From IMG/VR virus record IMGVR_UViG_3300029955_000001: DNA of 64,000 bases. The stretch is one strand, 5' to 3'. This document shows positions 1 to 64,000 of the stretch, piece by piece. Positions within the stretch are counted from its first letter, which is position 1; each line of letters starts with the position of its first letter. A program made the position numbers and the translations under genes. This DNA is from a virus (lineage: Duplodnaviria; Caudoviricetes). Under the pieces are notes generated by a model. The model had not been told where the DNA came from. It saw only the letters and a program-made list of their open reading frames with translations, and ran no database searches.

Positions 1-464
1 GCGTCCCATTCGATATCGCTTCGAAGGTGACGAAGTTTAGAATCCATCGACGACTTGATTTCTCGAGTAGCGTCTCTGACAGCGTTGTTCACTTCTGCCT
101 TCATCGCATTGATGATCTCAGCCTTCATTTCCTCGACTGCCGCACGTTCGTTGAAACGAGTAGCGTATTCTGGATCAGCCGCCATACGTGCAATATGTAA
201 ATCATGCTCTTGTTTACGCGCTTCCCTAGCTGCTTTGCAATCTTCTGCATTCTTACGATTACGCAAGATGATAATCTTTGCGGCATCAGATACAAACGCA
301 ATGTCCTTCAGACCGATTTCAACAGTATATACTTCAGTATTTAGCGCATCTTCGGCAGCACGTATTTCCTCACCTCTCTTGCGTTCTTGTATTTTACTGT
401 AGACACCAGCACTTACTAATGCTGTAAGTCCGGTTACCAGCAAACCAGCAATGATCTTGTTCAT
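1..464 (-). CDS. Hypothetical protein with N-terminal membrane anchor and coiled-coil body; partial, runs off the left edge
   Basis: Hand-translated from ATG 464 (GGAG RBS upstream): MNKIIAGLLVTGLTALVSAGVYSKIQERKRGEE..., open to position 1. Missed by the ORF track because it has no stop; the + strand 55..402 ORF is its antisense shadow. Confidence 0.75.
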   Translation of the reverse strand, partial: MNKIIAGLLVTGLTALVSAGVYSKIQERKRGEEIRAAEDALNTEVYTVEIGLKDIAFVSDAAKIIILRNRKNAEDCKAAREARKQEHDLHIARMAADPEYATRFNERAAVEEMKAEIINAMKAEVNNAVRDATREIKSSMDSKLRHLRSDIEWD

Positions 465-499
465 TTTTTTATTCTCCAGTATTGAAATAGATTTAAATC

Positions 500-619
500 T
501 TACTGACGCCAGTATGCAGCGTCACCTTGTTGTTTGTTTGCGATTGTCCTGTTTATATACTCGATTGCGTAATGCGCAGCAATCGCTGACACAACACAGA
601 TTACAATACTCTTAATCAT
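500..619 (-). CDS. Small (39 aa) putative membrane protein
   Basis: AAGGAG RBS, ATG 619, MIKSIVICVVSAIAAHYAIEYINRTIANKQQGDAAYWRQ*; below the ORF-track cutoff. Confidence 0.6.
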   Translation of the reverse strand: MIKSIVICVVSAIAAHYAIEYINRTIANKQQGDAAYWRQ

Positions 620-634
620 GACTGACTCCTTAGC

Positions 635-763
635 TTAGAAACGATGACAGGATTCGTGGATTGTGAAAAGCAGATTACCGATGGATGAACCGATAATCAT
701 TCCACCGATAACATTGAACATGAGTTCGTATTCAGTAATGACATTTTTCAATTTCGTAAACAT
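635..763 (-). CDS. Small (42 aa) putative membrane protein
   Basis: AAGGGG RBS, ATG 763, MFTKLKNVITEYELMFNVIGGMIIGSSIGNLLFTIHESCHRF*; lies downstream of the promoter-like motif at 810-836. Confidence 0.6.
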   Translation of the reverse strand: MFTKLKNVITEYELMFNVIGGMIIGSSIGNLLFTIHESCHRF

Positions 764-809
764 AATTTAACCCCTTAGGCAAGATACTTCTTTACTATCT
801 CGCCTAAGG

Positions 810-836
810 TATATATGTCTGAAATATTCTAGGATA
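810..836 (-). promoter_or_regulatory. Putative early (vRNAP-dependent) promoter, copy 1
   Basis: Minus strand TATCCTAGAATATTTCAGACATATATA; 25/27 identical to the copy at 1157-1183; upstream of small accessory ORFs. Confidence 0.55.
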
Positions 837-840
837 CTAA

Positions 841-1023
841 TCAGCTTCTAGCGGCAATGATTGCTTTTGTAACCTTCCATCCAATCGCGTATCCTACAAC
901 AGCAGATACAGATAAAATACAAAGAAAGACTGGTATACTCATACCTTTCTTTTCTTCATATTCTTTTACTTCTGCGTCAGCTTGTTCCGGTGTTATGTGT
1001 ACGTTTTTCATGACATTCTCCAT
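841..1023 (-). CDS. Small (60 aa) protein with C-terminal transmembrane helix
   Basis: ORF track; hydrophobic IPVFLCILSVSAVVGYAIGW segment. Confidence 0.65.
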   Translation of the reverse strand: MENVMKNVHITPEQADAEVKEYEEKKGMSIPVFLCILSVSAVVGYAIGWKVTKAIIAARS

Positions 1024-1156
1024 TGATTAAAAAAGTGTTTTGAGTAACGATATTTCTATCAAGACTCGCAACTACTACGTATGTTTGAAAAAATCTAGAA
1101 TCTATTTAATTTAAAATCAATAACGAATAATGAATTCCACTCAATCTCACCAAGAT

Positions 1157-1183
1157 TATATATGTCTAAGATATTCTAGGATA
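1157..1183 (-). promoter_or_regulatory. Putative early promoter, copy 2
   Basis: Minus strand TATCCTAGAATATCTTAGACATATATA, near-identical to 810-836. Confidence 0.55.
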
Positions 1184-1193
1184 GTGTTTTTAA

Positions 1194-1228
1194 CGGCATA
1201 AATGCCAAGCTATTCACTTGGCTATTTT
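1194..1228 (-). terminator. Hairpin terminator with TATGCCG tail
   Basis: GCCAAG-N7-CTTGGC stem at 1204-1222; CGGCATA at 1194-1200. Confidence 0.55.
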
Positions 1229-1553
1229 TATAATGTTGTCATTTTTACAACCTGCAATTAATATACTTAAGTATACTATTGGGGCTCCGCCCCCAAAATC
1301 CACTAAGGGAAGACTGCCCAACAGGCTTACCGCTTATGATCATTTTATATAATTGCAGGTTTTAGTTTCTGCAAATAATAGATTATGACAGTAAAAAATT
1401 ACTTTAATTGTATTTTTGATAATTAATATTTCAATTATTGATTTTTATTTTAAGAAAGTAATTTTGATTATATTTATTATAATCAATACAAAAATCTATT
1501 GGAGCCTTTAAAGTTTACTCATTGGGCCGTGTTGTCAAAATGACAACATTATA
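1229..1553. ncRNA. Candidate structured non-coding element (ncRNA or origin/cis site)
   Basis: Perfect 17-bp inverted repeat 1229-1245/1537-1553 enclosing further inverted repeats (1249-1260/1350-1361, 1377-1384/1493-1500, 1397-1405/1454-1462), a 14-bp palindrome 1262-1275 and a GGGG/CCCC hairpin; no ORF of 60 aa or more in the track. Confidence 0.4.
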
Positions 1554-1616
1554 TTTAGTTATTAAATTAGCGTTATTATTGTGAACGTTCTTACATTTAA
1601 TAAAAAGGAATTCGCT

Positions 1617-2246
1617 ATGAGTTTACTAAGATTGAGATTAGCCGTCGAGGCTTACGATGCCCCTCAAGACACAATCCCTAACGATGGTGTTAACCAAACA
1701 ATCGTAATGAAAGGTCCTTTGTCTGATATATATACAAAGGCACTGAATATTGCCTATGCAAAAAAAGATAAACTTACTGGTGAAGTAGAACCAGTAGAAG
1801 AAACTAATATCGTACAAGATACTAAGGTAGGTGGCGCAATGCCACCTGCTAATAATATTCTTCAAGATCCAGTAGCAATCGAAAATTTAGTTAGTGCGTT
1901 AGAAAGTCAAGCTATTGATGCAGCATTAATGGAAAAACTTTCTCGTACTCTAAACGATGCATCAGACGATGCTCCACCTACAGATTCGTTTCAGACGGTC
2001 TATGGAGTGTCTAGAGACGATTTAAATGAAGAGGACCTAGTTTCTATAGCAAAAGACGTATCGACTCAACCTGAGTCCACTAGCGAATATATCGTCGTGA
2101 TTGATCGTACAGGATGTAGTAGCGATGACCCAGAACAAGTAATGAAATTATCTAGCGCAATTGAAAGTTTAATCGATGCGTTTGGTGGTAAGGTATTTAG
2201 TAGCTTAGAAGATTACGTACATTACCAAGCTACGCTATTGGGTTAA
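1617..2246 (+). CDS. Acidic putative head protein, likely processed by the prohead protease
   Basis: ORF track 1581..2246; ATG 1617 preferred (AAGGA RBS). Contains LAVE and SALE motifs matching the phiKZ gp175-type S/A/G-X-E cleavage consensus. Confidence 0.6.
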   Translation: MSLLRLRLAVEAYDAPQDTIPNDGVNQTIVMKGPLSDIYTKALNIAYAKKDKLTGEVEPVEETNIVQDTKVGGAMPPANNILQDPVAIENLVSALESQAIDAALMEKLSRTLNDASDDAPPTDSFQTVYGVSRDDLNEEDLVSIAKDVSTQPESTSEYIVVIDRTGCSSDDPEQVMKLSSAIESLIDAFGGKVFSSLEDYVHYQATLLG

Positions 2247-2294
2247 TTTTCACTATATTAATCACGCGTACGTAAACTAACAGAGCGGTCGATA

Positions 2295-3542
2295 ATGGAA
2301 ACTATAAAAAGCATATTTGATGAGGAATGTGTTAAACTTGTCATCGATAAACATTTACTAAAAAAGATTAGTCAGTATCAACTTTTCTTTGTAAATAAAA
2401 ATGAGGACCATATTAAGTTTTTTGGTGGTAATTTACTAGGTGTGCAAGTAGTTAGGTTCATGCCGCAGGACTATGATCATTGGTTCGATGAAGTGCTTTG
2501 TATTGATTATGGTCCATTAGGTGAGCGTCTAGAAACCCTAGAAGAAATACAACCAGAATTTCGTAAAGTTACAAGTGATACTTTTAATCTATCTTGTATT
2601 TGGTTATGTCATGCTATTTTAAATAGTCATTACTTAACCCCTGAAGAAAAACAAACTGGTATGATTGATACTTTACTAGTTTTGCAATATAAATTCATTA
2701 CAAGTTTACTGTATCATTATTTCAAATACCCAGCAGATAGACAAGTAGCAGAGGCAGCATATGCTCAACTAAGCTATAAGTTTGCCATTAAGGTGTATGG
2801 TAGCTGGGCTGCTGTTTTAAGAAATAGAGCCGAATCAATTTGCTCACAGATAGATCCTATTACAAACAAGCCAAGTATTCACTACGACGCTATTATGCAT
2901 ATGGGAGTAGATAAAGACGTAACTTATGTTTTATCGGATTCACAGGGACGTATTCGTGATATTGTAAAGAACTACTATTTTATTTTTGATATGGTTAAAA
3001 ATAGTAATGGTAGGATTATTAGCACTTCGTCAATAGTGGAATATGATGGTGAAGTATTCCTTCGTGATAAGACTAAGAACTTAACAGCATATGGTCGTTA
3101 TCTTAACTCCATTATTACAGATAAGAATTCTTTTATTCGTAATGAACTAGTAGTTATCATTGAAAAACTAATGCACACAATGTCTCCTAGGTTATTCATG
3201 GAAACACTTGTGTGGATGTCTACAAACTATAGACAAGATGGTGTTGGTGTTATTGAAGAAGTTTTAAATGAAACACTAATTCATAGTTTTGATTATCTTA
3301 ATCAAGAACGTGGTGTTGTGAGAAACACGACCGACATTCCTGGATTATTAGATAAGTTACGTGGTGTTTACATGTCGTCTAGAAGCACTGATCCTATTTT
3401 AATTTCTTTACGTAGTAAAATGGAAACAGTAGTTAAATTAGCTACTGGTAATAAGACAGAGTCAATGATCGCTAGCGTGCGCACTGCTACGATGTTATAC
3501 ATAGTGCTCAGAGCCTTTACAATGAAGCATTATACTGGTTAG
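2295..3542 (+). CDS. Conserved phiKZ-like protein next to terminase (putative virion structural protein)
   Basis: 415-aa ORF convergent with terL; assignment from synteny and recalled similarity only. Confidence 0.55.
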   Translation: METIKSIFDEECVKLVIDKHLLKKISQYQLFFVNKNEDHIKFFGGNLLGVQVVRFMPQDYDHWFDEVLCIDYGPLGERLETLEEIQPEFRKVTSDTFNLSCIWLCHAILNSHYLTPEEKQTGMIDTLLVLQYKFITSLLYHYFKYPADRQVAEAAYAQLSYKFAIKVYGSWAAVLRNRAESICSQIDPITNKPSIHYDAIMHMGVDKDVTYVLSDSQGRIRDIVKNYYFIFDMVKNSNGRIISTSSIVEYDGEVFLRDKTKNLTAYGRYLNSIITDKNSFIRNELVVIIEKLMHTMSPRLFMETLVWMSTNYRQDGVGVIEEVLNETLIHSFDYLNQERGVVRNTTDIPGLLDKLRGVYMSSRSTDPILISLRSKMETVVKLATGNKTESMIASVRTATMLYIVLRAFTMKHYTG

Positions 3543-3546
3543 TATA

Positions 3547-3596
3547 CGGCATAAATAGCATCGGTATAATCCGATGCCATTTATGCTTCTATGCCG
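3547..3596. terminator. Bidirectional hairpin terminator flanked by CGGCATA and TATGCCG
   Basis: GCATCGG-TATAAT-CCGATGC stem 3558-3577 between convergent genes; CGGCATA 3547-3553, TATGCCG 3590-3596. Confidence 0.75.
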
Positions 3597-5816
3597 CTAT
3601 TGCCTTCTAATAATTTCAGCTTCTGATAAAGGTTCACTTGATATACAGCCAGCTGGATTGAAGTAAACATTATCAGGCTGGACACTATTATTTTGTCCGT
3701 ACTGATAACCACGACGCCTCGTGCGTTTCTTCTCTTTCGCTTGCTTAATCAAGTTGTCAAGACTGTAAATCTCACCTACTTCTAGAATCAAACGTCTACT
3801 CAACATGCGTAATTCATGTTCCATTTGCAGAGTAATAAAATCATCGTCTTCTTCAGTAAGTAGGTTATAAAGTTCGTCAATACGTTCTCTAATATATTGT
3901 TGTTCTTCACGTCGTTCTGTTTCTAATGGTGTTTCGATAGGTTTAGGTGCAAAAGAAGTCATGACCTTATCGATACCATAGAACGAAAGATTCTTACCTT
4001 GATGTAATAACCAATTCGCTAATAACCACCCAATTACCATATCGTCATGCTCACCAACTGGATGGTCAATACGCCCGTTCCTAGTGACAAGTCCTTTAAT
4101 CTGGTCTATCAGGTCTTTATCATGAATCTTTTCACAACCACGTTTAGCTGCATTCTGTAACGTAGTAGTATAAAGACCCGTTCGACTAGTAGCCCCAGAT
4201 CCGGATGTTGAAAAACCAAACAAGTTCTTAAGTCTATCATAAATGTCATTTGAGCGCCTGCCAATCGGTACTTGAATTTCTTTCCAATAATCTTTATATT
4301 GAACAGGATCATTCACAACCCAATTAAATAGACGTTTGAAAGGATCAATGCCGTATTGTGGGAGCCAATGAAGTAGGTAATCCAACAATCCAACACCCGT
4401 AGAACGTTTTTCAATAATTGCAGTGATATTAGAATAGGTGACTAAAATAGAACAAACCCACTCTGCAAATTTAATGAGATTTGTTTCATTAAAAGTTCCC
4501 GCTGCAACAACGTCTAACGTATCTGCGTCAATTAAAACTAATGAAATATCATCTCTTCCACTAGCTTCACTTGTATCCATTCCCAAGACAAATCTACCTG
4601 TCTTCATCCGTTCTTCAATTTCATCTTCAGGGATATACCATCGTGTAATATATCCATGAGGTTTACTAATGTCAGTATAAAGATGAGACATGTAGCTATT
4701 AGAGATTTTCTCTAATATAGTTACCGCCAGCGGATGTGTCTGACTACCTGAAGTCCATCGATTAAAATAATCTCGATCAGCTTCTTCGCCAGTCATCGTT
4801 GTTTGCTCTAGTTTTTCCCTGAGCCACTGGTCGGTTTTTCCGAGCTGCTTGTGATCAAAAGTGGCATTAATACGACAGACACCACCATGAGAATTACGAC
4901 GAATAGTTGCATGTAGGTCCTCTATATCTTTACAATCGAAGAACTTTTCTGTCCAGTTGGCAGATTCGCTCAACATTTTATAAATGAAAGCACCGTCAGC
5001 ATCATCTTTTTTACCAGCAGTGGTTGTTAGGATAGTGCCATACGGTGTACCCTGTCGTTTCGCAGCATCAGCAGCAGCTCCCATAGAAGCTAGTGCTGTC
5101 GGCAAAGCTAATCGAATATTTGGATGGTACGGACCTTCATCAATATGGAATATTGGCGAAGTTAAGCCCCGGCCCATTTTCAATGCGCTTTTCTCAGCCA
5201 TTTGTGCAACATGTGTAGTGTAAGTGTTATCTAAAGATTTTACACTAACCTGTTCCATATTGTTTAAATCGTCTCTTGTTCGTTGTTGAAGATAGAGAGG
5301 CAATTCTTCACCAATGCGTTTGAGACGATCAACGTTTGCTCTTCTGAGAGTGTCGTTTAACGTCATTAAGTTAATTGCTGTGTTCTGACATAAAATATTC
5401 AGTAAGTAATTCATTAATGCATCTGTTGACACCGACTTACCAGTTTGACGCGGTTGAATCAATATTAACATTACATGGTTAAAAAATAACCAGAACAATG
5501 CTATATTACCTCTATTAGACTCTAACATATCTGGCTCGTTTTTACCAAGACCAGGTATGCGACAACACTCTCTAAAATAAAACCAAGGATTAATTCGACA
5601 TTCTATTGCTATAGCAGCTATTTCTTCAATTGTTAAGTTAGGATCAAATGGATCAATCCCTTTTAATTTTGGATTTACTAATGCCAAAATAAAGGAGTCA
5701 TTTCTTATTCCCATACTTCGATACAATGAAGCTAACCTAACAAAACTTCGATTAGTAGTTTCTTTATTTATTATAGCAGTAGGAAAATACTTCCAGTCTT
5801 GTTCAAATAGTATCAT
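3597..5816 (-). CDS. terL: Terminase large subunit (phiKZ gp25-like)
   Basis: Walker A QPRQTGKS, Walker B FHIDE, coupling motif TTTAG, RNase H-like nuclease GMDTSE and C-terminal HDDMVI. Confidence 0.93.
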   Translation of the reverse strand: MILFEQDWKYFPTAIINKETTNRSFVRLASLYRSMGIRNDSFILALVNPKLKGIDPFDPNLTIEEIAAIAIECRINPWFYFRECCRIPGLGKNEPDMLESNRGNIALFWLFFNHVMLILIQPRQTGKSVSTDALMNYLLNILCQNTAINLMTLNDTLRRANVDRLKRIGEELPLYLQQRTRDDLNNMEQVSVKSLDNTYTTHVAQMAEKSALKMGRGLTSPIFHIDEGPYHPNIRLALPTALASMGAAADAAKRQGTPYGTILTTTAGKKDDADGAFIYKMLSESANWTEKFFDCKDIEDLHATIRRNSHGGVCRINATFDHKQLGKTDQWLREKLEQTTMTGEEADRDYFNRWTSGSQTHPLAVTILEKISNSYMSHLYTDISKPHGYITRWYIPEDEIEERMKTGRFVLGMDTSEASGRDDISLVLIDADTLDVVAAGTFNETNLIKFAEWVCSILVTYSNITAIIEKRSTGVGLLDYLLHWLPQYGIDPFKRLFNWVVNDPVQYKDYWKEIQVPIGRRSNDIYDRLKNLFGFSTSGSGATSRTGLYTTTLQNAAKRGCEKIHDKDLIDQIKGLVTRNGRIDHPVGEHDDMVIGWLLANWLLHQGKNLSFYGIDKVMTSFAPKPIETPLETERREEQQYIRERIDELYNLLTEEDDDFITLQMEHELRMLSRRLILEVGEIYSLDNLIKQAKEKKRTRRRGYQYGQNNSVQPDNVYFNPAGCISSEPLSEAEIIRRQ

Positions 5817-5828
5817 AATCTAAATAAA

Positions 5829-7538
5829 TCAATTAGTCTGCCATGCTTGCAAACCAGCGATTGCGAGTTGTAAATCATTAGCAGTTGTACGCAAGAAGAA
5901 CTTCACTAGCAGTGTATCGTTATTGACTATCCCGGTTCCAATATGTAGAGGAACATTCCATTGATCAATTGTATACTCAAAATCTAATCCGTTATACGAA
6001 ATAGAAAACATGTTTGGAACAGGAGGTGCTGTTTCTGTAAATGGATCAGTCAGAGGTTCCGTTGCGTAGTATAAACGATTTAACCACTCGGTCAAATTAG
6101 CAGCACCCACATCAATAGCTACAGTTGTTAGTTGCGCACCAACATACGTAGTAACAGCGTGATTACCTACACCGAATGGTGGCGTTTGCCCTGGACTATA
6201 ACCAATCGTCCAGTTAGCTGCAGCGCGCCCAGTGCCAGCAGCTGCTAATGTAACTGTAACTGTTTGCACATTAACGTACGATGTGTAAATAGGATTCACG
6301 CTACTTAAATTGATCGACACTTCAAGATTCTGAGTAATTCCATAACCTGTAGGATTAAATGGCTCAGACGTAGGTGTTATCGTAACGTATGGACTTACGT
6401 TGAAAACAGTGTTGCGTTCTAAGTTATACAAATACCATTCTAGACTGTAACTATTTGTTATGCTATTCCAAACAGGATAGCAAAACAGTTTAACAGTATA
6501 GATGCCATCTTCGTTTATAGTAACGGCTTGGTATGCTTCAGTAACGAAACGCACGTTGTTAATAGATCCAGCAGTAGCTCCGTAGACAATTTCACCCGGT
6601 GACAATGTGTATTTCAGAACCAGTGGTAATTTCTGTCCAACAACAGTAGCCACGTAATCTCTAAAGCCAAATATCGAGAACTTAGTTCCATCTACAGGCA
6701 ACACAAGAGATGACCCGTCGCTATAGTTTACTACACCCATAAGACTCAATCCGTTTAACGGAACGTTCATCGGGTATTGAATTAGATTAGGATCGCTTGT
6801 GGATAAGAACGGACATTGTAGCGCAATACCGCTTATGTATTTCAGCGAACTATCAGTTGTTCTAATGAATGCTGTATTTTCAACAAGCAGTTGACGTTTA
6901 GAAACCACATTACCATTGTCCGAGTAGAAAACAGCAACAACAACTTCACCATCAGCTAGTTGTTGTGTTGTGTAGCATACCGGCACAGTCTTGATAGATA
7001 TATTCTCTAAACCAGCAGCAGCAACAAGTTCCAAAGGAATCGATTGACTAATCAAATTGCCAGATTGATTATACACAGAACTAATAACTGTGCCAGTGTT
7101 GCTCAAATCTGAACCAAGGAATATTTTACACGAGGTAGCCATACTACCAGCTACATGAAGTCTAGCATCCACAGCTAGCACATTAGGGATTACACTGTTG
7201 TCTACATAAAGACGATAGGTATCGCTTTGTGTGCCAGGACCAACTCCTAGTAAAATGTCTGTTGAGTTAAACGCAGCAGACGGTACAGTAGTTATAGCAG
7301 TAAGCGTAGCTACCATTGTCGTTGGATTGATAGCCGTAACTTTATAATAATCATCTGTCGTGGTATCTACTGCGTAATCATTTAGATTTGGGACAAATTT
7401 ACCTAAGCCTACAGAACCTGTATAAATTTCAGTAATGTTCCAAGTCTTCCATGTATTTGCTGGGTTATACACTGGCGCAACGTCGTCTGTCCCGAGAATT
7501 CCGCTGATGCTCAATGGCGTTATGGTTGAGGATGACAT
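5829..7538 (-). CDS. Virion structural protein (phiKZ gp26-like, tail/baseplate)
   Basis: 569 aa; first gene upstream of terL in the conserved terL-gp26-gp27-gp28 / sheath-tube block. Confidence 0.65.
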   Translation of the reverse strand: MSSSTITPLSISGILGTDDVAPVYNPANTWKTWNITEIYTGSVGLGKFVPNLNDYAVDTTTDDYYKVTAINPTTMVATLTAITTVPSAAFNSTDILLGVGPGTQSDTYRLYVDNSVIPNVLAVDARLHVAGSMATSCKIFLGSDLSNTGTVISSVYNQSGNLISQSIPLELVAAAGLENISIKTVPVCYTTQQLADGEVVVAVFYSDNGNVVSKRQLLVENTAFIRTTDSSLKYISGIALQCPFLSTSDPNLIQYPMNVPLNGLSLMGVVNYSDGSSLVLPVDGTKFSIFGFRDYVATVVGQKLPLVLKYTLSPGEIVYGATAGSINNVRFVTEAYQAVTINEDGIYTVKLFCYPVWNSITNSYSLEWYLYNLERNTVFNVSPYVTITPTSEPFNPTGYGITQNLEVSINLSSVNPIYTSYVNVQTVTVTLAAAGTGRAAANWTIGYSPGQTPPFGVGNHAVTTYVGAQLTTVAIDVGAANLTEWLNRLYYATEPLTDPFTETAPPVPNMFSISYNGLDFEYTIDQWNVPLHIGTGIVNNDTLLVKFFLRTTANDLQLAIAGLQAWQTN

Positions 7539-7547
7539 GCATTTTCC

Positions 7548-10118
7548 TTAAGTGGTTATACTAAGATACTGGGATAAACTAAACGCATCTTTCATATACA
7601 GTTGGATAACCATGTTAACAAATTTGTATATGTAAAGATTAACATCAATCACAATATTCAAGTTATGTGGTTCAATAATTACGTAGTTCGGATCTGGTTT
7701 CAAATTTGATTGAGTGGGATCGAAATCTAATAGGTATTCGTACGGTTGGCAAATGTTTAATACGTCTTGCGTGCTGTATGTTTGTTGAATAATTGGATTG
7801 TCTATAACCCCATTAATTAGGTCATAAATAATCTTACATACAAACGGGCTATATACACGATACAGCGCAGGAATTGTGTTTGGCGTAGTAAATGTAGGCT
7901 CAGGTAGTTTCAATGTCATATAGTTCGATACATTCGTATCAATAACTCGTGACTTAGCAAGTAATGTATACGTGTCATCAGGCACTGTATTTAACAAAGG
8001 AACTATCATCTGTCGAATTAAATACGGTCTTCCGTTCTGAGCATTTGGAACAGATACACCACTATTATCTTCTGAGAATAATACTTTAGTCTTGTCTAGT
8101 ACTTTTCCATCGACCACAATACGAATGACTTGATCATCGCGAATGTCGTAACGTGTATTTTCAGACAATAGCTCATGGTCAATATAACCACTATCCGTAG
8201 ATAAAGTCCTAATTAAATCAGTATTACAGAAACCAGTAAAACGAACATCTACGTGTTGTGTTTGTGTTGTTGGGTTAATTAAAAATTCTTTATTAACAAT
8301 AACAACTCGTGGAAATTTAACGTAATAGTCCAAATTCTCAATTAAAGATTGTCCATTTAGAAATATATCTAACTCGCCCATTGGTATTAACATATTGCCC
8401 AAGGCCGATGTTTCTTTGTTTATTTGCACGGAAGTTAGATTAAATATAATCAAACCATCAACCGGCGTGTAATTAAAATCATACGCTAAGAACGTTTTAT
8501 TACTACGTACTAATGTATAATTTTGAGTCATATCAACTAACCAAGTAAGCTGGCCGTTAATGATAACGTATTTTGAACTACCAGTAACATCAGTCCATAC
8601 ATACGTAGGTGTTCCAGAATCAATAGGACAAACGTACATTCTGTAGTCTAGACTTGGATCAATCGTCTGTGTAATTATGCCGTATATTTCGTCAAGAGTT
8701 TGTGTGCCTTGTCCATAGATCATTTCAACAAGATTCGTATTTGAATTAACAGCAGTATAGGTATCACCTGTTGTGTTGTTATAATAACCTAATAAAACAC
8801 CATTGACATCGTACTCGTAAGCAAATGAACTGTTTATTAAACCTGGTGGTGTATTTACAATAAGTTTGTTTGAGTACGGCGTAACAAACGAGGGCGTGTC
8901 GCCAAGTAGTTTACTTAAAGCGTTATAACCAAACGCATCTTGAGCCATTGTCAATGTTATATTGCGTAGATCACTACGCATGATTTCTGTATACGGAGAT
9001 GCTTCAAGTGTAGGGGCTTGCCAATTAGGCACTGTTGCGTTAAGCCCGACCATAGCAGCTATTACATCACTATCTGTCATTTTATAAAGTTCTTTAATGC
9101 GGTTATTTTCAAACGGTAATGTTCTCGTATAACCGGACTTACGAACGTTCATCCTAATAACCAAGGCATTTGGATTTGTCCATGTTGGTTGACTATTTGC
9201 ATAACCTACCACGTACGCAACAGGAATAGAGTAGTCTTTATGCGTTAGCATTCTAACCGCATCTACTTGGTTCTTGTGGTAATATAGACCCGTATAACGT
9301 CCGCTAGTACTTGGCATAGTTAAAAAGAAATCTATATCACCTTGATATTCAATGCCTTCTGAATTATCCTCACCAGCATAATGTAGTAAGTATTTAAACT
9401 TATTATCAAGTGTACTAGTGAAAGATAACAAATCACTAATATTAAACGTTATTGTTTTATAAATAGAACTATCGTAAACAAACTCAGCTACGTCTCCAGG
9501 TTGCGTGCTAATCAAATCAATGCTTGACGTTAGCATGCCGTTTACAAATGCATATGTCGTACCAGGCAATAACAACGATGCGTTGTATAAATTCTGTAGA
9601 GCGATTATATTAGCAGTTGTCACCATTGTTCCGCCTTGTACATTAACAGTACTTACTACTTCTTCCGCAGCAGGTGTTTGAAAATAAGCGTTAGTGTACA
9701 AACGAATATATAAATTTGGACTATCAAAATGCGTTGGTATTGTTGGTTGTTGTTTTACAGCGACAATATAATCTTTATCTTTCGTTACCATGTACCATAC
9801 TTGGGTACGTGGGTACTGAACACCGTTAATATCGTAAATATCAACAATCATTTTTTTAGTATTGCAAGCTTGTGAGAACGATATCCATTGTTCCCGTGCA
9901 TCTAGTAAACCTAATAACTTTGGACTTATTTGTCCTACCATGTAAATATGAAATACTGGTCCTTGTTCTGGCAGTGTAATTGTTCTCCATGGTAAAGAGA
10001 ATGTATTCCATACACCACCATTAGCTGTTAATCTGGCTGGTTGAGTGATCGACTGCAAATCAGCATTAGGCGCGCACCACATACTTTCTAATGCATTCTC
10101 TATGAAGAAACTGAACAT
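7548..10118 (-). CDS. Virion structural protein (phiKZ gp27-like, baseplate)
   Basis: 856 aa; N-terminal WCAP motif; synteny. Confidence 0.65.
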   Translation of the reverse strand: MFSFFIENALESMWCAPNADLQSITQPARLTANGGVWNTFSLPWRTITLPEQGPVFHIYMVGQISPKLLGLLDAREQWISFSQACNTKKMIVDIYDINGVQYPRTQVWYMVTKDKDYIVAVKQQPTIPTHFDSPNLYIRLYTNAYFQTPAAEEVVSTVNVQGGTMVTTANIIALQNLYNASLLLPGTTYAFVNGMLTSSIDLISTQPGDVAEFVYDSSIYKTITFNISDLLSFTSTLDNKFKYLLHYAGEDNSEGIEYQGDIDFFLTMPSTSGRYTGLYYHKNQVDAVRMLTHKDYSIPVAYVVGYANSQPTWTNPNALVIRMNVRKSGYTRTLPFENNRIKELYKMTDSDVIAAMVGLNATVPNWQAPTLEASPYTEIMRSDLRNITLTMAQDAFGYNALSKLLGDTPSFVTPYSNKLIVNTPPGLINSSFAYEYDVNGVLLGYYNNTTGDTYTAVNSNTNLVEMIYGQGTQTLDEIYGIITQTIDPSLDYRMYVCPIDSGTPTYVWTDVTGSSKYVIINGQLTWLVDMTQNYTLVRSNKTFLAYDFNYTPVDGLIIFNLTSVQINKETSALGNMLIPMGELDIFLNGQSLIENLDYYVKFPRVVIVNKEFLINPTTQTQHVDVRFTGFCNTDLIRTLSTDSGYIDHELLSENTRYDIRDDQVIRIVVDGKVLDKTKVLFSEDNSGVSVPNAQNGRPYLIRQMIVPLLNTVPDDTYTLLAKSRVIDTNVSNYMTLKLPEPTFTTPNTIPALYRVYSPFVCKIIYDLINGVIDNPIIQQTYSTQDVLNICQPYEYLLDFDPTQSNLKPDPNYVIIEPHNLNIVIDVNLYIYKFVNMVIQLYMKDAFSLSQYLSITT

Positions 10119-10170
10119 GACCGTCCTTAAAGAAAAAAATACTATCCTATTTTGTAGGATAGTATCGAAG

Positions 10171-11103
10171 TTAATACTCGTTGGAATTCAGAAGCGCGAG
10201 AACTGGGCGCAGGATGTCAGTAGGCGCATCTTTTCCCTGACGTTCTATCAACCGCGCAATGCCAGAGTTCTTGAACATTCTTTCAGTGCATGCTGCCATC
10301 AGAATAGCAATCCATGTTGGAGGGTGCTCTAACGCAACACTTACTAATTCTTTTGCGTTACTGGACCAGCTGCTACCCATGATTGAAAATAACAAACCGA
10401 CATTGAGTTCTCTCAAACGAATACTGCCGGTTATTTCTTCTGCCATTAAACAGTAGCTAGTAACACTAGGTACAACATCGACTTTATCTAAAATAACCAA
10501 AACATCTTGTGCTTTTATTCTTAATGTTGTGGAGATCGCATTAACTAAACGTAGTTTTTCACGTTCTTCCAATATGTCACTACTTGTTCTATCTGTAAAT
10601 TGCGACATATAGAAAATAGCCGTGAAAATTGCTAAGTTCATTTGTTCACGCGGATCAAGAGCAAAACGGCGACTAACTGCCTCACTTACCCAACTAGCAA
10701 ATATCGATAAAGGTAGTTTCGATATGTCTCTAATAAGATTTGGATTTTGTCGTATCCATATATCGTTTAATTTAGCACGATAAGTATGAAGCTTGTAATC
10801 GATTTGATTGCGAATTTTAAAACCTGCTTGAGCAGTATCATAAGTTCCAAATGGTCGTAAATCAATAACTAGTTGCTGTGCTTTTGCAGGATTCGTTATT
10901 AATATAGGATGAGCAAAAGCTGGTATTTGACCAATATCATTTTCAACTGTAAGGATACAATTCACTGGACCATTAGTTGCGCCAGGTGCATCCAAGCTAG
11001 AAAGCCGGCCAGATACATACGCCCTTTCAATAGAGTCAACTATTTTCTTTAACACGAACCCCATACACGCATGGGTGTCATAGGCAGTTTTACAGATAGT
11101 CAT
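10171..11103 (-). CDS. Virion structural protein (phiKZ gp28-like)
   Basis: 310 aa; divergent from the sheath gene; synteny. Confidence 0.6.
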   Translation of the reverse strand: MTICKTAYDTHACMGFVLKKIVDSIERAYVSGRLSSLDAPGATNGPVNCILTVENDIGQIPAFAHPILITNPAKAQQLVIDLRPFGTYDTAQAGFKIRNQIDYKLHTYRAKLNDIWIRQNPNLIRDISKLPLSIFASWVSEAVSRRFALDPREQMNLAIFTAIFYMSQFTDRTSSDILEEREKLRLVNAISTTLRIKAQDVLVILDKVDVVPSVTSYCLMAEEITGSIRLRELNVGLLFSIMGSSWSSNAKELVSVALEHPPTWIAILMAACTERMFKNSGIARLIERQGKDAPTDILRPVLALLNSNEY

Positions 11104-11323
11104 TTTGTATTATCCTAATAATGTGCCTAATGGCATTAATGAAAAAACGTAATTGATCGAAAAACAGCGATTATTCTATGTTGATCACTTTGCGTAACAA
11201 TAATACATAATAAAGGTGTTCGCATTTTATTCTAGAATTATTATGATCTAACATCTATCTTCAAGAACTAAAGTGTCTTACCGAAACCATACCATTCATC
11301 ATCCATTGTGCTAGGAACGAAAA

Positions 11324-13660
11324 ATGTCTTCTTCAACAATCGTCAATGCCGCACCAATGACCATTTTCCAAGGTATTCAGGATCTGAGTACCCGGCCAGT
11401 GGCTGTTGTTCCGGAAGTGCTCCCAACGCACTTACCAAAAGTTTATCTCTATACTAAACAGGGTCCAACTGACCCACAACTAGTAGTCGGTTCTAGTCTC
11501 ACTAACATGTATGATGTTAATAGTTTTGACTTGACACAAAAGTGGGCTACGCATGCAACTGTTTTGGCTAACACGATTAATGCCCAAGGTAATTCCTTGA
11601 TGGTGGAACGACTTGAACCACTTGATGCCGCTCCGCCAGCTAATGTTCGTGTATACATGGATATATTGCCAGCTACTATTCCGAACTACACACGTAATTC
11701 TGATGGCAGTATTGCTGTTGATTCAAGCGGTAATAAAATTGCTTCCGGCACTGGCATTGCTGGTTACCAAGTAAAATTTGTTGCTGTGCAAATTCCTGTC
11801 ACTATCACTTCAAACAATAGTAACGAAACGATAACTGGCGAATTTAAATCTCTTGGTGCTTGGGATGCTAACGCTAATAACCCAGTATTAACTAGCACTG
11901 GAACAGCTGGAACTTATTACACAGTAACGACCGCTGGTAATACAGCGATTGCTGGTGTGGCTGCGTCAGTTGTACCAGGTTCATATGGTTGGAATGTTGG
12001 TGATATTATTGTTTTCGATAGCACTGGTGCCGGTAGCCAAATTACCGACGCAACAGTCACGACTAATTTTGGACAAGCAACTCAAACTGTTGGTGATCAA
12101 ACAGTCGGTTTAGTTCAATCTATTCGTTATCCGTTCTTCGATGCAGTTATAAGTAACTTCGGTGAATACGGTAATAACCAAGGTTTAGTCTTGTGGGCAC
12201 CAACCACTAACTCCAGTCCTTCTATTGATCCTAGTCTGTTGGATCAGTTTGTGTATCCGTTACGTATGGCGTGTGTGTCGCGTGCTGATTCATTGAGCAC
12301 TTCGACGGTAACACCAACGTTAGACGCAATGCAATACGTTGATTGCTGCTTAAAACCAAATACACGTTTGTCGACTACGACACAACAAATGTATATTGGC
12401 GATGTATTTATTAACGCGTATCAGAGTATTCTTGATCCAAGTTCTCCACCACAGTACGGACCATTTGGTCAGTTTAAATTGTACGATGCTGAAATTTTGA
12501 CATGCTTAAACATGTTCTACGCAGCAGAACAACCGTATATTTCGACTAATGCATTTACTGATTTTACCGGTGTCGCCAACGAGCAATATCGTTTTAATAT
12601 CCTTGGTGGTGCTTCGTCAGCTGGCGTTCCGTACTTCTCGTATCAGGTAGTAACTGGCGCTTCTAATAGCACTGTGTTTACTCAAAATTCGAACTTGTAC
12701 GCATGTGGTGGTGACGACGGTACAATGAATGAAGAATTGTTTGCTACGCTAGTTGCAACAGCAATTTCCGAATACGCTGACCCAAACAGTGTGTTGCAGG
12801 ACATAGCGCGCTATCCAGAATCGATCTTCTATGACTCTGGGTTCCCAATCGCTACTAAGAAAGCAATTACCAGCTTTATAGCGATTCGTAAAGATACCGC
12901 AATTGTTCTATCGACGCACGATGTTCTGCTGCCACAATTGACAGCTGCGCAAGAATCTTCACTAGCTTTAGCATTGCTGTCCTACTGTCAGATGTATCCG
13001 GAATCGGATTACTATGGTACTAATACTGTTCGTGCAATGATCATTGGTCGTTCTGGTACATTCTTGAATAGTTTATATAGTAAGCCATTGCCGTTGACAA
13101 TTGAAATTGCTTACAAAGCAGCGCAGTATATGGGCGCAGGAAATGGTATTTGGAAACCTGGTTTCAGTTTCGATATGGCACCGTTGAGTCAAGTGCAGTT
13201 GTTCATTAACGTGAACGTGACTTTTACGCCAGCTACTGTTCGAAATACAGACTGGAGTAATGGTTTAAATTGGGTTGAGTCATTCCAACGTCGTACGCTA
13301 TACTTCCCAGCATTGAAGACTGTTTACGCTAATGATACAGCAGTGCTGACTAGCTTTTTCACAATGATGGCTTGTGTTGAATTGGAAAAAGTTGGTGATC
13401 GTTGCCGTCGTCAATTCTCTGGTGAGTCTTCGTTAACAGATACACAATTGATCGAGCGCGTTAATCAATTCGTAATAGATGCCACTACCGGACGTTTTGA
13501 TGGTCGTTTCACTATTATCCCGAGAGCTTACATTAGTGCGTCAGATAGCCAACGCGGATATAGCTGGACGCTTCCTATCGACATATACGCGCCAAATATG
13601 AAAACGGTGATGACTCTCTCTATTGTTAGTTATAGAATCAGTGATTTAACAACGTCTTAA
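11324..13660 (+). CDS. Contractile tail sheath protein (phiKZ gp29-like) with an inserted domain
   Basis: N-terminal QGIQDLS...PTHLP motif, GGDDGT, YDSGFP, C-terminal sheath domain; followed by tube gene; 778 aa. Confidence 0.88.
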   Translation: MSSSTIVNAAPMTIFQGIQDLSTRPVAVVPEVLPTHLPKVYLYTKQGPTDPQLVVGSSLTNMYDVNSFDLTQKWATHATVLANTINAQGNSLMVERLEPLDAAPPANVRVYMDILPATIPNYTRNSDGSIAVDSSGNKIASGTGIAGYQVKFVAVQIPVTITSNNSNETITGEFKSLGAWDANANNPVLTSTGTAGTYYTVTTAGNTAIAGVAASVVPGSYGWNVGDIIVFDSTGAGSQITDATVTTNFGQATQTVGDQTVGLVQSIRYPFFDAVISNFGEYGNNQGLVLWAPTTNSSPSIDPSLLDQFVYPLRMACVSRADSLSTSTVTPTLDAMQYVDCCLKPNTRLSTTTQQMYIGDVFINAYQSILDPSSPPQYGPFGQFKLYDAEILTCLNMFYAAEQPYISTNAFTDFTGVANEQYRFNILGGASSAGVPYFSYQVVTGASNSTVFTQNSNLYACGGDDGTMNEELFATLVATAISEYADPNSVLQDIARYPESIFYDSGFPIATKKAITSFIAIRKDTAIVLSTHDVLLPQLTAAQESSLALALLSYCQMYPESDYYGTNTVRAMIIGRSGTFLNSLYSKPLPLTIEIAYKAAQYMGAGNGIWKPGFSFDMAPLSQVQLFINVNVTFTPATVRNTDWSNGLNWVESFQRRTLYFPALKTVYANDTAVLTSFFTMMACVELEKVGDRCRRQFSGESSLTDTQLIERVNQFVIDATTGRFDGRFTIIPRAYISASDSQRGYSWTLPIDIYAPNMKTVMTLSIVSYRISDLTTS

Positions 13661-13749
13661 CAAGACAAAAAAATTAGTTATACACACATAGGGAATTAAC
13701 TTTCCTATGTGTGTTACTTTTAACTACCTTTCATTTAGAGAGAATACAC

Positions 13750-14613
13750 ATGGCACGCTTAGCTAATGCAATTTTGAAACCAGGCACAGCTTTCGATGCC
13801 GGACATAATAGTCCGATGATCGATTTGCAAAACGGCGGTCAGATGGGGTACGCTCCAGACTTAGCTGGCTGGGTAAGTAACCAAGCTTACGTTCGTCGTA
13901 ATTTGATTTGTTTGTTAGTAGAAGCTCCAATTGGATTTAACTACTTGTTAAATCCAAATTACTGGATAGGCACCTTACGTGCGTTGGTAGAGCTGCATCC
14001 TTTATCCATCGATGGTCTGAATGCCAGTCTAACAGTTGACAAAGCAGAAACGCCAGTAGGTGGCGGTGGACAAATGCAGGAAGACTTTACAGATGTTAAG
14101 GAAGAACGTTCTAACGTTGTTTTCCGCTGGGGTGAAAAGTACGGTATGCCTGTTGCATCGTTCCTTCGTGGTTGGATTACCAACTTGATGATGGACCCAA
14201 ATACAAAGTATCCTAACATCGCTACTTTGGCTGTAAAACCTAGTGACATGCTGGCTGATATGTATTCGGCTACCATGATTTTCATTGAACCAGATCCAAC
14301 ACACACCACAGTGATGAAATCTTGGTTGGTAACAAACATGTGGCCTATCGGCACAGGTGAAGTTACTGGTAAACGTGATTTAACAACACAGGGTGACACG
14401 CCTACGTACGACGTGAATTTCTCTGGGATTGCGCAGTATAGTTTGGGTGTTGATGCATTCGCTCAGCAGTTGTTAGACGGTATCAATATTACTGGCGCTA
14501 ACCCACAACTGCGTCAAGCGTTTGTACAATCGATCACTGCTGATATATTGGCAACAAGTGCGTCTTACACAGCTGAAGCAGCTGCTGTTGGTGCACAAGC
14601 AATTAAGGTTTAA
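13750..14613 (+). CDS. Tail tube protein (phiKZ gp30-like)
   Basis: Directly after sheath; GGQMGY, YVRRNLIC, EKYG, NMWP motifs; ATG 13750 preferred over the track start 13711. Confidence 0.85.
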   Translation: MARLANAILKPGTAFDAGHNSPMIDLQNGGQMGYAPDLAGWVSNQAYVRRNLICLLVEAPIGFNYLLNPNYWIGTLRALVELHPLSIDGLNASLTVDKAETPVGGGGQMQEDFTDVKEERSNVVFRWGEKYGMPVASFLRGWITNLMMDPNTKYPNIATLAVKPSDMLADMYSATMIFIEPDPTHTTVMKSWLVTNMWPIGTGEVTGKRDLTTQGDTPTYDVNFSGIAQYSLGVDAFAQQLLDGINITGANPQLRQAFVQSITADILATSASYTAEAAAVGAQAIKV

Positions 14614-14623
14614 AATACTAAGC

Positions 14624-14667
14624 CGGAATAATAGAGAGACAGGTCAAAAGCCTGTCTCTCTATGCCG
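14624..14667. terminator. Bidirectional hairpin terminator with CGGAATA / TATGCCG flanks
   Basis: 13-bp stem 14631-14643/14651-14663 between convergent genes. Confidence 0.75.
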
Positions 14668-14668
14668 T

Positions 14669-15220
14669 CTAAGTTTTTGTAAGATGTCGAATCCAATCAG
14701 TACGATACCAACTATCTTGACCATCATAATGTGTTCTTGTTTGTGTATCTTTAGATAATTTAGCCGAAGTTAAACAACTGTTCAAATGTTTTATTTCTGG
14801 TTCTGATAATAAATTCTTATCTAGGAACCAGCCTTCTTTCTTTTCTTCTTTGGCTTTCTTAGCTTCCCATAAAACTTTTACTATAGGCCGCCAACAGAGA
14901 ATATCTGTACTCCAATATGCGTCATCATTAATTTTCTTTTCCGCATCATCACTCCAAACGATTTCGCCAATAGAATTAGATGTTACTATTCCACAGATAG
15001 AAATTCTATTTACAGTAAAACTACTATATTCAACTCTATCAGATGGTTTATTTTGTTTGAATTGAGGACGATCTTTCATTGCTATTGCAGCAACTTCTTC
15101 TGGTGTTTTAACACATACACCGTCGTCAGTATATGCTAACCAAAGTATATTAGCGTAATCTGCGTTTGATATACCAGCATCCATTACACGTTTGATCCAT
15201 TCTTCTTGAGTTAGGTTCAT
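14669..15220 (-). CDS. Hypothetical protein, paralog of 15250..15648
   Basis: Shared GEIVWSDDAE..INDD..W...W.PI.K.LWE.KK.KEEKK.GWFL block; ATG 15220 follows an AGGAG RBS. Confidence 0.7.
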   Translation of the reverse strand: MNLTQEEWIKRVMDAGISNADYANILWLAYTDDGVCVKTPEEVAAIAMKDRPQFKQNKPSDRVEYSSFTVNRISICGIVTSNSIGEIVWSDDAEKKINDDAYWSTDILCWRPIVKVLWEAKKAKEEKKEGWFLDKNLLSEPEIKHLNSCLTSAKLSKDTQTRTHYDGQDSWYRTDWIRHLTKT

Positions 15221-15225
15221 TTTTG

Positions 15226-15253
15226 TTAATTCTCCTTTAAGATTCACATCTAT
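15226..15253. repeat. 28-nt direct repeat, copy 1
   Basis: TTAATTCTCCTTTAAGATTCACATCTAT; 27/28 identical to 15652-15679. Confidence 0.85.
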
Positions 15254-15648
15254 ACTTCTTTTAAATCTTTAATCCAGTTACCTGAAGACATTAAAACCTC
15301 GCCAGCGCAATCTGACTTTACTTGAACTGAGCGTCGTGACATTTGTGCTGCGCTGATACAATTAACTATCTCATTAACTTTCGCTGCTGATAAAGATTCC
15401 GAGCTTAAGAACCATCCTTTTTTCTTTTCTTCTTTTAGCTTCTTTAATTCCCATAGAGCTTTCAGAATAGGTTGCCAGTAAGCTATGTGTTCTGCATTAT
15501 TCCAATGTTCGTCATCATTAATTAATTCTTCAGCATTATCAGCCCAGATAAATTCACCACTAGAACTAACACTAACAATAAAACCACCGGCAGCAGATAT
15601 CTGTAAAGTATTTGCTATAAAATCGCTCATTTCAACTGTAAAGCTCAT
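15250..15648 (-). CDS. Hypothetical protein, paralog of 14669..15220
   Basis: 132 aa; clear pairwise similarity to the downstream ORF. Confidence 0.7.
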   Translation of the reverse strand: MSFTVEMSDFIANTLQISAAGGFIVSVSSSGEFIWADNAEELINDDEHWNNAEHIAYWQPILKALWELKKLKEEKKKGWFLSSESLSAAKVNEIVNCISAAQMSRRSVQVKSDCAGEVLMSSGNWIKDLKEV

Positions 15649-16024
15649 TTTTTAATTCTCCTTTTAGATTCACATCTATCTCTTCGCGATTCAGATATAG
15701 AGTCATTATGTTGCTAAATAAAATTCTATGGCAGAAGTCACCAGCTGGGCAGAAACATGTTATTGCTACATTTTCATATTCTTTTAACTTCATCCACAAT
15801 GCAGGATTCTGTCTTAAGGATAAACGCATTTTACTCATATAGCGCTGCGTATATTCTTCTTCATTAATTTGACCATTTTTATATTCCATTACATCTTTGT
15901 AGAATGGCGCAAAATGTTCGTTAATTTTATTTTTTGCTGTAATGTCAAGTATTTCAATACCCTGCGCTTTAGCCACCCTCCATGATGACATTTGCATTGT
16001 CCATACGTTTATTTGCTTGTTCAT
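15632..16024 (-). CDS. DUF488-like protein
   Basis: FAP...Y...Y...M...L.CFC....CHR pattern typical of DUF488-fold proteins. Confidence 0.55.
   Translation of the reverse strand: MNKQINVWTMQMSSWRVAKAQGIEILDITAKNKINEHFAPFYKDVMEYKNGQINEEEYTQRYMSKMRLSLRQNPALWMKLKEYENVAITCFCPAGDFCHRILFSNIMTLYLNREEIDVNLKGELKNELYS
15652..15679. repeat. 28-nt direct repeat, copy 2
   Basis: TTAATTCTCCTTTTAGATTCACATCTAT; overlaps the 3' end of the DUF488-like gene and contains the RBS of 15250..15648. Confidence 0.85.
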
Positions 16025-16589
16025 CTAAATGCAGTCCTTTAGACTTATATGTCGAGTACGTGTGGCTGATATTAAGCATATGTGTTTGTCTGTTTATTTC
16101 ATAAACAACTTTTGGCTCATCTGTTAATACAAAATTAGAAAGATTAAAATTTTTAATTTGTGCATCGTATCCGTTTTCTGATTTCTTATACACAGTAGTA
16201 AGATGTACAATTGTATTTGGTAACGTCAATGCTTCTTCGTATAATCTAACGCCTCCGGCAATAAACACTTTCCTTTGTTTTGCAATACCATCACACAGAA
16301 CAAGTGCGGTTTCTAAAAAAGGAACAAAACAAATACTGTTCCCCAGTTCAGGATCATATTTGTTTTTTGCTAATGTCTCCGATACTACAATCACTGTACG
16401 ACCCTCTAAAGGCGCTGGAAGCGATTCATAGGTGTTTCTACCCATGATAACTATGTTGCCCATAGTGAGCCGTTTAAAGCGGTTTAAATCGCCATTTAAA
16501 CGCCATGGGATAGTGTTCTTATATCCTATCTCACCTTCAGGCGTAGTGGCAAGAATAATTTCAATTTTTAGTTGTTTGAAATCGTACAT
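15969..16589 (-). CDS. folA: Dihydrofolate reductase
   Basis: IG..NTIPWRL.GDL.RFKRLT, VIMGRNTYESLP.PL.GR, FIAGG..LY motifs. Confidence 0.93.
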   Translation of the reverse strand: MYDFKQLKIEIILATTPEGEIGYKNTIPWRLNGDLNRFKRLTMGNIVIMGRNTYESLPAPLEGRTVIVVSETLAKNKYDPELGNSICFVPFLETALVLCDGIAKQRKVFIAGGVRLYEEALTLPNTIVHLTTVYKKSENGYDAQIKNFNLSNFVLTDEPKVVYEINRQTHMLNISHTYSTYKSKGLHLDEQANKRMDNANVIMEGG

Positions 16590-16641
16590 TTTAAAATCCT
16601 TTTTACGTAATAAATAGAGAGGTGTTTAGCCTCTCTATTTA

Positions 16642-16947
16642 TTAACTGGTTAGTCGTTGCATTGCTGTTGCTAAAGCATCCGCGTTAGCTTTACCTACAA
16701 TTGTAAATTTACTAATATCAAAATTAGCCCAACGCATATCACCTAGATCCGAAGCACAAATAAGTGGGCTTACTTGAATTACAATTGCGTAACCCCATGT
16801 TTTAAATTCACCTTCAGATACTCCAGGACTTTTTAAACTAGGTATAGCACCACCAGTGTTAGGGACTATAACACTACCTACAGCAAGAGGCTGCTCTGCC
16901 CATATTGGATCTGTGTCAGACCTCCACAGCACATTAATTAAAGCCAT
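16642..16947 (-). CDS. Hypothetical protein
   Basis: 101-aa ORF with AGGTG RBS, followed by a hairpin at about 16612-16640. Confidence 0.65.
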   Translation of the reverse strand: MALINVLWRSDTDPIWAEQPLAVGSVIVPNTGGAIPSLKSPGVSEGEFKTWGYAIVIQVSPLICASDLGDMRWANFDISKFTIVGKANADALATAMQRLTS

Positions 16948-17009
16948 TTTTATTCACCTTATTTTTAAATAAAAAAAAGAAGGAGAGTTTACTCTCCGTA
17001 TAGTGCATA

Positions 17010-17228
17010 TCATCCGCTAGTGTTAATAGCGTTATGCAGTCTTGTTTGTTCGTTGAACTGGCTTATTAATGTCGAAATAGGATTGTCTGGTAAATTCCTT
17101 ATTGCTTGTAATTCTCGAATTAAATGACCAGGTCCTGTTAGTGCCATTAGAACTTGTCCTAATGCTTCTGCGTCTACACTAAACTTCAGTACAGCTTCAT
17201 TATTTTTGTCTTCATCAGCCATGTTCAT
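17010..17228 (-). CDS. Hypothetical protein
   Basis: 72-aa ORF with AAGGA RBS, co-oriented with neighbours. Confidence 0.6.
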   Translation of the reverse strand: MNMADEDKNNEAVLKFSVDAEALGQVLMALTGPGHLIRELQAIRNLPDNPISTLISQFNEQTRLHNAINTSG

Positions 17229-17320
17229 ATCCTTTATGTAATAAATAAAAAAAGGAATATATCCCTAACCAAACTTAACGTCTGGTTAGGGATATTTATT
17301 GTCTTTAATGCTTATTATTT

Positions 17321-17806
17321 TTAGGAATTTGCAAGTGCTTTTGCAGCAGCAGCAGCAGCAATTTCTTTTACCTTCTTGAACTCGCCTTTGTTCTTCAACC
17401 CCTTTGATTCCCACTTGGCAGTCAGCAGGCCATAAGCGGTTGTCTTTGGACTATCCTTTACACCTGGTTGTGCTTGGACTTCAGCACTACGTACGAAATG
17501 AAAGCCGAGCGTATCTTTGCCGGTCAGAGGAATTTCAATCTTCGCGTCATCAATTGTCTTCTGTTTCTTCAAGACAGGAATAACCGACTCAGTGAATGCC
17601 AGCCCAGCAGCCGCAAGGAACATGGAGTTATGAGCGTTAATCTCTTGGATCGAATTAATTGTAATTGTTTCTGGCAATGTCCTTGCATAGATATCAGCTG
17701 CGATAGCAGTCGTACCTGTCTTTGCATCGACAGTAATTGCTTCTTTGATCAATTTGGCTAGATCGATTGTTTCTTGCTTTAATTCTGGCTTCTTATTTTC
17801 CGACAT
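17321..17806 (-). CDS. Hypothetical protein, possibly highly expressed
   Basis: 161 aa; AAGGA RBS; own downstream hairpin (about 17259-17296); noticeably more C/G-ending codons than neighbours. Confidence 0.7.
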   Translation of the reverse strand: MSENKKPELKQETIDLAKLIKEAITVDAKTGTTAIAADIYARTLPETITINSIQEINAHNSMFLAAAGLAFTESVIPVLKKQKTIDDAKIEIPLTGKDTLGFHFVRSAEVQAQPGVKDSPKTTAYGLLTAKWESKGLKNKGEFKKVKEIAAAAAAKALANS

Positions 17807-17970
17807 GATAGTATTTCCTTTTAATTAACTAAAGTATATTATTAAAACTACGTTAAACGTCGTTAGATCGACGTGTCTGATGTAATGCAAACGTATACGT
17901 ATTGACGCTCGCAATATCACTATTGTTATATGCTAACAATAGCCGATGAGACTCAGACAAATCCATCTAT

Positions 17971-18582
17971 TTATTTCTTAAAGATATTTCCGAAATTGCT
18001 ATTCTGTTTATTAATAGCATCGTTGCTCGGCTCTCGTTTATCAGACAATGGCGAATTCTTCAAATTATCAATAACCGATAATTGTTGTTTTGTTTTAGCC
18101 GTATGTCGCTCGCTTTTTAATAAACCACTGTTCTTTAGTTTATCTTCGAGTTCTTCTTTTGTCAGAGGTTTAGGAGGAAGTTCAGTTCTACCGAGCGCTG
18201 GAACAGATACCAAAGTAACGCTAACCGTTGTTGCTGACTCATCAGCTAATGCTTTTAAGTATAAATCACCACCAGTTAGGATATGATATTTTTTATCATG
18301 TCGAACAACACGTAAAATGTCCGCGTAAACATGACTGGCCATGTTTTCTGGTTCTATGACTGTATCAAGAACAAGATCGTTAATATCTACTTCAATTTCT
18401 TTTGCGAACTTACTCACGATTTTTATTTGATCGTAAACGTACCGAACATCACAAAGAGAAATTACCGCACTACTCGTATCTATTGTTTTATTAACTGGTT
18501 TTTTATTTTTTGTTTTAGAACGTTTGCGTGAAGCTCCCTGCACATCCGGAGTATTTTGCTGTTGCGCAACTACATTATCCAT
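17971..18582 (-). CDS. Hypothetical protein, degenerate ParB/Srx-like, paralog of 18610..19071
   Basis: KYHILTGG...LVSVPAL matches KYTVIIGQ...LISTPAL in the neighbour. Confidence 0.55.
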   Translation of the reverse strand: MDNVVAQQQNTPDVQGASRKRSKTKNKKPVNKTIDTSSAVISLCDVRYVYDQIKIVSKFAKEIEVDINDLVLDTVIEPENMASHVYADILRVVRHDKKYHILTGGDLYLKALADESATTVSVTLVSVPALGRTELPPKPLTKEELEDKLKNSGLLKSERHTAKTKQQLSVIDNLKNSPLSDKREPSNDAINKQNSNFGNIFKK

Positions 18583-18609
18583 GACGACCTCTTTGTGTAA
18601 ATATAAAAA

Positions 18610-19071
18610 TTATTTTCTATTGAAGTTACTACCAGAATTAAATTCACGTGGTGTTCTTCTATCTTCAAATCTTGGTCGATTTGAAAATGCTGGAGGATAA
18701 GTTGGCGCTATGACTGCTACGGGCACTGGTTGTTCTGGATTAATGCGAACGCTCTTTAAAGCTGGGGTGGAAATAAGACGTCCTTTAATCATTGCTTTGC
18801 CTGACTTAATCGCCTCAGTAACATAATTCTGACCAATGATAACAGTGTACTTACCATGTTGTTTAAAATAGAGCGGGCCAGTGAAGTCAATAGGTTCATT
18901 TGAATTCTCTATTGTAACTACGTGATCTGGGTTAATTTCTTTTGTTTCAGAAAATGGATTAATATCAGCAACACCAACTGCAATCGTAGACCCTGCTTTT
19001 CCAAGCAGAATTAAACGGTCAAGCTGATAACGGTTCTTGTTAAAAACAAGTACGGCTTCTTTGTTGCTCAT
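18610..19071 (-). CDS. Hypothetical protein, degenerate ParB/Srx-like
   Basis: PLYFKQHGKYTVIIGQNYVTEAIKSG resembles the ParB core P....G.Y.IIDG.HR..A...G. Confidence 0.55.
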   Translation of the reverse strand: MSNKEAVLVFNKNRYQLDRLILLGKAGSTIAVGVADINPFSETKEINPDHVVTIENSNEPIDFTGPLYFKQHGKYTVIIGQNYVTEAIKSGKAMIKGRLISTPALKSVRINPEQPVPVAVIAPTYPPAFSNRPRFEDRRTPREFNSGSNFNRK

Positions 19072-19190
19072 AGTTTTGAAATCCTTTTAAAGTAAGTTAC
19101 ACATAGAAGAGATGCATACCGGTTATTTTTAACCAGTATTTGTTTACTACAGAGTAATTCTGTTCTTATTTATTACACTGCTCACCTTAG

Positions 19191-19218
19191 TGATATATGT
19201 GTTTATTTTTTTAGAATG
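19191..19218 (-). promoter_or_regulatory. Putative early promoter
   Basis: Minus strand CATTCTAAAAAAATAAACACATATATCA shares the ACATATAT core with 810-836 and 1157-1183; directly after a terminator. Confidence 0.4.
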
Positions 19219-19257
19219 CGGCATAGAGGCTGAGTATTACCCCAGCCTCTGCTTTTT
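19219..19257 (-). terminator. Terminator of the vRNAP-protease operon, with TATGCCG tail
   Basis: AGAGGCTG-N10-CAGCCTCT stem 19225-19250; CGGCATA 19219-19225. Confidence 0.7.
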
Positions 19258-20029
19258 ACCATTCCGTGTAAGCAGCTTTTTTAGTAGTATCGAAACTATC
19301 TAAGGCAGACCACCCTAAACTAGCATATAACTCATCCGCACTCAAATGAGTAGACTCACGAGAAAAACCAGGAAGTGATTGTTCTTTAAAACTGCGCTCT
19401 ATAACGCCACGAGAAAAACTCATATCAAGAAGATTCTCAAGGGCAGGAGATTTCCATTTCTCAGCCACACTAATGCCTGGTTCGTTTACATGATCGAATG
19501 TTACAATGTTTCGAAGTGCTCGTTTATAAACACCATTTTGACGGAAGTCATCAGTGAATGCTCGAATAGAAAAACATATGTTCTCATTTGGGTTAGCTAG
19601 TTCTTTTTCAAGGACATACCCTAATTCACCAGAAGGACATACTTCGCTAATAATAGCAATGACCGGTTTACCATTAGCATCTTTAATGTTGTTGTAATCA
19701 AGCGTAATCGATGCGTGATGACAGCAAATTCTATTCTCGACAATTGTCATGACACGATTCGCAAACGACTCTACAGACTGATTAGGGTCCATCCTAGGGT
19801 GTCCGTTTTCGCCTCGCAGTGACCCGCGCGCTACACGTCGTTGAAACTGACTAGAACTTTCAAATAAATCTTTGGCTTGTTCGTAGACATATAGTTGCCC
19901 AGCCGAGTTGAATACATTTAAAGCACCAACTACCATCGGATAATAACCTTTGGCATTCTTTTTAAGCTCGCCTACTTTATTTACTCCAACTAGTGAAGTA
20001 CATGCAAATGTAACAGAATTTAAAGCCAT
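19256..20029 (-). CDS. Prohead (head maturation) protease, phiKZ gp175-like
   Basis: GENGHP (catalytic His), FSIR (catalytic Ser), VTFD..NEPGI..A.K..SPALE (putative self-cleavage site). Confidence 0.88.
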   Translation of the reverse strand: MALNSVTFACTSLVGVNKVGELKKNAKGYYPMVVGALNVFNSAGQLYVYEQAKDLFESSSQFQRRVARGSLRGENGHPRMDPNQSVESFANRVMTIVENRICCHHASITLDYNNIKDANGKPVIAIISEVCPSGELGYVLEKELANPNENICFSIRAFTDDFRQNGVYKRALRNIVTFDHVNEPGISVAEKWKSPALENLLDMSFSRGVIERSFKEQSLPGFSRESTHLSADELYASLGWSALDSFDTTKKAAYTEW

Positions 20030-20061
20030 GGTATTTTCCTTAAACTATATATTTACTTCCA

Positions 20062-20787
20062 TCACCTTCGAATAATGGATTCGATTCTTTCCACTCTTTC
20101 GGTCGGGTTCACAAGAGAAGAAACCAACCCTTCATCAAAATAACTACCAAGTAATTTATTGGTAGTGTTAGTAGCCGCATATTGAACACTGCGTAAGCCA
20201 ATAAACGCAGGAGGATTAGTTTCTAATTCATCAAGAGTTTGAACAGAATGACGATAATACTCATGACGATTTTCAGAGTTACGAGAAATCATTGAAGCAA
20301 TTAATTCCATCACCTCGTGTGTTTCCCCGATACCAGCGCCAGCATGTTTCTTTGCAGTATCTAATAGCAACCCAAGTTCTCGATAGCCAACATACCACGG
20401 CACATGGCCTTTAGATGCAATTTCATCAAATATTTTGTAAACTAATATATCTGTTTTAACGAGATCGATTGAAGAAAATACAGTACTACCTGGCTCAAAA
20501 TAAAACTCGTAACATTCATCTTCATTAAACGTTACCTTCATTGTAGAAGTAGGTTCTATGCGAATCATTGCGTTAACAAGAGACACACCGTAATACTTGT
20601 CTTCGCAAGTAATCGCATAGATACCAACAATGTGTGTTTCAATGCCAATTGTGGCTAAGCCTCTTTCAGCAAATCGACTAGGTATATAAATCTTTACAGC
20701 ACGTTTAGCGCGCACAGACCTATCTTCTAAAACTTCTAAACAAGCATGTACCTTATCTGCATCACGAATAAGTTCTTTGGGATTCAT
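20062..20787 (-). CDS. Conserved virion protein (phiKZ gp176-like)
   Basis: 241 aa; position between gp177-like gene and protease. Confidence 0.6.
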   Translation of the reverse strand: MNPKELIRDADKVHACLEVLEDRSVRAKRAVKIYIPSRFAERGLATIGIETHIVGIYAITCEDKYYGVSLVNAMIRIEPTSTMKVTFNEDECYEFYFEPGSTVFSSIDLVKTDILVYKIFDEIASKGHVPWYVGYRELGLLLDTAKKHAGAGIGETHEVMELIASMISRNSENRHEYYRHSVQTLDELETNPPAFIGLRSVQYAATNTTNKLLGSYFDEGLVSSLVNPTERVERIESIIRR

Positions 20788-20801
20788 ATACCTACCTTAA
20801 G

Positions 20802-22277
20802 TTATTTGAGTACTGTAACACGAAACTGTGTGCTGACCCAATACGCTATATATTCTAACACACTAACAGCAGCAGCTTCACGCACGTCAATTGTTGGATT
20901 TTCTTTCTTAATTCGTTCAATACCAGAAAGAATACGTTCCGCATCTGTGTGAAAGAAACGTGCATTACAAACGAGTCTTAAACACAAATCCCACAGGTCA
21001 TCTAATTCGCTTTCACGAGCAGCCTCTAACATTTTAGAAAAACGTCTTACAATGTTATCTCTGCTATCTGGCAAAGGTTCTTTTACTTCATCCAGGTCAC
21101 GTAGTTGACGATCAAACTCTTTTGTAAGAATGTGCTTCGTTCTAGTGAAACGACGATTGCTTTCTGTTACAGAAGTAATAGACGAATGGCGCGCCCATAA
21201 CGTTTTCAGTTCGATAGCTTTATCATTGATTGAAGAAACAGTACAAACTGGAACCCCGGTTAACGTGTTGCCAAACAAGATTTCGTTTTCACCACCGTCC
21301 TGAATCCATTTACTATATACGTCGCTATTGACAATTGTTTTAGTTCCTTGTACAGATTTAACAAGAATTTTATTCTTTGAAGAACTATCATGATCGTCAA
21401 TAGCACGACATAACCGAGAACCGGCTTGATTGCGATATTCGACAATCAAATTATTAAATGCATTTAGGCCCATTGTTGTTTCTGGCAAAGGCTTATCAGC
21501 TAATGCGTTAGCTAATAGATAGATAGCTAATGCATTATCAACGCCTTCAGCAGGACACTCTGTAAATGTGTTAAAACGAAGTTGTTGTTTCTCACTTAAC
21601 TCCGCTTGTTTAATTTGGAACACATGAGTCCAAATACGAATGAAGAAACTATCTCCTTTTACAGATGCCCATTCATCAATCGCGTCATTAAGATTCTTAG
21701 TTCCTGTCTTCATCAGCTTCAACATTTCTTCCACTGTAATGAGCGGTAACTTCATTGCTAGCGGTGGTGTGTTGAATGGTTCTTCTTCAAAACGACGTAC
21801 TGATTTTTCTAGTGCACTGTTTAACAACGGAGCAGGAGGAGAGTAAGTGATTACCTCCATACCCAATAAAGAAGATGGCGTAGTCAGACTTAACTCACGA
21901 TGAACTCGTGATACCAGATCAGCAACAGCCGGAGCAACTACCGTTTTTGCAAACAAGATATATCGCTTAACAGCTTCTGTAACTAACAGTGTTGTATTGT
22001 CCAATACTTCGTCATGAGCAGATGTTCCAAATGCTTCATTCTTAGCATTGGCCATGTATGTAATCATCTTAACATTAGGACTGCCCACACCTTCTACTTT
22101 TACGCCAGGTACACCAGACGTTTTTTCTGTACTAGAAAAAGCAATACGCGCATCAGAACGAGTCGCTTTCACTAGCGTGTCCAGTGGTGTGCCTTCAATT
22201 GGAGTAAGAACTATGTTGTGTTCATCCAAAATCTGAGTGAGAGTTAACGCACTATCAAGAGCTTCTACGTTCAACAT
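20802..22277 (-). CDS. Conserved virion protein (phiKZ gp177-like)
   Basis: 491 aa; synteny downstream of vRNAP beta. Confidence 0.6.
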   Translation of the reverse strand: MLNVEALDSALTLTQILDEHNIVLTPIEGTPLDTLVKATRSDARIAFSSTEKTSGVPGVKVEGVGSPNVKMITYMANAKNEAFGTSAHDEVLDNTTLLVTEAVKRYILFAKTVVAPAVADLVSRVHRELSLTTPSSLLGMEVITYSPPAPLLNSALEKSVRRFEEEPFNTPPLAMKLPLITVEEMLKLMKTGTKNLNDAIDEWASVKGDSFFIRIWTHVFQIKQAELSEKQQLRFNTFTECPAEGVDNALAIYLLANALADKPLPETTMGLNAFNNLIVEYRNQAGSRLCRAIDDHDSSSKNKILVKSVQGTKTIVNSDVYSKWIQDGGENEILFGNTLTGVPVCTVSSINDKAIELKTLWARHSSITSVTESNRRFTRTKHILTKEFDRQLRDLDEVKEPLPDSRDNIVRRFSKMLEAARESELDDLWDLCLRLVCNARFFHTDAERILSGIERIKKENPTIDVREAAAVSVLEYIAYWVSTQFRVTVLK

Positions 22278-22278
22278 A

Positions 22279-22482
22279 TTAAATTTCTCCCAAATAAGGC
22301 GTTACTTTTCGTTGAAAACAAGTTTGTGCTAGGTTGTAAATAATAGAACGGGATAACGGAGATCCGTTTAAAGTGTCCGCTACTTCGTTACCCAATACAC
22401 CCTGCGCCACGCTAGCTACTAACTCATTAGCGTTAGCTAGTGTTACTAAAGTTCTTTCTGAATCTTGATTATTTAAACCCAT
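22279..22482 (-). CDS. Small hypothetical protein
   Basis: 67 aa; AGGA RBS; tightly packed in the operon. Confidence 0.6.
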   Translation of the reverse strand: MGLNNQDSERTLVTLANANELVASVAQGVLGNEVADTLNGSPLSRSIIYNLAQTCFQRKVTPYLGEI

Positions 22483-22517
22483 GATGTTTTCCTATGAAAA
22501 TAACTATTACGTCGCAT

Positions 22518-22730
22518 TTAATTTTGACCTTTGTATATCTTACACGCCTTAGCGCTAATGACGTTAAGTAAAGTGCATGTTGTTCCAATAATATCTGGAC
22601 TACACACAATACGATTTTGTATACTGAGAGCACCGAATATGGCATCTATTTTAACACCGGATTCGGTAGTGATGTCGTCATTCAGAATTGTGCCAAAAAC
22701 TGTTTTCATTTGATTACAGAACACGCCTTT
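22518..22730 (-). CDS. rpoB: vRNAP beta subunit (phiKZ gp178-like), exon 4 of 4
   Basis: Begins AAA GGC GTG (KGVFCNQMK) right after the intron terminal G at 22731; splicing restores GD-KGVFCNQMK, equivalent to bacterial GDK-x7-K. Confidence 0.88.
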   Translation of the reverse strand, partial: KGVFCNQMKTVFGTILNDDITTESGVKIDAIFGALSIQNRIVCSPDIIGTTCTLLNVISAKACKIYKGQN

Positions 22731-23083
22731 CCTTTTGTCCAATTAGTTCGTTAGACTAACCCGGTGTGCACTGACACCCGCCTACATTTTCATGTAGGAG
22801 CAGATCATATCTTCATCCTCTATTTCTAGTTAGGATGTTTCCCATTTCTGTCCACTTGGACTCTACACCGTGGTAAGCGGTTGATCGTTGAACCTTTTCC
22901 ATTTTACAGGAACTTGGCTGCTAAAGAGGATCTTAGATCCTACGGTTGCCCATTGTAATATCCGTTTCGTTTTTAGACCATGGCTTTGTCTTTCGACTCG
23001 CAGTGGTGAAACAGCTTTAGGGGGTTCCAGCAGTTAGAGAAAATTCATTTGAACATTACTAATCAAATGGACTATATTTTTTA
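22731..23083 (-). mobile_element. Group I intron beta-I3, ORF-less, 353 nt
   Basis: 5' exon ends in U (GGTGAT); P AACTGCTGGAA, Q CAGCCAAG, R GTTCAACGATCA, S GAAGATATGATC; P9 with GAAA loop; ends AAAAGG. Confidence 0.9.
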
Positions 23084-23998
23084 ATCACCTACACCAGCAG
23101 GAACTTCACCTGTGATGTATACTTTAATTGCTAACGTATCTAACGATAACGGATCACCTTCGATTCTAAAACCTTCATCTACGGAACCAGTATAGGCTGT
23201 TTTACCAGCCGCTCGATTACGCTTAGAGAATTCACGATCGTAAGTAGTTACAATACTACGCAATGAATCCGACATGTCTTCAATCATTCCGTTGTAAAAT
23301 ACCTCAATCCGTTCTATTTTACCAATCGTTTTAGCTTGTGGTGTTTGAGCACTTAATATACGTAATGTATCTAATGATTCTTCATCAAAGAGACCTGATT
23401 CAGCTGTAATAGCATCTTCGATTACACATAAAATACTCTCAGATTCCACCTTATCACCAGGTTTGACTAACCGACGTATACTTTGATCAAAATTAACAAC
23501 AATGTATTTTACCTTTGTTGTTGACGTAGATAACAACTTAGCTGCTCTTCTAGAAATAGCAGAGGAATCGTCTAGTGTGGCGTTTGATTCCATTAGCGCC
23601 GTCTTTACCATAATGCCAGATTTCCAAACAACATCGTTTGGATTGAAAAGATCTTTTTCAAAGAAACCTGTATTATAACAAATAAGCTCACTTGTTTTAA
23701 ATACCTGACCAGGGATCATATCTGTTTTCACAGAATGAGGGATCACTAAACCAGCAGCATTACCAAAACGTCTACCTAATTCATATCCAGTTGGTTTTTC
23801 ATCTCCGTCATATTGAACAATAATACCGTGTTCTGAAACAGAAATTACTTTACCAGGTTTCTTTGCGGTCATAGCAAACAGATCGCTTGTCCTGTGAGGT
23901 AACACTTGCTCGTAACCAGTACGAATTTGCGGTTGCGCATAACCTATACAAGACACGACGTGACTAGCTTGAACCGATGCAAAATTTACCCGTTTGGG
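23084..23998 (-). CDS. rpoB: vRNAP beta subunit, exon 3 of 4
   Basis: Begins CCC AAA CGG (PKRVNFASVQASH), in frame with track ORF 23081..23956; ends GVGD. Confidence 0.88.
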
Positions 23999-25434
23999 CC
24001 TTTTGTCCAGTGAGGTCGCTTTACTCTCCTCACCCGGTGTGTTAAGACACCCGCCTACACTTTCATGTAGGAGCAGACTATATCTTCATCCTCTTAGAAT
24101 AAGTAGGATGTCTTCTATTTCCCCAGGGCTTCCTAGGTACTGGCTGATAAGGCCATAGTCGTTGAACGTTCCTCGTATCGTTTCCGATCATTAGAGGCTT
24201 CGCTGCGGATTACCCAATCTTTATCTTTGTTACCGTACCCAGGTAATTATTCTGGCCGCTAGTCAGTTTCCTATACTAGTTTGGTAGATAAAGCTCTAAG
24301 GGACTTCCCGCCAATTAAAAAGAATTTCATTGAATATTACTATTCAATGAGACCTAGATTGTTTATTAAAATTAATACGGATAATATCCGTACCTATAAC
24401 CATCAGAAAAAACTTTTTCACCATTCGATTTAAGACGATAATTAAGTGCAGTTGTTGTCAACCTGTGCCACTTCGCGCACTCTACAGCGGAAGGATATAT
24501 TTTAAACTCACCATTTTCATTATTTACTACTTTTACGCACCGACTACATGAAAAATTATTTAACTCCAAATATGGATCAATAACTTCTCTCCATGGTGTT
24601 AAGTCATGCGCCCAGCGTATTTGAATAAAATTTGGTAAGACAGGTTGATCTTCGCGACGTATCCATTGAGAAAGCGTCGGTAACGCAATGTCCAAGTCTT
24701 TAGCTAACTCACTCATTTGGTTATATGTTGCTATTTCACCAGTAAGTACGTTACGAACACTAATCGCTTTGGAAGTGCTATTCTGCAAAAGAGCTTGCTC
24801 AACTGAAATAGGAATTATCCATGGTTCATTAGAGTGTGATCCGCGATACTGTTTTCGCTCAGGAAACACTCTTTCTTCACCAACAAAGATACGATAATTA
24901 ATTGCATCTTTCGACATACCCATAAAACGAGCACACTCAATAATACTTGGAAATTTTCTAATATTCCCAGTATCTATATCTCTAACCGAAATAGGAATAC
25001 ATTTTGGTGTAATTCCCATTGCACCAGCATGTTCCGCATTTCCTTGATAAGTAGTCCATTCTAAATTATCTAACCAATCATCACCTTTAACGGTGTTAAT
25101 GTGATTGACAACAAGTGAGGTTATGTCTACGCCGGGATGTTTAAAAACATAACACAGTAAACGATGTCTTCCCCATGTTAGGGTATAGTTATCATCACCA
25201 AATATCCGGTAATTTACATAGCCATCAGGATTTCTACTACCTTCCAAATTAATGCGTGTAGTTTTATTGATTACTCGACCATCAATAGAAATTACATAGT
25301 TCGAGTATCCTGGTATTTCATAATAACCAGGAAAATCAATACTTTCTTTTAATTCATGGTTATACATTTAACACTCCTTAATATTCAACATATTATAGTG
25401 TGTTAATTTTATTTTAATTCAAAACAATCTGTTA
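23999..25434 (-). mobile_element. Group I intron beta-I2, 1436 nt, with HNH ORF
   Basis: P AATTGGCGGGAAG, Q AATCCGCAGC, R GTTCAACGACTA, S GAAGATATAGTC; terminal G 23999; splicing joins DRDD to PKR. Confidence 0.9.
24372..25367 (-). CDS. Intron-encoded HNH homing endonuclease (NUMOD4-HNH with C-terminal NUMOD1/IENR1-like repeats)
   Basis: IPGYSNYVIS..GRV; RHRL; VNHINTVKGDD.LDNLEWTT..GN..HA; SIIECARFMG and SAVECAKWH repeats; AAGGAG RBS. Confidence 0.88.
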   Translation of the reverse strand: MYNHELKESIDFPGYYEIPGYSNYVISIDGRVINKTTRINLEGSRNPDGYVNYRIFGDDNYTLTWGRHRLLCYVFKHPGVDITSLVVNHINTVKGDDWLDNLEWTTYQGNAEHAGAMGITPKCIPISVRDIDTGNIRKFPSIIECARFMGMSKDAINYRIFVGEERVFPERKQYRGSHSNEPWIIPISVEQALLQNSTSKAISVRNVLTGEIATYNQMSELAKDLDIALPTLSQWIRREDQPVLPNFIQIRWAHDLTPWREVIDPYLELNNFSCSRCVKVVNNENGEFKIYPSAVECAKWHRLTTTALNYRLKSNGEKVFSDGYRYGYYPY

Positions 25435-27078
25435 ATCATCTCTATCTGAAGCTGGTGAAAGTAAAGCTGTGGTGGATATTAACGCAGTAGCTCCAGTTTC
25501 CCCAATCTTGTATCGGCGAGACATTCCACGTAATGAAGTGAACTGTGGGTCAGCTGATAAGTACGTATTAACCGCTACGTCCTTACTATCCGAAGTAGCT
25601 TCAGATATTGTACCCATATCGTTAGCGTGATAGATACGTGCGTTCTTAGTCATACTGCGACTATTACGACCACCAGTACCAGCAAATGTTACTGCTTCCA
25701 TTTCTTTCAGATTCTGAACTGGATTTATATCACTAACTAATGCTACGGATGGATCTTGCATAATGTTTTTCCATACAGCATAGGGATTCAAATCAATTGG
25801 TACTTTTGATTTTCCTATACGACCATTATGTCCACGAATAGCCCTTACAATTTCACCATAGACAGCCCCCGCCATACGCTCGTAACCTTTAATACGCATG
25901 TACTGCGAATCAAGTTCATCAGGATGTTTATCATTTAACAACATCTGACAGCTACGAATTAATAGATCTCTGAAATTTAACGGCTCTTTCATTTCTATTA
26001 ACAAATCACGTGTAATGGGATCAATATACATCTGGTATAACAAATCAATTTCACGAACATAACGAGCGCTAGCGCCGTTGTTCTCTAAGACATTTAAATA
26101 AATACCACGTTTGTCGAATTCGTGAACACTATACTGACGAATAACTTTATGGTATTCATTAAAACCAGCCAGTATCATGGATGCTTCTTTATTGTCTTTT
26201 TGGAACACTAAAGTCTCATCACTAAATACAATAGGATATTCATTTGGCATTAAGTTAACACGAGTCCCCGCAGGTACTCTACGTGGGTTTACTTTCAATA
26301 ACTTAATTAGTCTATCCAAACCAATTTCATACCCAAGAATAATACCAATTGGAATGGTGCGACCTAACACCTTTGCCTCAGCAAAATCAATTGGTTCTTT
26401 ATCTATATCAAGGCCGAGCAATTCCTCAATCGTGCCGAATGGTTGAAGAATACCGTCTGCTGTGATGTAGATAAAATCATTCTTATCTAGAACTAATAAC
26501 GCATCGCTTTCTCGTTGAACGCCATCTGAATTAACAGCGTGCCCAATAATGATTGATCCATCTTTTTCATAGATCGCTATTGATTCTCTGCCGTAAAGAG
26601 CTTCGCGTCTCGTGTGATCAAACTGTAAAGCAAATGTATACGTGTAGGCTTCATCGACGCGAATTTGCTGTGGATCAAATGCTACTTTCTGCTTAGGAAC
26701 AGCATTATTTTGAGACATCACAGACTGATGTTTTATTTCAGCCCATTTACTGATATCTTCTTCTGGCTCTTTTTCTTTAAAGGCAATGTTACTTGGCGTT
26801 GGTCGTTTTACATCTGGACGTTCGGCTGTTAATGTAAAACCACGGAACCCTAGCGCTAACGTGCTGTAAAGTTTAGGACAATCAAACAAATTATCAAACA
26901 CTGTACCAGGGTGCATACTTGTTACTGAGTCATCTGTTGGATCTAGTCCTTTAGCGACAATCTGATTGCGAAGCCATGTACCAGAGTCATTAACGCGTTT
27001 CTCGCTACGACTAACAAACACTGTACCGTAGTAACTAGTAAGCTTTACCGTATCTGGCGATGTCTTACGAATTGGAAG
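25435..27078 (-). CDS. rpoB: vRNAP beta subunit, exon 2 of 4
   Basis: Begins CTT CCA ATT CGT AAG (LPIRK); contains GTGGR, GTISEATSDSKDVAVN; the first 39 aa of the track ORF are intronic. Confidence 0.88.
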
Positions 27079-28399
27079 CATTCCAATTAAATGGACCATA
27101 TCATCATCCTCAACATTACTTGTTAGGATGCCTACCATTTCGGGACTATTAATCCCTACTCTACTTGCTTTAATTACTAAATTAATAGCAACCATCTGAT
27201 TTTACACAGATGTTATTATGCGATGATTTGCAATAGCTTTCGATGGCCTCTGAACACACTCCGTATATTAAAATAAATACTTAGGAGCTTCGTTGCGGAT
27301 TATGTCTTTTAATAACGTTTTTACTATTCTCAACACTTCCATTACTGGGTTGAGTATTACAGTGTGTTTCCACCTGTAAGTAGTAGTTATTAAAATTATA
27401 GACGTTTTCCCGCAGTTAGATAGGTTTTGTTGTACCGTATTACTACGATACGGGGACCGGTAAATGAACGTACAAAAATAAATTAAATTTAGAATAAGAC
27501 GTGGAAATTATTAATATTTTTTTCCAGTTCTTTTACAATGTCTTTAACGAGGACACCACTTGGGAGCTTAAACGTATCGTAAACTTCAAGGGCATTTCTA
27601 AAGACTTGTAATTTTCCATCAACAACAAACCAATAACGATAAATTTGTTTAAGTCTCATTACCAGTTCTTTTTCTACAGAATCACTTTTGAGATGTAGAT
27701 AAGTTAAAACGATTAAATACTCTTTTCGAGCTTTAATAAAAAGCTTTTTTAATTCATCGTTTTCTTTTGTTCTCAAATAAACTTCTTCGCCACCAAAAAT
27801 ATCGATAGGCCTATAATGTTGCAAACCATTAAATTCGATATGAATGTTTAACTTAGGTAAAAAGAAATCACTTCTTAGGAGAGATGGTGATAATCTAAAT
27901 TCTCTAATATGTTCAATATTAAAGTTTTTTAAACATAACTCGACAGCTTTCTCACCTTTTGATTCCATACAAATACGACAACCGGCTTTATTCGAAAGAT
28001 GACCGTTTGGTTTCTGCCAAAACGATCCATGCGTAGGACAAATTATTTCTACATGTTCTTTATTGCCGTTATACTTAACCTTACTATAATCGTATTTATT
28101 ACCATGAATTAACTTAGCGTCTTTTATAAATTCTTCTGTAGTTTTCTTATGTTCTTCTATAAAACATTTTTTACACCCACACCCAGCTAAATGTGAACAC
28201 GCTTTCTGATAAAATAACCCGTGTCTTAGACACGTAATAGTTAACTTATCATGAGCTAGAAATATTTCTGGTAGAAGATCATAGTTGTTTGTTTATAAAA
28301 CGGATGGTCTTTTATTTCTTAATTTATTTAAAAATGTTTCTTTGTTCATTGTAGCCTTTTTATCATACAGTAATAAAACCTATATAACAATGGCTTTCA
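27079..28399 (-). mobile_element. Group I intron beta-I1, 1321 nt, with a disrupted endonuclease ORF
   Basis: Guide sequence GTCCCCG (27457-27451) pairs with exon end TGGGGAT via U-G; P AACTGCGGGAAA, Q AATCCGCAAC, R GTTCAGAGGCCA, S GATGATATGGTC; terminal G 27079. Confidence 0.9.
27489..28349 (-). pseudogene. Intron-encoded endonuclease (two Zn-finger repeats + PD-(D/E)XK/Vsr-like domain) with premature TAA at codon 19
   Basis: ATG 28349 is in frame with track ORF 27489..27968 (286 codons plus stop); TAA at 28295-28293; C-x2-H...H...C-x2-C repeats; SDFFLP...IEFNGLQHY nuclease motif. Confidence 0.75.
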
Positions 28400-30205
28400 A
28401 TCCCCACGTTGTTTACGTAAAGAGTACTTGATACCATTCACCGAATAAGTACCGTCTTCTTTTATTACGGGTAACTTAAACTCCATCGTAGATGTTGTCC
28501 CGTCTACCGGAGTAATTCTAACCTTATGTTTGTCATACGAACCTAAAACACTATCTTCACGTTCTACCTCATAGCCCGTTACTGCGATCCCGGCCTTCTG
28601 AACATTCATCACCATACCAGCCACATCTCGAGGCATGATATCAGTAACGTAGAGACGATCAAAATCATGTAAACTCGATTTCAACATACTCTTATCATGG
28701 ATAGTTTGTTTGTCGGCAATCGTAGTTACTGATTCGATAGCTAGTTGTTTTGGCTTAATATCAATAAACTTATCTAACGTCGTCTTGCCATCTGGCGAAA
28801 CGATTGTTCTATAAGACTTTGATAACGTTTCATAACGTCGATACTCTGCAGCTGATAAACGACCAATATCTGCTAAACGATCACACACCTTCATTACACC
28901 ATCTTCTAGTGTTACAGGTTCATCAATAATGATATCTTCATGATGGCTCGTTGTGCTGTCGTTATGCGATCCGACATGTGCTCTAGAAATAGCTTCTAGT
29001 TCTGCTAAGTCCTCATCTAACCGAGCATCTAATTCTGCACTATGCGTTATATCGGCACCAGTATCGTCAGCGTGATCAGAATGTAGTGGATCGTAAGTTA
29101 CTTCACTAGGTGGCGGGTTCTCTGTTTGCTTCAATTCTACAGCACCTGTAGCGCTGTTAATAACAGGTAATGATGTTGCTTGTGTAATAACAGGCGAAGC
29201 ATTAGGGGCTGTTTGTACAGATACGCTATTATCGGAAGAATCAGTAGCGGTAACCGTAATATCAGATTTAATATCAACAGGAGTATTTTCTTTATCCCGC
29301 TGAACTTCATCTGTAACATCCGGCGAAGCAACAGTGCGCGCGTGAAACAAAGCCATCATCAAACGTAAGAAACGTTTCTGAATTTGAGACGGCGTTAAGC
29401 CCTTTATATTTGCTTCTGGATCTTCTTCCAATTCTTCTTCAGTAGCAATGCGCCATGAATTTAATTTACCCAGGTTAATGGCAAACCAGCGATTAGATTC
29501 AATAAATATTAAATTAACCTTATTCATTTCACCATCAGGCACGTGTGATAAAACAGAAGTTTTTCTATTATCACCTAACCATTTATAAATCTCTAAAATC
29601 ATTAAGCTATCAGGATTATTAAAGATCTTTACGACATGTTGCGATATACCAGATGATCCTAACCGAAGATCTGGTAAACTAGGTAATACAGTAGGCAATC
29701 TACAAGTAATGAAATTTTCTCTATCAGAAGTCGCCGTTACTACCGCTATATTTTTCCACACAGCTGATTGTGTATTCCACCATTTATAATACTCACTATA
29801 AAACGAACGTGGGTAACGATACATTTCTTGAAGAAATCCGTAATTATAAATAACTAGTGTATTCGGATCACGAGTGCTTATTTCAAGTGTTTTCATAAAA
29901 CGAAAACGACGATTTTTACTATGGAAATGTCTTATTAGCCCCATTGGATTAATAGCGTGCCTTCTTGGCATTCCCTTCTCATCTCCTAATTCAGTAATAT
30001 GACCAACGTTAATTGGTTTTGAAATATTACGAAACAAGAAGTCGTCAGGATCGGGGCCCATCACTATTGGGCTAGTTGATACATAGTGTAAAATAGATCT
30101 CTTTGGTAAATCTAACAGATCCATTTTTGGACATGGTGGATTCATCAAGTGCTCTGCTATTCTTACGCCATATTTTCTATACCAAATGTCATAAAAAAGA
30201 TTCAT
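28400..30205 (-). CDS. rpoB: vRNAP beta subunit (phiKZ gp178-like), exon 1 of 4; spliced product about 1525 aa
   Basis: 602 codons ending LRKQRGD at the intron 5' splice site; exons of 602+548+305+70 aa join in frame. Confidence 0.88.
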
Positions 30206-30210
30206 TTTAA

Positions 30211-30379
30211 TTATCCATCTGTTAGATTATAAAGAACAAAAGCAACTGTTGCTACGTCTATGCTGGAAGTAAACCTACCATCTGTTCCAACATAAGCTCT
30301 CTTTTTAGTAAGGTACTCGTCTACTTCTTTAACTGCTTCGTCAGAGTACGTTGCGTTACTGCTGACAGTATCGCCATCA
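30211..30379 (-). CDS. rpoC: vRNAP beta-prime subunit (phiKZ gp180-like), exon 2 of 2; absent from the ORF track
   Basis: T + GAT GGC GAT ACT... = (F)DGDTVSSNATYSDEAVKEVDEYLTKKRAYVGTDGRFTSSIDVATVAFVLYNLTDG*; completes ADFDGD. Confidence 0.9.
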
Positions 30380-32168
30380 CTTACATATTACTTATATTCA
30401 TAGTAATATGTTACTTTACATCACTGTAAAGAATAGACTATATCTTTATCTTTTACTTTCATTGTAAGAAAGCAGTCAGATATCTCCCGTTTCGACGGAT
30501 CTCCCGATCGGTCTACTTCCTTGCGGAATAGTCGTTGAGCCTTATCCATGCCCTTGTGAGGTTTAGGATCTTGGTTGCTATAGGGATTCTTAGAATCCAC
30601 GGTTGCCTCACAGTTTATTAATAAAACAATATTAATAAAAGCAGTACTGAACGCGATTAACTTTCAGTATAATGTAATATTCTTAAGCATTCACGCTCTG
30701 GTTTTCACCACACGTTGTAGCTATTACACTTTAGAGGGTTTCCAGCAATTAAAGAGATTTATTTTCATAGGCATTTCGGCCTAAGGACTCTGATTGATAT
30801 TAAATTCTTTTTACTAAATATTGGTTTTTTATAAGTGACTTATTACTAATAGCGTGCATAATCATTCCATTTCCTCTATTAAGAAAAACAGATGCTTTTG
30901 CATAACTTGTAAATAATTGTTCAGTATTTGTTTTTGTATCAGTGACTATTACACCAGTTGTTTTTCCAACCGGATTAGCTAAGTATACAGTTATTTCATT
31001 TTCTGTATACACAGGCCATGGCGTTTCATCATTTTCCATTTTAAAATCATAACCTTTTAATGGTCGGTGATTTCTTTCATCTTTTAAATAAGAATGTATA
31101 GTCATAACTGCGCAGTTTGTTGCTCTGCTGCAATCAGCCACACTGGAATATGTATTTATAACGCCAGTTACAATATTGCGTGTTTTAACTGAAGTAGGTA
31201 CTCCAATATGAAGTTTACGATCAATTGTTTTTTCTTGGTCAGTAACTTCTCGCCACGACGTCGCGTCTGTTTTAAGTTTGAATTGTAAAAATCCAGGATA
31301 CACTGGTTGATTTTTAGCTTTTACACGATACTTAATTGTATCTTTGTTTAAGTTTAAATAATCTGCGCAGTCTACGTATCCTCTAAATTCTTTTACTTCA
31401 CCAGTAACAACATTACGCATTAGAACTGTGGAGTCTATATTTTGTAGACCATTTTTCCATGCGTGAATGTTATTGTCTTTTCTTGTGGACCATTCTAAAT
31501 TTTCTAATCTATCATCACCGGGTATTCCGTTAATGTGGTTTGTTACAAGTGAATCAACATTAACGGTGTAAGGAAGCCATGCAAGACAAATTAATCTATG
31601 TCTTCCTATTGATGTATCGTTACCAACATCTGGAGTGATTTTATATCTAGCATACCCTGTATCGAAAAAATATTTCAATACTCTACCACTGGTCGCGTTA
31701 ATAAGATTGCCAAATTTATTAATAGCGTAATTACTAAAGCCTGGTATGTATGCGTAATCTGAAAATTTATAATGAAGCATTCCGCCTTCTGGGAATTTCC
31801 ACACTAGGTTACTTGGGTGACAGTTCTTTTTATTACCATCGACAAACATTACATCTATTCGGTGCCAGTGATGAAAAGGAACTGCAATTCTTTTAAAAGT
31901 TAATGCAACTAATACTGCAACTTTATAGTTTTGATACCCGTTCCACAAACACGCATAAACTAATAAATTTCCATCAGCATCTACGGTGTGGGGAATAATA
32001 CTGTTGTCACTTCCTTTTACCTCTCCCTGGTAATTAATGGAGTAAGCATTACTGGTAATAGGAATTCTAAAAAAACCTTCTACTTCGATATATTTTTCGA
32101 ACATGTTATTTACTTATGTTGTATCTACATAGTATACATATTAGAAAAGAATTTAATAATTTTACTTA
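30380..32168 (-). mobile_element. Group I intron in the beta-prime catalytic motif, 1789 nt, with tandem-HNH ORF
   Basis: Guide GAGTC (30790-30786) pairs with exon GACTT; adjacent ATCA pairs with 3' exon TGAT (P10); P AATTGCTGGAAA, Q AGCAACCAAG, R GCTCAACGACTA, S AAAGATATAGTC; terminal G 30380. Confidence 0.92.
30800..32104 (-). CDS. Intron-encoded HNH homing endonuclease with duplicated (degenerate + intact) HNH modules
   Basis: First module DVMFVDGNKKNCHPSNLVW; second VTNHINGIPGDDRLENLEWST..DN..HA; C-terminal SVADCSRA-type repeats. Confidence 0.88.
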   Translation of the reverse strand: MFEKYIEVEGFFRIPITSNAYSINYQGEVKGSDNSIIPHTVDADGNLLVYACLWNGYQNYKVAVLVALTFKRIAVPFHHWHRIDVMFVDGNKKNCHPSNLVWKFPEGGMLHYKFSDYAYIPGFSNYAINKFGNLINATSGRVLKYFFDTGYARYKITPDVGNDTSIGRHRLICLAWLPYTVNVDSLVTNHINGIPGDDRLENLEWSTRKDNNIHAWKNGLQNIDSTVLMRNVVTGEVKEFRGYVDCADYLNLNKDTIKYRVKAKNQPVYPGFLQFKLKTDATSWREVTDQEKTIDRKLHIGVPTSVKTRNIVTGVINTYSSVADCSRATNCAVMTIHSYLKDERNHRPLKGYDFKMENDETPWPVYTENEITVYLANPVGKTTGVIVTDTKTNTEQLFTSYAKASVFLNRGNGMIMHAISNKSLIKNQYLVKRI

Positions 32169-33625
32169 AAGTCAGCTCCTAGTCGTGATAATTTAGCACT
32201 GTGTGGAATTGTACTATTTACAAACGCACCATCTTTAATAGGGAACTCATAAGCAGTGTGTTCAGCATCCATTGGTTCCCACTGATCATTCAGTTCTGAC
32301 CGTACTTCTGATACTGTTGTTGTCTTTACAAAAGCTTTGCTAGGGTAAATACTACCAACACCAGTAACAGGATAACGTGTAATGAATATTGGAAATTTAT
32401 TCAACTCAGTATAACAAGATAAATAAAGTAGTTCACAGAACGTCAATGGATGTACATCATCTTTATTTCTTTCCAATGGCAATTCGTCTATATCTTGAAT
32501 TAGCTTGAAAGTGTTATCGGGTCCTTTATAAATAAGACCAAGATAGTGCCCTTCGATAATAATTGGTTTATGCCTGATAGCTTCTTCTGAGAAACTTGTA
32601 AGGACTTTTTCTATTCCTTCATCTGTCATCCATTTATCGAAGTATTGTGGTTTTAAAGCTACTTCCTCACAATGTAAAGTATTAACATTGACCAGCTTAG
32701 CTGGCGCTCCTACTTCTGTGAATACTTTAGATAAGAACCCATGTCGAATATGATATCGTGCTACAGGCATAATAGATTTTAATAACTGATACAACCCAAC
32801 GATTGTGTTATTAAAACCTACAGTACCTGGCGCGCCTAAATAAGATACACTGGTATCCATTCCTGTAATGACATTACGTGTACCGTTCATCAAACCACGG
32901 GTTGCCCATTTACCTAGTAAGAGTTTATTCTTACCTTCTAACATGGCTTTGATAGTATTGTAAATTTCGTTAAAAGTTAGTTGTAAGTTATACCGTGCTC
33001 TGTCTAGCATTTCGGCATTGGTCTTTACAGCACTTTCAGAAATTGTATTTGCTATTGTTAGTAGCTGTCGGTAAAGTTTATTGATTTCATCTTCACGTGG
33101 GCGGCCATCTGGGCCTATTTCTACATCTCGATAACCAGCAGGCATAACCAGTACTTTTGGCGTTAAAGCAACTTTCTTATATTTATTTATCATGAGAATG
33201 CTTTGTTCGCGTAACGGACTGCCGGTTTGCTCAAACTCTATATTTTCCCAATGTTCAAGGAAGAAATTGAATCCTGTTTTACCAACTAGATTATTAGATC
33301 TTTCAAAATTCTTTAGTTCTTCATTCCAGGTAACATACTCTGTACCGTTAATAATACCACCATACAAGCGTTTAAGCTTAACAACTGCTTCGTAGATTAT
33401 TGGATGAAAAATAGGTATCTTAATATCGATAAAAGAGAAACGAAATAACCGTCTGTCATCTCCTTCTTTACCAAAAATAAGTGTAGAAAACAAACCATCT
33501 GGGTTGAATAAATTACTAGAGCCATCAAAGATATCTAGCTTAGTAACAGGTCGCATATTTTGGAGTTTATTGGGTGTAAGCTCCAAAAGAGTTATGTTAA
33601 AAGGTATATCAGAACGTTGTGCCAT
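32169..33625 (-). CDS. rpoC: vRNAP beta-prime subunit (phiKZ gp180-like), exon 1 of 2; spliced product about 541 aa
   Basis: FNPDGLFS..IFG, PAGYRD, GTRNVIT, ITRYP motifs; ends LGADF. Confidence 0.9.
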
Positions 33626-33708
33626 TAGGCTTCCTTTCTGTAATTAAAACAGATTACGCTAAAAGTATGAATAGTGACACTTAAAGCTTAACTCATTTGA
33701 GGTAATAC

Positions 33709-36700
33709 ATGGCTAATAAAACAAAGTTCGAATTAGACCAATTTGGATTCGATTCATCGTTAGATATTTCTAATCTTGATTTTAGCAAAGCACCTAAGAT
33801 TAAAAATGATCGATCGCCAACAACACATACTGCTATAGGAGTTGCGAAAGGTATAAAAAAGTCCGTTATTACTTCGGCTTTTATTACCAATGCAATTAAA
33901 GCTGCTCTTCCAAAAGGATATGGTACGGCAGCAGATTTTGTTGGAAAGTCCACAAGTGGCATTAAGAATCTATACAATGATACTGCTCGGGATATTAAAC
34001 CACTAATTAACGATATAAAACGGACAACAGATAAAGTTGTCACGGCAGCAGATTCGGCAATTCCAAAAAACATTGCTGAGAAAATAAAGAAATGGACAAA
34101 GATTGAACAGAGCGCGTATCGCAGTATGTCGCCGGAAGAACAACGCGATGCAGCTTTGCGCATGCAGCTAGGTGAGATTTTTAACTTACAAACGCAAACA
34201 ACATTAAAACAATCTGCCAGAGATACAGCTAGAGAAAACATTAAAACTGGACTAGAACATAGTAGACATAAAGATCAAATGTCGCAGCTGGACGCTATGC
34301 GGATTAGTCTTCAGCAGATAGCAAATTATCAGCAAAAAATAGATTCTGGTTTTCAGCGTAAATCTTTGGAACTACAGTTCCGCCATTACTACGTTGCAAA
34401 AGACACGTTAGAAGAAATGCGTGTTTTTAATACAAACGCAATGCTTCAGTATCAGACTATTGCAAAGAATACAGGCTTACCTGATTTTGTAAAGTTAAAG
34501 ACATCTGAACGCCTTAAAGAAGTTTTACGCAATAACTTTATTAACGCCGCTAGCGCTAAGATTGATGCAAAACGTAAAGCATTTTTTAAAGACTTTACTG
34601 ATAGTTTATTACGCCAAGCTAAAGGTAAGCTATCGGGCTTTAGCAACGGCGCTAGAGAAGGTATGGGATATGCTGATCACTTAGATCAAGCTGGTGGTAT
34701 GGCGAGTATGGCAGATAACCCGCATGAAGAACGTGGTGATATGGCAGGGACGTTTTTCGGAAGTTTATTATCTGGTTCACTAGGTACTTTTCTAGGTAAG
34801 AAAGCAAAACCACTAATAAATAAATATACTAAGGGGAAAGTTGGTAACAGCATTCATCGTGTTGGTCATAAGTTACAGTATTTTCACGACGATGCGCAAC
34901 AAGCCGCATTAGAAACAGCAAATAATTGGGACCCAAAGAAACATGGTAAAGTTCTAAATGCTGTTGCTAAGTTTCTTGGGGATGCTGTTAAGAACACAAC
35001 TATTTCATCTACGGGTTTAAAGAGCGATAATCTTAAAGACATGCAACAACCTGCTCCGTTTAGTAGGCAGATAGCAAAATCTATTACTGAAATTATCCCT
35101 GGTTATTTAGCACGCATGTTACGTGAAATGCAGATGACGCGTACAGGCAAACCATCTGAGCTTACGCATTATGATTTCACACGAAATAAATTTGTTGGGG
35201 AAACAACGCTTAGAAGAACTATTCATGAAAGCATTGTTAACAAGACCGCTGTTAAGGACATCAGAGCTAGCGCTGATAGAATAATTGATACTGTTGACAA
35301 GAATAAAAAATTATCACCAGAAGCACGTAAGCATATTGGTGAACAATTAGTTCGTAACAATATCATTAAGAATATATCGGGCACAAAACGTAATTTAACT
35401 GATGCTAAACATTTTCAAGGTAAAGCAGAGCCACATGCAGCTGCGTGGATTTCTGCTTATAACGAATATCTCGGTAACGATGAAGCTGGTCATAAAGAGA
35501 ATCATGTTCGTGAAATGTTTAGAGATGTCGGGCAACACATGGAAGATGTTCGTTCCACTGTTGAGGACTATGATACAGCTGGTTACGGTTCGCATCTTAG
35601 TAAAATGGGATTTACTAAGACCGGTGAAGACACAATCAGTGTTGCTACTCTTACGAAGAAAGAACGCGATCTTTTAATTAAGCTTGGTATTCTTTATAAG
35701 GATAGAAACTACATTAATGTTAGCGCTATTAATAGTGGTAATATTAAGTTGATTGAATCAATGGGTTTAAAAATACCTAGTGGCAACTATGTTAATTTGC
35801 AGGGAATTAGCGAGATGTACGCTAGTGGGTCTGGCGCAGATGAAGGTGATAGTGGTCCAGGTAGACGTCGTAGACGTTCTAGGGTTCCGTTTGGCCCTCG
35901 TAAACCACAAGGTCCTAGTGCTGGTTTACACGCTCCATCTTCTCATGCCGATCAGCAGTTTCAGCATAATACGCAACAACGCAATATGCAATCGAAATTC
36001 GATCATGAAACTCGAGAAGCTATGCGTCATCAAGGTAAACCGTTTGCACACCAGACTGGTAACAATCCGCTAAATAGTCCGGTTTATGAACATCATTTAA
36101 AGTTAGCAAAGGAACGTGCTAAGCAAATATCGAAAGAAAACGCGCAAGGACATTCTAACGCATCAAGGTTTGAAGCTTTCAAGAACTTTGGTAAGCGTAA
36201 GATGGCTGATTTGCATTCTTTTGCGGAACATCACCAAATTAATAATCGTGCACACGCCGCTGTTGGTGGGGTAAGGAATACCCTTGAAGACATGCTTCAT
36301 TTTGGAACGCATAAGGCATCAGAAGCTAAGACGATGTTTCACGGTGCTGTACATGAGGCACATGCTAAAGCAACAGCTTTTAAGGACTCAGTTAAAGAAG
36401 CAGATTTAAAGAATAAAGCTGCATCTCATACTGGCATGGCTAAAAATACTGCTTCAGGGTTGTTTGAAGCGGCGCATGATAAAGCGGTTGGTTGGAAAGA
36501 CAGAATCAAAGCTAAAGCAAAAGAAACAGTAACCGCAACGAAACACGCTGTTGAAGAATTAAGTAAGCACGGTATGTTCAAAAAACATATTGGGATGGCA
36601 GATTTAATTCCTGGTAAGAAAGGTAAGCCAGTATCTGCTTTAGCGTCAATCGATGCTACTCTAAAACGTATTGAGAAGAAACTTAAAGACGGCATTGGCA

Positions 36701-39700
36701 CAGGCGGTGGCACTGGTAAAGTAAAAGGTACGCACTGGTGGAATAAATCTGTGTTAGGTGCGGCCGGCGACCTAGGTATGGGCGCTGTACATCTTGCCGG
36801 ACATGCTGCTCATATGGCAAATAGTGTTGTTGGTGGTGCTTTTTCTAATGCTTGGAAAATTGGTAAGTTTGGTGTTAGTGCAACAGCTAACACACTTGGC
36901 TGGGGTAAAGACAAGCTAATGAACTTACGAGATGTCTGGGTAAAAGGAGAAGACAAACCACGTTTACTTGCTTCTAAATTAAGAAACGGTTATTACGTCG
37001 ATCAAAAGACAAGAAAACCTGTTAGAAAGTTTAAGGATATTACTGGCACGTTACTGGATGAAAACGGCGATATTGCTTTGTACGATTATGAAATACCTAG
37101 AGCTTATTTGAAAGGTAAGCTAGGAGCTGTTTTACTATCTTCTGTTGGTGCTGTATTCAAAGGTGTAAATAGTTTGGTTAACGCTTACACTGGTGTGATT
37201 GGCACTGCTGTTAAAGCAGGTATATGGACAGGTAAGAAATTATTTAGTTTAACAAAACGTCCACAAGACGTTTATTCCAGAGACGATCTTACTACGCCTA
37301 AATTAACAGCAAGAACAATGCGAGCAGGCGGTTATGTCTCAGCCGTCACTGGTAAAGTTATTAATCATCCTGGTGATATTGACGGCCCTGTAAACATGGT
37401 AGTAAATGGCAAAGTAGAGCAAGCAATGTCTGCTGCTGAGGTAGCTAGTGGTGTACTGGATAGGAATGGCAAACCAATTAAAACTGGTATTAGAAAACTA
37501 CTTGGCATAGCTGGCAGTATTATTGGTTTTGCTGGACGTCAAGCTATGTCAATTGGTAGAAGCATCAACAAGACCATTGGTCATGCTGTTACTGCTGGTA
37601 AACATGTTGTTGGTTTTGCTAAAGATACATTATTGCACGGTATTACCGGTTGGGGTAAGGATCACACTGGAACTAGCATTGGTAAAAAGGGTGCTGATAT
37701 TGGCATTAAATTACTAACAGAAATTCGCAACATATTAAAATCTAGATTACCAGAATCTAAGAAGCATATTCTTGGTGATATAGATGGAAGTGGAATTCGT
37801 GAAGGTAGTTTTCAAGATGAAGTGCGTAAAGGTTTAGTCCCAGGAGAATCTTCATTAGATGCTTACGCTAAAGCACATCCTTCTAGTGGTGGTAAAGGCG
37901 GTGTCCTTGGAATGCTTGGCGGGTTATTTGGTAAGAAAGATAAGGGTGAAGGTGGCGATGGTAAGAAAGACGAGGAAGGTCACCCAGTTCGTGATATGGT
38001 AGAAGGTGAGTTAGTTGAACGTGGTATTGAGAAAGGTGCTGGTAAGTTTGGTCGTGCTTTAAAGTGGACCAAAAACTTAGCAAAGGGAGGGGCTAGTAAA
38101 GGTCTTAAACTTCTTTCAAAAATACCTGGTTTAAGTAAGTTCGCTAAACTCGCAGCGATGTTAGGCGGTACTGCTGAAGCTGCTAATTTAGCCGGTAGTG
38201 CTTTATCAAGCACTAGTGCCGCGCCTGGTGTAATGGAAGCCGGTGGGGTTGCCAGTAAAGCGGGAATATTATCTAGAGTAGCAGGGATTGGTAAAGCTGG
38301 TTTAGGCATGGCTAAAGGCGCAATGAGTGGTATAGGTGGATTAGCAGGTAAACTACTCATGCCGTTGACTGCTCTTATGTCAGCTGGTGAAGGAATTGCT
38401 GGCGAAGCTAATGGCCAAAGAATAGATAGTATTGGTAAGGTTATCCCAAAAGGCTGGGGTATGCTTAACCCGTTTGAGTGGGCGATGAATGGCGGTCGTT
38501 ATGCTGGCAATAAAATTAATTCTGGTTTAGATAGCATTACTGGTGGTCAGGGTATAGGTAGTAAAATTTACGACTGGACGCATGGTGATGAAGCTAAGAA
38601 ACTATCAACAGCATCTACACCTGAAGCAATTGCAGCTGCTAAAGCTAGGATAGAAAAAGCCAAGATAGATAGAGCTAAAACACAAGCGGAAGCTAATGCA
38701 GCAGGTAATAATGCTTCTGGTGTTCCATCTACATCGGACGCTAATCGTTCTGTGAATTCAGCAGAAGACTTAACAAACGATGAACGTGATAAACTGACTA
38801 CAATGACGCATGGTCAGAAACTTGCGTACATGGCTTCTAAGAACACTGCTAAAACACATAAAGCTGAATCAGGGATTAATCCAGGTCCTGGGCCGATGCC
38901 TGTGTCAGCCGCCGCTTTAGCAGCACTTGCTCCTCCTAAACCTAAACCATTAACACCTGAAGAAAAAGCAGCGGCTGATAAAGCAAAAGCAGATAAAACT
39001 GCTAAAGCTAAAGCTGCTGCTGTAGCTGCCGCTCCTAAAGAAGAAGGTTTCTGGAGTAGAGTAGGCAGTAGCATATCAGAAGGAGCCAGTACCGCTTACA
39101 ATGGTGCAATTAACGCAACGGGAGCAGGGATTGATGCTGTTGCTAATGCTGACTATTCTGTAAAAGGCATAGCTAACATGGGACACCATGCTGTTGCTGG
39201 CGCTAGTAATCTGTACAAAAGCGCTGTTAGTGCAACAGCATCAGGTATTGAGAACACAGTCAATACGGTGAAGTCTGGTGTATCTGCTGTTAAAAGCGCG
39301 TATAACTCTGCTGTAGATACTGCTGCTGATGCAATGATGGCCGTAGCTGGTGCCCCTAGAAAGGCAGCAGAGGCCGCTAGAGCAACGTATAACAAAGCGA
39401 TTGCTCTCGCATCAGATGGAATGCTTGCTCTTGCCACAGGCCCTTCTATCGTAGGTAAAGCTTATAACGCTGCGGTAGATAAAACAGCAGACGCTATGTT
39501 AGTTGCTTCAGGACTTCCATCAAAAGCTGCAAAAACTGCTAGAGAGGAATATAACAAAGCAATTGCTGCTGCTGGTAGCGCGTATGGTTTTGCAGTAAGT
39601 ACTGTGAAGAGTGGGATAGCGGCTGTTGGTAAGTCCGTTTCTGGTGTCGTAAATGATGCAAAAGCCGGATGGAATGAAGTAGATGAAAACGGTAATGAAG

Positions 39701-41610
39701 TTAAAAAACCTACAACATTACCAGGTAAACCAGGAACTCATGCAATATCTACAGTAACTGGTAAACCTGTTAATAAACCATCAGTAACGCCCGCTACTGC
39801 TACAGGCGGCAATGGTGGTGGTGCTGGAGGGTCTGGTATTGGTTCTTCTGGCCCTGTTGGTGTTACAGTAGGAGATAAGAAAGGCCCTCGTGGGATTAGA
39901 AATAATAATCCTGGTAATATTAATTTTGCACATCAAGCAGGTGCAAAATTAGAAGATGGCCCAGGTGGGCGGTTTGCTGTATTTGCTACGATGGAAGAAG
40001 GTATTTCTGCTTTAGCTAGGCAGATACATCTTTTCGTTGGTCGAGGTATAAATACAGTTAATGCAATTATTAGCAAATACGCACCTCCGTCTGATAATAA
40101 CAACACTTCATCTTACATTAATTCTGTTTCTAAAAAGTTAGGCGTAACTGCTGATGACGCGTTAGATATTCATGATAACGCAATACTGAAAGGCATTATA
40201 ACAGCAATTACAACAGTTGAATGCGGGGCTGGTAAAGTCAAAGAGAAATGTATTGATGATGGTATTGCATTGTACTTTGGGAAACCAAAGACACCGTCTA
40301 CTGCTGCAAATATCCCAGACGCACCACCTCCTCCAACTGCTGCTAAACCAGCTAGTGTAATTGCTGCTGGCCCTAGTGGTGTAAATGCAGCTCCGGCTAC
40401 TGGTGCAAATAAAGTACCAGTTATATTAAAACCATCCGTACCTACATCGGTTGTATCGGGTGTTTCTTCTACTCCTGCTGCAAGTAGTGAGCCTAATGGC
40501 AAATCAGGAAACTGGGATGTTAATAAGTCACTTGCGTGCTTAAACTCAAATGCTGGCCAAAATAGTCAGGGTCGTTGTGCTGAGTTTGTAAGAAAGGCTG
40601 TAGAAGCTGGTGGGGTAACTTTAAAGAGAACTACGTCTGCAAAAGACTATGGTCCTAGTTTAGAGAAAGTAGGTTTCAAGCCTACCAATGACGGCGCGCC
40701 AAAAGCAGGTGATGTTGCTATTATTCAACCTATACCAGGCCACCAACATGGTCACGCTACAATGTTTAATGGTAGAAATTGGATATCGGATTTTATTCAG
40801 TTACACGGATATTACCCAGGTGATTCTTATCGTAAGGCAAAACCATCAGTAATATTCTACCGGCATGCTAGTATCGCTGGTGCTGGAGTAGGCGGAGCAT
40901 CGTCTAATGAAGGACCTACTGAAGCTGTTTCTAAAACTAGTGAAATGGACGATAGTAAGAAGAAGCCAAAAGTACCACCATCGACCGAATCTGGTTTACC
41001 GGTTAGTGCTAGTACAAAAACTTCTGATCAACCTGCTGTATCTGGTTCCGCTCCAGTTGTAGCCGCAATAGCTTCTTCAGCAAGTGTAAAAACTTCTGAT
41101 GAACCAGTGACTGGGAACGAAGATTCATCAGTTGGAAGAAGGAAACATGGCGGCGTGACTGTTCCAGTTAGTAATGTCACTCCTGGAATTGTATATGGTT
41201 CAAGTACTCCAGGAAGTAACAACTCGCAAACAGTAACACCTGTAACTCCAGCAACCAAAGTATTAGCTGACCAAGGTAACTTTAACAGGCAAACGATAGG
41301 TGGTTTTGCACCTCCTCGCTCTCCTGATATATTGGCTCAAGCTCAGTATCATAAAGAAGATAATAACAAGGCTTTAGGTAACGTTGGCGAAACATTAGAG
41401 AAATCTTACGAAGTTCATAAGAGTCAACTTGAAGTACTGAATAGGATAGCTGATTTAATTATGGCTAAAAGTTCAGGAAAAGGTTCTGAAGATCAAAGTA
41501 AACCTGAAACTCCGAGAGGAGGAGAAGGTGTAAATGGTGCTGTTAACAGAACGCCTCAGCCTGCATCAAGAGTTCCGGTTTCCATGGCTAAACGTGGTAA
41601 CTGGCGATAA
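33709..41610 (+). CDS. Giant tail-associated lysin / tape-measure-like protein (phiKZ gp181-like) with lysozyme-like and CHAP/NlpC-P60-like domains
   Basis: 2633 aa; divergent from beta-prime; ITEIIPGYLAR and LELQFRHY motifs; RGIRNNNPGNI module about 39883-40230; Cys/His amidase module (CAEFVRKA...HGH) about 40513-40863. Confidence 0.8.
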   Translation: MANKTKFELDQFGFDSSLDISNLDFSKAPKIKNDRSPTTHTAIGVAKGIKKSVITSAFITNAIKAALPKGYGTAADFVGKSTSGIKNLYNDTARDIKPLINDIKRTTDKVVTAADSAIPKNIAEKIKKWTKIEQSAYRSMSPEEQRDAALRMQLGEIFNLQTQTTLKQSARDTARENIKTGLEHSRHKDQMSQLDAMRISLQQIANYQQKIDSGFQRKSLELQFRHYYVAKDTLEEMRVFNTNAMLQYQTIAKNTGLPDFVKLKTSERLKEVLRNNFINAASAKIDAKRKAFFKDFTDSLLRQAKGKLSGFSNGAREGMGYADHLDQAGGMASMADNPHEERGDMAGTFFGSLLSGSLGTFLGKKAKPLINKYTKGKVGNSIHRVGHKLQYFHDDAQQAALETANNWDPKKHGKVLNAVAKFLGDAVKNTTISSTGLKSDNLKDMQQPAPFSRQIAKSITEIIPGYLARMLREMQMTRTGKPSELTHYDFTRNKFVGETTLRRTIHESIVNKTAVKDIRASADRIIDTVDKNKKLSPEARKHIGEQLVRNNIIKNISGTKRNLTDAKHFQGKAEPHAAAWISAYNEYLGNDEAGHKENHVREMFRDVGQHMEDVRSTVEDYDTAGYGSHLSKMGFTKTGEDTISVATLTKKERDLLIKLGILYKDRNYINVSAINSGNIKLIESMGLKIPSGNYVNLQGISEMYASGSGADEGDSGPGRRRRRSRVPFGPRKPQGPSAGLHAPSSHADQQFQHNTQQRNMQSKFDHETREAMRHQGKPFAHQTGNNPLNSPVYEHHLKLAKERAKQISKENAQGHSNASRFEAFKNFGKRKMADLHSFAEHHQINNRAHAAVGGVRNTLEDMLHFGTHKASEAKTMFHGAVHEAHAKATAFKDSVKEADLKNKAASHTGMAKNTASGLFEAAHDKAVGWKDRIKAKAKETVTATKHAVEELSKHGMFKKHIGMADLIPGKKGKPVSALASIDATLKRIEKKLKDGIGTGGGTGKVKGTHWWNKSVLGAAGDLGMGAVHLAGHAAHMANSVVGGAFSNAWKIGKFGVSATANTLGWGKDKLMNLRDVWVKGEDKPRLLASKLRNGYYVDQKTRKPVRKFKDITGTLLDENGDIALYDYEIPRAYLKGKLGAVLLSSVGAVFKGVNSLVNAYTGVIGTAVKAGIWTGKKLFSLTKRPQDVYSRDDLTTPKLTARTMRAGGYVSAVTGKVINHPGDIDGPVNMVVNGKVEQAMSAAEVASGVLDRNGKPIKTGIRKLLGIAGSIIGFAGRQAMSIGRSINKTIGHAVTAGKHVVGFAKDTLLHGITGWGKDHTGTSIGKKGADIGIKLLTEIRNILKSRLPESKKHILGDIDGSGIREGSFQDEVRKGLVPGESSLDAYAKAHPSSGGKGGVLGMLGGLFGKKDKGEGGDGKKDEEGHPVRDMVEGELVERGIEKGAGKFGRALKWTKNLAKGGASKGLKLLSKIPGLSKFAKLAAMLGGTAEAANLAGSALSSTSAAPGVMEAGGVASKAGILSRVAGIGKAGLGMAKGAMSGIGGLAGKLLMPLTALMSAGEGIAGEANGQRIDSIGKVIPKGWGMLNPFEWAMNGGRYAGNKINSGLDSITGGQGIGSKIYDWTHGDEAKKLSTASTPEAIAAAKARIEKAKIDRAKTQAEANAAGNNASGVPSTSDANRSVNSAEDLTNDERDKLTTMTHGQKLAYMASKNTAKTHKAESGINPGPGPMPVSAAALAALAPPKPKPLTPEEKAAADKAKADKTAKAKAAAVAAAPKEEGFWSRVGSSISEGASTAYNGAINATGAGIDAVANADYSVKGIANMGHHAVAGASNLYKSAVSATASGIENTVNTVKSGVSAVKSAYNSAVDTAADAMMAVAGAPRKAAEAARATYNKAIALASDGMLALATGPSIVGKAYNAAVDKTADAMLVASGLPSKAAKTAREEYNKAIAAAGSAYGFAVSTVKSGIAAVGKSVSGVVNDAKAGWNEVDENGNEVKKPTTLPGKPGTHAISTVTGKPVNKPSVTPATATGGNGGGAGGSGIGSSGPVGVTVGDKKGPRGIRNNNPGNINFAHQAGAKLEDGPGGRFAVFATMEEGISALARQIHLFVGRGINTVNAIISKYAPPSDNNNTSSYINSVSKKLGVTADDALDIHDNAILKGIITAITTVECGAGKVKEKCIDDGIALYFGKPKTPSTAANIPDAPPPPTAAKPASVIAAGPSGVNAAPATGANKVPVILKPSVPTSVVSGVSSTPAASSEPNGKSGNWDVNKSLACLNSNAGQNSQGRCAEFVRKAVEAGGVTLKRTTSAKDYGPSLEKVGFKPTNDGAPKAGDVAIIQPIPGHQHGHATMFNGRNWISDFIQLHGYYPGDSYRKAKPSVIFYRHASIAGAGVGGASSNEGPTEAVSKTSEMDDSKKKPKVPPSTESGLPVSASTKTSDQPAVSGSAPVVAAIASSASVKTSDEPVTGNEDSSVGRRKHGGVTVPVSNVTPGIVYGSSTPGSNNSQTVTPVTPATKVLADQGNFNRQTIGGFAPPRSPDILAQAQYHKEDNNKALGNVGETLEKSYEVHKSQLEVLNRIADLIMAKSSGKGSEDQSKPETPRGGEGVNGAVNRTPQPASRVPVSMAKRGNWR

Positions 41611-41612
41611 GC

Positions 41613-41640
41613 TAGAGTGGTGCTGAAAGGCACCACTCTA
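41613..41640 (+). terminator. Hairpin terminator/attenuator after the gp181-like gene
   Basis: TAGAGTGGTGC-TGAAAG-GCACCACTCTA. Confidence 0.65.
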
Positions 41641-41672
41641 ATTATATTTTTTTGTTTATATTGGAGTAAAAG

Positions 41673-43871
41673 ATGAATTTACAACCAGGTATGGTTAAAG
41701 ATAAAGATTGGATACGGCAATCTTTTTTAGTACAAGCTAAAGATTTAGATGCTGTCGATTATCAAAACAGAACATTTTCAAGCGCAAGTCTAAAATTTAC
41801 TGACACTACACCAGGTGGTAATTTCGCTATTAATCCACCTGCACAATTTACGCGTACAGCAGATCCAAAAGCTACTGCAATGTTTACTGATCCATCAGGC
41901 AGCACGTTCGAACGATACAGCATGGGATTTGCTGGAAGTAAAGGAATGGGTCGTTATTACAGTGAAGCGATTGACGATAACTCACAGTTGATACACATGC
42001 GTTTTGGTGTTCCTGATTTTAATTCGTTAACAACTTTTTTCACTGGCTTTTACAATACAGGAGCTAGTCAAATGGCTAGAACTGGTCGCGCGACTAGTAT
42101 AGCTTATACGTTAGGACAAGCAGCTGGTTTCATTGTTAGTATTTTAAGCTGGAAACTATTAGCTGTTCATTTAATAGGCGTAGCGGCTAGGTTCTTTTTA
42201 GCAAAGCCCAGTAGTAAATTTTATTATTTAAAACCAACCATGCCGTTGTATTGGAACGCAGTGCAAACGATGGTTAATCAAATTCTTGTTAATCGTGGTG
42301 TTATACCTCGCATTGGTGGTTCTGATCAATCGGCACTAGGTGGTGGTAATGGCTCTGGGGGCGGAAGCGATGCGTATCAATTCGATGCCGCTGCGATACA
42401 AACTTTAAATCAACAATTGCCGACAATATTCAAACTTGGTGGAGGCATTGACGTCTATTCATTGGCTGGTAGGGCACAACGTCTTGCACGCGCGCGCCAT
42501 AAAGAAATAGAACAAGCGCTTGACAATGGAACAGATTTACGTTTAGCCAATAACATGGGTGAGTTATCTACTTTTATTCAAGCTGCTGTGAAAAAAGAAT
42601 TAAAAATTGCTACTCCTATTTTTAAATCATATCTAGCTAGTTGGGCTGGCGGAACTGACGGGCACGGCGTTGTGCAAGCTGGTACTAATCAAGCTAGACC
42701 TGACCCGGCCAGTAGTGGTGCTGATTCAGAAAGTTTACCAGTAGCACCGTCTACTGCCGCACCAGATCCTACAAAAGCAGCCGATAACACGCAAAGTAAA
42801 CAAGCTGATGCAAATACTGCTGATGAAGGATTTATGAATTTCTTCATGAATGAACTAGATGACGGTAGTGCATTTGTTACATTCAGAGTAGATGCAACAG
42901 GTCATGTTGATAATAGCTATAGTAATCAAGTTGGAGAATCTGAATTATCGCAAAAAATAAACAGTATGTCTGCTTCGTCAAGATCTACTAGATTTAGTTT
43001 TGCTGGAGGTAACCTGGATGATGGTATTGTTGGTAAAGCAGTGGGTGAAATTGCGGGCGCTATAGGAGATTTTGCTTCGGGCGCAGCAGCTGGTTTAGGT
43101 ATCAGCGGTATAGCGGCTTTAGGAGGTTCTGCGTTTGTCGACATCCCAAAATACTGGCAACAGTCAGTAGCTTCTTTACCAAGAGCTTCTTACACGATTC
43201 AATTAAGAAGTCCTTACGGTAATCCTATATCACAAATGATTAACTTGTACATACCCCTGTGTATGCTGCTAGCTGGCGCTTTACCATTATCCACTGGTAA
43301 GCAATCTTACACTAGTCCGTTCTTATGTGAACTGTATGACAAAGGACGTTGTCAGGTTCGTCTTGGTATGATTGATTCTTTATCTATTACTCGCGGCACT
43401 GGTAATCTTGGTTTCAACACAGATGGTCATGCGATGGGTATTGATATTTCATTTTCAGTTGTAGACATGTCGTCTATAATGACAATGCCTATTTCACAAG
43501 GTTTTTCTATGACGTCATTAGCTTCTGGCGCTGTTAAATCAGCAACGGATGCAGCGGCTTCTGGTGTAACTAAAATATCAGGCGCAGGTGCTGGTATTAT
43601 CGAAGCTGGTGGTACTGCAATAGCATCTATAGGCGCTACATTCGACGATGATAACACATTCAGTGATTACATGGCTGTATTGGCTGGTATGAGTTTATCA
43701 GATCAAATTTATCAATTGAAGAAATTAAAACTTAATTTAACTCGTAACTTAGCTAACTGGAATAGTTGGAATAGCGCATCGCACTATGCTAGCTTTGCTG
43801 GTGATACGTTACCTGCTAGATTGATATCTGGTCTGTTCAAAGGCACCGCACGCGGTGGTGTTAGTAACTAA
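41673..43871 (+). CDS. Virion structural protein (phiKZ gp182-like, tail/baseplate)
   Basis: 732 aa directly after the gp181-like gene; TPGGNFAINPP, MGRYYSEAIDD, YTSPF...GMI.SLSI.RG motifs. Confidence 0.7.
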   Translation: MNLQPGMVKDKDWIRQSFLVQAKDLDAVDYQNRTFSSASLKFTDTTPGGNFAINPPAQFTRTADPKATAMFTDPSGSTFERYSMGFAGSKGMGRYYSEAIDDNSQLIHMRFGVPDFNSLTTFFTGFYNTGASQMARTGRATSIAYTLGQAAGFIVSILSWKLLAVHLIGVAARFFLAKPSSKFYYLKPTMPLYWNAVQTMVNQILVNRGVIPRIGGSDQSALGGGNGSGGGSDAYQFDAAAIQTLNQQLPTIFKLGGGIDVYSLAGRAQRLARARHKEIEQALDNGTDLRLANNMGELSTFIQAAVKKELKIATPIFKSYLASWAGGTDGHGVVQAGTNQARPDPASSGADSESLPVAPSTAAPDPTKAADNTQSKQADANTADEGFMNFFMNELDDGSAFVTFRVDATGHVDNSYSNQVGESELSQKINSMSASSRSTRFSFAGGNLDDGIVGKAVGEIAGAIGDFASGAAAGLGISGIAALGGSAFVDIPKYWQQSVASLPRASYTIQLRSPYGNPISQMINLYIPLCMLLAGALPLSTGKQSYTSPFLCELYDKGRCQVRLGMIDSLSITRGTGNLGFNTDGHAMGIDISFSVVDMSSIMTMPISQGFSMTSLASGAVKSATDAAASGVTKISGAGAGIIEAGGTAIASIGATFDDDNTFSDYMAVLAGMSLSDQIYQLKKLKLNLTRNLANWNSWNSASHYASFAGDTLPARLISGLFKGTARGGVSN

Positions 43872-43872
43872 G

Positions 43873-43914
43873 CGTCATAGAGACCAGGATAAATCCTGGT
43901 CTCTATTTATGCCG
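43873..43914. terminator. Bidirectional hairpin terminator with CGTCATA / TATGCCG flanks
   Basis: ATAGAGACCAGGA-TAAA-TCCTGGTCTCTAT 43877-43906; TATGCCG 43908-43914 overlaps the opposing stop codon. Confidence 0.75.
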
Positions 43915-45436
43915 TTTGTGGAAGATTAGAAGAAGTTTGAGACGGTCCTGCGGGAGGAGGGCTTATGCTTCCTGTTGTCTTAATGTTGTTGTCATAAACG
44001 TCCGCGTACATTAGTTGTGGTCCAACGGATATATTTGTTCCAGCTAATACTACAGTTGCGCTTACCACAGTGGAACCATCACTAAAAGTGTAATAGACAA
44101 TAGTTTCTATATCACCATTCGATAATGTGCGAGGAGGTGGCGCAGACACATTAGCCGATGATAAAGGTTCTGTCATGCAAAGTGAACTAGTGATCATTGG
44201 TGTAGAAACATCAGGTGTTCCGTTATTTGTACTTGTTGTAGTTAATGGCACTGGCGGTGCTGTGACTAGTGTGCCGTTAACTACAGTAGTTGCACTGCCA
44301 TTATCCGATATACTTGTTGTAGTTGAAGTATACTGCATAATTGTCGGATCGGTAGAACCGCTAACATTAATATTACCAGACACGGGCGCTGTATTCGGGA
44401 ATTGATTACCTAGTAATGTGTTAACATCTGTGCTTGACGATGGGTAAGCTGCTCCTAATAATGCTAGTTGATCAGGCGTAGCTGCATCTACCGGCACTGT
44501 AAAATCTGTTGACGGTAAAGCTGGAGCAGAGGACATCGCTGAACAAGATAAACTATTTTGAAGATCAGGACTGCCATCTTGTAAAGCAGTAATGTCTCCA
44601 CCAACACCGTTAACAGGACTGTTGTATACGTTCCAATTAGGGTTTACAGCAGCATATGTTGATGTGATGTTTGCGCTATTTGATAACAAATCAGCTGTTG
44701 TAGCGTTAGGACCATTATTAAAATTTGAACTAATGTTATTTAGTACATTTGGATTCAACGACAACAATGTGCCGCCACCAACAGAATTAGCCATTGCTGT
44801 AATCGACTGCAAATCTGAACTCTGCACAGCATTTGGTAAAACATTACCTGCAATGTTTGTTAAAATACCTTTGTCACTAATTCCACATGTGAGAGCACTA
44901 AAAGAGTTTGGTATTCCAGAACCCATCGCAATTTTAAGATACCCTGATGTTACTTCAGCAATAGCCCCAGGGTCGTCAATTGAAAAAGAATCATGACAAG
45001 CATTTCCATTAATCATTGCACCAATAGCAGCTATATCACCAAATGCTGTACCGACTAAAGTTTTTGTTAAACCATTAACTGTAGCAGTTATGCCAGAGTT
45101 AGATGTTATTCCGTTAATTATAGAAGAAGCCGCGCTAGATGAAAGCTGGCTCAGTACTGATCCCATTTCCGGCATAGATGAAGCTACACGAGCTGTTAAT
45201 GTTGCTGCGCTTAATAATGCACTTGCAGCGCTTACAGCAGTAGCTGCTAATGAAGAAGCCGTGCTACTCATGCTTTTACCACCGCGTAAAGAATTAGCAA
45301 TGGTGGGATTTGTAGCTGCTGTAATAGCAGCTACATCGGTAATAGGTGTATTGTTATTTAGCGTGTATACGTCTGCTGTTGCAAGAGTATCTTTTGCGCC
45401 GCTAATAAAACTTGGCGTTGCTAAAGGATTTGACAT
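43907..45436 (-). CDS. Putative virion protein with long S/T/P/N-rich body
   Basis: ATG 45436 (MSNPLATPSF...LATADVY); low-complexity composition. Confidence 0.6.
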   Translation of the reverse strand: MSNPLATPSFISGAKDTLATADVYTLNNNTPITDVAAITAATNPTIANSLRGGKSMSSTASSLAATAVSAASALLSAATLTARVASSMPEMGSVLSQLSSSAASSIINGITSNSGITATVNGLTKTLVGTAFGDIAAIGAMINGNACHDSFSIDDPGAIAEVTSGYLKIAMGSGIPNSFSALTCGISDKGILTNIAGNVLPNAVQSSDLQSITAMANSVGGGTLLSLNPNVLNNISSNFNNGPNATTADLLSNSANITSTYAAVNPNWNVYNSPVNGVGGDITALQDGSPDLQNSLSCSAMSSAPALPSTDFTVPVDAATPDQLALLGAAYPSSSTDVNTLLGNQFPNTAPVSGNINVSGSTDPTIMQYTSTTTSISDNGSATTVVNGTLVTAPPVPLTTTSTNNGTPDVSTPMITSSLCMTEPLSSANVSAPPPRTLSNGDIETIVYYTFSDGSTVVSATVVLAGTNISVGPQLMYADVYDNNIKTTGSISPPPAGPSQTSSNLPQTA

Positions 45437-45492
45437 ATTCAATTTCCTAAACAAAAAAAAATAGGATAGAGATATATCTCTATCCTATCAAT

Positions 45493-46008
45493 TTAAATTG
45501 CTATAATTAATTCTGGGTATTTTGAATAATCCACATCTTTCGGACGTTGATTTTCTTTAAACAAAATACGTAATTCTTCAAATTCTTCAATAACGCGATT
45601 ACGTTGTTTTGGCCGTATTACGATCTTGCCTGGACCCCAAAGATAATAATGTTCAAATGGAAGAGTTGATTCAATTAACAACTGCTTCATTTCTTCGTTC
45701 TGTTCGATCTTGTAATAATTCGCAGCTTTAATGCACGTTAAGAATTCTTTAAAAGTACCTCTAGTTAAATCCTTAGCATAGTTCTTTGCTTTTATACCAA
45801 CCAGACCGCGCAGCTTATCATCTTTTTCTTTTGTACCAATGTAGTGATAAAAACCTTCCATTGAATTGAATGATCCAAAATAGGGATGGATAAACGGCGA
45901 ATAGTAAAACTGAGATAGCATTTGTCCTAATTTTGTCTTACCAGTAATCCAGATATTACAAAACTCAACGCCATCTTTAGAATTGTTATCAGACTGTACA
46001 ATATTCAT
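45493..46008 (-). CDS. NADAR/YbiA-like protein (putative ADP-ribose glycohydrolase)
   Basis: LSQF...F.HPYFG.F.SMEGFYHY...AK...L..S.LPF.HYY pattern resembles NADAR LSNF...F.SVE. Confidence 0.5.
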   Translation of the reverse strand: MNIVQSDNNSKDGVEFCNIWITGKTKLGQMLSQFYYSPFIHPYFGSFNSMEGFYHYIGTKEKDDKLRGLVGIKAKNYAKDLTRGTFKEFLTCIKAANYYKIEQNEEMKQLLIESTLPFEHYYLWGPGKIVIRPKQRNRVIEEFEELRILFKENQRPKDVDYSKYPELIIAI

Positions 46009-46080
46009 TTTATCAAGCCTTATTACTATTTTATTTTTTTGTCCTAGTTTAATTAAACTAGAAAAGACGATTGTTTGTAG

Positions 46081-46554
46081 TTAATCCTCTGTTGTTTTAT
46101 CAGCTAAGATTTGAACATATGGAACAGCCTCATCTTTTTCCGGTTGTTCTAAGTTTTCTATAAACTCAGCAAAGCTTTCTCTGTTACCAAATTGTACTTC
46201 GGTAGAGTGTAATGTTGTCATACCATTACCGTGATAAGCTTTAATTACAAGATCAATTTTTATTATTTGTAGAAAACGTAATGCTTTACAAAAGACCTTC
46301 CATGTCATTTGCGGCTTGGCAAACTCTTTAGTGAGATTGCCTCGCATCGATGTTTGGTCTCTTTTATTATTAGGAATATTACGCTGTGTGTCTATGATGT
46401 AATCTTGTAAAAAACTACCAAATTTAGGAGGCATTATACCTAAGTCTAATAGCATTTTTCTAAATAAACGTGACAGCACGCCATTGGGACCACTAGTCTT
46501 TGTTATTTCTTTATCGTGAGCTAATAAGATTCTAGCCATTTTATTTCTAGCCAT
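46081..46554 (-). CDS. Conserved phiKZ-like hypothetical protein, possibly DNA-binding
   Basis: 157 aa; LSRLFR...RGNL.K...MTWKVF.KAL.FL basic helical pattern. Confidence 0.6.
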   Translation of the reverse strand: MARNKMARILLAHDKEITKTSGPNGVLSRLFRKMLLDLGIMPPKFGSFLQDYIIDTQRNIPNNKRDQTSMRGNLTKEFAKPQMTWKVFCKALRFLQIIKIDLVIKAYHGNGMTTLHSTEVQFGNRESFAEFIENLEQPEKDEAVPYVQILADKTTED

Positions 46555-46609
46555 TTTTTTTATCCAGTCCGTTGGATTATTTTAAACAATAAATAATTCT
46601 TTATTGATA

Positions 46610-47170
46610 TTAAGAAACACTAACTTCAATTAACTTCTTTGTAATTTCACGTAGATTAATGAAAAGATTAGTAAGCATTCTAAGATTATACTCTGGGACG
46701 CCATATTGAGCGGTATCAGATTCCTCCATTATTTCACATAACTTAATACCAGCTTCTTTAAATATTTCTACAGCTTTTGGTACATCAACATAATAACCAT
46801 CACTAGTAATTAAAAAATGATCTAAGGTCATACTTCTTGATTCAGCTATACCCCATTCCCTAGGAATTTTTTTATCGTACTTAATGATAACAACAGCTTC
46901 TTTCAGTTTCTTAATATAGGTTTCAATATCAGGGTACAGTGGTTGTATGGTTATGCTTAAACCAACAGATACACTATAATTAGTTAATTTATTGCTATTT
47001 AATTCCTTTAGTAAAGTTTCACATAATTTTCTATTAGGAGCAAAAGGTGATTCTTTTATTATTTCCTTCTTAGGATTATTAAGACTAAATAATGATTTAA
47101 GATACTTAACTAGTTCACTAAACCACATAACATTTTCTAACCTCCAAACGTTATTCATCGTATACCTCAT
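46610..47170 (-). CDS. Hypothetical protein
   Basis: 186-aa ORF; promoter-like AAATTATCTTAGTAACATATC upstream at about 47175-47199. Confidence 0.65.
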   Translation of the reverse strand: MRYTMNNVWRLENVMWFSELVKYLKSLFSLNNPKKEIIKESPFAPNRKLCETLLKELNSNKLTNYSVSVGLSITIQPLYPDIETYIKKLKEAVVIIKYDKKIPREWGIAESRSMTLDHFLITSDGYYVDVPKAVEIFKEAGIKLCEIMEESDTAQYGVPEYNLRMLTNLFINLREITKKLIEVSVS

Positions 47171-47247
47171 TATAATGATATGTTACTAAGATAATTTGCA
47201 ATAACACATAAGTATGATCACATACAACTTAATTAAAAGGATTTATC

Positions 47248-47673
47248 ATGTCACTCTCTAATAATGAAGTTATACTAGATAGCGAAGAAAGTGTACTGTC
47301 GTATACCCACGCTAAAAGACTCTTCATTGTGGAGAGTATGTTACATGAAGGTAAACTTCCAGAAGATCCTGCTGAGAAGAAAGTGCTTCTTAATGCGCTT
47401 GACGGCATGGATAAGATGGCAATTGGACGAATGCGTATTAAGATCGACGAGAAAGCCAATAAGAATATGGGGCAAGCTGCTGCTTTAGTAGCTCAGCTGT
47501 TATCATCTGGCAATATAGCGCATATGTATAATGTACCAAATGGCACAAATCGAGATGCACCGTTGTTAGGTAGTGATGTTCCAGCACCAGACATTGTCAA
47601 TGGTGAAACAGCTATTAATCCATTAGGTACGAATTACGAAGAATTTATGAATAAGATTAAAACGGAAGCATAG
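47248..47673 (+). CDS. Hypothetical protein
   Basis: 141 aa; AAGGA RBS; followed by a hairpin. Confidence 0.65.
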   Translation: MSLSNNEVILDSEESVLSYTHAKRLFIVESMLHEGKLPEDPAEKKVLLNALDGMDKMAIGRMRIKIDEKANKNMGQAAALVAQLLSSGNIAHMYNVPNGTNRDAPLLGSDVPAPDIVNGETAINPLGTNYEEFMNKIKTEA

Positions 47674-47685
47674 AATTAGCTGATA

Positions 47686-47716
47686 CGACTACGAGAAATG
47701 TTTCTTCTCGTAGTCG
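47686..47716 (+). terminator. Hairpin terminator
   Basis: CGACTACGAGA-N9-TCTCGTAGTCG. Confidence 0.6.
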
Positions 47717-47800
47717 TTCGATCTCGGTAACGCATCGTCAGTTCCTATGTGACCTTTTCAACCATTGCATAGTTGATATTAGAACGTGGCTGCTTTATTC

Positions 47801-47856
47801 CCTATATCAGATTACCCTGTGTTACTAGGATAGTCTGATATGGGTAATATATGCCG
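47801..47856. terminator. Imperfect hairpin followed by TATGCCG
   Basis: Stem about 47801-47843; TATGCCG 47850-47856 next to the stop of the opposing ORF. Confidence 0.55.
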
Positions 47857-47860
47857 TCTT

Positions 47861-48571
47861 CTAATTCGGTTTGAGGATACTGAAATGTGAAACGTCGATG
47901 AGAGTTAGACTTATAAGTGGCGAAGCCAGCACCTCTAACGCCTTGAAGGGGTGTGTAGTTTCTTTCATAGTCTTCTTCAACTCTGCATCAGTTGGTGTTT
48001 TAACGAAGTATATAGCTGGTACAAGCAAAGTTACAGTTGGAAGCTGTGTTGCCTTAAATGCTTCACCTTGCATGTTCATCCATTCTTCGTAATCGTATTT
48101 TATTATAATCGCATACGTTTTACAATGCACGGGTGTGAGATCTTTGGTAGGTATAGATACCAACTCCACAGGAGCTAAGCCATCTAACCATACAGAAATT
48201 ACTTTACCAAATTCTTCCATCTCCTCACCGGATAAAATATACGGATGAGTATTAACTACAATCTTTAAACCATCGTGATATGGTCGTGTGATTGCTTGTT
48301 CCGCCATAACACTCACTAGGTGTCGTAGTAAGCTTATCGCGTTTGTTACAACAGAATGTTTCAGTGTGGTAACATCGCGATTTTTATACAACTCTTTATA
48401 CAAGTCTAAATCAATTCCCTCAAAATCATCACTAAGACGTTTTTGATAGTTTTCATCGACCGATAATTTTTCAGCAATATTCTGATCCAAAATTGCGATA
48501 GTGCCAAGTCTTGTATCTAGCAGAACATCTAAGTCTACGTAGATAGTTTCTAGTTTCTTACTATTGGGCAT
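47861..48571 (-). CDS. Conserved phiKZ-like protein with HAD-like N-terminal motif
   Basis: IYVDLDVLLDTRLGT (DxD) motif; in the block with the gp149-like subunit. Confidence 0.6.
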   Translation of the reverse strand: MPNSKKLETIYVDLDVLLDTRLGTIAILDQNIAEKLSVDENYQKRLSDDFEGIDLDLYKELYKNRDVTTLKHSVVTNAISLLRHLVSVMAEQAITRPYHDGLKIVVNTHPYILSGEEMEEFGKVISVWLDGLAPVELVSIPTKDLTPVHCKTYAIIIKYDYEEWMNMQGEAFKATQLPTVTLLVPAIYFVKTPTDAELKKTMKETTHPFKALEVLASPLISLTLIDVSHFSILKPN

Positions 48572-48649
48572 TGTAAGTCACGTGATCAGATTGTTTAACA
48601 GTCCATAAAGCTTTTGCTTTGATAGACGCTCTTGGTATTTTTGTTTCTA

Positions 48650-49147
48650 TTATTTCGGTTTCTTTGGTAAAGCAGGTATATCGAAATTAACATATATCTG
48701 CAACATCAATAAACAAATGAGCCAACGATTGTTGTACAAAAGCATTGACCCCATTTCTTCTGTCATAAGGCGTTCAGATATTTGTCTTGGAATAACTGAA
48801 TTAGCTATATCTACATTATCACCTACGCGCAATACAGATACGCCTCTTGCTATATTTCCAGCAAGCCCTAATACCTGTTCATCGTTATTGCCCCAACGAG
48901 AAAAGAATACAGAAGACAATGTCAAAACAAAATCACGAACAATTTCATTCATGAAAACAAGTTCTACAATGTGAGGTAGCCCTTCCTCAGTAATCATCAT
49001 GTAAGGCTTTTCTTTCAAAACAATATGTGTTACAAATTCTTTTACAGATTTACTTGACTCTGTTAGATAGTTGCTCAGAACATGGTTAAGTGACTGCGTA
49101 AATACAGTAGCTGCTTCTTCCATGTCAGTAGTATTAAGATTAGCCAT
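48650..49147 (-). CDS. Conserved hypothetical protein
   Basis: 165 aa; packed downstream of the gp149-like subunit. Confidence 0.6.
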   Translation of the reverse strand: MANLNTTDMEEAATVFTQSLNHVLSNYLTESSKSVKEFVTHIVLKEKPYMMITEEGLPHIVELVFMNEIVRDFVLTLSSVFFSRWGNNDEQVLGLAGNIARGVSVLRVGDNVDIANSVIPRQISERLMTEEMGSMLLYNNRWLICLLMLQIYVNFDIPALPKKPK

Positions 49148-49153
49148 AGTTAT

Positions 49154-49843
49154 TTAAATTGTGGTCGAAAGATGCATTGATGTTAGAAGAGTTTTTAATG
49201 TTTCCGTACTCCTAACCTTACTATCGGCATGTGACATATTTGCTAAACTTACCCCGCCTGTCTTTGATATAGAAGCATTCATTAAATCGAATCCTTTTAT
49301 ATCTCCGCCCCGATATTTCAACATTTCTACTAAGTTATTATCCAGATTCATTGCCGCCATAATCTGAGTTTCTGGATAAGATATCTTACTACCTTTAGAC
49401 TTACCTGTAGGTTGGCCAGTAAAGTCGTCAATTGATTTATTATCCTCAGGGATAGAAATCTTCTTGACCAATAACTGTGCTTGACGTTTCAAAGGTAAGT
49501 CTACAATCAAGTATTTAACAGGGGAAAGATACCTCGGAATATCTGTATCTCCAGACATCCAAATTCTTTCGAAAAAATTATGACCTAGTTCTTCAGCTAA
49601 ATCTAAATTATTATTAACAGTTAGTCGGCTTGATCCAAAGTTAGGAGAAATGATTGCTAATTTAATGGCCCCTTCATCTAGCTTTGTCATAAAGTCGTGG
49701 AACTGAGTATCGTCCATTGACGCAAAGAGATTGATATATGTCTGTTGATTCTCTGTAACTTTATTATTTTCTTCTGGCAGAATTTTACCAATCCATTCGA
49801 TAATAAAATCTTCAGCAGCTTTACGATTTGTTTTACCCGTCAT
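49154..49843 (-). CDS. rpoB: vRNAP beta C-terminal subunit (phiKZ gp149-like)
   Basis: LPLKRQAQ, TGQPTG.SKGSKISYPE, MLKYRGGD correspond to bacterial beta C-terminal motifs (QP..G....GG.R.GEME, L..KSDD). Confidence 0.8.
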   Translation of the reverse strand: MTGKTNRKAAEDFIIEWIGKILPEENNKVTENQQTYINLFASMDDTQFHDFMTKLDEGAIKLAIISPNFGSSRLTVNNNLDLAEELGHNFFERIWMSGDTDIPRYLSPVKYLIVDLPLKRQAQLLVKKISIPEDNKSIDDFTGQPTGKSKGSKISYPETQIMAAMNLDNNLVEMLKYRGGDIKGFDLMNASISKTGGVSLANMSHADSKVRSTETLKTLLTSMHLSTTI

Positions 49844-49890
49844 GCTATTCTCCGTTAATGATCTCTATACAATCCATCAAACGGAATTAA

Positions 49891-50175
49891 TTAATCTGGA
49901 TTCTTCATTCGTTTAGGATAGTTTTTAGCGAAGTTTATAAAATCAACAACTCTACTCTTAACTATTGCAATAAATGTTTCTGATTGTAGACTATCAGCAT
50001 AATAGTTAATAGTCGCAGCAGCAAGCTTATCCTTAGCTCTAAATATAAACAATGGTTCGTCTACTGGTATTCCTATTCCTGTTCCTGCGTTTATTAAAAA
50101 CGCATCAGTAATTTGACCATCGGTATTAACATTAACCGTAATATCGTATTTAGGATCTTGTGTCTTGAAACGCAT
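49891..50175 (-). CDS. Hypothetical protein
   Basis: 94 aa; PVDEPLFIFRAKDKLA motif. Confidence 0.65.
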   Translation of the reverse strand: MRFKTQDPKYDITVNVNTDGQITDAFLINAGTGIGIPVDEPLFIFRAKDKLAAATINYYADSLQSETFIAIVKSRVVDFINFAKNYPKRMKNPD

Positions 50176-50177
50176 AT

Positions 50178-50600
50178 CTATTCCTCAACGTCTATTAAAA
50201 CAACAGTAACATGTTCTTCGCCATGCGCTTTATTGAAAATGTCAATCATGTTCCATGTACCTCTAGACTTAGAATCCCAAAACGTAATTAAGTCTGTAGC
50301 CACTTTATTCATTTTCATATTCCTAACATACCCAGCGCTCTTACCAATATCCCAGTCAGCTGGAAACTCAGCCCATGGTAGACGATGCTCTATACACCAT
50401 CTAATAATCATGTCGTCAGCCCCAGTCCTAGCCTTACCTGAAATAAAGATAATTGACTTATCACCAAACTTTTTTACGAATTCAAACATTCTTTTCGAGA
50501 AACGTTCGTAGTCGTTATAGTACCGGCTACCCGCAACAATCAATCGAATTTCAAAATCATTTATTGCGGAGTGAGGGGAAGGTTGTGGCGAATAATACAA
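50178..50600 (-). CDS. SLOG-family (YspA/DUF2493-like) protein
   Basis: LIVAGSR..NDY, ISG.A.TGAD, FPADW..GKSAG..RN..M, FWD..SRGT.NMI. Confidence 0.8.
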   Translation of the reverse strand: MYYSPQPSPHSAINDFEIRLIVAGSRYYNDYERFSKRMFEFVKKFGDKSIIFISGKARTGADDMIIRWCIEHRLPWAEFPADWDIGKSAGYVRNMKMNKVATDLITFWDSKSRGTWNMIDIFNKAHGEEHVTVVLIDVEE

Positions 50601-50911
50601 GGGACTACTCCTTGTTCGAATAATTCGACCCAGCGTTTAATCTCGCCAGTGTCAACTAATTGATAACGAATATCAAGCGTGTCTTCGATCTTATTAATAT
50701 CTAGCTCGCCAAGAATCTGATGCCAAGCACGATTGATAAGGAAACGCTGAATATCAAGTGTGCGTGGGTTAAACGCATCTGGGTTCAATCTAGATGTCCA
50801 AGCTTCTGGATTCGGATGATTGTGTTTAATAAGTATTTTTGTAACAACGTCCACCAGATCAGGAGGCGTAGCTTCAGAAGTGTTATTATTCTCTACATTA
50901 TTCGTTGTCAT
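50561..50911 (-). CDS. Hypothetical protein
   Basis: 116 aa; AGGA RBS; co-oriented. Confidence 0.6.
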   Translation of the reverse strand: MTTNNVENNNTSEATPPDLVDVVTKILIKHNHPNPEAWTSRLNPDAFNPRTLDIQRFLINRAWHQILGELDINKIEDTLDIRYQLVDTGEIKRWVELFEQGVVPCIIRHNLPLTPQ

Positions 50912-50944
50912 GGTATTTTTTTCCTAGAACTTATATTAGGACTA

Positions 50945-51316
50945 CTAATCATTGTTAAAACATTTATTTTTTGGAAGAGCTAATGCAGCTGGATGCATTG
51001 GTAAAGCATGTATTTCGTTTTGGTGTTTCATATACCGTTTAATCTTAGGAAGCTTTACTTGCCTAGCTTCTTCAATTGCAGTCGCATCTAAATCACCAGC
51101 GTCCACCATGATCTGTAGAGCCGCTAGAAAGTCACCGATCTCTCTTTCTAGATCAGATTTATTATCCCATCTAAGATTTTCAAAACTAGGTTGTAGACCG
51201 TGTATAGCTATCTTGCCAATCTTTTGTTGAAGCTGTCCTAGTTCTTGCTGAATCTCACCAGTCTCTTCAGACATCTTACCAAAACGTTCTAGTTGCCCAG
51301 GCGTCATGTTATTCAT
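50945..51316 (-). CDS. mazG: MazG-like nucleotide pyrophosphatase
   Basis: K..EE.GE...(K)...LE.EIGD acidic motifs. Confidence 0.7.
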   Translation of the reverse strand: MNNMTPGQLERFGKMSEETGEIQQELGQLQQKIGKIAIHGLQPSFENLRWDNKSDLEREIGDFLAALQIMVDAGDLDATAIEEARQVKLPKIKRYMKHQNEIHALPMHPAALALPKNKCFNND

Positions 51317-51322
51317 AATAGG

Positions 51323-51776
51323 TTACTCCGCGTAAAGAGATTTAACACTTTCTTCGTTTTTTATTTGTTGCTTATCGTTAGGTGTCTTAAGTCTACGATC
51401 AATAGCAACTGGTATATCGGAGACACGCATATTTATAATTTCCATCTTTCTTAGCTGTTCTGGCCAAGGAGATTTAATGAAACGACCATCTTCCATCTCT
51501 TCTTGGCCAGAACCGATATACGTCCATCAGGTGTTCTGTACATATATGCTGGTTCGCGTGTTTTCTCAATAGTGTATTCATTAGGAAGACCAGTAATTAC
51601 ATAAACACCATTATTTTTAAAGTGACGTACTTCATCACCTATAGAAAAATAATTGGGTATGTAATATTTTTTAAAATTTTACTACGTTTATTTTTAAAGT
51701 AGAAGATTAATGCGCAAATAAATATAAGTGCGCACTCCAGTGTAATTAAACCACAAATACGAACGTCTTCATTCAT
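51323..51776 (-). pseudogene. Membrane-anchored DUF1653-like gene broken by two 1-nt frameshifts
   Basis: Three consecutive frames give MNEDVRICGLITLECALIFICALIFYFKNKRSKI / KYYIPNYFSIGDEVRHFKNNGVYVI...PDGRI / GQEEMEDGRF...LYAE*; ATG overlaps the uvsX stop (TAATG). Confidence 0.6.
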
Positions 51777-53242
51777 TATTCTTCCTCGAATATAAATTCT
51801 TCTTTAATTGTTTTCTTATCAGCGTTTAACCAGTATGGAAAATACAAACCTTTTCGCATTCTTAATAGATCCTTTACGCTTAAGAACGGGATAGGATGTT
51901 TATCGTTATTGATAGTCCACCACCCTCTTGTATTTGATAGGATTAGTTTCCAATCAAACCCTATCTTTGTTAAGTCTTCGTATAGTTCTTTTGGCGTGCA
52001 AAGAATATCACGATCCATCGTCCGCCAGAGTTGATCCATTTGGCACATCTGTGAAGTTATTTCCAAAGCGCGACGCAACATTGGATCGTTGTCAATCTTA
52101 CCACGAATAGTAGTTCTAGACAACTTTACATCTGGAAGTAATTCTAACGAATAAGAATGATCCTTAGGTCCGCCAGTGAAGCCGTAACGATCTTCTTCTT
52201 TGATGTAGTGAAATTCTGACAGACTAGGTAAGATACCTTCTGCTTGAGAAACGATTAGGCGAATTTCAATTCCAGACACACCAGCTTTACCACGTAAATT
52301 CTTAATCTTGATAACATTTAAGTCCGTATCAAAACGCATGTCGTCTTCAGAATCATGCGGATACTCAGGGCCTTTTGTTCCGTCGTTTATCAATGGCGTG
52401 GCATTAAAGATGTGCCAGCAGTTATGTGTATTTGTTGTAAATTTCTTTGTTGTTCCCATGATCTTATCACCACCTTTTAAGTGGGTCAAAGTTCTCACAG
52501 GAATTTCTTTACCAGGACCAGCTGACTGCATCATGGTTTCTTTACCAAGATGTGCTGTCATAAGCAGATAGTTATACGCTTCAGCATTCAAACGTGCTGC
52601 TTCCATCAAGAATCGCAACTTTGCTAAACCTTGACGCATGTGAAGTGTATTTGCTCCAGATTCACCTAGACTATTCTTATCCTGCATGTCAATGACATCA
52701 TCTGTTTCGAAATCAGTAAAACTATCGACTTCAGTAAACGTAGGCTGTATAATGTAAAGTGGACCTTTATGATCACGATTCCAAAACGGTGTTAGCACTT
52801 GTAGTTTTGATGCGTTCTTAATCTTTCTTGCAAGAAATTCTTTTTGTACGTCGTACCATGCATTACCTGAGTATTTTACTTTACCAGTTAATGTTACGCG
52901 TTTTGTTTCGAAAACATCAATTCCACCAAATTCAGGAATTCGATCAGCAATAGTTTGCACGTGATCTTCTTCAATACTTTCTTCTGTATCGTAAATGCTG
53001 CCTGTTGAACCAGCCATGCGGGCCACACATGTGAGGAACTGAAAACGTTCAAATGTTGATTTAAACATGTTGCCATAACCAACAGTACCTGTCGTGGTAG
53101 CGACACCACCATTTAAGATATACTCACCATAGCGACCCTCTACGAAGTTACCAGTGGGAATATCTAATAACGCCCCTACATTTATTTTAATCTTAACAAC
53201 TTCGGATGGTTCGAATGTTTGTGTCAATAAACTGTGATCCAC
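51776..53242 (-). CDS. uvsX: RecA/UvsX-like recombinase (phiKZ gp152-like)
   Basis: Walker A variant GYGNMFKST, YDTE, Walker B EVDSF, TAH, KNLRGKAG. Confidence 0.75.
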   Translation of the reverse strand: MDHSLLTQTFEPSEVVKIKINVGALLDIPTGNFVEGRYGEYILNGGVATTTGTVGYGNMFKSTFERFQFLTCVARMAGSTGSIYDTEESIEEDHVQTIADRIPEFGGIDVFETKRVTLTGKVKYSGNAWYDVQKEFLARKIKNASKLQVLTPFWNRDHKGPLYIIQPTFTEVDSFTDFETDDVIDMQDKNSLGESGANTLHMRQGLAKLRFLMEAARLNAEAYNYLLMTAHLGKETMMQSAGPGKEIPVRTLTHLKGGDKIMGTTKKFTTNTHNCWHIFNATPLINDGTKGPEYPHDSEDDMRFDTDLNVIKIKNLRGKAGVSGIEIRLIVSQAEGILPSLSEFHYIKEEDRYGFTGGPKDHSYSLELLPDVKLSRTTIRGKIDNDPMLRRALEITSQMCQMDQLWRTMDRDILCTPKELYEDLTKIGFDWKLILSNTRGWWTINNDKHPIPFLSVKDLLRMRKGLYFPYWLNADKKTIKEEFIFEEE

Positions 53243-53262
53243 GTGTTGCTCCTAGTTATTTA

Positions 53263-53541
53263 TTAAATACTTACTTGATGAAATAGATCTTCGAATATAT
53301 TCGAAGGCATGCAGATCATCCATTTATCTTTTATTCTTACAACATAATCACCAACTTTTGGTTTATGTTTATCAATGAATGTTTGTTTTACCATCAAAGT
53401 TTCATTTGTTCTTTTAGCAAAACTAATTCTAGTTGTTCGCTCGTTATCTAATCTTCCTGTCTGAAGTAACTCGGAAATTTTAAGAGCTTCTACAGTTCCT
53501 ATGCCTATGTACGTAGACCATGGTAAAATTATTTCTTCCAC
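53263..53541 (-). CDS. Small hypothetical phage protein
   Basis: GTG start with AAGGA RBS; YIG..TVEALKI...KHKPKVGDYVV...P..IFE pattern. Confidence 0.65.
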   Translation of the reverse strand: MEEIILPWSTYIGIGTVEALKISELLQTGRLDNERTTRISFAKRTNETLMVKQTFIDKHKPKVGDYVVRIKDKWMICMPSNIFEDLFHQVSI

Positions 53542-53625
53542 GATTATTCCTTCATTATTTAGAGAGATAGATAGTTATACTCAAAGTATTGATATGACCA
53601 GTAATTTTATGATGACATTCACCAA

Positions 53626-54459
53626 ATGGACAAAACAATGACCGATACACTATTAGTAGAAAAAAACCAGATTGCTCAGGAGTTCCTTAACACCACAGAC
53701 GTCCAAGCTATCTTCAGAAACTTTTTTCCAGTAATAAAAGGGTTCCTTACAAATTTTCACGAGACTATTAGCCCAGAAGCCCCAGCAGTGGCATTAACAG
53801 CGTCTCAGTTCATCTTCTTTAAAGAACTGAGTAAACACTCTTATACAGACGTGTCGCATCTAGCAGCCTATGTTCCAGAGGGTTTAAACGTATCGTATTT
53901 AAAGTACGCTAAAGAACTACAAGAATCAGCCGAACACGCTGCAAACATTTTATATGGTGTTTTATCAAGTTATTCAATTTTCTTGAGTTCACTCATTACA
54001 AATCAAGATCAGAAACTAGATACAACTTCTTTCATTCCCGTTTATAAAAAACTAGAAGCAGAACGTGAAAAAATGAATAAAGATATTGGTGGTTGTTTTA
54101 CTACCGGTTCAACGAAGAGTGAATTAACGATTGGCGACGTTGTTGAACGAAATGCCGATTGGTTAAAAGTATTTGAACAGACTCATGTTCTCACTAAACT
54201 AATTAATAATGTCGACCGTAAAGCGTTGAATAAAAAGATTACTGAATGTATTGAATTGCTTGATGCTGTAAAAGAAAAAATGAAACGTAGTGAATTAGAT
54301 AACATCTCTAAAGAAACATCTAATAATTTAGCTGAAGGCGCCTATCAAATAGCGAATGAATTAGAATTTTTCTCTGTTACTTATTTCAAAGTTATTGGGT
54401 TAACTAACTCTATCAATACTACTATTGCTCATTTTTTCAAAGTATGTAATAATTTTTAA
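53626..54459 (+). CDS. Conserved virion/head protein (phiKZ gp153-like)
   Basis: 277 aa, helical; lies between uvsX and RNase H; VPEGL motif. Confidence 0.55.
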   Translation: MDKTMTDTLLVEKNQIAQEFLNTTDVQAIFRNFFPVIKGFLTNFHETISPEAPAVALTASQFIFFKELSKHSYTDVSHLAAYVPEGLNVSYLKYAKELQESAEHAANILYGVLSSYSIFLSSLITNQDQKLDTTSFIPVYKKLEAEREKMNKDIGGCFTTGSTKSELTIGDVVERNADWLKVFEQTHVLTKLINNVDRKALNKKITECIELLDAVKEKMKRSELDNISKETSNNLAEGAYQIANELEFFSVTYFKVIGLTNSINTTIAHFFKVCNNF

Positions 54460-54461
54460 TA

Positions 54462-54521
54462 CGGCATAAAAAATGTACCTACACAATACGATAGATTTGT
54501 ATTGTGTAGGTACATATGCCG
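54462..54521. terminator. Bidirectional hairpin terminator flanked by CGGCATA and TATGCCG
   Basis: 17-bp stem 54473-54515; CGGCATA 54462-54468; TATGCCG 54515-54521. Confidence 0.8.
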
Positions 54522-54524
54522 TTA

Positions 54525-56045
54525 TTACTTAATAGTTTTATCTGTCGATATTAATCGGAGATTAGCGTAGCAATTACCCCATATGCCTTTGTCAGGTCCT
54601 GCTTCGATTACTGTAGCGTAACGAAATACTTTTGCATCTTCTAACCATGTCACAAGTGTTACTTTAGGATTACGTTCTTCTAATCGTTTTAACGCATTAC
54701 GATCAAGTACGTCTTGTCCCAAAGTTAATGTGATAGGCGCGGACTTTATAGTACCGTCTACTGATTTATAATTAGCATCAATTTTTAACGCAGCAAATCC
54801 AACAGTATATTCTGGTTTAAGTTTTAGAATTTCTGTTACTTCGTTATTCTTACTAGTCTTAGTAGTTACTTCATAAAGAACAGGTGTTAAGTCTGTTGTA
54901 ACGATTTCGGCATCTTTACTAAGATATTTTGTAAGAATTACAGATAAATTACCAATAGTATCAACTACACGCATAGCCGTCTTAACAGGCGATAATTCGT
55001 GCGTTAAAGGTTCTTTATCTAGACAGTATAAATCGAGTGCATATGGATTAGGTCTGACCATTGCAATCGAGCCGTGCTTTGCAAGTTCTTTATGTACATC
55101 AGGTTTAAACAACTGATCAACACGCAACATGATTAGTGTGTCTATATTACCAGACATTGCTGATTGATGTGCACGGATCATTTCGATAACAGGATCAGGA
55201 GTCTCTAACTTTACAACAGCGTGAGCGCCATCGCTAACACGCTTCCCGATCATATCGTCGTCTTTACCATGTTCGCCAAGATAATATTCACCAGGCTCAA
55301 TGAACTCACTAAATGTATTGAAATACATTCGCCGATTATTTAAAAACGGATGTCTTTCTGGGGAATATTTCCAATATCCGTCCGCTGCTGATGTGGTGAC
55401 ATCATTACGAAACACATGTGCTTTGGAATACATTACACCGAGTGTAGCGAGTTTATCAGCTAAAAAGTTACCTAGATATCCTTCTGAGGCAACGTCGTCG
55501 GTATGAGCAGACACCCAGTCTACTTTAACCTTAACACCTTTACTAACTAAACGATCTCGTATTTCAACAAGAGTTTTCCAGTATTCTACATTAGCAGGTG
55601 GTTGGCCATCGTTCTTCAACCAACCATTCTTTTTCCAGCTTTCTGCCCAACTAGCTAAACCCTTACACACGTGCTCGCTGTCGGTAAATATTTGTATTTC
55701 ACTTAATACAAATTGTTCGGCATATATAAGACCTTGGGTCGTCGCTGTTAATTCTGCAATGTTATTTGTAACTTCATCGTTAAAAGAACCACAACCATCA
55801 AGATAACTAATAGGCGTTACTTCTGGTAAATATTCTTTTGGTTTATTTGCTTTGTTCTCAGAAGATATGGACTTTAATACATAACCTTTTGATGTTAAAA
55901 CAAAATCCGAATTACCAGATCCTTTTTTAGGAACAGCAGTTGAATACAGATAACCATGTATACCCCAACCACCAAATCCTCTTGATGGTCGACAACCGCC
56001 ATCTGTGAAAATAACTATTCCTTGTTCCATGCTTTCTTTCTCCAT
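54525..56045 (-). CDS. rnhA: Ribonuclease HI with long C-terminal extension (phiKZ gp155-like)
   Basis: IFTDGGC, TNNIAEL, IFTDSE, WKKNGW, WV.AH, GN..AD.LA catalytic motifs. Confidence 0.9.
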   Translation of the reverse strand: MEKESMEQGIVIFTDGGCRPSRGFGGWGIHGYLYSTAVPKKGSGNSDFVLTSKGYVLKSISSENKANKPKEYLPEVTPISYLDGCGSFNDEVTNNIAELTATTQGLIYAEQFVLSEIQIFTDSEHVCKGLASWAESWKKNGWLKNDGQPPANVEYWKTLVEIRDRLVSKGVKVKVDWVSAHTDDVASEGYLGNFLADKLATLGVMYSKAHVFRNDVTTSAADGYWKYSPERHPFLNNRRMYFNTFSEFIEPGEYYLGEHGKDDDMIGKRVSDGAHAVVKLETPDPVIEMIRAHQSAMSGNIDTLIMLRVDQLFKPDVHKELAKHGSIAMVRPNPYALDLYCLDKEPLTHELSPVKTAMRVVDTIGNLSVILTKYLSKDAEIVTTDLTPVLYEVTTKTSKNNEVTEILKLKPEYTVGFAALKIDANYKSVDGTIKSAPITLTLGQDVLDRNALKRLEERNPKVTLVTWLEDAKVFRYATVIEAGPDKGIWGNCYANLRLISTDKTIK

Positions 56046-56096
56046 AACTAAATGTTATTCTACAATATTACTGAAACAGGTAAAAAAGAATAGTTA

Positions 56097-56366
56097 TTAT
56101 TTAGATAATAATTTATAACAATTAACTTTTGTGATAACTAATAAATCTTTATACTTTTTATTTATATCGATATAATCTTTTGATATCTGAAATACTCTTG
56201 GAATTAAGAAAACGTTAATTGAAATTGAAGATACCACAATGCAAAATAATATCAATCGAATTTTCTCTGTTCTAAATGCATCGTTAATTGATTTATTACG
56301 AAGAATTACTTCTCTTAAAAAATTCCAAACAGGCTTTATGAGTATGTCTAGTATGATAGTAAACAT
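56097..56366 (-). CDS. Small membrane protein
   Basis: 89 aa with hydrophobic LILFCIVVSSISINVFLI segment. Confidence 0.55.
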   Translation of the reverse strand: MFTIILDILIKPVWNFLREVILRNKSINDAFRTEKIRLILFCIVVSSISINVFLIPRVFQISKDYIDINKKYKDLLVITKVNCYKLLSK

Positions 56367-56434
56367 TTTTTATCTTTCGACTTATTTTATAGTCCATCGG
56401 CTTTAATTTAATAACTAACACGCAGGAGAACCTG

Positions 56435-57769
56435 ATGTATGTCTTAAAAGGATTCGTTACAAACTCTGCGTTTACCAATAACGCTATTCCAAATATTACC
56501 GGAGAAACACCAGGTTCGGTATCTACAATTGGTGAGATATCCACTCTCTCTCTTACTTATGCGCAGCAAAAAGGATATTACTTTCCATCGACTGGACCGA
56601 CAGATTTAAGTTTAATTACGTTTACTAGTGCATTGAATGGTGTGCCGCAATTACTAACATCTGATATTAGTGATCATGTGTTGACGGTAGCACAAACACT
56701 GTTCAGTTACATGCATACAACCGGTCAGATCATGTCTGACACACTGTTGTTATATTTGCTTGGTCAATTCAGTGCTACAGCAAATAATTTTCAATGCGGT
56801 ACTATTATAAGTGATGGTGCTAACTGGGCACCTGAATGGCTATCGTGGACAAATACTTCGCTAACAGAACTTTCTGCTGGAAACGAGATTAAGGTTTGGT
56901 TTGTAGATGTGAGTTTTAGGAATGAATACGACGGCAGTCAAATCGTTGTAGTTCCACCTACGCTAGTATTGGATAATTTCTTTAATCCAAGCTCGATGGT
57001 AGCTACGATGCTGAGCGCTATCACGCCTGTAATGGTAATGAGCGCTATTCAAACTGCTAAAAATGGTTGTCCTGAAACTGTCGTTACTTGTGAAACATTT
57101 AACTATATTGATCCATTAAATTCAGCTAATGTTATTCCGACAAACTGGTATATGTTGATTTATGGTTCTGCTGGCAACAATGTTGATTCAATGGCAGATG
57201 CGTTGATAGCATACATTTTAGCAAACAGTACTCATACTGAAGCTGATTGGATTAAGGTTCTTCCTGACTTATTTAACAGAACTGAATTTGTTCTTGTGCC
57301 GTTATGGGATAATTATTCTATTCCTAACAGAACATTACAAGCTGGTATTTATTCGCCTATTGCAAGTATGACGAATTCTTTAGCATTACTCACGCAAGTA
57401 GAGCCTAGTTATCCTTCGGCTCATATTGATGAGTACGCTACACTGATGAGTTTCCCATACAAGTCAATGCAGATTGCATCTATTGGTAGTCCTAACAATA
57501 AGGATGCTTGGTATCAGATTAACAATGTAATGCCGGATGTCATTAATGTTTCTTCTACAAGTACTGACTTTAGCAGAATGAGTGCTACTACTCAAGCTTG
57601 GGCTACGATGATAGCTAACATGTTAGTCATCGCAGAAACAATGACAACTGATACTACAATACCACGTACGATGACAGCGCTTACTCGTAACGGGATCTTG
57701 TATTTAGTTCAGAATTATAACAACATCGATTATCTTGTAGCCGTGAAGTCCAACTTCCCGTTACCTTAA
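56435..57769 (+). CDS. Virion structural protein (phiKZ gp157-like)
   Basis: MYVLKGF...IGE.ST, TEF...P.W, .SP, YL motifs; AGGAG RBS; 444 aa. Confidence 0.65.
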   Translation: MYVLKGFVTNSAFTNNAIPNITGETPGSVSTIGEISTLSLTYAQQKGYYFPSTGPTDLSLITFTSALNGVPQLLTSDISDHVLTVAQTLFSYMHTTGQIMSDTLLLYLLGQFSATANNFQCGTIISDGANWAPEWLSWTNTSLTELSAGNEIKVWFVDVSFRNEYDGSQIVVVPPTLVLDNFFNPSSMVATMLSAITPVMVMSAIQTAKNGCPETVVTCETFNYIDPLNSANVIPTNWYMLIYGSAGNNVDSMADALIAYILANSTHTEADWIKVLPDLFNRTEFVLVPLWDNYSIPNRTLQAGIYSPIASMTNSLALLTQVEPSYPSAHIDEYATLMSFPYKSMQIASIGSPNNKDAWYQINNVMPDVINVSSTSTDFSRMSATTQAWATMIANMLVIAETMTTDTTIPRTMTALTRNGILYLVQNYNNIDYLVAVKSNFPLP

Positions 57770-57796
57770 ACCGCACGTTAATAGAAAGTTTTAATC

Positions 57797-60265
57797 ATGA
57801 ATAAATTCGCACGAGTTGGATTAGTGTTGGCTATGGAAGAAGCAAAAGTTAAAAAGCCTATCGATGAAAAGAAAATTCATAAAGGTAAGTTTCATGAATG
57901 GTTAGGTAAAGATAAAGACGAACCTATCACCGATGCTGATATTGAAAAGGGTTTGGCGTCCGATGACCCTGAAGTTCGTAAGATGGCGAACTTTGCAAAG
58001 AATGCTCGTAAGTGGAAACATAAGAAAGCTAAAGTAGCTGCTGAAGCAATAGCACAAGAAGGTATCACAGGCGGAGCAGCTGTAGGCGCACTTGTTGGAT
58101 TAGTTGGTGGTGGTCCTGCTGGTATAATTCCTGGAGCTGTCATAGGCAGCATAGCAGGTTGTGTGGATGGTGGTAAGGATCGTGAGCTACAAAAAGATAT
58201 TACTAAGCCAAAGACGCATCGCGGTATTGTTAATGAGAGTGCTGTTATTGAAGGTGACTTGGCTAGCTCAGATAAGACAAGCACGCTGAATACCGAATCT
58301 TTAGGAAAAACTACACTCACTGCTACAGGTCTATCTGGTGGTCCGACTAAGGAAAAAACTTTTACAACTGAGCAACCAGATAAACCTGAAGCTAAGGAAA
58401 TTCCTGCCCCAGCTAAAGCAAAAGCTAATCCTTCTTTAGAAGAGATTACTCTGACGCTGGAAGACTTGGAAGAGTTTGAACTTGATGGCGGAAGTTATTT
58501 AGAAGAGCCAGAGGAATTAGAAGCTGGTACTTCGCCAATTAATAGCGAGACTACTCCTGCTGTTACGGATGGCAATGCTCCTGATGCTAATGGAAATGAA
58601 CCAGGTCATACCGTTACTTTCACCAATCAACAAGTGATGGCACATGGTAAGGCAACTATTACTAAATTAGTTACTGATTTAGTGAATACGCCTTTGAACC
58701 CAGATGCGCCTGTGGAAGAAGATCTAACAATCACTGGTCCTGTTGAAGATATAAATCCTTCTGAGAAGTCTGTCGCAGAATGTATGGAAGCATTAGTATC
58801 GTTAGAGTCTATTGCTAACGTTCTTCGTAAGTCTGTTCGTGAAGGTGGTGTGAACCGCGCAGGTGCTGAAATCTTAGCTATTACGACACAGGACCAGTTT
58901 TCAAAAATGGGCATCAGTACTAAAAACAGAATGCCTGCATTGGAATCATTCGATAGCTTTGGGCCGCGTATCAGTTCCACACAGATGGCTTTGGAAGGAA
59001 TCGTCTCTGGTGCAAAAGAGATTCTTGTTAAGCTATGGGAATGGATTAAGAAAGCTGTTGAATGGATTAAGGGTTTCTTTAAGAAAGCTGAAGTTCAGAA
59101 TGCGCAGACAATCGCTCGTGCAAATGAGATTAAACCATTCTTGGATAAGTTGTTTGAAATAGAACGCGATATTACCGATAAGCATTTTAATAGTGATGCG
59201 GTATTTGCCGAAGGCAGAGCAGCTGCTAATAATGGTAAGAGTGTTCGCTCTAATCCTTACATCGATGGTGGGGAATATCATCACAGTTGGCACGCTGGTA
59301 ACGATTTCGGTAAAGCTGGATCAGAAACTGTTTTCGGTAACAAGATGAAGAATGCTGCTCCTGGTTATAAGGATGCGCAACTAAACAGAGATAAACTGAA
59401 GAAACCATTATCTGAGGATGAAGTCAATAAAACAATGGACGCGACTACATCTGGCGAATCAATCTCTCATGAAGACGCTGCTGGTTTTGAAATGAATTCT
59501 GACTCTATCTCTGATCCTGGATTATTTTCTTCTTTACAAATCGGTGGTACATTACCGAACTTTGCTACTGCGTTAAGAAGCTATCACAGCATTTCTGATT
59601 CAGTTTTAAAAGACAATGACGCACCAATCAAACATGAGGCACAAACGTTGGTTGATAGTTTTGAAAAAGGTAATTTTAATAACTTGTCAGAAACATTCAA
59701 GTTACCTAGATTTACTTTTAAACCAATGCATCCTGCACACAATGATTTAGATATGTCTTTGCCAGAAGGCGTTATAAAGATTGAAACTGATCGCATGTTT
59801 GGTAACGTAGCTTTAGCTGGAATTGTTCCTACTAGTGATTTAGCAGGGGAACAGGCAATTAAAGCATTGACAGCTGCTAAAGTATTCTTGGAAAAAGATC
59901 AAGCTGAAGGTGGGCATAAAGCCACTGATTTGAAAATACTGACAAAAGAAGAATGCAGAGCAGCGTTTGATACTGTGATGCAAATTTCTTCATGTGTAAC
60001 GTCGGTACAGGATCTTGCACTGTTCTCAGAAGACTTGAAGAATAAGTTGATCAAAGCTAATCAGCGAATTATAGCCAATGGTGCCGACGATACACAGGAC
60101 GCAAATGATGAAAACAAACATAAGGAGGTCAATAGTATTGTCGCAATCAATCGCGGCATTATTAAACTATTGGATCAACCTGGTTTGTCGTATGTCGGCT
60201 ACGCTATAAAAACAAACAATGCTCTCCTCACGTATATTGAGAAGTCAATACAAGCAATGAACTAA
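57797..60265 (+). CDS. Inner-head (ejection) protein of the phiKZ gp93/gp162-like family with long propeptide
   Basis: SLESI...PALESF...ALEGI...KLWEWIKK signature; multiple S/A-X-E cleavage motifs; 822 aa. Confidence 0.75.
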   Translation: MNKFARVGLVLAMEEAKVKKPIDEKKIHKGKFHEWLGKDKDEPITDADIEKGLASDDPEVRKMANFAKNARKWKHKKAKVAAEAIAQEGITGGAAVGALVGLVGGGPAGIIPGAVIGSIAGCVDGGKDRELQKDITKPKTHRGIVNESAVIEGDLASSDKTSTLNTESLGKTTLTATGLSGGPTKEKTFTTEQPDKPEAKEIPAPAKAKANPSLEEITLTLEDLEEFELDGGSYLEEPEELEAGTSPINSETTPAVTDGNAPDANGNEPGHTVTFTNQQVMAHGKATITKLVTDLVNTPLNPDAPVEEDLTITGPVEDINPSEKSVAECMEALVSLESIANVLRKSVREGGVNRAGAEILAITTQDQFSKMGISTKNRMPALESFDSFGPRISSTQMALEGIVSGAKEILVKLWEWIKKAVEWIKGFFKKAEVQNAQTIARANEIKPFLDKLFEIERDITDKHFNSDAVFAEGRAAANNGKSVRSNPYIDGGEYHHSWHAGNDFGKAGSETVFGNKMKNAAPGYKDAQLNRDKLKKPLSEDEVNKTMDATTSGESISHEDAAGFEMNSDSISDPGLFSSLQIGGTLPNFATALRSYHSISDSVLKDNDAPIKHEAQTLVDSFEKGNFNNLSETFKLPRFTFKPMHPAHNDLDMSLPEGVIKIETDRMFGNVALAGIVPTSDLAGEQAIKALTAAKVFLEKDQAEGGHKATDLKILTKEECRAAFDTVMQISSCVTSVQDLALFSEDLKNKLIKANQRIIANGADDTQDANDENKHKEVNSIVAINRGIIKLLDQPGLSYVGYAIKTNNALLTYIEKSIQAMN

Positions 60266-60277
60266 AGGAAATAAGTT

Positions 60278-62683
60278 ATGGCTGGTTTTATTCCACCAGT
60301 GGGAACAAAGGGACTTTGGACGTTACTGGCACCATTCAATGCTAGTCTACTTCCAAATGTCTCTTATACCTGTATTGCTATACGAAATATATCTGACGTA
60401 ATAGCGGCAGGTGGTGACCCGCAAGCATTGTTTTATACACCAGCTGGTTTATCGGCTGATGTATACGAAGCCGATTTAGCGAGTGATGTATCTATTCTTA
60501 CATTGCAAAATCCATCAGGATTAGTTGTTTATGTACCAACAACTTATCTAACAAGTTATCCAGATGCTGGTGGAGTCCCATATAAGACAATTATTTTGGC
60601 AGTAAACTTAGGACCAGTTCCAGAGTCATTGAATTTATCCTATTTACAATCGAAAATAGCAGACAGTGTCCAGGAGATTATAGGTGTAAAACCGGCTATT
60701 ACTCCAGTAGGAGCAAGCGCTACAGTTATTATACCTAATGCCCAAGACAGTGCTATTGTTGCAGCACGAGCGGCTATCGTCGGGACTGTTACTACTGATT
60801 ATGCAAAATATCTTACTGCTCAAAATCAGTTAAATGCTGCTTTGCAAAAGATAGGTATTCTTGAGAATTACATCAAAAGAACACCGATGCTTCCACTGCC
60901 GCCATTCGTCACTATTACTGATATAGCGCCAGTCTCAGGTGGTTCTTTGTCGTTGTATAATCAAGCGATTACGCTAACAGCAGCTACAACACAAGGTAGT
61001 ATTGAAGTTATAGCCTATAGCTTAGATAATGGAAATACATGGAGTAATTTTTTAATTACACCAGCACAATCTATTACTAACACATGGCCTCTTGTTTTGC
61101 CTGTCGGTACTAGCACAATTAAGTTGAAAGCTACAGATACAAACGGTGCAGTTTCAGCTATAGAAACGATAGTAGTACTAGTTGAAGCTACTGATGTTGT
61201 TTGGATGATGAATACGACTAGCACGGGATCTACTATTACTTTATCAAATGGTCCGATAAACACAGCAATTACTTTATCGGGCACGTATGAACCAAGTAAC
61301 ACTGCTGTCAGTAATCTAGCAATAGGAACAACGGACAATAATGGTAATCTAATTACTTCTGTTGTTCCTATGACATTTAACACTGATCTTTATTTTGATT
61401 ATGTTTTAAAAGCACCAAACAACGTACTTATCAACAGCGGTATCATGACGCCGATTGGTAATGTAGCGGTCCCGCCTGCTTTACCTGCCACAGTTCCTGT
61501 GGTTACTACAGTAACATTGAATTCATCGAATACTGAATGGATAGCCCCTGCAAATATAACGATGATAACAACAGCCGTTGGTAAGGGTTCAGATGGCACT
61601 CCTACGCTTGCTGGAACGGCGTCTGTTGCGTTTGGGAACACATTCCCAGGCGGGGCTATAAACACAGCGGCTTCGTCAGTAACGTTTAGTGATATCTATG
61701 TTATCCCTGGAAACGACTATCCTGTTTCTATTCCAGTCGGAGGATCACTTGAGCTTACATACAGCACAAATGTAGGTTCGGTAATACCAACTGTTATATC
61801 GGTAGCTTTAACGTCTGCTGCAACAACATGGACACCGCCAACTGGGGTTACTAATTTATTATCCGTTAGTGGATTTGGCACTGCTGCTGTACCGGTATAT
61901 ACGGAAGAAACTACGTCATTTACGATTGCTACTCCTATTACCATTAGTACATATCCATACGGTCCTGGCATATCGACGGGTGTTCTAACAAATCCTGTTA
62001 TAGGTGATGGTGGTTCGGCGTATGTAAATAGTCCTAGTTCAAATACTACTGTTGTTACGCAGCCTACGATAGTGCAAAATCCTGGACAATTGTTTTCTTA
62101 TGCTGCTCCAGCATTAAGCGGTATAACTATAACAGGTACTGTTGCAGATGGAACGTATACCCTTTCTGGTCAGACGTCAGTAGGTGTGTTGTTAATACCT
62201 ATTATTTCTGTAACAGTAGCGGCAGGTGTTGCTACTGCTGTTACTGTTGTAGACGCAGGTTCTGCTTTATATCAAGATTCACCAGAGGTTTGTACGTGGT
62301 CGTCCGGTAGCAACGCAATTAACGTTTCTCTTACATCTAGTATAGTTACTAATTTATTACCGAATGGTTTTTGGTCAATTACAATTAGTGGTGGGTTGTT
62401 TACATGCACTACGGGTACTCCTAATGTTGCTGCAAATTGGGGCGGTGGCGCTTATGGCAATATTCACGATATATCCTCTTCTTTAGTAGGTGTAGTAACA
62501 TCTAATGTATTGACTAGTTATACACCAGGTGTAGCGGCAACTGCTATCGGAGAAAGTTTTCCAGGTGGGACAGGTGCTGTATTGCCAACGACTGTCTTTA
62601 ATAATGTTTCTGTTATTCCAGGCCAAGCTTATCCTGTTGACATACCCACTGGTGGTTCGGTTACTGTTAGGTATTTGTCCTAA
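60278..62683 (+). CDS. Conserved phiKZ-like N-terminal domain fused to about 600 aa of beta-rich adhesin-like domains
   Basis: PPVGTKG.WTL..PF...Y.C.AIR...VP...I...VNLGP.P N-terminus; T/S/G/V-rich C-terminus with two related modules. Confidence 0.6.
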   Translation: MAGFIPPVGTKGLWTLLAPFNASLLPNVSYTCIAIRNISDVIAAGGDPQALFYTPAGLSADVYEADLASDVSILTLQNPSGLVVYVPTTYLTSYPDAGGVPYKTIILAVNLGPVPESLNLSYLQSKIADSVQEIIGVKPAITPVGASATVIIPNAQDSAIVAARAAIVGTVTTDYAKYLTAQNQLNAALQKIGILENYIKRTPMLPLPPFVTITDIAPVSGGSLSLYNQAITLTAATTQGSIEVIAYSLDNGNTWSNFLITPAQSITNTWPLVLPVGTSTIKLKATDTNGAVSAIETIVVLVEATDVVWMMNTTSTGSTITLSNGPINTAITLSGTYEPSNTAVSNLAIGTTDNNGNLITSVVPMTFNTDLYFDYVLKAPNNVLINSGIMTPIGNVAVPPALPATVPVVTTVTLNSSNTEWIAPANITMITTAVGKGSDGTPTLAGTASVAFGNTFPGGAINTAASSVTFSDIYVIPGNDYPVSIPVGGSLELTYSTNVGSVIPTVISVALTSAATTWTPPTGVTNLLSVSGFGTAAVPVYTEETTSFTIATPITISTYPYGPGISTGVLTNPVIGDGGSAYVNSPSSNTTVVTQPTIVQNPGQLFSYAAPALSGITITGTVADGTYTLSGQTSVGVLLIPIISVTVAAGVATAVTVVDAGSALYQDSPEVCTWSSGSNAINVSLTSSIVTNLLPNGFWSITISGGLFTCTTGTPNVAANWGGGAYGNIHDISSSLVGVVTSNVLTSYTPGVAATAIGESFPGGTGAVLPTTVFNNVSVIPGQAYPVDIPTGGSVTVRYLS

Positions 62684-62700
62684 ATATAAGAGAGGTTTAA

Positions 62701-63126
62701 ATGAAGAAGATACGACCAGGTTTAGTAGAGGCAATGGAGGATAATGCTGTTGCTCCAAATAACGAAATAGAAATAGAAGTTCCAGAACTAGAGAAGGACA
62801 AGAATGCTGCTATTTTATTTTCTAAAAATAAAGCATTGGAAGAAATTAAAATTTTCTCAGAAGTAAAACAGTCCTTAGAATCACTCACAGAAGACTTGTT
62901 AAAAACTGCTGCTAAAGGTGGTTTGGATAGAACCGGAAGCGAAGTATTGTATATTACCCTAGAAAACTTATATGAAAGAGCGGGAGTTAGTACAGAAGGT
63001 GTGCGACCTGCTTTAGAATCATTTAATGCGCCTGGTGTAAGAATTGGTTCTACGTTATTTGCAGCTGAACGCATAACAGAAAAGATTAAAGAGATATCAG
63101 GTAAGATTACTGATCTTCAGAAATAA
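62701..63126 (+). CDS. Short paralog of the inner-head protein (propeptide region only)
   Basis: GGLDRTGSEVL...PALESF..PG.RI.ST aligns with GGVNRAGAEIL...PALESF...RISST of 57797..60265. Confidence 0.65.
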   Translation: MKKIRPGLVEAMEDNAVAPNNEIEIEVPELEKDKNAAILFSKNKALEEIKIFSEVKQSLESLTEDLLKTAAKGGLDRTGSEVLYITLENLYERAGVSTEGVRPALESFNAPGVRIGSTLFAAERITEKIKEISGKITDLQK

Positions 63127-63127
63127 A

Positions 63128-63190
63128 CAGCATAAAGCCTATACATTTCTCTAAGGTTTATCCAAAGGGAAATGTATAGGTAATATGCTG
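63128..63190. terminator. Bidirectional hairpin terminator with CAGCATA / TATGCTG flanks
   Basis: CCTATACATTTC...GGAAATGTATAGG 63138-63180; covarying variant of the CGGCATA/TATGCCG flanks. Confidence 0.7.
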
Positions 63191-63192
63191 TT

Positions 63193-63456
63193 TTAAGATG
63201 TTCCTGTTGTATTTGGACTACCGCTAATTATTGTAGCCCCACAACCTGCTTTATCTCCAACGTGAATAACAGATTTTCCATTACTTTTTAAAGTAGATGA
63301 TGAGGTAACAGATGTTGTTCCGTGACCCGGTATAGGGCAGGTGTGTTGATCGATGTTAACGCAAACCATTATTCCGTTTACTTTGAAATGTCCACTAGCA
63401 CTAGTCATGAAACCACCATGATCGCTAGAATCATTTAATCGTACAATTTCCGTCAT
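63193..63456 (-). CDS. PAAR-domain spike tip protein
   Basis: VRLND..DHGG, C...HG, GD...CGATIISGS. Confidence 0.85.
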   Translation of the reverse strand: MTEIVRLNDSSDHGGFMTSASGHFKVNGIMVCVNIDQHTCPIPGHGTTSVTSSSTLKSNGKSVIHVGDKAGCGATIISGSPNTTGTS

Positions 63457-63464
63457 GTTAACTC

Positions 63465-64000
63465 CTAATTAATGTTAGTGTTCGGAGAAGTAATATTAAT
63501 AGCAGAACCTGCCGTTATGTTAATTGTCCCTGGTGCGTTAATGGTAATGTTTGGTCCTTGAATATTAACTAATGATCCGTTTTTATTAATCATTTCTAAC
63601 TGGCTATTTACCGAATTTAAACTAAATGTATTGCCAACATCATCTTGAATCTGAATGAAACCTGTCTTAGCATTAACTTGTATATCGTATCCAAAAGGTT
63701 CACCATTCGCTTTTGATGTATGTAAGTGAGCTATACCCTCATGTGTTGATATTTCAGTAAAATAGCTATTCTCACCTGTAGTGCTAGCACCTTCGTCTTG
63801 TGTCCCACTGTACGCATGAACAACTGTTTCCAGTTTACGTAAATTAAGATCAAAACTATATTCTTGCCAGTAATATTTATCCTGATCAGCAAAACGATAA
63901 ATCATCACTGTTTCACCACGTCGTACATCTGGCGCAGTCTGTCTGTTTGAATCGCCTAGTGGTATCCATGTAGCAGAAATTGTATTAGTTTGATTTATAC
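63465..64000 (-). CDS. Central tail spike protein (phiKZ gp164-like); partial, 5' end outside the window
   Basis: Frame stays open to the edge: ...ATWIPLGDSNRQTAPDVRRGETVMIYRFAD..YYW; C-terminal beta-helix-like repeats; followed by PAAR. Confidence 0.75.
   Translation of the reverse strand, partial: INQTNTISATWIPLGDSNRQTAPDVRRGETVMIYRFADQDKYYWQEYSFDLNLRKLETVVHAYSGTQDEGASTTGENSYFTEISTHEGIAHLHTSKANGEPFGYDIQVNAKTGFIQIQDDVGNTFSLNSVNSQLEMINKNGSLVNIQGPNITINAPGTINITAGSAINITSPNTNIN

Follow-up and report, generated by a model that had tools for sequence, protein, structure and literature searches.

Splicing removes group I introns at four sites in the paired virion RNA polymerase genes of an uncultured giant phage from peat soil

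An uncultured giant phage from peat soil carries two adjacent virion RNA polymerase genes with four group I introns, and assembled transcripts confirm that the exons are precisely ligated in RNA at all four of them. The window, that is, the whole stretch of DNA analyzed here, comprises 64,000 nucleotides. We consider it very likely that four mobile group I introns invaded the two phiKZ-type polymerase genes, that splicing restores reading frames of 541 and 1525 amino acids, and that homing sustains the introns.

The exons, introns, and neighboring genes are listed in Table 1. Exon 1 of the beta-prime gene ends with ...GADF and holds the TT of the Phe codon; exon 2 supplies the T and continues with DGDTVSS... 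to the stop. The joined beta-prime exons amount to 1626 nt (541 aa plus stop) and the joined beta exons to 4578 nt (1525 aa plus stop), in both cases free of internal stops. All four joins align without gaps to uninterrupted homologues (FLC9, Xoo-sp14, Eowyn, RSF1, and the beta of RTH11) and read GADF-DGD, RGD-LPIRK, DRDD-PKR, and GVGD-KGVF, where the hyphen marks the junction. The initial annotation had proposed six exons encoding two subunits at these exact coordinates, with in-frame joins that restore conserved motifs. The clean joined frames, the alignments at all four junctions, and RNA joints at the same positions bear this out.

Table 1. Features of the virion RNA polymerase gene pair and its downstream neighbors in the window (E, E-value; hyphens within motifs mark insertion points)
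Feature	Position	Strand	Size	Remarks
Beta-prime N-terminal subunit, exon 1	32169..33625	-		phrog_2986, E 6e-185; homologue-aligned junction; RNA joint
Intron 1	30380..32168	-	1789 nt	interrupts catalytic motif ADF-DGD; Rfam; RNA joint
Intron 1, HNH/NUMOD1 ORF	32104-30800	-	434 aa	in P1 loop
Intron 1, RF00028 core	30811-30414	-		51.9 bits
Beta-prime N-terminal subunit, exon 2	30211..30379	-		homologue alignment; RNA joint
Beta, exon 1	28400..30205	-	602 aa	ends ...RGD; phrog_3148 positions 2-574; alignment; RNA joint
Intron 2	27079..28399	-	1321 nt	site RGD-LP; Rfam; RNA joint
Intron 2, endonuclease-like ORF	28349-27489	-	286 codons	in P1 loop; in-frame TAA at codon 19 (28295-28293)
Intron 2, RF00028 core	27477-27068	-		55.0 bits
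Beta, exon 2	25435..27078	-	548 aa	LPIRK...DRDD; phrog_3148; alignment; RNA joint
Intron 3	23999..25434	-	1436 nt	after conserved Asp-Asp, the PhiPA3 gp210 site; Rfam; RNA joint
Intron 3, HNH ORF	25367-24372	-	331 aa	in P1 loop
Intron 3, RF00028 core	24380-24054	-		92.5 bits
Beta, exon 3	23084..23998	-	305 aa	PKR...GVGD; phrog_3148 positions 1065-1354; alignment; RNA joint
Intron 4	22731..23083	-	353 nt	without ORF; splits GD-K; Rfam; RNA joint
Intron 4, RF00028 core	23096-22781	-		56.6 bits
Beta, exon 4	22518..22730	-	70 aa plus stop	phrog_3148 positions 1355-1423; alignment; RNA joint
Downstream co-directional gene	22482-22279	-	67 aa	
Downstream co-directional gene	22277-20802	-	491 aa	phrog_3841
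Downstream co-directional gene	20787-20062	-	241 aa	
Peptidase_S80 prohead protease	20029-19256	-		E 1.6e-70; three genes downstream of the polymerase pair

Each interruption holds a match to the Rfam group I model (RF00028, gathering score 50) that spans the full model, positions 1-253. The conserved core (P3-P8, with P7 and J8/7) scores above the curated threshold in four of four introns, and beyond these cores the 64-kb window yielded no Rfam match. The model runs 11 nt past the true 3' end of intron 2, and in intron 3 P9 extensions follow the core. The last exon base before each intron is U, the last base of each intron is G, and a stop codon lies 0 to 2 codons inside each intron. These terminal bases and early stops had been predicted from the letters of the sequence, together with an intron total of about 4.9 kb (4899 nt as computed), and the four group I assignments stood up to the Infernal-type search that had been proposed as a check.

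The U at the end of the 5' exon is wobble-paired to a G of the guide sequence (P1). This pairing is strong for introns 1 and 2, with guide GAGUC (30790-30786) facing exon GACUU over 5 bp and guide GUCCCCG (27457-27451) facing exon UGGGGAU over 7 bp. It is weak for introns 3 and 4, where exon and guide form GAU/GUC, only 3 bp, plus an intron-side helix. As read from the sequence, 32158-32145 pairs with 30811-30798 as the closing helix of intron 1; in intron 3, the helix consists of 25430-25425 with 24361-24356, and the guide G-U-C lies at 24353-24351. A 5' splice site three bases further upstream for intron 3 would offer a 5-bp pairing (GAGAU/GUCUC) that is better on paper. It was rejected because one residue of the invariant Asp-Asp would be lost and because the RNA joint connects 23998 with 25435.

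The open reading frames of introns 1 to 3 are flanked by the 5' splice site on one side and by the guide sequence on the other, which places them in the P1 loop; this loop would measure 0.9 to 1.4 kb and be closed by a long-range helix. The 434-aa product of intron 1 matches HNH_3 (E 5.8e-11) and NUMOD1 (E 3.7e-9) in Pfam. The reading frame of intron 2 matches phrog_559 (E 5e-40) and also phrog_9084, 'homing endonuclease'. The 331-aa product of intron 3 matches NUMOD1 (E 1.8e-6), with an HNH_3 hit (E 0.003) under the Pfam cut-off, and shares 50% identity with PhiPA3 gp210 along its entire length (E 5e-108), the catalytic His (equivalent of H82) being aligned. The intron-encoded HNH motif and NUMOD-type DNA-binding repeats are of the I-HmuI and PhiPA3 gp210 type, and the products are predicted enzymes. 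The core of intron 4 is nearest, in blastn comparisons of cores, to the site-3 introns of relatives. Because the intron 2 reading frame has a premature stop and intron 4 has no reading frame, both introns appear to have reached later homing-cycle stages.

Evidence for splicing came from contigs of assembled public peat metatranscriptomes, not from raw reads, and splicing efficiency is not derivable from them. Ligated-exon joints were present at 22730 to 23084, 23998 to 25435, 27078 to 28400, and 30378/9 to 32168/9, that is, at all four predicted coordinates, and at none of the four in the DNA run X7. RNA contigs now show the splicing that the initial annotation had proposed. The intron 1 joint occurred in runs X10 and X13, and so did the intron 4 joint, with shorter sides of 220 and 255 nt. 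For intron 2 the shorter side measured 102 nt. The intron 3 joint was found in one low-depth contig (X13) with a shorter side of 43 nt. Circle-type joints were seen for the cores of intron 1 (30801/2 to 30379/80) and intron 3 (24356/7 to 23998/9), both ending exactly at the terminal G. Unspliced and spliced forms occurred side by side in the RNA runs; run X12 gave unspliced contigs only. In X10, the 3' terminus of intron 3 carried a loose end of 30 nt, for which neither the window nor the JGI metagenome contigs gave a match.

These observations suggest the following course of events. The insertion points are codons of conserved motifs (ADF-DGD, RGD-LP, DD-PKR, and GD-K). The primary transcript holds a stop at each intron; the ribozymes would cut themselves out and join the exons precisely, and the joined exons are seen in RNA. 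Once excised, introns 1 and 3 may each use their terminal G to attack just upstream of the guide and produce a circular core of ~360 to 420 nt, a route proposed for the joints seen in RNA by analogy with known group I circularization. In the Physarum PpLSU3/I-PpoI intron, the endonuclease reading frame likewise lies upstream of the core, and the excised intron circularizes at internal sites, parting reading frame from core; unlike the window introns, it resides in nuclear rDNA and encodes a His-Cys box enzyme, and we take the resemblance as a lead only. As judged from gp210 and I-HmuI, the endonucleases would cleave or nick alleles without the intron in relatives that infect the same cell, and the break would be repaired from the intron-bearing copy, so that the introns probably persist through homing by their own endonucleases.

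Single-exon searches of the PDB gave no match; beta-prime and beta were reached only with homologue-built profiles. The family profile of the 541-aa protein matches bacterial beta-prime as well as the N-terminal subunit of AR9 beta-prime (7s00_d, E 5e-10), and that of the 1525-aa protein matches Thermus beta (E 3e-6). Pfam detected an RNA polymerase domain in none of the exons. Because the family is too divergent for Pfam, the assignment rests on PHROGs (phrog_2986 for the beta-prime part and phrog_3148, E up to 9e-179, for beta), the profiles, and the catalytic motifs. The PhiPA3 record annotates homologues of both proteins as similar to phiKZ gp180 and gp178. By sequence homology, the beta-prime N-terminal part is a homologue of gp180 and beta one of gp178. 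The PhiPA3 annotation, the homology of the window proteins to PhiPA3, and synteny with the prohead protease support the assignment to the virion polymerase. Hence, the earlier identification of beta and beta-prime stands, with the correction that the 541-aa product represents just the N-terminal portion of beta-prime, which is split.

The gene order downstream of the pair (19256..22482) is the same in relatives. It had been suggested that a single transcript continues as far as the prohead protease; one spliced contig extends from exon 3 to position 22179, in the second downstream gene, but a contig falls short of proof of one molecule. Promoter and terminator scans gave counts at chance (43 versus 52 expected and 9 versus 8.8 expected, respectively) and are uninformative about the transcript.

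No phage genome matched the region by megablast, and a single-protein scan of IMG/VR turned up no relative. The 11 relatives compared, all with the same gene order, contain 0 to 4 cores in the polymerase gene pair: four lack introns altogether, another five contain between one and three, and L013 alone has four cores. All four sites of the window recur among them in varying combinations, and by blastn the cores at one site are mostly closest to same-site cores of relatives. Two uncultured relatives, both Logan assemblies, are among the closest counterparts. In L012, Rfam cores lie at three sites (1, 3, and 4), and L013 has two cores in the beta-prime interruption plus those at sites 3 and 4; unlike the window, both lack the site-2 intron, which the window has in common with L010 (395 bits between the cores). 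A possible micro-exon was sought between the two beta-prime cores of L013; DGD codons are present there, but consistent U...G boundaries were not found. The intron density, initially called exceptional, was overstated: the corresponding gene pair holds 2 or 3 cores in some relatives and 4 in L013. The four introns are a dense, yet not unique, case of a mobile element type already known.

Self-splicing group I introns, often with HNH genes, occupy conserved sites of essential genes in other phages as well. Twort orf142 has three, and T4 carries them in td, nrdB, and sunY. Further cases are Jug and crAss-like phages; Jug genomes average 18.5 introns, and their splicing has also been shown by metatranscriptomes (PMC12880540). 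Other genes and lineages are affected in all of these phages, whereas the introns of the window target catalytic motifs in a multisubunit RNA polymerase that is predicted to be packaged in the virion. The closest characterized counterpart is the intron in the PhiPA3 virion polymerase beta gene gp211/209, which encodes the nicking endonuclease gp210 (Birkholz et al., Science 2024; PMC11620839). As in intron 3, it lies in the homologue of the phiKZ gp178 gene directly after GAT GAT (Asp-Asp), with the HNH reading frame upstream of the ribozyme core. PhiPA3 differs in that its gene pair holds a single intron, against three more in the window (ADF-DGD, RGD-LP, and GD-K), and in host and habitat, the window being from peat or permafrost metagenomes; the beta proteins share only 28-43% identity across aligned blocks. 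The cultured Pseudomonas phage EL (gp184 to gp187) is interrupted at two of the same sites, near DFDGD in beta-prime, where HNH gp185 is followed by an Rfam core, and at the Asp-Asp site in beta. It has two interruptions rather than four, only one of its cores reaches the Rfam threshold, and its record lists the polymerase pieces as separate genes.

Extending rather than excluding homing as the explanation, the introns may form an adaptive weapon, each stacked endonuclease disabling the virion polymerase allele in a co-infecting relative that lacks the intron, much as gp210 of PhiPA3 acts against phiKZ, with a competitive gain at several loci. We regard this as possible, though not the probable case. 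The full-length similarity of the intron 3 product to gp210 at the same site speaks for it, as do L006 and L009, both from SRR29660192, which place related phages with and without each intron in one sequencing sample. On the other hand, the activity of the window enzymes is predicted from homology, at most two sites would be armed because the intron 2 reading frame is stopped early and intron 4 has none, and gp210 acted on phiKZ only once imported into that phage's nucleus (PMC11620839). If the phage benefits at all, the gain would most likely lie in hindering competitors in the manner of gp210 rather than in regulating its own assembly.

The initial annotation had raised a splicing checkpoint, in which four splicing events in one late transcript would gate the virion polymerase and so time virion maturation. 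In a refined form of this idea, the introns would not be neutral: splicing in a ribosome-free phage nucleus would set the amount of full-length polymerase available late in infection, core circles would part endonuclease coding from the core, and the intron load would couple polymerase supply and endonuclease expression to the state of the infected cell. We think both forms very improbable. Given the stop at each intron, unspliced RNA cannot give full-length subunits, and spliced and unspliced RNAs do coexist. However, the variation from 0 to 4 introns among relatives of the same gene order makes a conserved regulatory role unlikely; together with homing-endonuclease genes in three of the four introns, it fits mobile selfish elements better, and nothing was found in support of a checkpoint. 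That the joined forms stem from intron-less DNA variants or DNA carry-over, the fragments being separate polypeptides, is hardly credible, since, although DNA can occur in RNA libraries and contigs drop rare variants, so that one DNA run is not proof of absence, it would need intron-less variants of 99% or more identity at all four sites, cannot yield circle-type joints at the terminal G, leaves an Rfam-grade ribozyme core in every gap, and would have fragment ends cut the NADFDGD and GDK motifs.

Invasion by mobile group I introns thus remains our preferred reading. For a soil jumbo phage that is uncultured, the contigs provide direct evidence from in-situ RNA, at four junctions and in circular cores, for accurate group I splicing in the virion polymerase genes. 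The findings bear on the earlier proposal (PMC7598289) that intron mobility gave rise to the split RNA polymerase genes of jumbo phages, and on annotation, as several database genomes (RTH11 and EL among them) list the spliced pieces as separate genes. The 'intron weapon' lineage of PhiPA3 gp210 at the Asp-Asp site reaches far outside Pseudomonas phages. Introns have landed repeatedly in the catalytic motifs of the virion polymerase and fill them in many combinations, which offers a natural system for the study of multi-site homing and of competition among co-infecting jumbo phages.

The minus-strand open reading frames between 22518 and 33625 are broken by gaps and by endonuclease-like ORFs. 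Searching the whole 64-kb window with Rfam at curated thresholds returned exactly four group I introns (RF00028), all on the minus strand, and no further match. Conserved P4, P6, P7, and J8/7 sequences are visible in the Rfam alignments, e.g., AAUUGCGGGAA, AAUCCGCAGC, GUUCAACGACUA, and AAGAUAUAGUC. After removal of the introns (4899 nt in sum), the joined exons read through as two open frames (541 and 1525 codons). The last base of every 5' exon is U, that of every intron is G, and an in-frame stop lies 0–2 codons inside each intron. The junctions were aligned with homologues that lack interruptions, taken from cultured jumbo phages (FLC9 gp41/gp40, Xoo-sp14, Eowyn, RSF1, and the RTH11 beta), and all four joins proved gap-free (GADF/DGD, RGD/LPIRK, DRDD/PKR, and GVGD/KGVF). 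Thus, the initial annotation had counted four group I introns correctly, and its exon coordinates are right to the nucleotide.

Group I introns of the two polymerase genes (minus strand), with their guide sequences and the exon joints seen in contigs of the peat metatranscriptome runs X10 and X13
Intron	Site	Length (nt)	RF00028 core	Guide sequence	Paired exon end	Guide to 5' splice site	Ligated joint	Run	Shorter side (letters)
1	ADF/DGD (beta-prime)	1789	30811-30414	GAGUC, 30790-30786	GACUU, 5 bp	~1.4 kb	30378/9 to 32168/9	X10, X13	29 and 72
2	RGD/LPIRK (beta)	1321	27477-27068	GUCCCCG, 27457-27451	UGGGGAU, 7 bp	~0.9 kb	27078 to 28400	X10	102
3	DD/PKR (beta)	1436	24380-24054	GUC, 24353-24351	GAU, 3 bp	~1.1 kb	23998 to 25435	X13	43
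4	GD/K (beta)	353	23096-22781	GUC, 23072-23070	GAU, 3 bp	local	22730 to 23084	X10, X13	220 and 255

The 541-aa protein matched phrog_2986 (E = 6e-185) and, in a profile search of solved structures, the AR9 beta-prime N-terminal subunit (7s00_d, E = 5e-10), followed by bacterial beta-prime. The pieces of the 1525-aa protein map in order onto the single 1424-position profile phrog_3148 (E up to 9e-179), and the profile search returned Thermus beta (residues 537–656, E = 3e-6). No exon of either gene had a match in Pfam or in PDB searches with single sequences. Judged by these profiles and the ADFDGD and GDK motifs, the 1525-aa protein is assigned as beta and the 541-aa protein as the N-terminal part of beta-prime only. 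The earlier two-subunit assignment therefore stands, with the restriction that beta-prime is covered only in its N-terminal part. In the PhiPA3 record, the homologues of the two proteins carry annotations of similarity to phiKZ gp180 and gp178, the latter being the virion-packaged beta subunit (PMC11620839). Beta is followed by three ORFs (67, 491, and 241 aa) and the prohead protease (Peptidase_S80, E = 1.6e-70), a gene order common to every relative examined. The nearest cultured relative is Burkholderia phage FLC9 (61% identity for the beta-prime N-terminal part, 50% for beta). No near-identical DNA was found in the phage genome collection, and among protein relatives identity reaches 68% at most. 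Homologues with 59–64% identity (P0103, P0255) are encoded on a 286-kb contig of an NCBI assembly labelled Paraburkholderia sp. BCC1886, and this contig is probably a jumbo phage assembled along with its host. Taken with FLC9, whose host is Burkholderia, it hints that the clade infects Burkholderiaceae. A divergently oriented 2633-aa ORF at 33709–41610 (+) corresponds in position to the giant phiKZ gp181-like protein. Pfam gave no match for it at E 0.001, whereas its counterparts in relatives carry SLT or Glyco_hydro_19 domains.

Metagenomes from peat and permafrost contain the stretch, as do seven metatranscriptome runs from peat. We compared the contigs of three RNA runs (X10, X12, and X13) and one DNA run (X7) over 19000–34500. 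Ligated joints were found at all four junctions at the predicted coordinates (see table), that of intron 3 in a single low-depth contig. The intron 1 joint is ambiguous by one letter, and the terminal-G rule gives the coordinates first proposed. The contigs of X7 contained no spliced joint and crossed the intron–exon boundaries instead; those of X12 were unspliced only. This RNA support consists of contigs, not reads, and carries no splicing efficiency. We conclude that splicing takes place at all four junctions, as had been proposed.

Two further joints in the RNA contigs run backward, one in intron 3 (24356/7 to 23998/9; X13, contig depth 166) and one in intron 1 (30801/2 to 30379/80; X10 and X13). 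In both, the terminal intron G is linked to a position that directly follows a U and lies 4–12 nt before the guide sequence. Such joints are the expected product of group I circularisation and cannot be produced by a DNA deletion variant. They imply circular ribozyme cores of 359 nt (24357–23999, intron 3) and 423 nt (30802–30380, intron 1) on the minus strand. The intron 1 circle joint coincides exactly with the UAA that ends the HNH ORF (30802–30800), so that a released 5' fragment would hold this ORF without a stop codon. Over 23653–24686, contig depth, a poor measure, peaked over the intron 3 core in all three RNA runs (25–68 vs. ~2–37 over exon bins) and was flat (~6) in the DNA run; the peak fits stable excised or circular intron RNA. 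One X10 contig (960 nt, depth 61.5) leads from the intron 3 core past the terminal G (23999) into at least 255 nt foreign to the stretch. A 30-nt consensus of this loose end was found neither in the window nor in JGI metagenome contigs; it could be a second intron 3 copy in another gene or phage, or an assembly chimera.

In introns 1–3, the distance between guide sequence and 5' splice site places the endonuclease ORF inside the P1 loop. Long-range helices close this loop in intron 1 (14 nt, 32158–32145 with 30811–30798) and intron 3 (6 nt, 25430–25425 with 24361–24356). PhiPA3 likewise has its ORF before the core, whereas the ORFs of Xanthomonas phage RTH11 follow it. Shifting the intron 3 pairing three bases upstream would give a 5-bp register that looks better on paper, but the RNA joint and the alignment with homologues both contradict it. 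At 27098–27060, the 3' splice site of intron 2 lies within a perfect 8-bp hairpin (AAUUGGAA, loop UGC, UUCCAAUU), which might sequester or present it. Rfam took this hairpin for P9, and its match continues 11 nt beyond the true end of the intron.

The intron 1 ORF encodes a 434-aa protein with HNH_3 (E = 5.8e-11) and NUMOD1 domains (Pfam), to which the 331-aa product of the intron 3 ORF is 31% identical. The latter shares 50% identity over its full length (E = 5e-108) with PhiPA3 gp210, a nicking HNH endonuclease encoded by an intron in the beta gene (PMC11620839). All site-3 introns collected are inserted after GATGAT and before CCNAARCG. The intron 2 ORF belongs to another endonuclease family (phrog_559, E = 5e-40, and phrog_9084), with no Pfam HNH match. 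It is probably decaying, because its 286 codons include an in-frame TAA at codon 19. Intron 4 has no ORF; since its core is nearest to the site-3 introns of relatives, its sequence suggests descent from that lineage.

Twelve of the best 120 homologues of the beta-prime N-terminal part measure 483–494 aa, as expected with site 1 interrupted. About 30 protein clusters of ~480–550 aa span the whole exon 2 query (sites 2 and 3 both interrupted), and about a quarter of the exon 3 matches measure 280–320 aa (sites 3 and 4 both interrupted). Interruptions per gene pair were counted by tblastn and Rfam in a small sample of relatives, including the loci L006–L013, of which L012 and L013 are from uncultured phages. 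None was found in FLC9, Xoo-sp14, Eowyn, RSF1, and L007, and one, at site 1 or site 3, in each of RTH11, L006, L008, L009, and PhiPA3. Two occur in L010 (sites 2, 3), L011 (sites 3, 4), and Pseudomonas phage EL (sites 1, 3), and three in L012 (sites 1, 3, 4). L013 has four Rfam cores, two within the beta-prime interruption plus sites 3 and 4. Among the loci compared, only the window has an intron at each of the four sites. Four introns are thus the top of this small sample, yet not unique, and the exceptional density claimed earlier is not supported. Jug phages carry a mean of 18.5 group I introns per genome (PMC12880540). Besides an HNH ORF, the beta-prime interruption of L013 (2964–5124) comprises two Rfam group I cores (2968–3264, 4761–5068). 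Codons for Asp-Gly-Asp at ~3315–3330, between these cores, suggest a micro-exon inside the catalytic motif; no consistent boundaries for it were found there. The published RTH11 (L002:4862–7030) and EL (L015:7634–9581, 12786–13242) records list the polymerase pieces as separate genes. At site 1 of RTH11, ...TAD is followed immediately by a group I core (68.9 bits) that is missing from the annotation, and ORFs lie downstream of this core.

The patchy, combinatorial distribution, the varied decay of the endonuclease genes, and the relatedness of cores by insertion site all fit the homing cycle of selfish introns aimed at conserved catalytic codons. The splicing checkpoint on virion maturation proposed earlier finds no such backing: its only basis is the truism that the subunits cannot be translated from unspliced RNA, and relatives with the same operon get by without introns. 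Nor is a transcript continuing to the prohead protease established. Promoter and terminator consensus scans stayed at chance level, and the one spliced RNA contig reaching downstream ends at 22179, which is only suggestive of co-transcription toward the protease. By analogy with gp210, an interference benefit to the phage is plausible for intron 3 and perhaps for intron 1. The locus is a real, accurately described, and RNA-supported case of a known phenomenon, notable for its intron density and directly linked to the PhiPA3 gp210 system.

Follow-up and report, generated by a model that had tools for sequence, protein, structure and literature searches.

An uncultured, phiKZ-like jumbo phage of peat carries four group I introns in its virion RNA polymerase (vRNAP) genes for beta'-N and beta, all on the minus strand of the 64-kb stretch of DNA analysed here (IMGVR_UViG_3300029955_000001, hereafter the window). 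We put at about 85% the probability that these are four functional introns belonging to one phage intron family. Judged from the vRNAP operon, which shows synteny and homology with phiKZ gp175-gp181 and with FLC9, the closest relative of this virus is Burkholderia phage FLC9.

The beta'-N gene is divided into two exons. Exon 1 (32169..33625; 485 codons plus 2 nt) ends in LGADF and is 59.9% identical to residues 1-485 of FLC9 gp41; in hhalign it matches E. coli RpoC with an E value of 1.1e-6. Exon 2 (30211..30379) contributes a T followed by DGDTVSS...NLTDG and a stop codon, and shares 75% identity with gp41 residues 486-538. The beta gene continues on the same strand with exon 1 (28400..30205; 602 codons ending in RKQRGD), which aligns with residues 2-653 of FLC9 gp40, exon 2 (25435..27078; 548 codons, LPIRK...SPASDRDD; 55% identity to residues 652-1142), exon 3 (23084..23998; 305 codons, PKRVNF...PAGVGD; 64% identity to residues 1144-1446, and 1212 homologues in a representative search) and exon 4 (22518..22730; 70 codons plus stop, beginning KGVFCNQMK; 58% identity to residues 1447-1513). 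Spliced, the two open reading frames specify 541 and 1525 amino acids, respectively, and contain no internal stops. FLC9 gp41 and gp40, both of which are free of introns, align colinearly through all four junctions.

Group I membership was assessed with the Rfam covariance model RF00028 (gathering score 50 bits). Intron 1 (30380..32168, minus strand; 1789 nt) scores 51.9 bits over 30811..30414 and lies in the NADFDGD codons between the Phe and the second Asp (ADF/DGD, the Phe codon being cut TT/T); its 5' end carries an in-frame stop (T AAG TAA). The remaining three, also on the minus strand, are intron 2 (27079..28399; 1321 nt; RGD/LPIRK; 55.0 bits; first codon TGA), intron 3 (23999..25434; 1436 nt; DRDD/PKR; 92.5 bits; first codon TAA) and intron 4 (22731..23083; 353 nt, without an ORF; GVGD/KGVFCNQMK; 56.6 bits; first codon TAA). 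The 3' domains of introns 3 and 4 are closely alike. No further RF00028 matches were found in the whole 64-kb window. A stop codon lies at the 5' splice site, or at most two codons downstream, in all four introns, so that protein output is strictly dependent on splicing.

The last exon base is U and the last intron base G in every case. The 5' exons terminate in GAU, an Asp codon, at introns 2, 3 and 4 and in GACUU at intron 1, where the splice-site U comes from the Phe codon because the peat-phage Asp codon is GAC. In intron 1 the internal guide sequence (IGS) is GAGUC (30790..30786) and pairs with GACUU at the end of the exon; in intron 2 it is GUCCCC (27457..27452) and pairs with GGGGAU. 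By inspection, the P1 pairing of introns 3 and 4 is only 3-5 bp long, with a short GUC:GAU core.

Removal of the introns from RNA is exact. Contigs assembled from peat metatranscriptomes join 22730/23084, 23998/25435, 27078/28400 and 30379/32169, skipping 353, 1436, 1321 and 1789 nt, the lengths of the predicted introns, while the DNA run yielded one colinear contig without such joints. Intron 1 is skipped in RNA contigs of both X11 and X12, as is intron 4 (shorter flanks of 220 and 255 nt), and intron 2 by an X11 contig whose shorter flank is 102 nt. For intron 3 the evidence is a single low-depth X12 contig with a shorter flank of 43 nt, to which X11 adds a loose end matching over 11 nt. Spliced and unspliced contigs are both present, and the three RNA runs probably derive from a single sampling campaign. 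By covariance score, U/G boundaries and guide pairing, and precise loss from RNA, the four elements are group I introns, and the coordinates and junctions proposed for them in the initial annotation were all confirmed by RF00028, the FLC9 alignment and the RNA contigs. Cyclic contigs were also seen, in which the terminal G is joined to an internal site after a U; these are compatible with group I chemistry.

To locate the beta junctions on a known polymerase, a profile of 43 sequences was aligned with E. coli RpoB using hhalign (Prob 92.5, E 5e-7). Intron 3 falls after D1068 D1069 and before a Pro, equivalent with high per-column confidence to E. coli beta D674 D675/A676 in the EHDDANR motif; intron 4 (G1372 D1373/K1374) corresponds, again with high per-column confidence, to G1063 D1064/K1065, K1382 matching K1073 of the GDK-x7-K motif. 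Both placements agree in an HMM search with T. thermophilus beta (E 1.6e-16). The intron 2 site places QRGD/MP on QLHR/SP, that is E. coli beta R151/S152 (SQLHR/SPG), with moderate hhalign confidence, the HMM domain alone not being significant; the SQLHRSPG block adjoins Rif cluster N. In beta', a local hhalign of the spliced LGADF/DGDT against RpoC 391-515 sets ADFDGD over ADFDGD (E 9.4e-4), that is E. coli residues 459-464 with the junction at F461/D462, in the Mg-binding triad. The three beta junctions rank in the 95th-99.8th percentile of local conservation within the 43-sequence alignment, and the block holding intron 2 in the 96th-99.8th percentile within the phage family. In an IMG/VR survey of 79 loci, all eight insertions longer than 150 nt lay at sites 1, 2 or 3. 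Judged from these alignments, the clustering of the junctions in conserved blocks is not due to chance. The assignment of ADF/DGD, GD/KGVFCNQMK and DD/PKR to active-centre motifs holds against E. coli, and for the two beta sites against T. thermophilus as well; the count of three introns out of four was an understatement, because RGD/LPIRK also sits in a top-conserved block and all four junctions occupy such blocks.

Intact-looking nuclease genes are carried by two of the four introns. That of intron 1 (30800..32104, minus strand), located downstream of the 5' splice site and upstream of the IGS, encodes a putative homing endonuclease of 434 aa with Pfam HNH_3 (42.3 bits; cut-off 24.8) and NUMOD1 (37 bits) domains; it belongs to phrog_59 and shares 34% identity with phiKZ gp179 (E 9e-59). 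The 331-aa product of intron 3 (24372..25367, minus strand), also phrog_59, is an orthologue of PhiPA3 gp210, to which it is 50% identical along 321 aa (E 5e-108), with a NUMOD1 domain (28.5 bits; cut-off 22.8) and an HNH_3 score of 17.5 bits, under its cut-off; its GRHRL..NHIN..NLEW motif aligns with, and is conserved in, gp210. The Pfam search also returned an I-HmuI_NUMOD-like match. Both ORFs are full length with the HNH motif (GRHRL...NH.N...NLEW) intact, and the combination of this motif with NUMOD modules is of the I-HmuI and PhiPA3 gp210 kind. Intron 2 contains an endonuclease gene with Zn-ribbon repeats and a nuclease domain (27489..28349, minus strand; phrog_559, E 4.9e-40) whose product is 36% identical to that of the ORF which Vibrio phage vB_pir03 carries in its intron at this site; it is broken by an in-frame TAA (28295..28293) and is probably decaying.

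The nearest characterized counterpart of intron 3 is the gp210 intron of PhiPA3 described by Birkholz et al. (2024, Science, PMC11620839), which interrupts the beta gene of the vRNAP (gp211/gp209). Gp210 nicks phiKZ gp178 adjoining D1072, to the competitive advantage of PhiPA3 (PMC11620839). The two introns share their insertion point, right after DD (E. coli D675, phiKZ gp178 D1072), as well as the 5' exon end GATGAT/ and a nuclease ORF upstream of the ribozyme core. Unlike PhiPA3, the peat phage belongs to a lineage nearest to FLC9 and carries this intron as one of four in the operon, and its nuclease is known from sequence. By orthology, the predicted nucleases would be active and would promote homing and competition; given 50% identity to gp210 and the identical site, the intron 3 enzyme would be expected to nick intron-less alleles site-specifically. 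The proposal that the encoded nucleases cut intron-less alleles is therefore well supported for intron 3 and plausible for intron 1, through its likeness to gp179. As worded it fails for the GD/K intron, because this has no ORF, and for the RGD/LPIRK intron, because of the in-frame TAA. The suggestion that targeting invariant codons blocks escape was too strong, since phiKZ escapes gp210 by the substitutions D1072A, D1072G and D1072Y, at the same Asp as the intron 3 site (PMC11620839).

Intron 1 resembles the gp179 intron in phiKZ gp180 (vRNAP beta'-N), a prediction that PMC10914365 and PMC11512511 credit to Mesyanzhinov 2002 and Ceyssens 2014. Both are group I (phiKZ, Rfam 92.2 bits), lie in the NADFDGD codons and encode a two-module HNH nuclease; the phiKZ intron is inserted at AD/FDGD, 2 nt upstream of the peat-phage TT/T site. 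Splicing of the phiKZ intron was undetected in long-read RNA data under the conditions tested there (PMC10914365), whereas spliced RNA is seen for the peat phage. A more distant parallel is provided by the DNA polymerase introns of Bacillus phages SPO1 and SP82, which, as cited in PMC12908238, encode the nicking HNH enzymes I-HmuI and I-HmuII and mediate documented marker exclusion against relatives. Like those of the peat phage they are group I introns with HNH plus NUMOD nicking-type nucleases, set in an essential gene at a conserved motif of a polymerase; they differ in targeting DNA polymerase, in occurring once per gene and in residing in phages of an unrelated host group.

The survey of presence and absence that the initial annotation called for shows the same sites to be recurrently and polymorphically occupied in distant phages: besides PhiPA3 (gp210) and phiKZ (gp179), they are filled in Vibrio phage pir03, Bacillus phage AgentSmith and several metagenomic phages. 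Within the 15 nt encoding DFDGD of the NADFDGD codons, five distinct intron positions were found among phages, and one relative has two introns there separated by a 9-nt micro-exon. Among cultured records, sites 1 to 4 are uninterrupted in 198/229, 274/297, 233/283 and 209/224. Near-identical phiKZ-type phages differ in site occupancy, which points to introns still being gained and lost within the family. That conserved active-site codons afford a wide homing range and protection from imprecise loss is an established view, put in nearly the words of the initial annotation by a chimallivirus review (PMC12908238), and the recurrent, polymorphic occupancy fits it.

In the reading we favour, the guide sequence of each intron pairs with the final exon bases, cleavage follows the U, and the intron, ending in G, leaves the RNA with NADFDGD, SQ..D-LPIRK, DD-PKR and GDK-x7-K restored in frame; translation of unspliced RNA is terminated by the early intron stops. 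The HNH nickases of introns 1 and 3 would most likely nick the intron-less alleles of relatives near the same codons, with the result that the intron is copied into the relative (homing) or the virion polymerase gene of a co-infecting competitor is disabled. Intron 4 may once have encoded a nuclease and since lost it, or may have lacked one throughout. Introns would sit at conserved catalytic codons because these nuclease targets do not vary between distant phages and because a working enzyme results from exact excision alone.

The introns might instead be fixed, immobile passengers that still splice without homing or harming competitors, their position reflecting only that they were inserted long ago and could not be lost imprecisely. 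The ORF-less intron 4 and the interrupted ORF of intron 2 suit this reading; furthermore, exact junction searches in IMG/VR returned no intron-less allele of the peat phage, and every DNA dataset with a high word share retains the stretch. The full-length ORFs of introns 1 and 3 with their intact HNH motif, and the polymorphism among near-identical phiKZ-type phages, speak against it, and we regard it as rather unlikely. A regulatory function, in which splicing efficiency gates late production of the virion polymerase subunits, would accord with the location of all four introns in one late operon, with their early stops and with the coexistence of spliced and unspliced RNA contigs. Phage introns usually carry stops just past the 5' splice site, which counts against this idea, as does the lack of these introns in most relatives, and we consider it highly improbable.

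A further alternative holds that sites are set at the RNA level rather than by nucleases: a GUC guide core pairing with GAU/ would have spread to Asp codons by reverse splicing or ectopic insertion, copies in catalytic codons would merely persist, and the active-centre bias would be a by-product of Asp-codon seeking and retention. All examined 5' exons end in GAU/ (introns 2-4 of the window; phiKZ, PhiPA3, two introns of pir03 and AgentSmith; loci L005, L006 with two introns, L046, L055, L086, L063, L053, L027 intron A, L033 and L083) except those of intron 1 (GACUU/, Asp GAC) and L027 intron B (GACGGU/). Most introns have a conserved (A)GUCC directly 5' of P2, introns at differing sites are about as similar to one another as same-site introns (60-72%), and ORF-less copies are known at sites 1, 2 and 4. 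A 3-nt guide core is, on the other hand, too short to specify 4-5 sites where ~6 kb contains many GAT triplets, and orthologous nucleases in same-site introns of distant hosts are a signature of nuclease-driven homing. It also counts against this explanation that phage group I introns are not known to reverse-splice into DNA-encoded sites; we think it unlikely. A bolder scheme, which we offer as speculation of doubtful standing, is that one GUC-core, GAU-specialised group I lineage has repeatedly and independently colonised all the catalytic Asp codons in the active centre of the phage RNA polymerase, at the five positions within DFDGD and at beta D675 and D1064. RNA recognition would then matter as much as nuclease specificity for where the introns land, and circularisation directly after the nuclease stop would serve as a dedicated release of nuclease mRNA.

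Under the preferred reading of mobile, nuclease-assisted introns, the element type is already known, and the peat phage is an intron-rich, well-documented fresh example of the mobile-intron habit without a new mechanism. It is a clean natural case of mobile introns on catalytic codons, all four of one operon lying in the most conserved blocks of multisubunit RNA polymerase, with their splicing visible in environmental RNA. It extends the "intron as weapon" case of PhiPA3 gp210 to an uncultured peat phage and hints at three more nuclease/target pairs within genes for virion polymerase, at the DFDGD loop, SQ..D/LPIRK and GD/K. A few polymerase codons serve as landing pads in phages infecting Pseudomonas, Vibrio, Serratia, Bacillus and soil hosts. 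Annotation can profit from this, since the genes in question are truncated or mislabelled in many records, and so can the choice of homing endonucleases for studies of phage-phage competition.

In Vibrio phage vB_pir03 the beta gene is cut at QKVD/VPIRK (site 2) and the beta' gene at ADFD/GD (site 1), both introns scoring under the Rfam threshold. In Bacillus phage vB_BspM_AgentSmith a group I intron scoring 81.8 bits in Rfam and carrying an HNH ORF cuts beta at GIGD/KVVFGNQMK (site 4), whereas intron 4 of the peat phage has no nuclease gene. The introns are not annotated as such in the records of either phage.

The adjacent β′-N and β genes (22518..33625, minus strand) encode parts of the multisubunit RNA polymerase (vRNAP) that a phiKZ-like jumbo phage packages in its virion. 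The closest cultured relative is Burkholderia phage FLC9, with approximately 60% protein identity, and no cultured phage gave a nucleotide match to the 12-kb operon with megablast. Since the window sequence is present in peat and permafrost metagenomes, as well as in peat metatranscriptomes, it derives from an uncultured soil/peat jumbo phage whose genome is transcribed in situ. The DNA is nearly complete in several of the peat and permafrost metagenomes (2018–2025) and partial in the metatranscriptomes.

According to Rfam, the 64-kb window contains four group I introns and no others, all within these two genes and all scoring above the gathering threshold (92.5, 56.6, 55.0 and 51.9 bits). The junctions were located by tblastn with the uninterrupted FLC9 homologs gp41 (β′-N) and gp40 (β), which are colinear over six window exons, and by then reading the sequence at the breaks. 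On the minus strand, intron 1 (32168..30380; 1789 nt) interrupts GCT GAC TT/T GAT GGC GAT (ADF/DGD; site 1), intron 2 (28399..27079; 1321 nt) GGG GAT/CTT CCA (RGD/LPIRK; site 2), intron 3 (25434..23999; 1436 nt) GAT GAT/CCC AAA CGG (DD/PKR; site 3) and intron 4 (23083..22731; 353 nt) GGT GAT/AAA GGC (GD/KGVFCNQMK; site 4). The span of the initial annotation, 22731–32168, is thus bounded exactly by the final base of intron 4 and the opening base of intron 1. In all four cases the 5′ exon ends in U, the intron ends in G, and an in-frame stop codon follows the 5′ splice site immediately or within two codons. The spliced products, of 541 (β′-N) and 1525 amino acids (β), contain no internal stops.

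When contigs from three RNA runs and a single DNA run were aligned to 22300–33800, the RNA contigs reproduced all four predicted junctions to the base. Intron 4 (joint 22730 to 23084, 353 nt skipped) is absent from contigs of the peat metatranscriptome runs X11 and X12, with 220 and 255 nt, respectively, on the shorter side of the joint; intron 1 (30378/9 to 32168/9, 1789 nt skipped) is likewise removed in both (29 and 72 nt). The intron 2 joint (27078 to 28400, 1321 nt skipped) was found in X11 (102 nt), and that of intron 3 (23998 to 25435, 1436 nt skipped) in X12 (43 nt), with a matching 11-nt loose end in X11; the evidence for this last joint is thin. None of these exon-exon joints occurs in the DNA run, which yielded a single colinear 20.5-kb contig. 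The three RNA runs probably represent one sampling campaign. Inteins and split genes had been considered as explanations of the interruptions, and were dropped because the RNA contigs show removal at the RNA level.

Other RNA contigs are cyclic assemblies which return upon themselves after 359 nt (23999–24357, minus strand) and 423 nt (30380–30802, minus strand), and in which the terminal G of intron 3 or intron 1, respectively, is connected to an internal position preceded by a U. This position is immediately 5′ of the guide sequence and coincides with the nuclease stop codon or closely follows it; the intron 3 contig measures 389 nt (359 + 30) with a reported depth of 166. These assemblies resemble truncated intron circles formed from the ribozyme core, in which case the nuclease mRNA would remain as a separate linear piece. 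A further 960-nt RNA contig (X11 record 13) matches 617 nt of the 3′ end of intron 3 (23999–24615) with 0 mismatches and continues past the 3′ splice site into 343 nt foreign to the window; it could represent a second copy of the intron, in the same genome or a relative, or a chimeric contig.

Neither phmmer of FLC9 gp40 against PDB nor Pfam analysis of the polymerase exons gave anything useful. The divergence of this polymerase defeats single-sequence searches, and the mapping therefore relied on a profile built from 43 full-length homologs lacking introns. This profile matches Thermus thermophilus β (E 1.6e-16), placing drDD/pkR on EHDD/ANR and GD/KgVfanQlK on GD/KLANRHGNK. With hhalign it is colinear with E. 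coli RpoB over 907 columns (Prob 92.5, E 5e-7), where, with high per-column confidence, D D/P of site 3 corresponds to D674 D675/A676 and G D/K of site 4 to G1063 D1064/K1065; the alignment also takes in K1073 and, further downstream, ...SR... (R1106). A global hhalign of β′-N against RpoC passed over the DFDGD region, and a local alignment of the β′-N C-terminal part with RpoC 391–515 sets ADFDGD on ADFDGD. The assignment of three introns to active-centre motifs (ADF/DGD, GD/K and DD/PKR), originally proposed from the sequence, is therefore correct by these profile alignments to RpoB, RpoC and T. thermophilus β. A BLASTP match to RpoB (KPGDKV/QPGDKM) was due to chance, misleading, and overruled by the profiles. 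Site 2 aligns, with moderate confidence only, to RpoB Q148 L H R151/S152 P153 in the SQLHRSPG block, which adjoins the N-terminal rifampicin-resistance cluster; the conservation of this block in the phage family matches that of the other sites. Among all positions, local conservation falls in the 96–99.8th percentile at site 2, the 95–98.5th at site 3 and the 95.6–99.5th at site 4, and the chance of three random junctions all exceeding the 95th is approximately 1e-4.

The same positions are interrupted in other phages. With exon 3 as query against a set of 1.8 billion representative proteins, the best 150 matches had their ends projected onto FLC9 gp40: approximately 30 begin at site 3, 6–10 begin at site 2, and 13 terminate at site 4, in seven cases exactly at ...GD. 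Among the 120 nearest β′-N clusters, 12 end in AD or ADF. In metagenomic DNA, phage L006 carries ORF-less group I introns at ADFDGD/T and GD/KGVF, and a second phage (L005) introns at DD/PKR and GD/KGVF. In cultured phages, scored by 100-aa junction peptides, the uninterrupted records amount to 198/229 (site 1), 274/297 (site 2), 233/283 (site 3) and 209/224 (site 4). AD/FDGD is occupied in phiKZ and part of its genus by the intron encoding nuclease gp179, which has no counterpart in sister phages, so that its presence is polymorphic; DD/ is occupied in PhiPA3 (with the HNH nuclease gp210), Serratia 2050HW-type phages and Klebsiella phiKp_32; and GIGD/KVVFGNQMK in Bacillus phage AgentSmith by an intron with an HNH ORF. 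Vibrio phage pir03 is interrupted at QKVD/VPIRK and ADFD/GD, both introns being called solely from protein junctions and a conserved P7-like sequence, as neither reached the Rfam gathering threshold. Across 79 IMG/VR loci, eight insertions >150 nt occur in the two genes, and all of them lie at sites 1, 2 or 3; the loci were retrieved with the site 2 and site 4 motifs and are biased against interruption there, so the low occupancies are not frequencies. Exact searches of IMG/VR for sites 3 and 4 in uninterrupted form gave no match, nor did a search with exon 2 find a close relative. Across phages the DFDGD motif holds five intron positions (AD/F, ADF^D, ADFD/G, ADFDG/D and ADFDGD/T). In one metagenomic phage (IMG/VR UViG 3300002026_000025, 6511–8840) two group I introns follow one another within the NADFDGD codons: GCTGAT is followed by an intron with a 503-aa nuclease ORF, a 9-nt micro-exon (TTTGACGGT, F-D-G), an ORF-less intron whose guide GCCGUC pairs with GACGGU, and GATACAAGT.

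In introns 1–3 the ORF occupies the P1 loop, downstream of the 5′ splice site and upstream of the guide sequence; intron 4 has no ORF. Over its entire length the intron 3 product (331 aa) shares 50% identity with PhiPA3 gp210 (E 5e-108), which nicks phiKZ gp178 beside the site 3 Asp and confers a co-infection advantage on PhiPA3 (PMC11620839). That of intron 1 (434 aa; HNH_3 and NUMOD1) shares 34% identity with phiKZ gp179. The intron 2 ORF belongs to a separate, widespread family of phage homing endonucleases (phrog_559) with a relative in the pir03 intron at site 2; its 286 codons (27489–28349, minus strand) are open save for one in-frame TAA at codon 19 (28295..28293), past which the first ATG, GTG or TTG, at 27968, would give merely the 159-aa C-terminal part.

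Most introns compared have a conserved (A)GUCC just 5′ of P2, and nearly all 5′ exons examined terminate in the Asp codon GAU. In intron 1 the guide GAGUC pairs with the exon end GACUU, in intron 2 the guide GUCCCC does so with GGGGAU, and in L006 GUCACC with GGUGAU, while introns 3 and 4 share a GUC:GAU core. Because intron 1, where the Asp codon is GAC, lies 2 nt downstream of the phiKZ position, these predicted pairings suggest that RNA-level pairing limits where within a motif an intron may be placed. The stronger idea that pairing, and not the nucleases, picks the motifs themselves is an alternative that we consider unlikely.

Introns 3 and 4 are nearly identical in the P7–P9 region (23999–24110 vs 22731–22830, minus strand) despite their different sites. 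They have their last 11 nt (TGGACAAAAGG) in common, and relatives have similar intron ends at sites 3 and 4 (GGACATAAAG, GGACAGAAGG). The likeness suggests that introns recombined inside one genome. When cultured phages were searched with intron 4 by blastn, the conserved core alone produced matches, all of them short and uninformative on sites.

Introns are known in the RNA polymerase genes of the chimalliviruses phiKZ (gp55 and gp180), 201phi2-1 (gp273/274) and PhiPA3 (gp211/209) (PMC11512511, PMC10914365, PMC11620839), and the argument that they prefer active-site codons of essential genes is made explicitly in a review (PMC12908238). The occurrence of introns at conserved polymerase motifs is confirmed here. 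The interpretation put on it by the initial annotation, that invariant codons widen the homing range and expose intron-less relatives to cutting, is the accepted view and for this copy partly supported; its further claim that escape is blocked goes too far, since D1072 point mutants of phiKZ evade gp210 (PMC11620839). New are the crowding of four introns into one operon (β alone has three), all within top-conserved blocks; the use of sites 2 and 4, descriptions of which were not found in the literature searched; the splicing shown in environmental RNA; and a cross-phage map of landing sites.

Public annotation has missed such introns in phiKZ (NC_004629, locus 4476–7560), AgentSmith (865–6990) and pir03 (459–9002). 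The annotated phiKZ gp180 (490 aa) ends in ...GAD, leaving out the FDGD exon; the AgentSmith β gene is listed as a "putative HNH endonuclease" and its last exon as a "hypothetical protein"; and the pir03 exons appear as separate hypothetical proteins.

What the first reader, a model, noticed from the sequence alone, without database searches (positions are those of the whole stretch)
30380..32168. Tandem-HNH endonuclease guarding the DFDGD codons: candidate phage-versus-phage weapon
The 434-aa ORF has two NUMOD4-HNH-like modules. The first lacks the catalytic His pattern and the second is intact, which suggests a dead module reused for DNA binding. It is paralogous to the 331-aa beta-I2 nuclease. 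An intron-encoded HNH nuclease in a PhiPA3 RNAP gene (gp210) has been reported to interfere with co-infecting phiKZ. This genome carries up to three such nucleases against three sites of one essential operon, i.e. a potentially multiplexed interference system.
Basis: partly seen in the sequence, partly recalled or inferred. Interest (0 to 1): 0.7.

Follow-up and report, generated by a model that had tools for sequence, protein, structure and literature searches.

The report
Mobile intron nuclease in phage polymerase
A self-splicing mobile intron carrying its own DNA-nicking enzyme sits inside the catalytic codons of a giant peat-soil phage's RNA polymerase gene; the element is real and active, but it is a relative of one already known in phage phiKZ, and the idea that it is a weapon against rival phages is untested.

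Summary
Bases 30380-32168 (minus strand) are a 1,789-nt group I intron that splits the virion RNA polymerase beta' gene inside the Phe codon of ADFDGD. Peat metatranscriptome contigs join the exons exactly there.

The 434-aa ORF is an I-HmuI-type HNH homing endonuclease. It has:
- an intact catalytic module (His190, Asn202, Asn211);
- three helix-turn-helix repeats;
- an N-terminal degenerate copy of the same module. This is supported by profile-profile comparison (91%, E 1e-6), by a Foldseek match of module 1 alone to I-HmuI (E 1.3e-5), and by Phe87 standing where the catalytic His should be, with no third-residue helix.

It is not new in kind. phiKZ gp179 is a homolog with the same tandem build, in the same beta' motif, 2 nt upstream. 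At least 300 protein clusters share module 1. The scan has met DFDGD introns before in at least 26 other genomes.

The published PhiPA3 gp210 "weapon" corresponds to the neighbouring 331-aa nuclease (49.5% identity), not to this one. The third intron ORF belongs to another nuclease family and carries an in-frame stop. A fourth intron has no ORF.

Among 80 related phage contigs, 70 lack the beta' intron and 10 carry full, truncated or ORF-less versions. That pattern fits selfish homing. A competitive side effect is plausible but unshown.

The parts
32169..33625 (-). Virion RNAP beta' exon 1 (ends ...LGAD + first two bases of the Phe codon)
   Evidence: ORF. tblastn of intron-less FLC9 gp41 residues 1-485 covers 33625-32168 at 60% identity. 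314 phage records carry homologs annotated as RNAP beta/beta'.
30380..32168 (-). Group I intron, 1,789 nt, inserted within the Phe codon of ADFDGD
   Evidence: 5' exon ends in U and the intron ends in G. Rfam RF00028 match. RNA contigs of runs X10 and X11 skip exactly 1,789 nt between 30378/9 and 32168/9.
30800..32104 (-). 434-aa intron ORF: I-HmuI-type HNH homing endonuclease (stop codon included)
   Evidence: Pfam HNH_3 42.3 bits (cut-off 24.8) and NUMOD1 37 bits. phrog_59 HNH endonuclease, 1.4e-35. PDB profile hit to I-HmuI 1u3e, E 3.5e-10. AlphaFold pLDDT 89, with Foldseek top hit 1u3e at E 1.5e-9.
31775..32104 (-). Module 1 (aa 1-110): degenerate copy of the I-HmuI N-terminal sheet plus HNH beta-hairpin. 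Phe87 (31844-31846) stands where the catalytic His should be, and there is no third-residue helix.
   Evidence: hhalign against module 2: 91%, E 1.1e-6. Foldseek of module 1 alone against 1u3e: E 1.3e-5, TM 0.68, rmsd 3.0 over 97 columns. Column statistics. Secondary structure.
31439..31774 (-). Module 2 (aa 111-222): intact HNH catalytic module. His190 codon at 31535-31537; Asn202, Asn211 and His214 invariant.
   Evidence: Pfam HNH_3 at residues 168-212. Invariant columns in a 19-sequence alignment. Aligns to the I-HmuI stretch VDHKDG...NLRW...KIN.
30806..31432 (-). Three beta-beta-alpha-alpha (NUMOD1-like helix-turn-helix) DNA-binding repeats (aa ~225-433)
   Evidence: Pfam NUMOD1 at 231-259 and a weak I-HmuI_NUMOD-like hit at 314-355. 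The secondary-structure pattern repeats three times in the model. Internal repeats also appear in BLASTP against the 331-aa protein.
30380..30811 (-). Ribozyme core, 3' of the ORF. It also occurs as a ~423-nt circular RNA (junction G30380 to U30802).
   Evidence: Rfam hit 30414-30811. Conserved core blocks are shared with the phiKZ and metagenomic introns. A 'goes back 423' joint appears in two RNA runs.
30211..30379 (-). Beta' exon 2 (last base of the Phe codon, then DGDTVSS...LTDG and stop)
   Evidence: tblastn of FLC9 gp41 residues 486-538 covers 30378-30220 at 75% identity. Translation.
23999..25434 (-). Context: beta-gene intron I2 with the 331-aa HNH ORF (24372-25367), the ortholog of PhiPA3 gp210. 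It follows the two Asp codons that end the beta exon (...SDRDD); the PhiPA3 gp210 intron is likewise described as lying after two conserved Asp (site identity inferred, not aligned).
   Evidence: tblastn: 49.5% identity over 97% of the protein to PhiPA3 gene 210. Rfam 92.5 bits. RNA joint skips 1,436 nt. The gp210 site is described in PMC11620839.
27079..28399 (-). Context: beta-gene intron I1. Its ORF belongs to a different nuclease family and is interrupted by an in-frame TAA.
   Evidence: Rfam 55 bits. RNA joint skips 1,321 nt. Translation shows a stop at codon 19 of a ~286-codon frame. PHROG 'homing endonuclease' families match.
22731..23083 (-). Context: ORF-less beta-gene intron I3 (353 nt)
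   Evidence: Rfam 56.6 bits. RNA joints in three runs with 200-255 nt on each side.

Best explanation
This is a mobile group I intron in the virion RNA polymerase beta' gene of an uncultured phiKZ-like jumbo phage from peat. It sits inside the Phe codon of the catalytic ADFDGD motif.

Shown: the intron splices precisely in nature. The ribozyme core also accumulates as a circular RNA.

Inferred from homology to I-HmuI and gp210: the 434-aa ORF is an I-HmuI-type HNH homing endonuclease. It would recognise the uninterrupted ADFDGD-coding DNA of intron-less alleles and nick one strand with the single active site in module 2 (His190, Asn202, Asn211). Recombinational repair would then copy the intron into the cut allele.

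Inferred from fold, from loss of the catalytic residues and from strong conservation of the remaining ones: the N-terminal module 1 is an ancient, catalytically dead duplicate of the same DNA-binding sheet plus HNH hairpin. It most likely acts as an extra DNA-contact domain on the side of the nick opposite the three helix-turn-helix repeats, lengthening the recognition site.

Any harm to co-infecting intron-less relatives would be a by-product of homing, as described for PhiPA3 gp210. It is not a demonstrated function here.
For: Intron:
- Rfam RF00028 hit.
- U/G splice-site rule and an in-frame join restoring ADFDGD.
- The closest isolate, FLC9, has uninterrupted beta' and beta genes that align collinearly with the exons.
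- Metatranscriptome contigs join 30378/9 to 32168/9, and also join the exons across the three beta introns. 'Goes back' joints show circular core RNA.

Endonuclease:
- Pfam HNH_3 and NUMOD1 above their cut-offs.
- I-HmuI is the only significant PDB match, by sequence profile and by fold.
- Catalytic His/Asn columns are invariant in 19 homologs.

Dead duplicate:
- Profile, fold and residue-column evidence.
- Asp89, Asn94 and Asn99 are nearly invariant in 109 members, which indicates purifying selection.

Same element elsewhere:
- phiKZ gp179 has modules 1 and 2 and lies in a group I intron in the same GADFDGD motif of gp180.
- Four metagenomic ~430-aa homologs lie in the same gene context, behind a ~486-aa beta' exon 1. 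For the three with DNA held, the ADF|DGD break was confirmed.

Mobility signature:
- 70 of 80 IMG/VR relatives are intron-less. 10 are interrupted: one by a full 597-aa ORF, one by a truncated 208-aa ORF, eight with no nuclease ORF detected, of which six are short introns of ~375-425 nt.
- Within the genus Phikzvirus, phiKZ has the intron and SL2 and PA7 lack it.
Against: - No biochemical data: cleavage, nick position, strand and recognition length are all inferred.
- The Rfam score is only just above threshold (51.9 against 50).
- RNA libraries can contain DNA, so an intron-less DNA allele could in principle give the exon-exon joint. It would not explain the circle junctions or all four joints together.
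- One of the two supporting contigs has only 29 nt on one side of the joint.
- The DNA-binding role of module 1 rests on analogy. Fifteen of 109 family members keep a His at the catalytic column.
- A P1 helix placing the ORF in the P1 loop can be drawn (GACUU with GAGUC at 30790-30786), but comparison with the other introns gave no clear covariation.
Confidence: 0.85

Rival explanations
1. One reading: the intron nucleases of this operon are kept by selection as a multiplexed weapon. They would cut the virion-RNAP genes of co-infecting intron-less relatives at several sites and so stop them making infectious progeny. This overlaps with the best explanation; it differs in claiming selection for the effect.
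For: - PhiPA3 gp210 nicks phiKZ gp178 and lowers phiKZ fitness when it reaches the phiKZ DNA (PMC11620839).
- The neighbouring 331-aa nuclease is the gp210 ortholog: 49.5% identity, and it likewise follows two conserved Asp codons of the beta gene.
- The 434-aa ORF is intact and conserved.
- The operon is transcribed in peat samples.
- Both targets are essential virion genes.
Against: - One of the three intron ORFs has an in-frame stop, and the fourth intron has no ORF.
- At this same beta' site, relatives show truncated and ORF-less introns. That is the decay expected of selfish homing genes, not of a maintained weapon.
- The 30-nt core of the target differs at 8-12 positions in the nearest known intron-less phages, so cross-cutting is uncertain.
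- The gp210 effect required artificial import or shared nuclei.
- No co-infecting relative of this uncultured phage is known.
Confidence: 0.2
2. Module 1 is conserved for a role other than DNA recognition. It could be a pseudo-dimer partner that positions or stabilises the active module, a determinant of import into the phage nucleus, or an RNA-binding helper of splicing.
For: - Module 1 is strongly conserved (Asp89, Asn94, His96, Asn99, Trp102) in at least 300 clusters and always sits at the N-terminus.
- The gp210-type enzymes work without it (the 331-aa protein has module 2 only).
- Selective import of such nucleases matters in nucleus-forming phages (PMC12908238).
Against: - The fold matched is the DNA-contacting N-terminal part of I-HmuI.
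- No maturase activity is known to me for HNH intron proteins (own knowledge, not searched).
- Tandem-module proteins occur at several different insertion sites, which suits a modular DNA-binding add-on.
- Nothing here tests import or RNA binding.
Confidence: 0.2
3. Both modules are active, so the enzyme makes a double-strand break with two HNH sites.
For: - There are two HNH-like hairpins in one chain.
- 15 of 109 family members have His at the module 1 catalytic column.
Against: - In this protein the column is Phe87, and the preceding acidic position is Met.
- The helix that carries the metal-binding Asn/His is absent in the model.
- Pfam HNH_3 matches only 19 residues of module 1, below threshold.
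Confidence: 0.04
4. The intron is fixed and the nuclease no longer homes. The ORF would be a recent relic or would have lost its target.
For: - Other intron ORFs in the same operon are decaying.
- ORF-less introns are common at this site.
Against: - The full-length ORF keeps all catalytic residues.
- Its closest homologs (72%, 63% and 53% identity) are the same length.
- Most relatives still offer empty sites.
Confidence: 0.08

Closest known systems
phiKZ gp180 / gp179 intron (Pseudomonas phage phiKZ virion RNAP beta' N-terminal subunit gene)
   Same: - Same gene and same GADFDGD motif.
- Group I intron (Rfam 92 bits).
- The HNH ORF is homologous over aa 1-300 (34% identity, E 1e-48) and carries both module 1 and module 2.
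- Same neighbours: a gp181-like giant protein upstream on the other strand and the beta gene downstream.
   Different: - The phiKZ intron sits after the Asp codon (GAT|TTC), 2 nt upstream of the site used here (GAC TT|T).
- gp179 is 357 aa, so it has fewer C-terminal repeats.
- The beta' proteins are only ~38% identical.
- phiKZ splicing was not seen in one long-read transcriptome (PMC10914365), whereas splicing is seen here.
PhiPA3 gp210 (intron HNH endonuclease that interferes with phiKZ; Birkholz et al. 2024, PMC11620839)
   Same: - I-HmuI-type HNH nuclease in a group I intron of the same virion RNAP operon.
- Homologous from module 2 onward.
- Its true ortholog (331 aa, 49.5% identity) lies 5 kb away in this window.
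   Different: - gp210 sits in the beta gene after two conserved Asp codons, not in beta'.
- It lacks module 1.
- Its nicking and competition effects are measured, whereas nothing is measured for the 434-aa protein.
I-HmuI (Bacillus phage SPO1 DNA polymerase intron; PDB 1U3E)
   Same: - The only significant PDB match, for the whole protein and for module 1 alone.
- Same order of parts: N-terminal sheet, HNH motif, helix-turn-helix.
- It is a nicking homing enzyme.
   Different: - I-HmuI has 174 aa, with one module and one HTH.
- This protein has a dead extra module and three HTH repeats.
- Sequence identity is ~20%.
- The host gene is different.
Group I introns at the DFDGD motif of Goslar-like jumbo phage RNAP genes
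   Same: Same hotspot, same intron class, and some carry HNH ORFs. Goslar's beta' match also stops at about residue 493.
   Different: - Different phage lineage.
- Some are twin or ORF-less introns.
- None of the notes retrieved in three look-ups mentions the tandem dead module.

Membership tests
Group I self-splicing intron (Rfam RF00028) | Covariance-model score at or above the curated gathering score | tested here: met
   51.9 bits against 50, E 6.6e-11, at 30414-30811. This is marginal, but three sister introns in the operon score 55-92.5.
Group I self-splicing intron (Rfam RF00028) | 5' exon ends in U, intron ends in G, and the join restores the reading frame | tested here: met
   GAC TT | ...TAAG | T GAT GGC GAT restores ADFDGD and is collinear with intron-less FLC9 gp41.
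Group I self-splicing intron (Rfam RF00028) | Precise excision at the RNA level | tested here: met
   RNA-library contigs of two runs skip exactly 1,789 nt. Circular core RNA junction also seen. Caveat: these are contigs, and one side of one joint is only 29 nt.
Group I self-splicing intron (Rfam RF00028) | P1 helix with a G-U pair at the splice site, supported by covariation | tested here: inconclusive
   A 5-bp helix (GACUU with GAGUC) can be drawn just 3' of the ORF. Comparison with the other introns did not give clear covariation.
I-HmuI-type HNH homing endonuclease (Pfam HNH_3 + NUMOD1) | HNH_3 and NUMOD1 domains above the Pfam cut-offs | tested here: met
   HNH_3 42.3 bits (cut-off 24.8); NUMOD1 37 bits (cut-off 22.8).
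I-HmuI-type HNH homing endonuclease (Pfam HNH_3 + NUMOD1) | Catalytic His and the two Asn of the beta-beta-alpha metal motif | tested here: met
   His190, Asn202 and Asn211 are invariant in 19 homologs and align to the I-HmuI VDH...NL...IN residues. Met for module 2 only, not for module 1.
I-HmuI-type HNH homing endonuclease (Pfam HNH_3 + NUMOD1) | I-HmuI fold | tested here: met
   Foldseek against 1u3e: E 1.5e-9 for the whole protein and E 1.3e-5 for module 1.
   No NUMOD4 hit for either module even at E<=10. The N-terminal sheet is recognised only by fold.
I-HmuI-type HNH homing endonuclease (Pfam HNH_3 + NUMOD1) | Site-specific nicking of the intron-less allele and intron homing | not testable with these tools
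   Needs purified protein and crosses. The only indirect support is the patchy distribution of the intron.
Intron endonuclease acting in phage-phage interference (PhiPA3 gp210 type) | Orthology to gp210 | tested here: not met
   The 434-aa protein is 31% identical to the window's gp210 ortholog, only from module 2 onward, and lies in a different gene.
Intron endonuclease acting in phage-phage interference (PhiPA3 gp210 type) | Cuts a co-infecting relative's allele and lowers its fitness | not testable with these tools
   The phage is uncultured. Target cores in the nearest intron-less phages are 18-22 of 30 bases identical.

The most novel reading that the evidence does not exclude
The gp179-type enzymes, with a dead HNH module in front of a live one, form a distinct and so far undescribed class of long-footprint nicking homing endonucleases (at least 300 clusters). 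The pseudo-nuclease domain would read DNA on the far side of the nick. This would let them keep hitting the ADFDGD-coding site across diverged jumbo phages, and so act as an effective competition factor alongside the gp210-type enzyme in the same operon.
Probability: 0.15. Interest if true: 0.6.

Novelty: new member of a known kind. Interest (0 to 1): 0.38.

Why it matters
The element adds an environmental, actively splicing example to the small set of jumbo-phage RNA polymerase introns. That set became interesting once PhiPA3 gp210 was shown to tilt competition between co-infecting phages.

Two points could be useful to specialists:
- phiKZ gp179 and at least 300 related clusters share an unrecognised dead-plus-live tandem HNH build. 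This gives a concrete hypothesis for how these nickases reach long, specific sites, and phiKZ is a culturable system in which to test it.
- The ADFDGD site is a hotspot occupied at three positions within 3 nt, and by introns at every stage of decay. It is therefore a good natural system for studying the homing cycle in giant phages.

Neither point changes current understanding.

Tried and rejected
- BLASTP of module 1 against module 2 gave nothing significant (E 0.19). Only profiles and folds show the duplication.
- Pfam NUMOD4 was not detected.
- No near-identical intron DNA exists in the INPHARED phages, only 60-97-nt patches.
- The window's whole genome is not held, so introns and HNH genes could not be counted genome-wide, and chimallin (the phage-nucleus shell protein) could not be sought.
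- A single-protein scan of IMG/VR found one truncated locus.
- My first regular expression for ADFDGD misclassified 14 full-length genes. They were re-read by ORF length.
- P1/guide-sequence pairing: the conserved AGUCC element after the ORFs fits some introns but not others. I therefore do not claim as shown that the ORF lies in the P1 loop.
- Locus L004 has no G at the inferred 3' end of its intron. This is unresolved.
- Literal phrase searches for tandem, degenerate or duplicated HNH in homing endonucleases returned only Cas9, Cap5 and other systems. This is a narrow search and no proof that the build is undescribed.
- RNA depth was not used to rank the ORF against the exons, because the laid data are contigs.
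Full report
**What is there.** The minus strand of the window carries the virion RNA polymerase operon of a phiKZ-like jumbo phage. A 487-aa ORF (32162-33625) ends ...LGADFK-stop. It is followed by a 434-aa ORF (30800-32104), then by non-coding sequence and a short frame that begins DGDTVSS. Reading the DNA directly, exon 1 ends GCT GAC TT at 32169 and the intervening sequence ends ...GTAAG at 30380. Exon 2 begins T GAT GGC GAT at 30379, so removing 30380-32168 restores ADFDGD in frame. These are exactly the finding's coordinates.

- Rfam's group I intron model matches 30414-30811 at 51.9 bits (gathering score 50). It also matches three further places in the adjacent beta gene, at 55, 92.5 and 56.6 bits.
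- The closest cultured relative is Burkholderia phage FLC9, with 60% identity in beta'. It has uninterrupted beta' (gp41, 542 aa) and beta (gp40, 1,514 aa) genes.
- The FLC9 proteins align collinearly with two beta' exons and four beta exons of the window.

**Splicing is seen in nature.** The stretch occurs in peat and permafrost metagenomes and in metatranscriptome libraries. I laid the contigs of four RNA libraries on 22300-33800. They gave joints that skip exactly 1,789 nt (30378/9 to 32168/9; two runs, with 29 and 72 nt on the shorter side), 1,321 nt, 1,436 nt and 353 nt (the last in three runs). Each matches a predicted intron.

Two 'goes back' joints also appear. One joins G30380 to U30802 (423 nt, two runs) and the other joins 23999 to 24357 (359 nt). 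They indicate circular RNAs made of the ribozyme cores, cut after a U at or just beyond the end of the intron ORF. This is the normal circularisation chemistry of group I introns.

RNA libraries can contain DNA, and these are contigs, so amounts cannot be compared. An intron-less DNA allele could mimic one exon-exon joint. It would not explain the circles or all four joints together.

**The protein.**
- Pfam places HNH_3 at residues 168-212 (42.3 bits) and NUMOD1 at 231-259.
- A profile of 19 homologs matches only I-HmuI (1U3E) in the PDB. It aligns His190, Asn202 and Asn211 with the I-HmuI catalytic motif, and these columns are invariant.
- An AlphaFold model (pLDDT 89) has I-HmuI as its only significant Foldseek match.
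- The model also shows three beta-beta-alpha-alpha repeats after the nuclease.

**The tandem module.** BLASTP of residues 1-110 against 111-235 finds nothing, but other tests do.
- hhalign of the two halves of the family alignment gives 91% probability, E 1.1e-6, over 80 columns. It places Phe87 opposite His190 and Asn99-Leu100 opposite Asn202-Leu203.
- Pfam HNH_3 touches residues 84-102 below threshold.
- Module 1 folded alone (pLDDT 89, pTM 0.83) matches I-HmuI at E 1.3e-5, TM 0.68, rmsd 3.0 Å over 97 columns, with nothing else significant.
- The model repeats the strand-helix pattern of module 2 up to the beta hairpin, but lacks the helix that carries the third catalytic residue.
- In 109 family members the 'His' column of module 1 reads F 48, Y 27, H 15, V 7. 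Asp89, Asn94 and Asn99 are nearly invariant.

**How common the build is.** Among the 120 best homologs, 108 have module 1 followed by module 2 and one more has two module 1 hits before module 2, which with phiKZ gp179 gives the 109-110 tandem members tabulated above; the window's 331-aa nuclease has module 2 only. A profile of module 1 alone finds 300 cluster representatives at E<=1e-10. In the best 150 it lies almost always at residues 1 to about 113 of proteins of 350-690 aa.

Four ~430-aa homologs lie in the same gene context, behind a ~486-aa beta' exon 1; for the three with DNA held, the ADF|DGD break was confirmed. Longer tandem members sit elsewhere, for example in a beta gene. A literal literature search found no description of this build in homing endonucleases, but that search is narrow.

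**It is the phiKZ gp179 element.** tblastn finds PHIKZ179 at 34% identity over residues 1-300.
- In phiKZ, gp180 ends ...PLGAD-stop and gp179 follows.
- A group I core scores 92 bits.
- FDGDTVS... then resumes before gp178.

The literature lists gp179 among predicted phiKZ intron endonucleases and gp180 among interrupted RNAP genes (PMC11512511, PMC10914365). The phiKZ intron lies after the Asp codon, 2 nt upstream of the site used here. Other loci use one or the other position, and one uses the position between them. The scan's earlier notes record DFDGD introns in at least 26 other genomes, with the same closest known element. I reached that element independently.

**The competition idea.** The cited paper is accurate: PhiPA3 gp210 nicks phiKZ gp178 and reduces phiKZ fitness when it reaches phiKZ DNA (PMC11620839). 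The gp210 ortholog in this window is the 331-aa nuclease of beta intron 2, at 49.5% identity over 97% of its length, following two conserved Asp codons as the gp210 intron is described to. The 434-aa protein is only 31% identical to it, and only from module 2 onward. The two are therefore separate arrivals, not a within-genome duplication.

The third intron ORF belongs to another nuclease family and has an in-frame TAA at codon 19. The fourth intron has no ORF.

Of 80 IMG/VR relatives with 43-65% beta' identity, 70 are intron-less at ADFDGD. Of the 10 that are interrupted, one has a full 597-aa tandem ORF, one has a 208-aa remnant, and eight have no nuclease ORF detected; six of these are short introns of ~375-425 nt and two are ~870-1,000 nt. 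Within Phikzvirus, phiKZ has the intron while SL2 and PA7 lack it. This is the invasion-decay-loss pattern of selfish homing genes.

The 30-nt target core differs at 8-12 positions in the nearest known intron-less phages. A competitive by-product is plausible, but nothing here shows it.

**Verdict.** The 'multiplexed weapon' is an analogy. The element is a new member of a known kind. Two modest additions come out of the work: an unrecognised tandem build shared with phiKZ gp179, and direct evidence of splicing and core circles in the environment.

Noticed in passing
window 30380-30802 and 23999-24357 (minus strand): RNA contigs contain head-to-tail junctions (G30380 joined to U30802, 423 nt, in two runs; 23999 joined to 24357, 359 nt). 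They imply circular ribozyme-core RNAs. In the beta' intron the cut falls at the stop codon of the nuclease ORF, so the released 5' piece would carry the ORF without its stop codon.
   Followed up: partly
window 27489-28349 (minus strand): The ORF of beta intron 1 reads through ~286 codons (Cys/His-rich N-terminal part, then an ...IEFNGLQH nuclease part) but has an in-frame TAA at codon 19. Only the 159-aa C-terminal piece is an open ORF. PHROG 'homing endonuclease' families match; Pfam does not.
   Followed up: partly
window 24372-25367 (minus strand): The 331-aa HNH ORF of beta intron 2 is the ortholog of PhiPA3 gp210 (49.5% identity, 97% coverage). It follows the two Asp codons that end the beta exon, as the gp210 intron is described to. 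Close copies also occur in Serratia and Pectobacterium jumbo phages (50%).
   Followed up: yes
window 32169/30379; L002 (phiKZ) 5945/7389; L005; L074: Introns in the ADFDGD motif sit at three positions within 3 nt: after GAY (phiKZ, L005, L049-type), after GAC T (L074), and after GAC TT (this window, L003). The HNH ORFs of both groups are homologous, so either the introns arrived separately or the site has shifted.
   Followed up: partly
L013-L092 (IMG/VR relatives): 70 of 80 related beta' genes are intron-less. L075 has a ~2.3-kb intron with a 597-aa tandem HNH ORF. L072 has the same intron with the ORF cut down to 208 aa. L049, L050, L064, L071, L074 and L082 have ORF-less introns of about 375-425 nt. 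Together these are a snapshot of the homing cycle.
   Followed up: yes
L004 5306-5795: In this metagenomic relative the inferred intron does not end in G (...CATA|T GAT GGA GAT), although its 5' side pairs well with a GAGUCC element. This could be a sequencing error or an unusual 3' splice site.
   Followed up: no
window 22731-23083 (minus strand): The ORF-less 353-nt intron in the last part of the beta gene is spliced out in contigs of three independent RNA runs, with 200-255 nt on each side. This is the best-supported junction of the four.
   Followed up: yes
window 33709-41610 (plus strand): A 2,633-aa protein lies divergent from the RNAP operon, in the position of phiKZ gp181 (tail-associated lysin). 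The same neighbour appears in the metagenomic loci, where it carries weak SLT hits.
   Followed up: no
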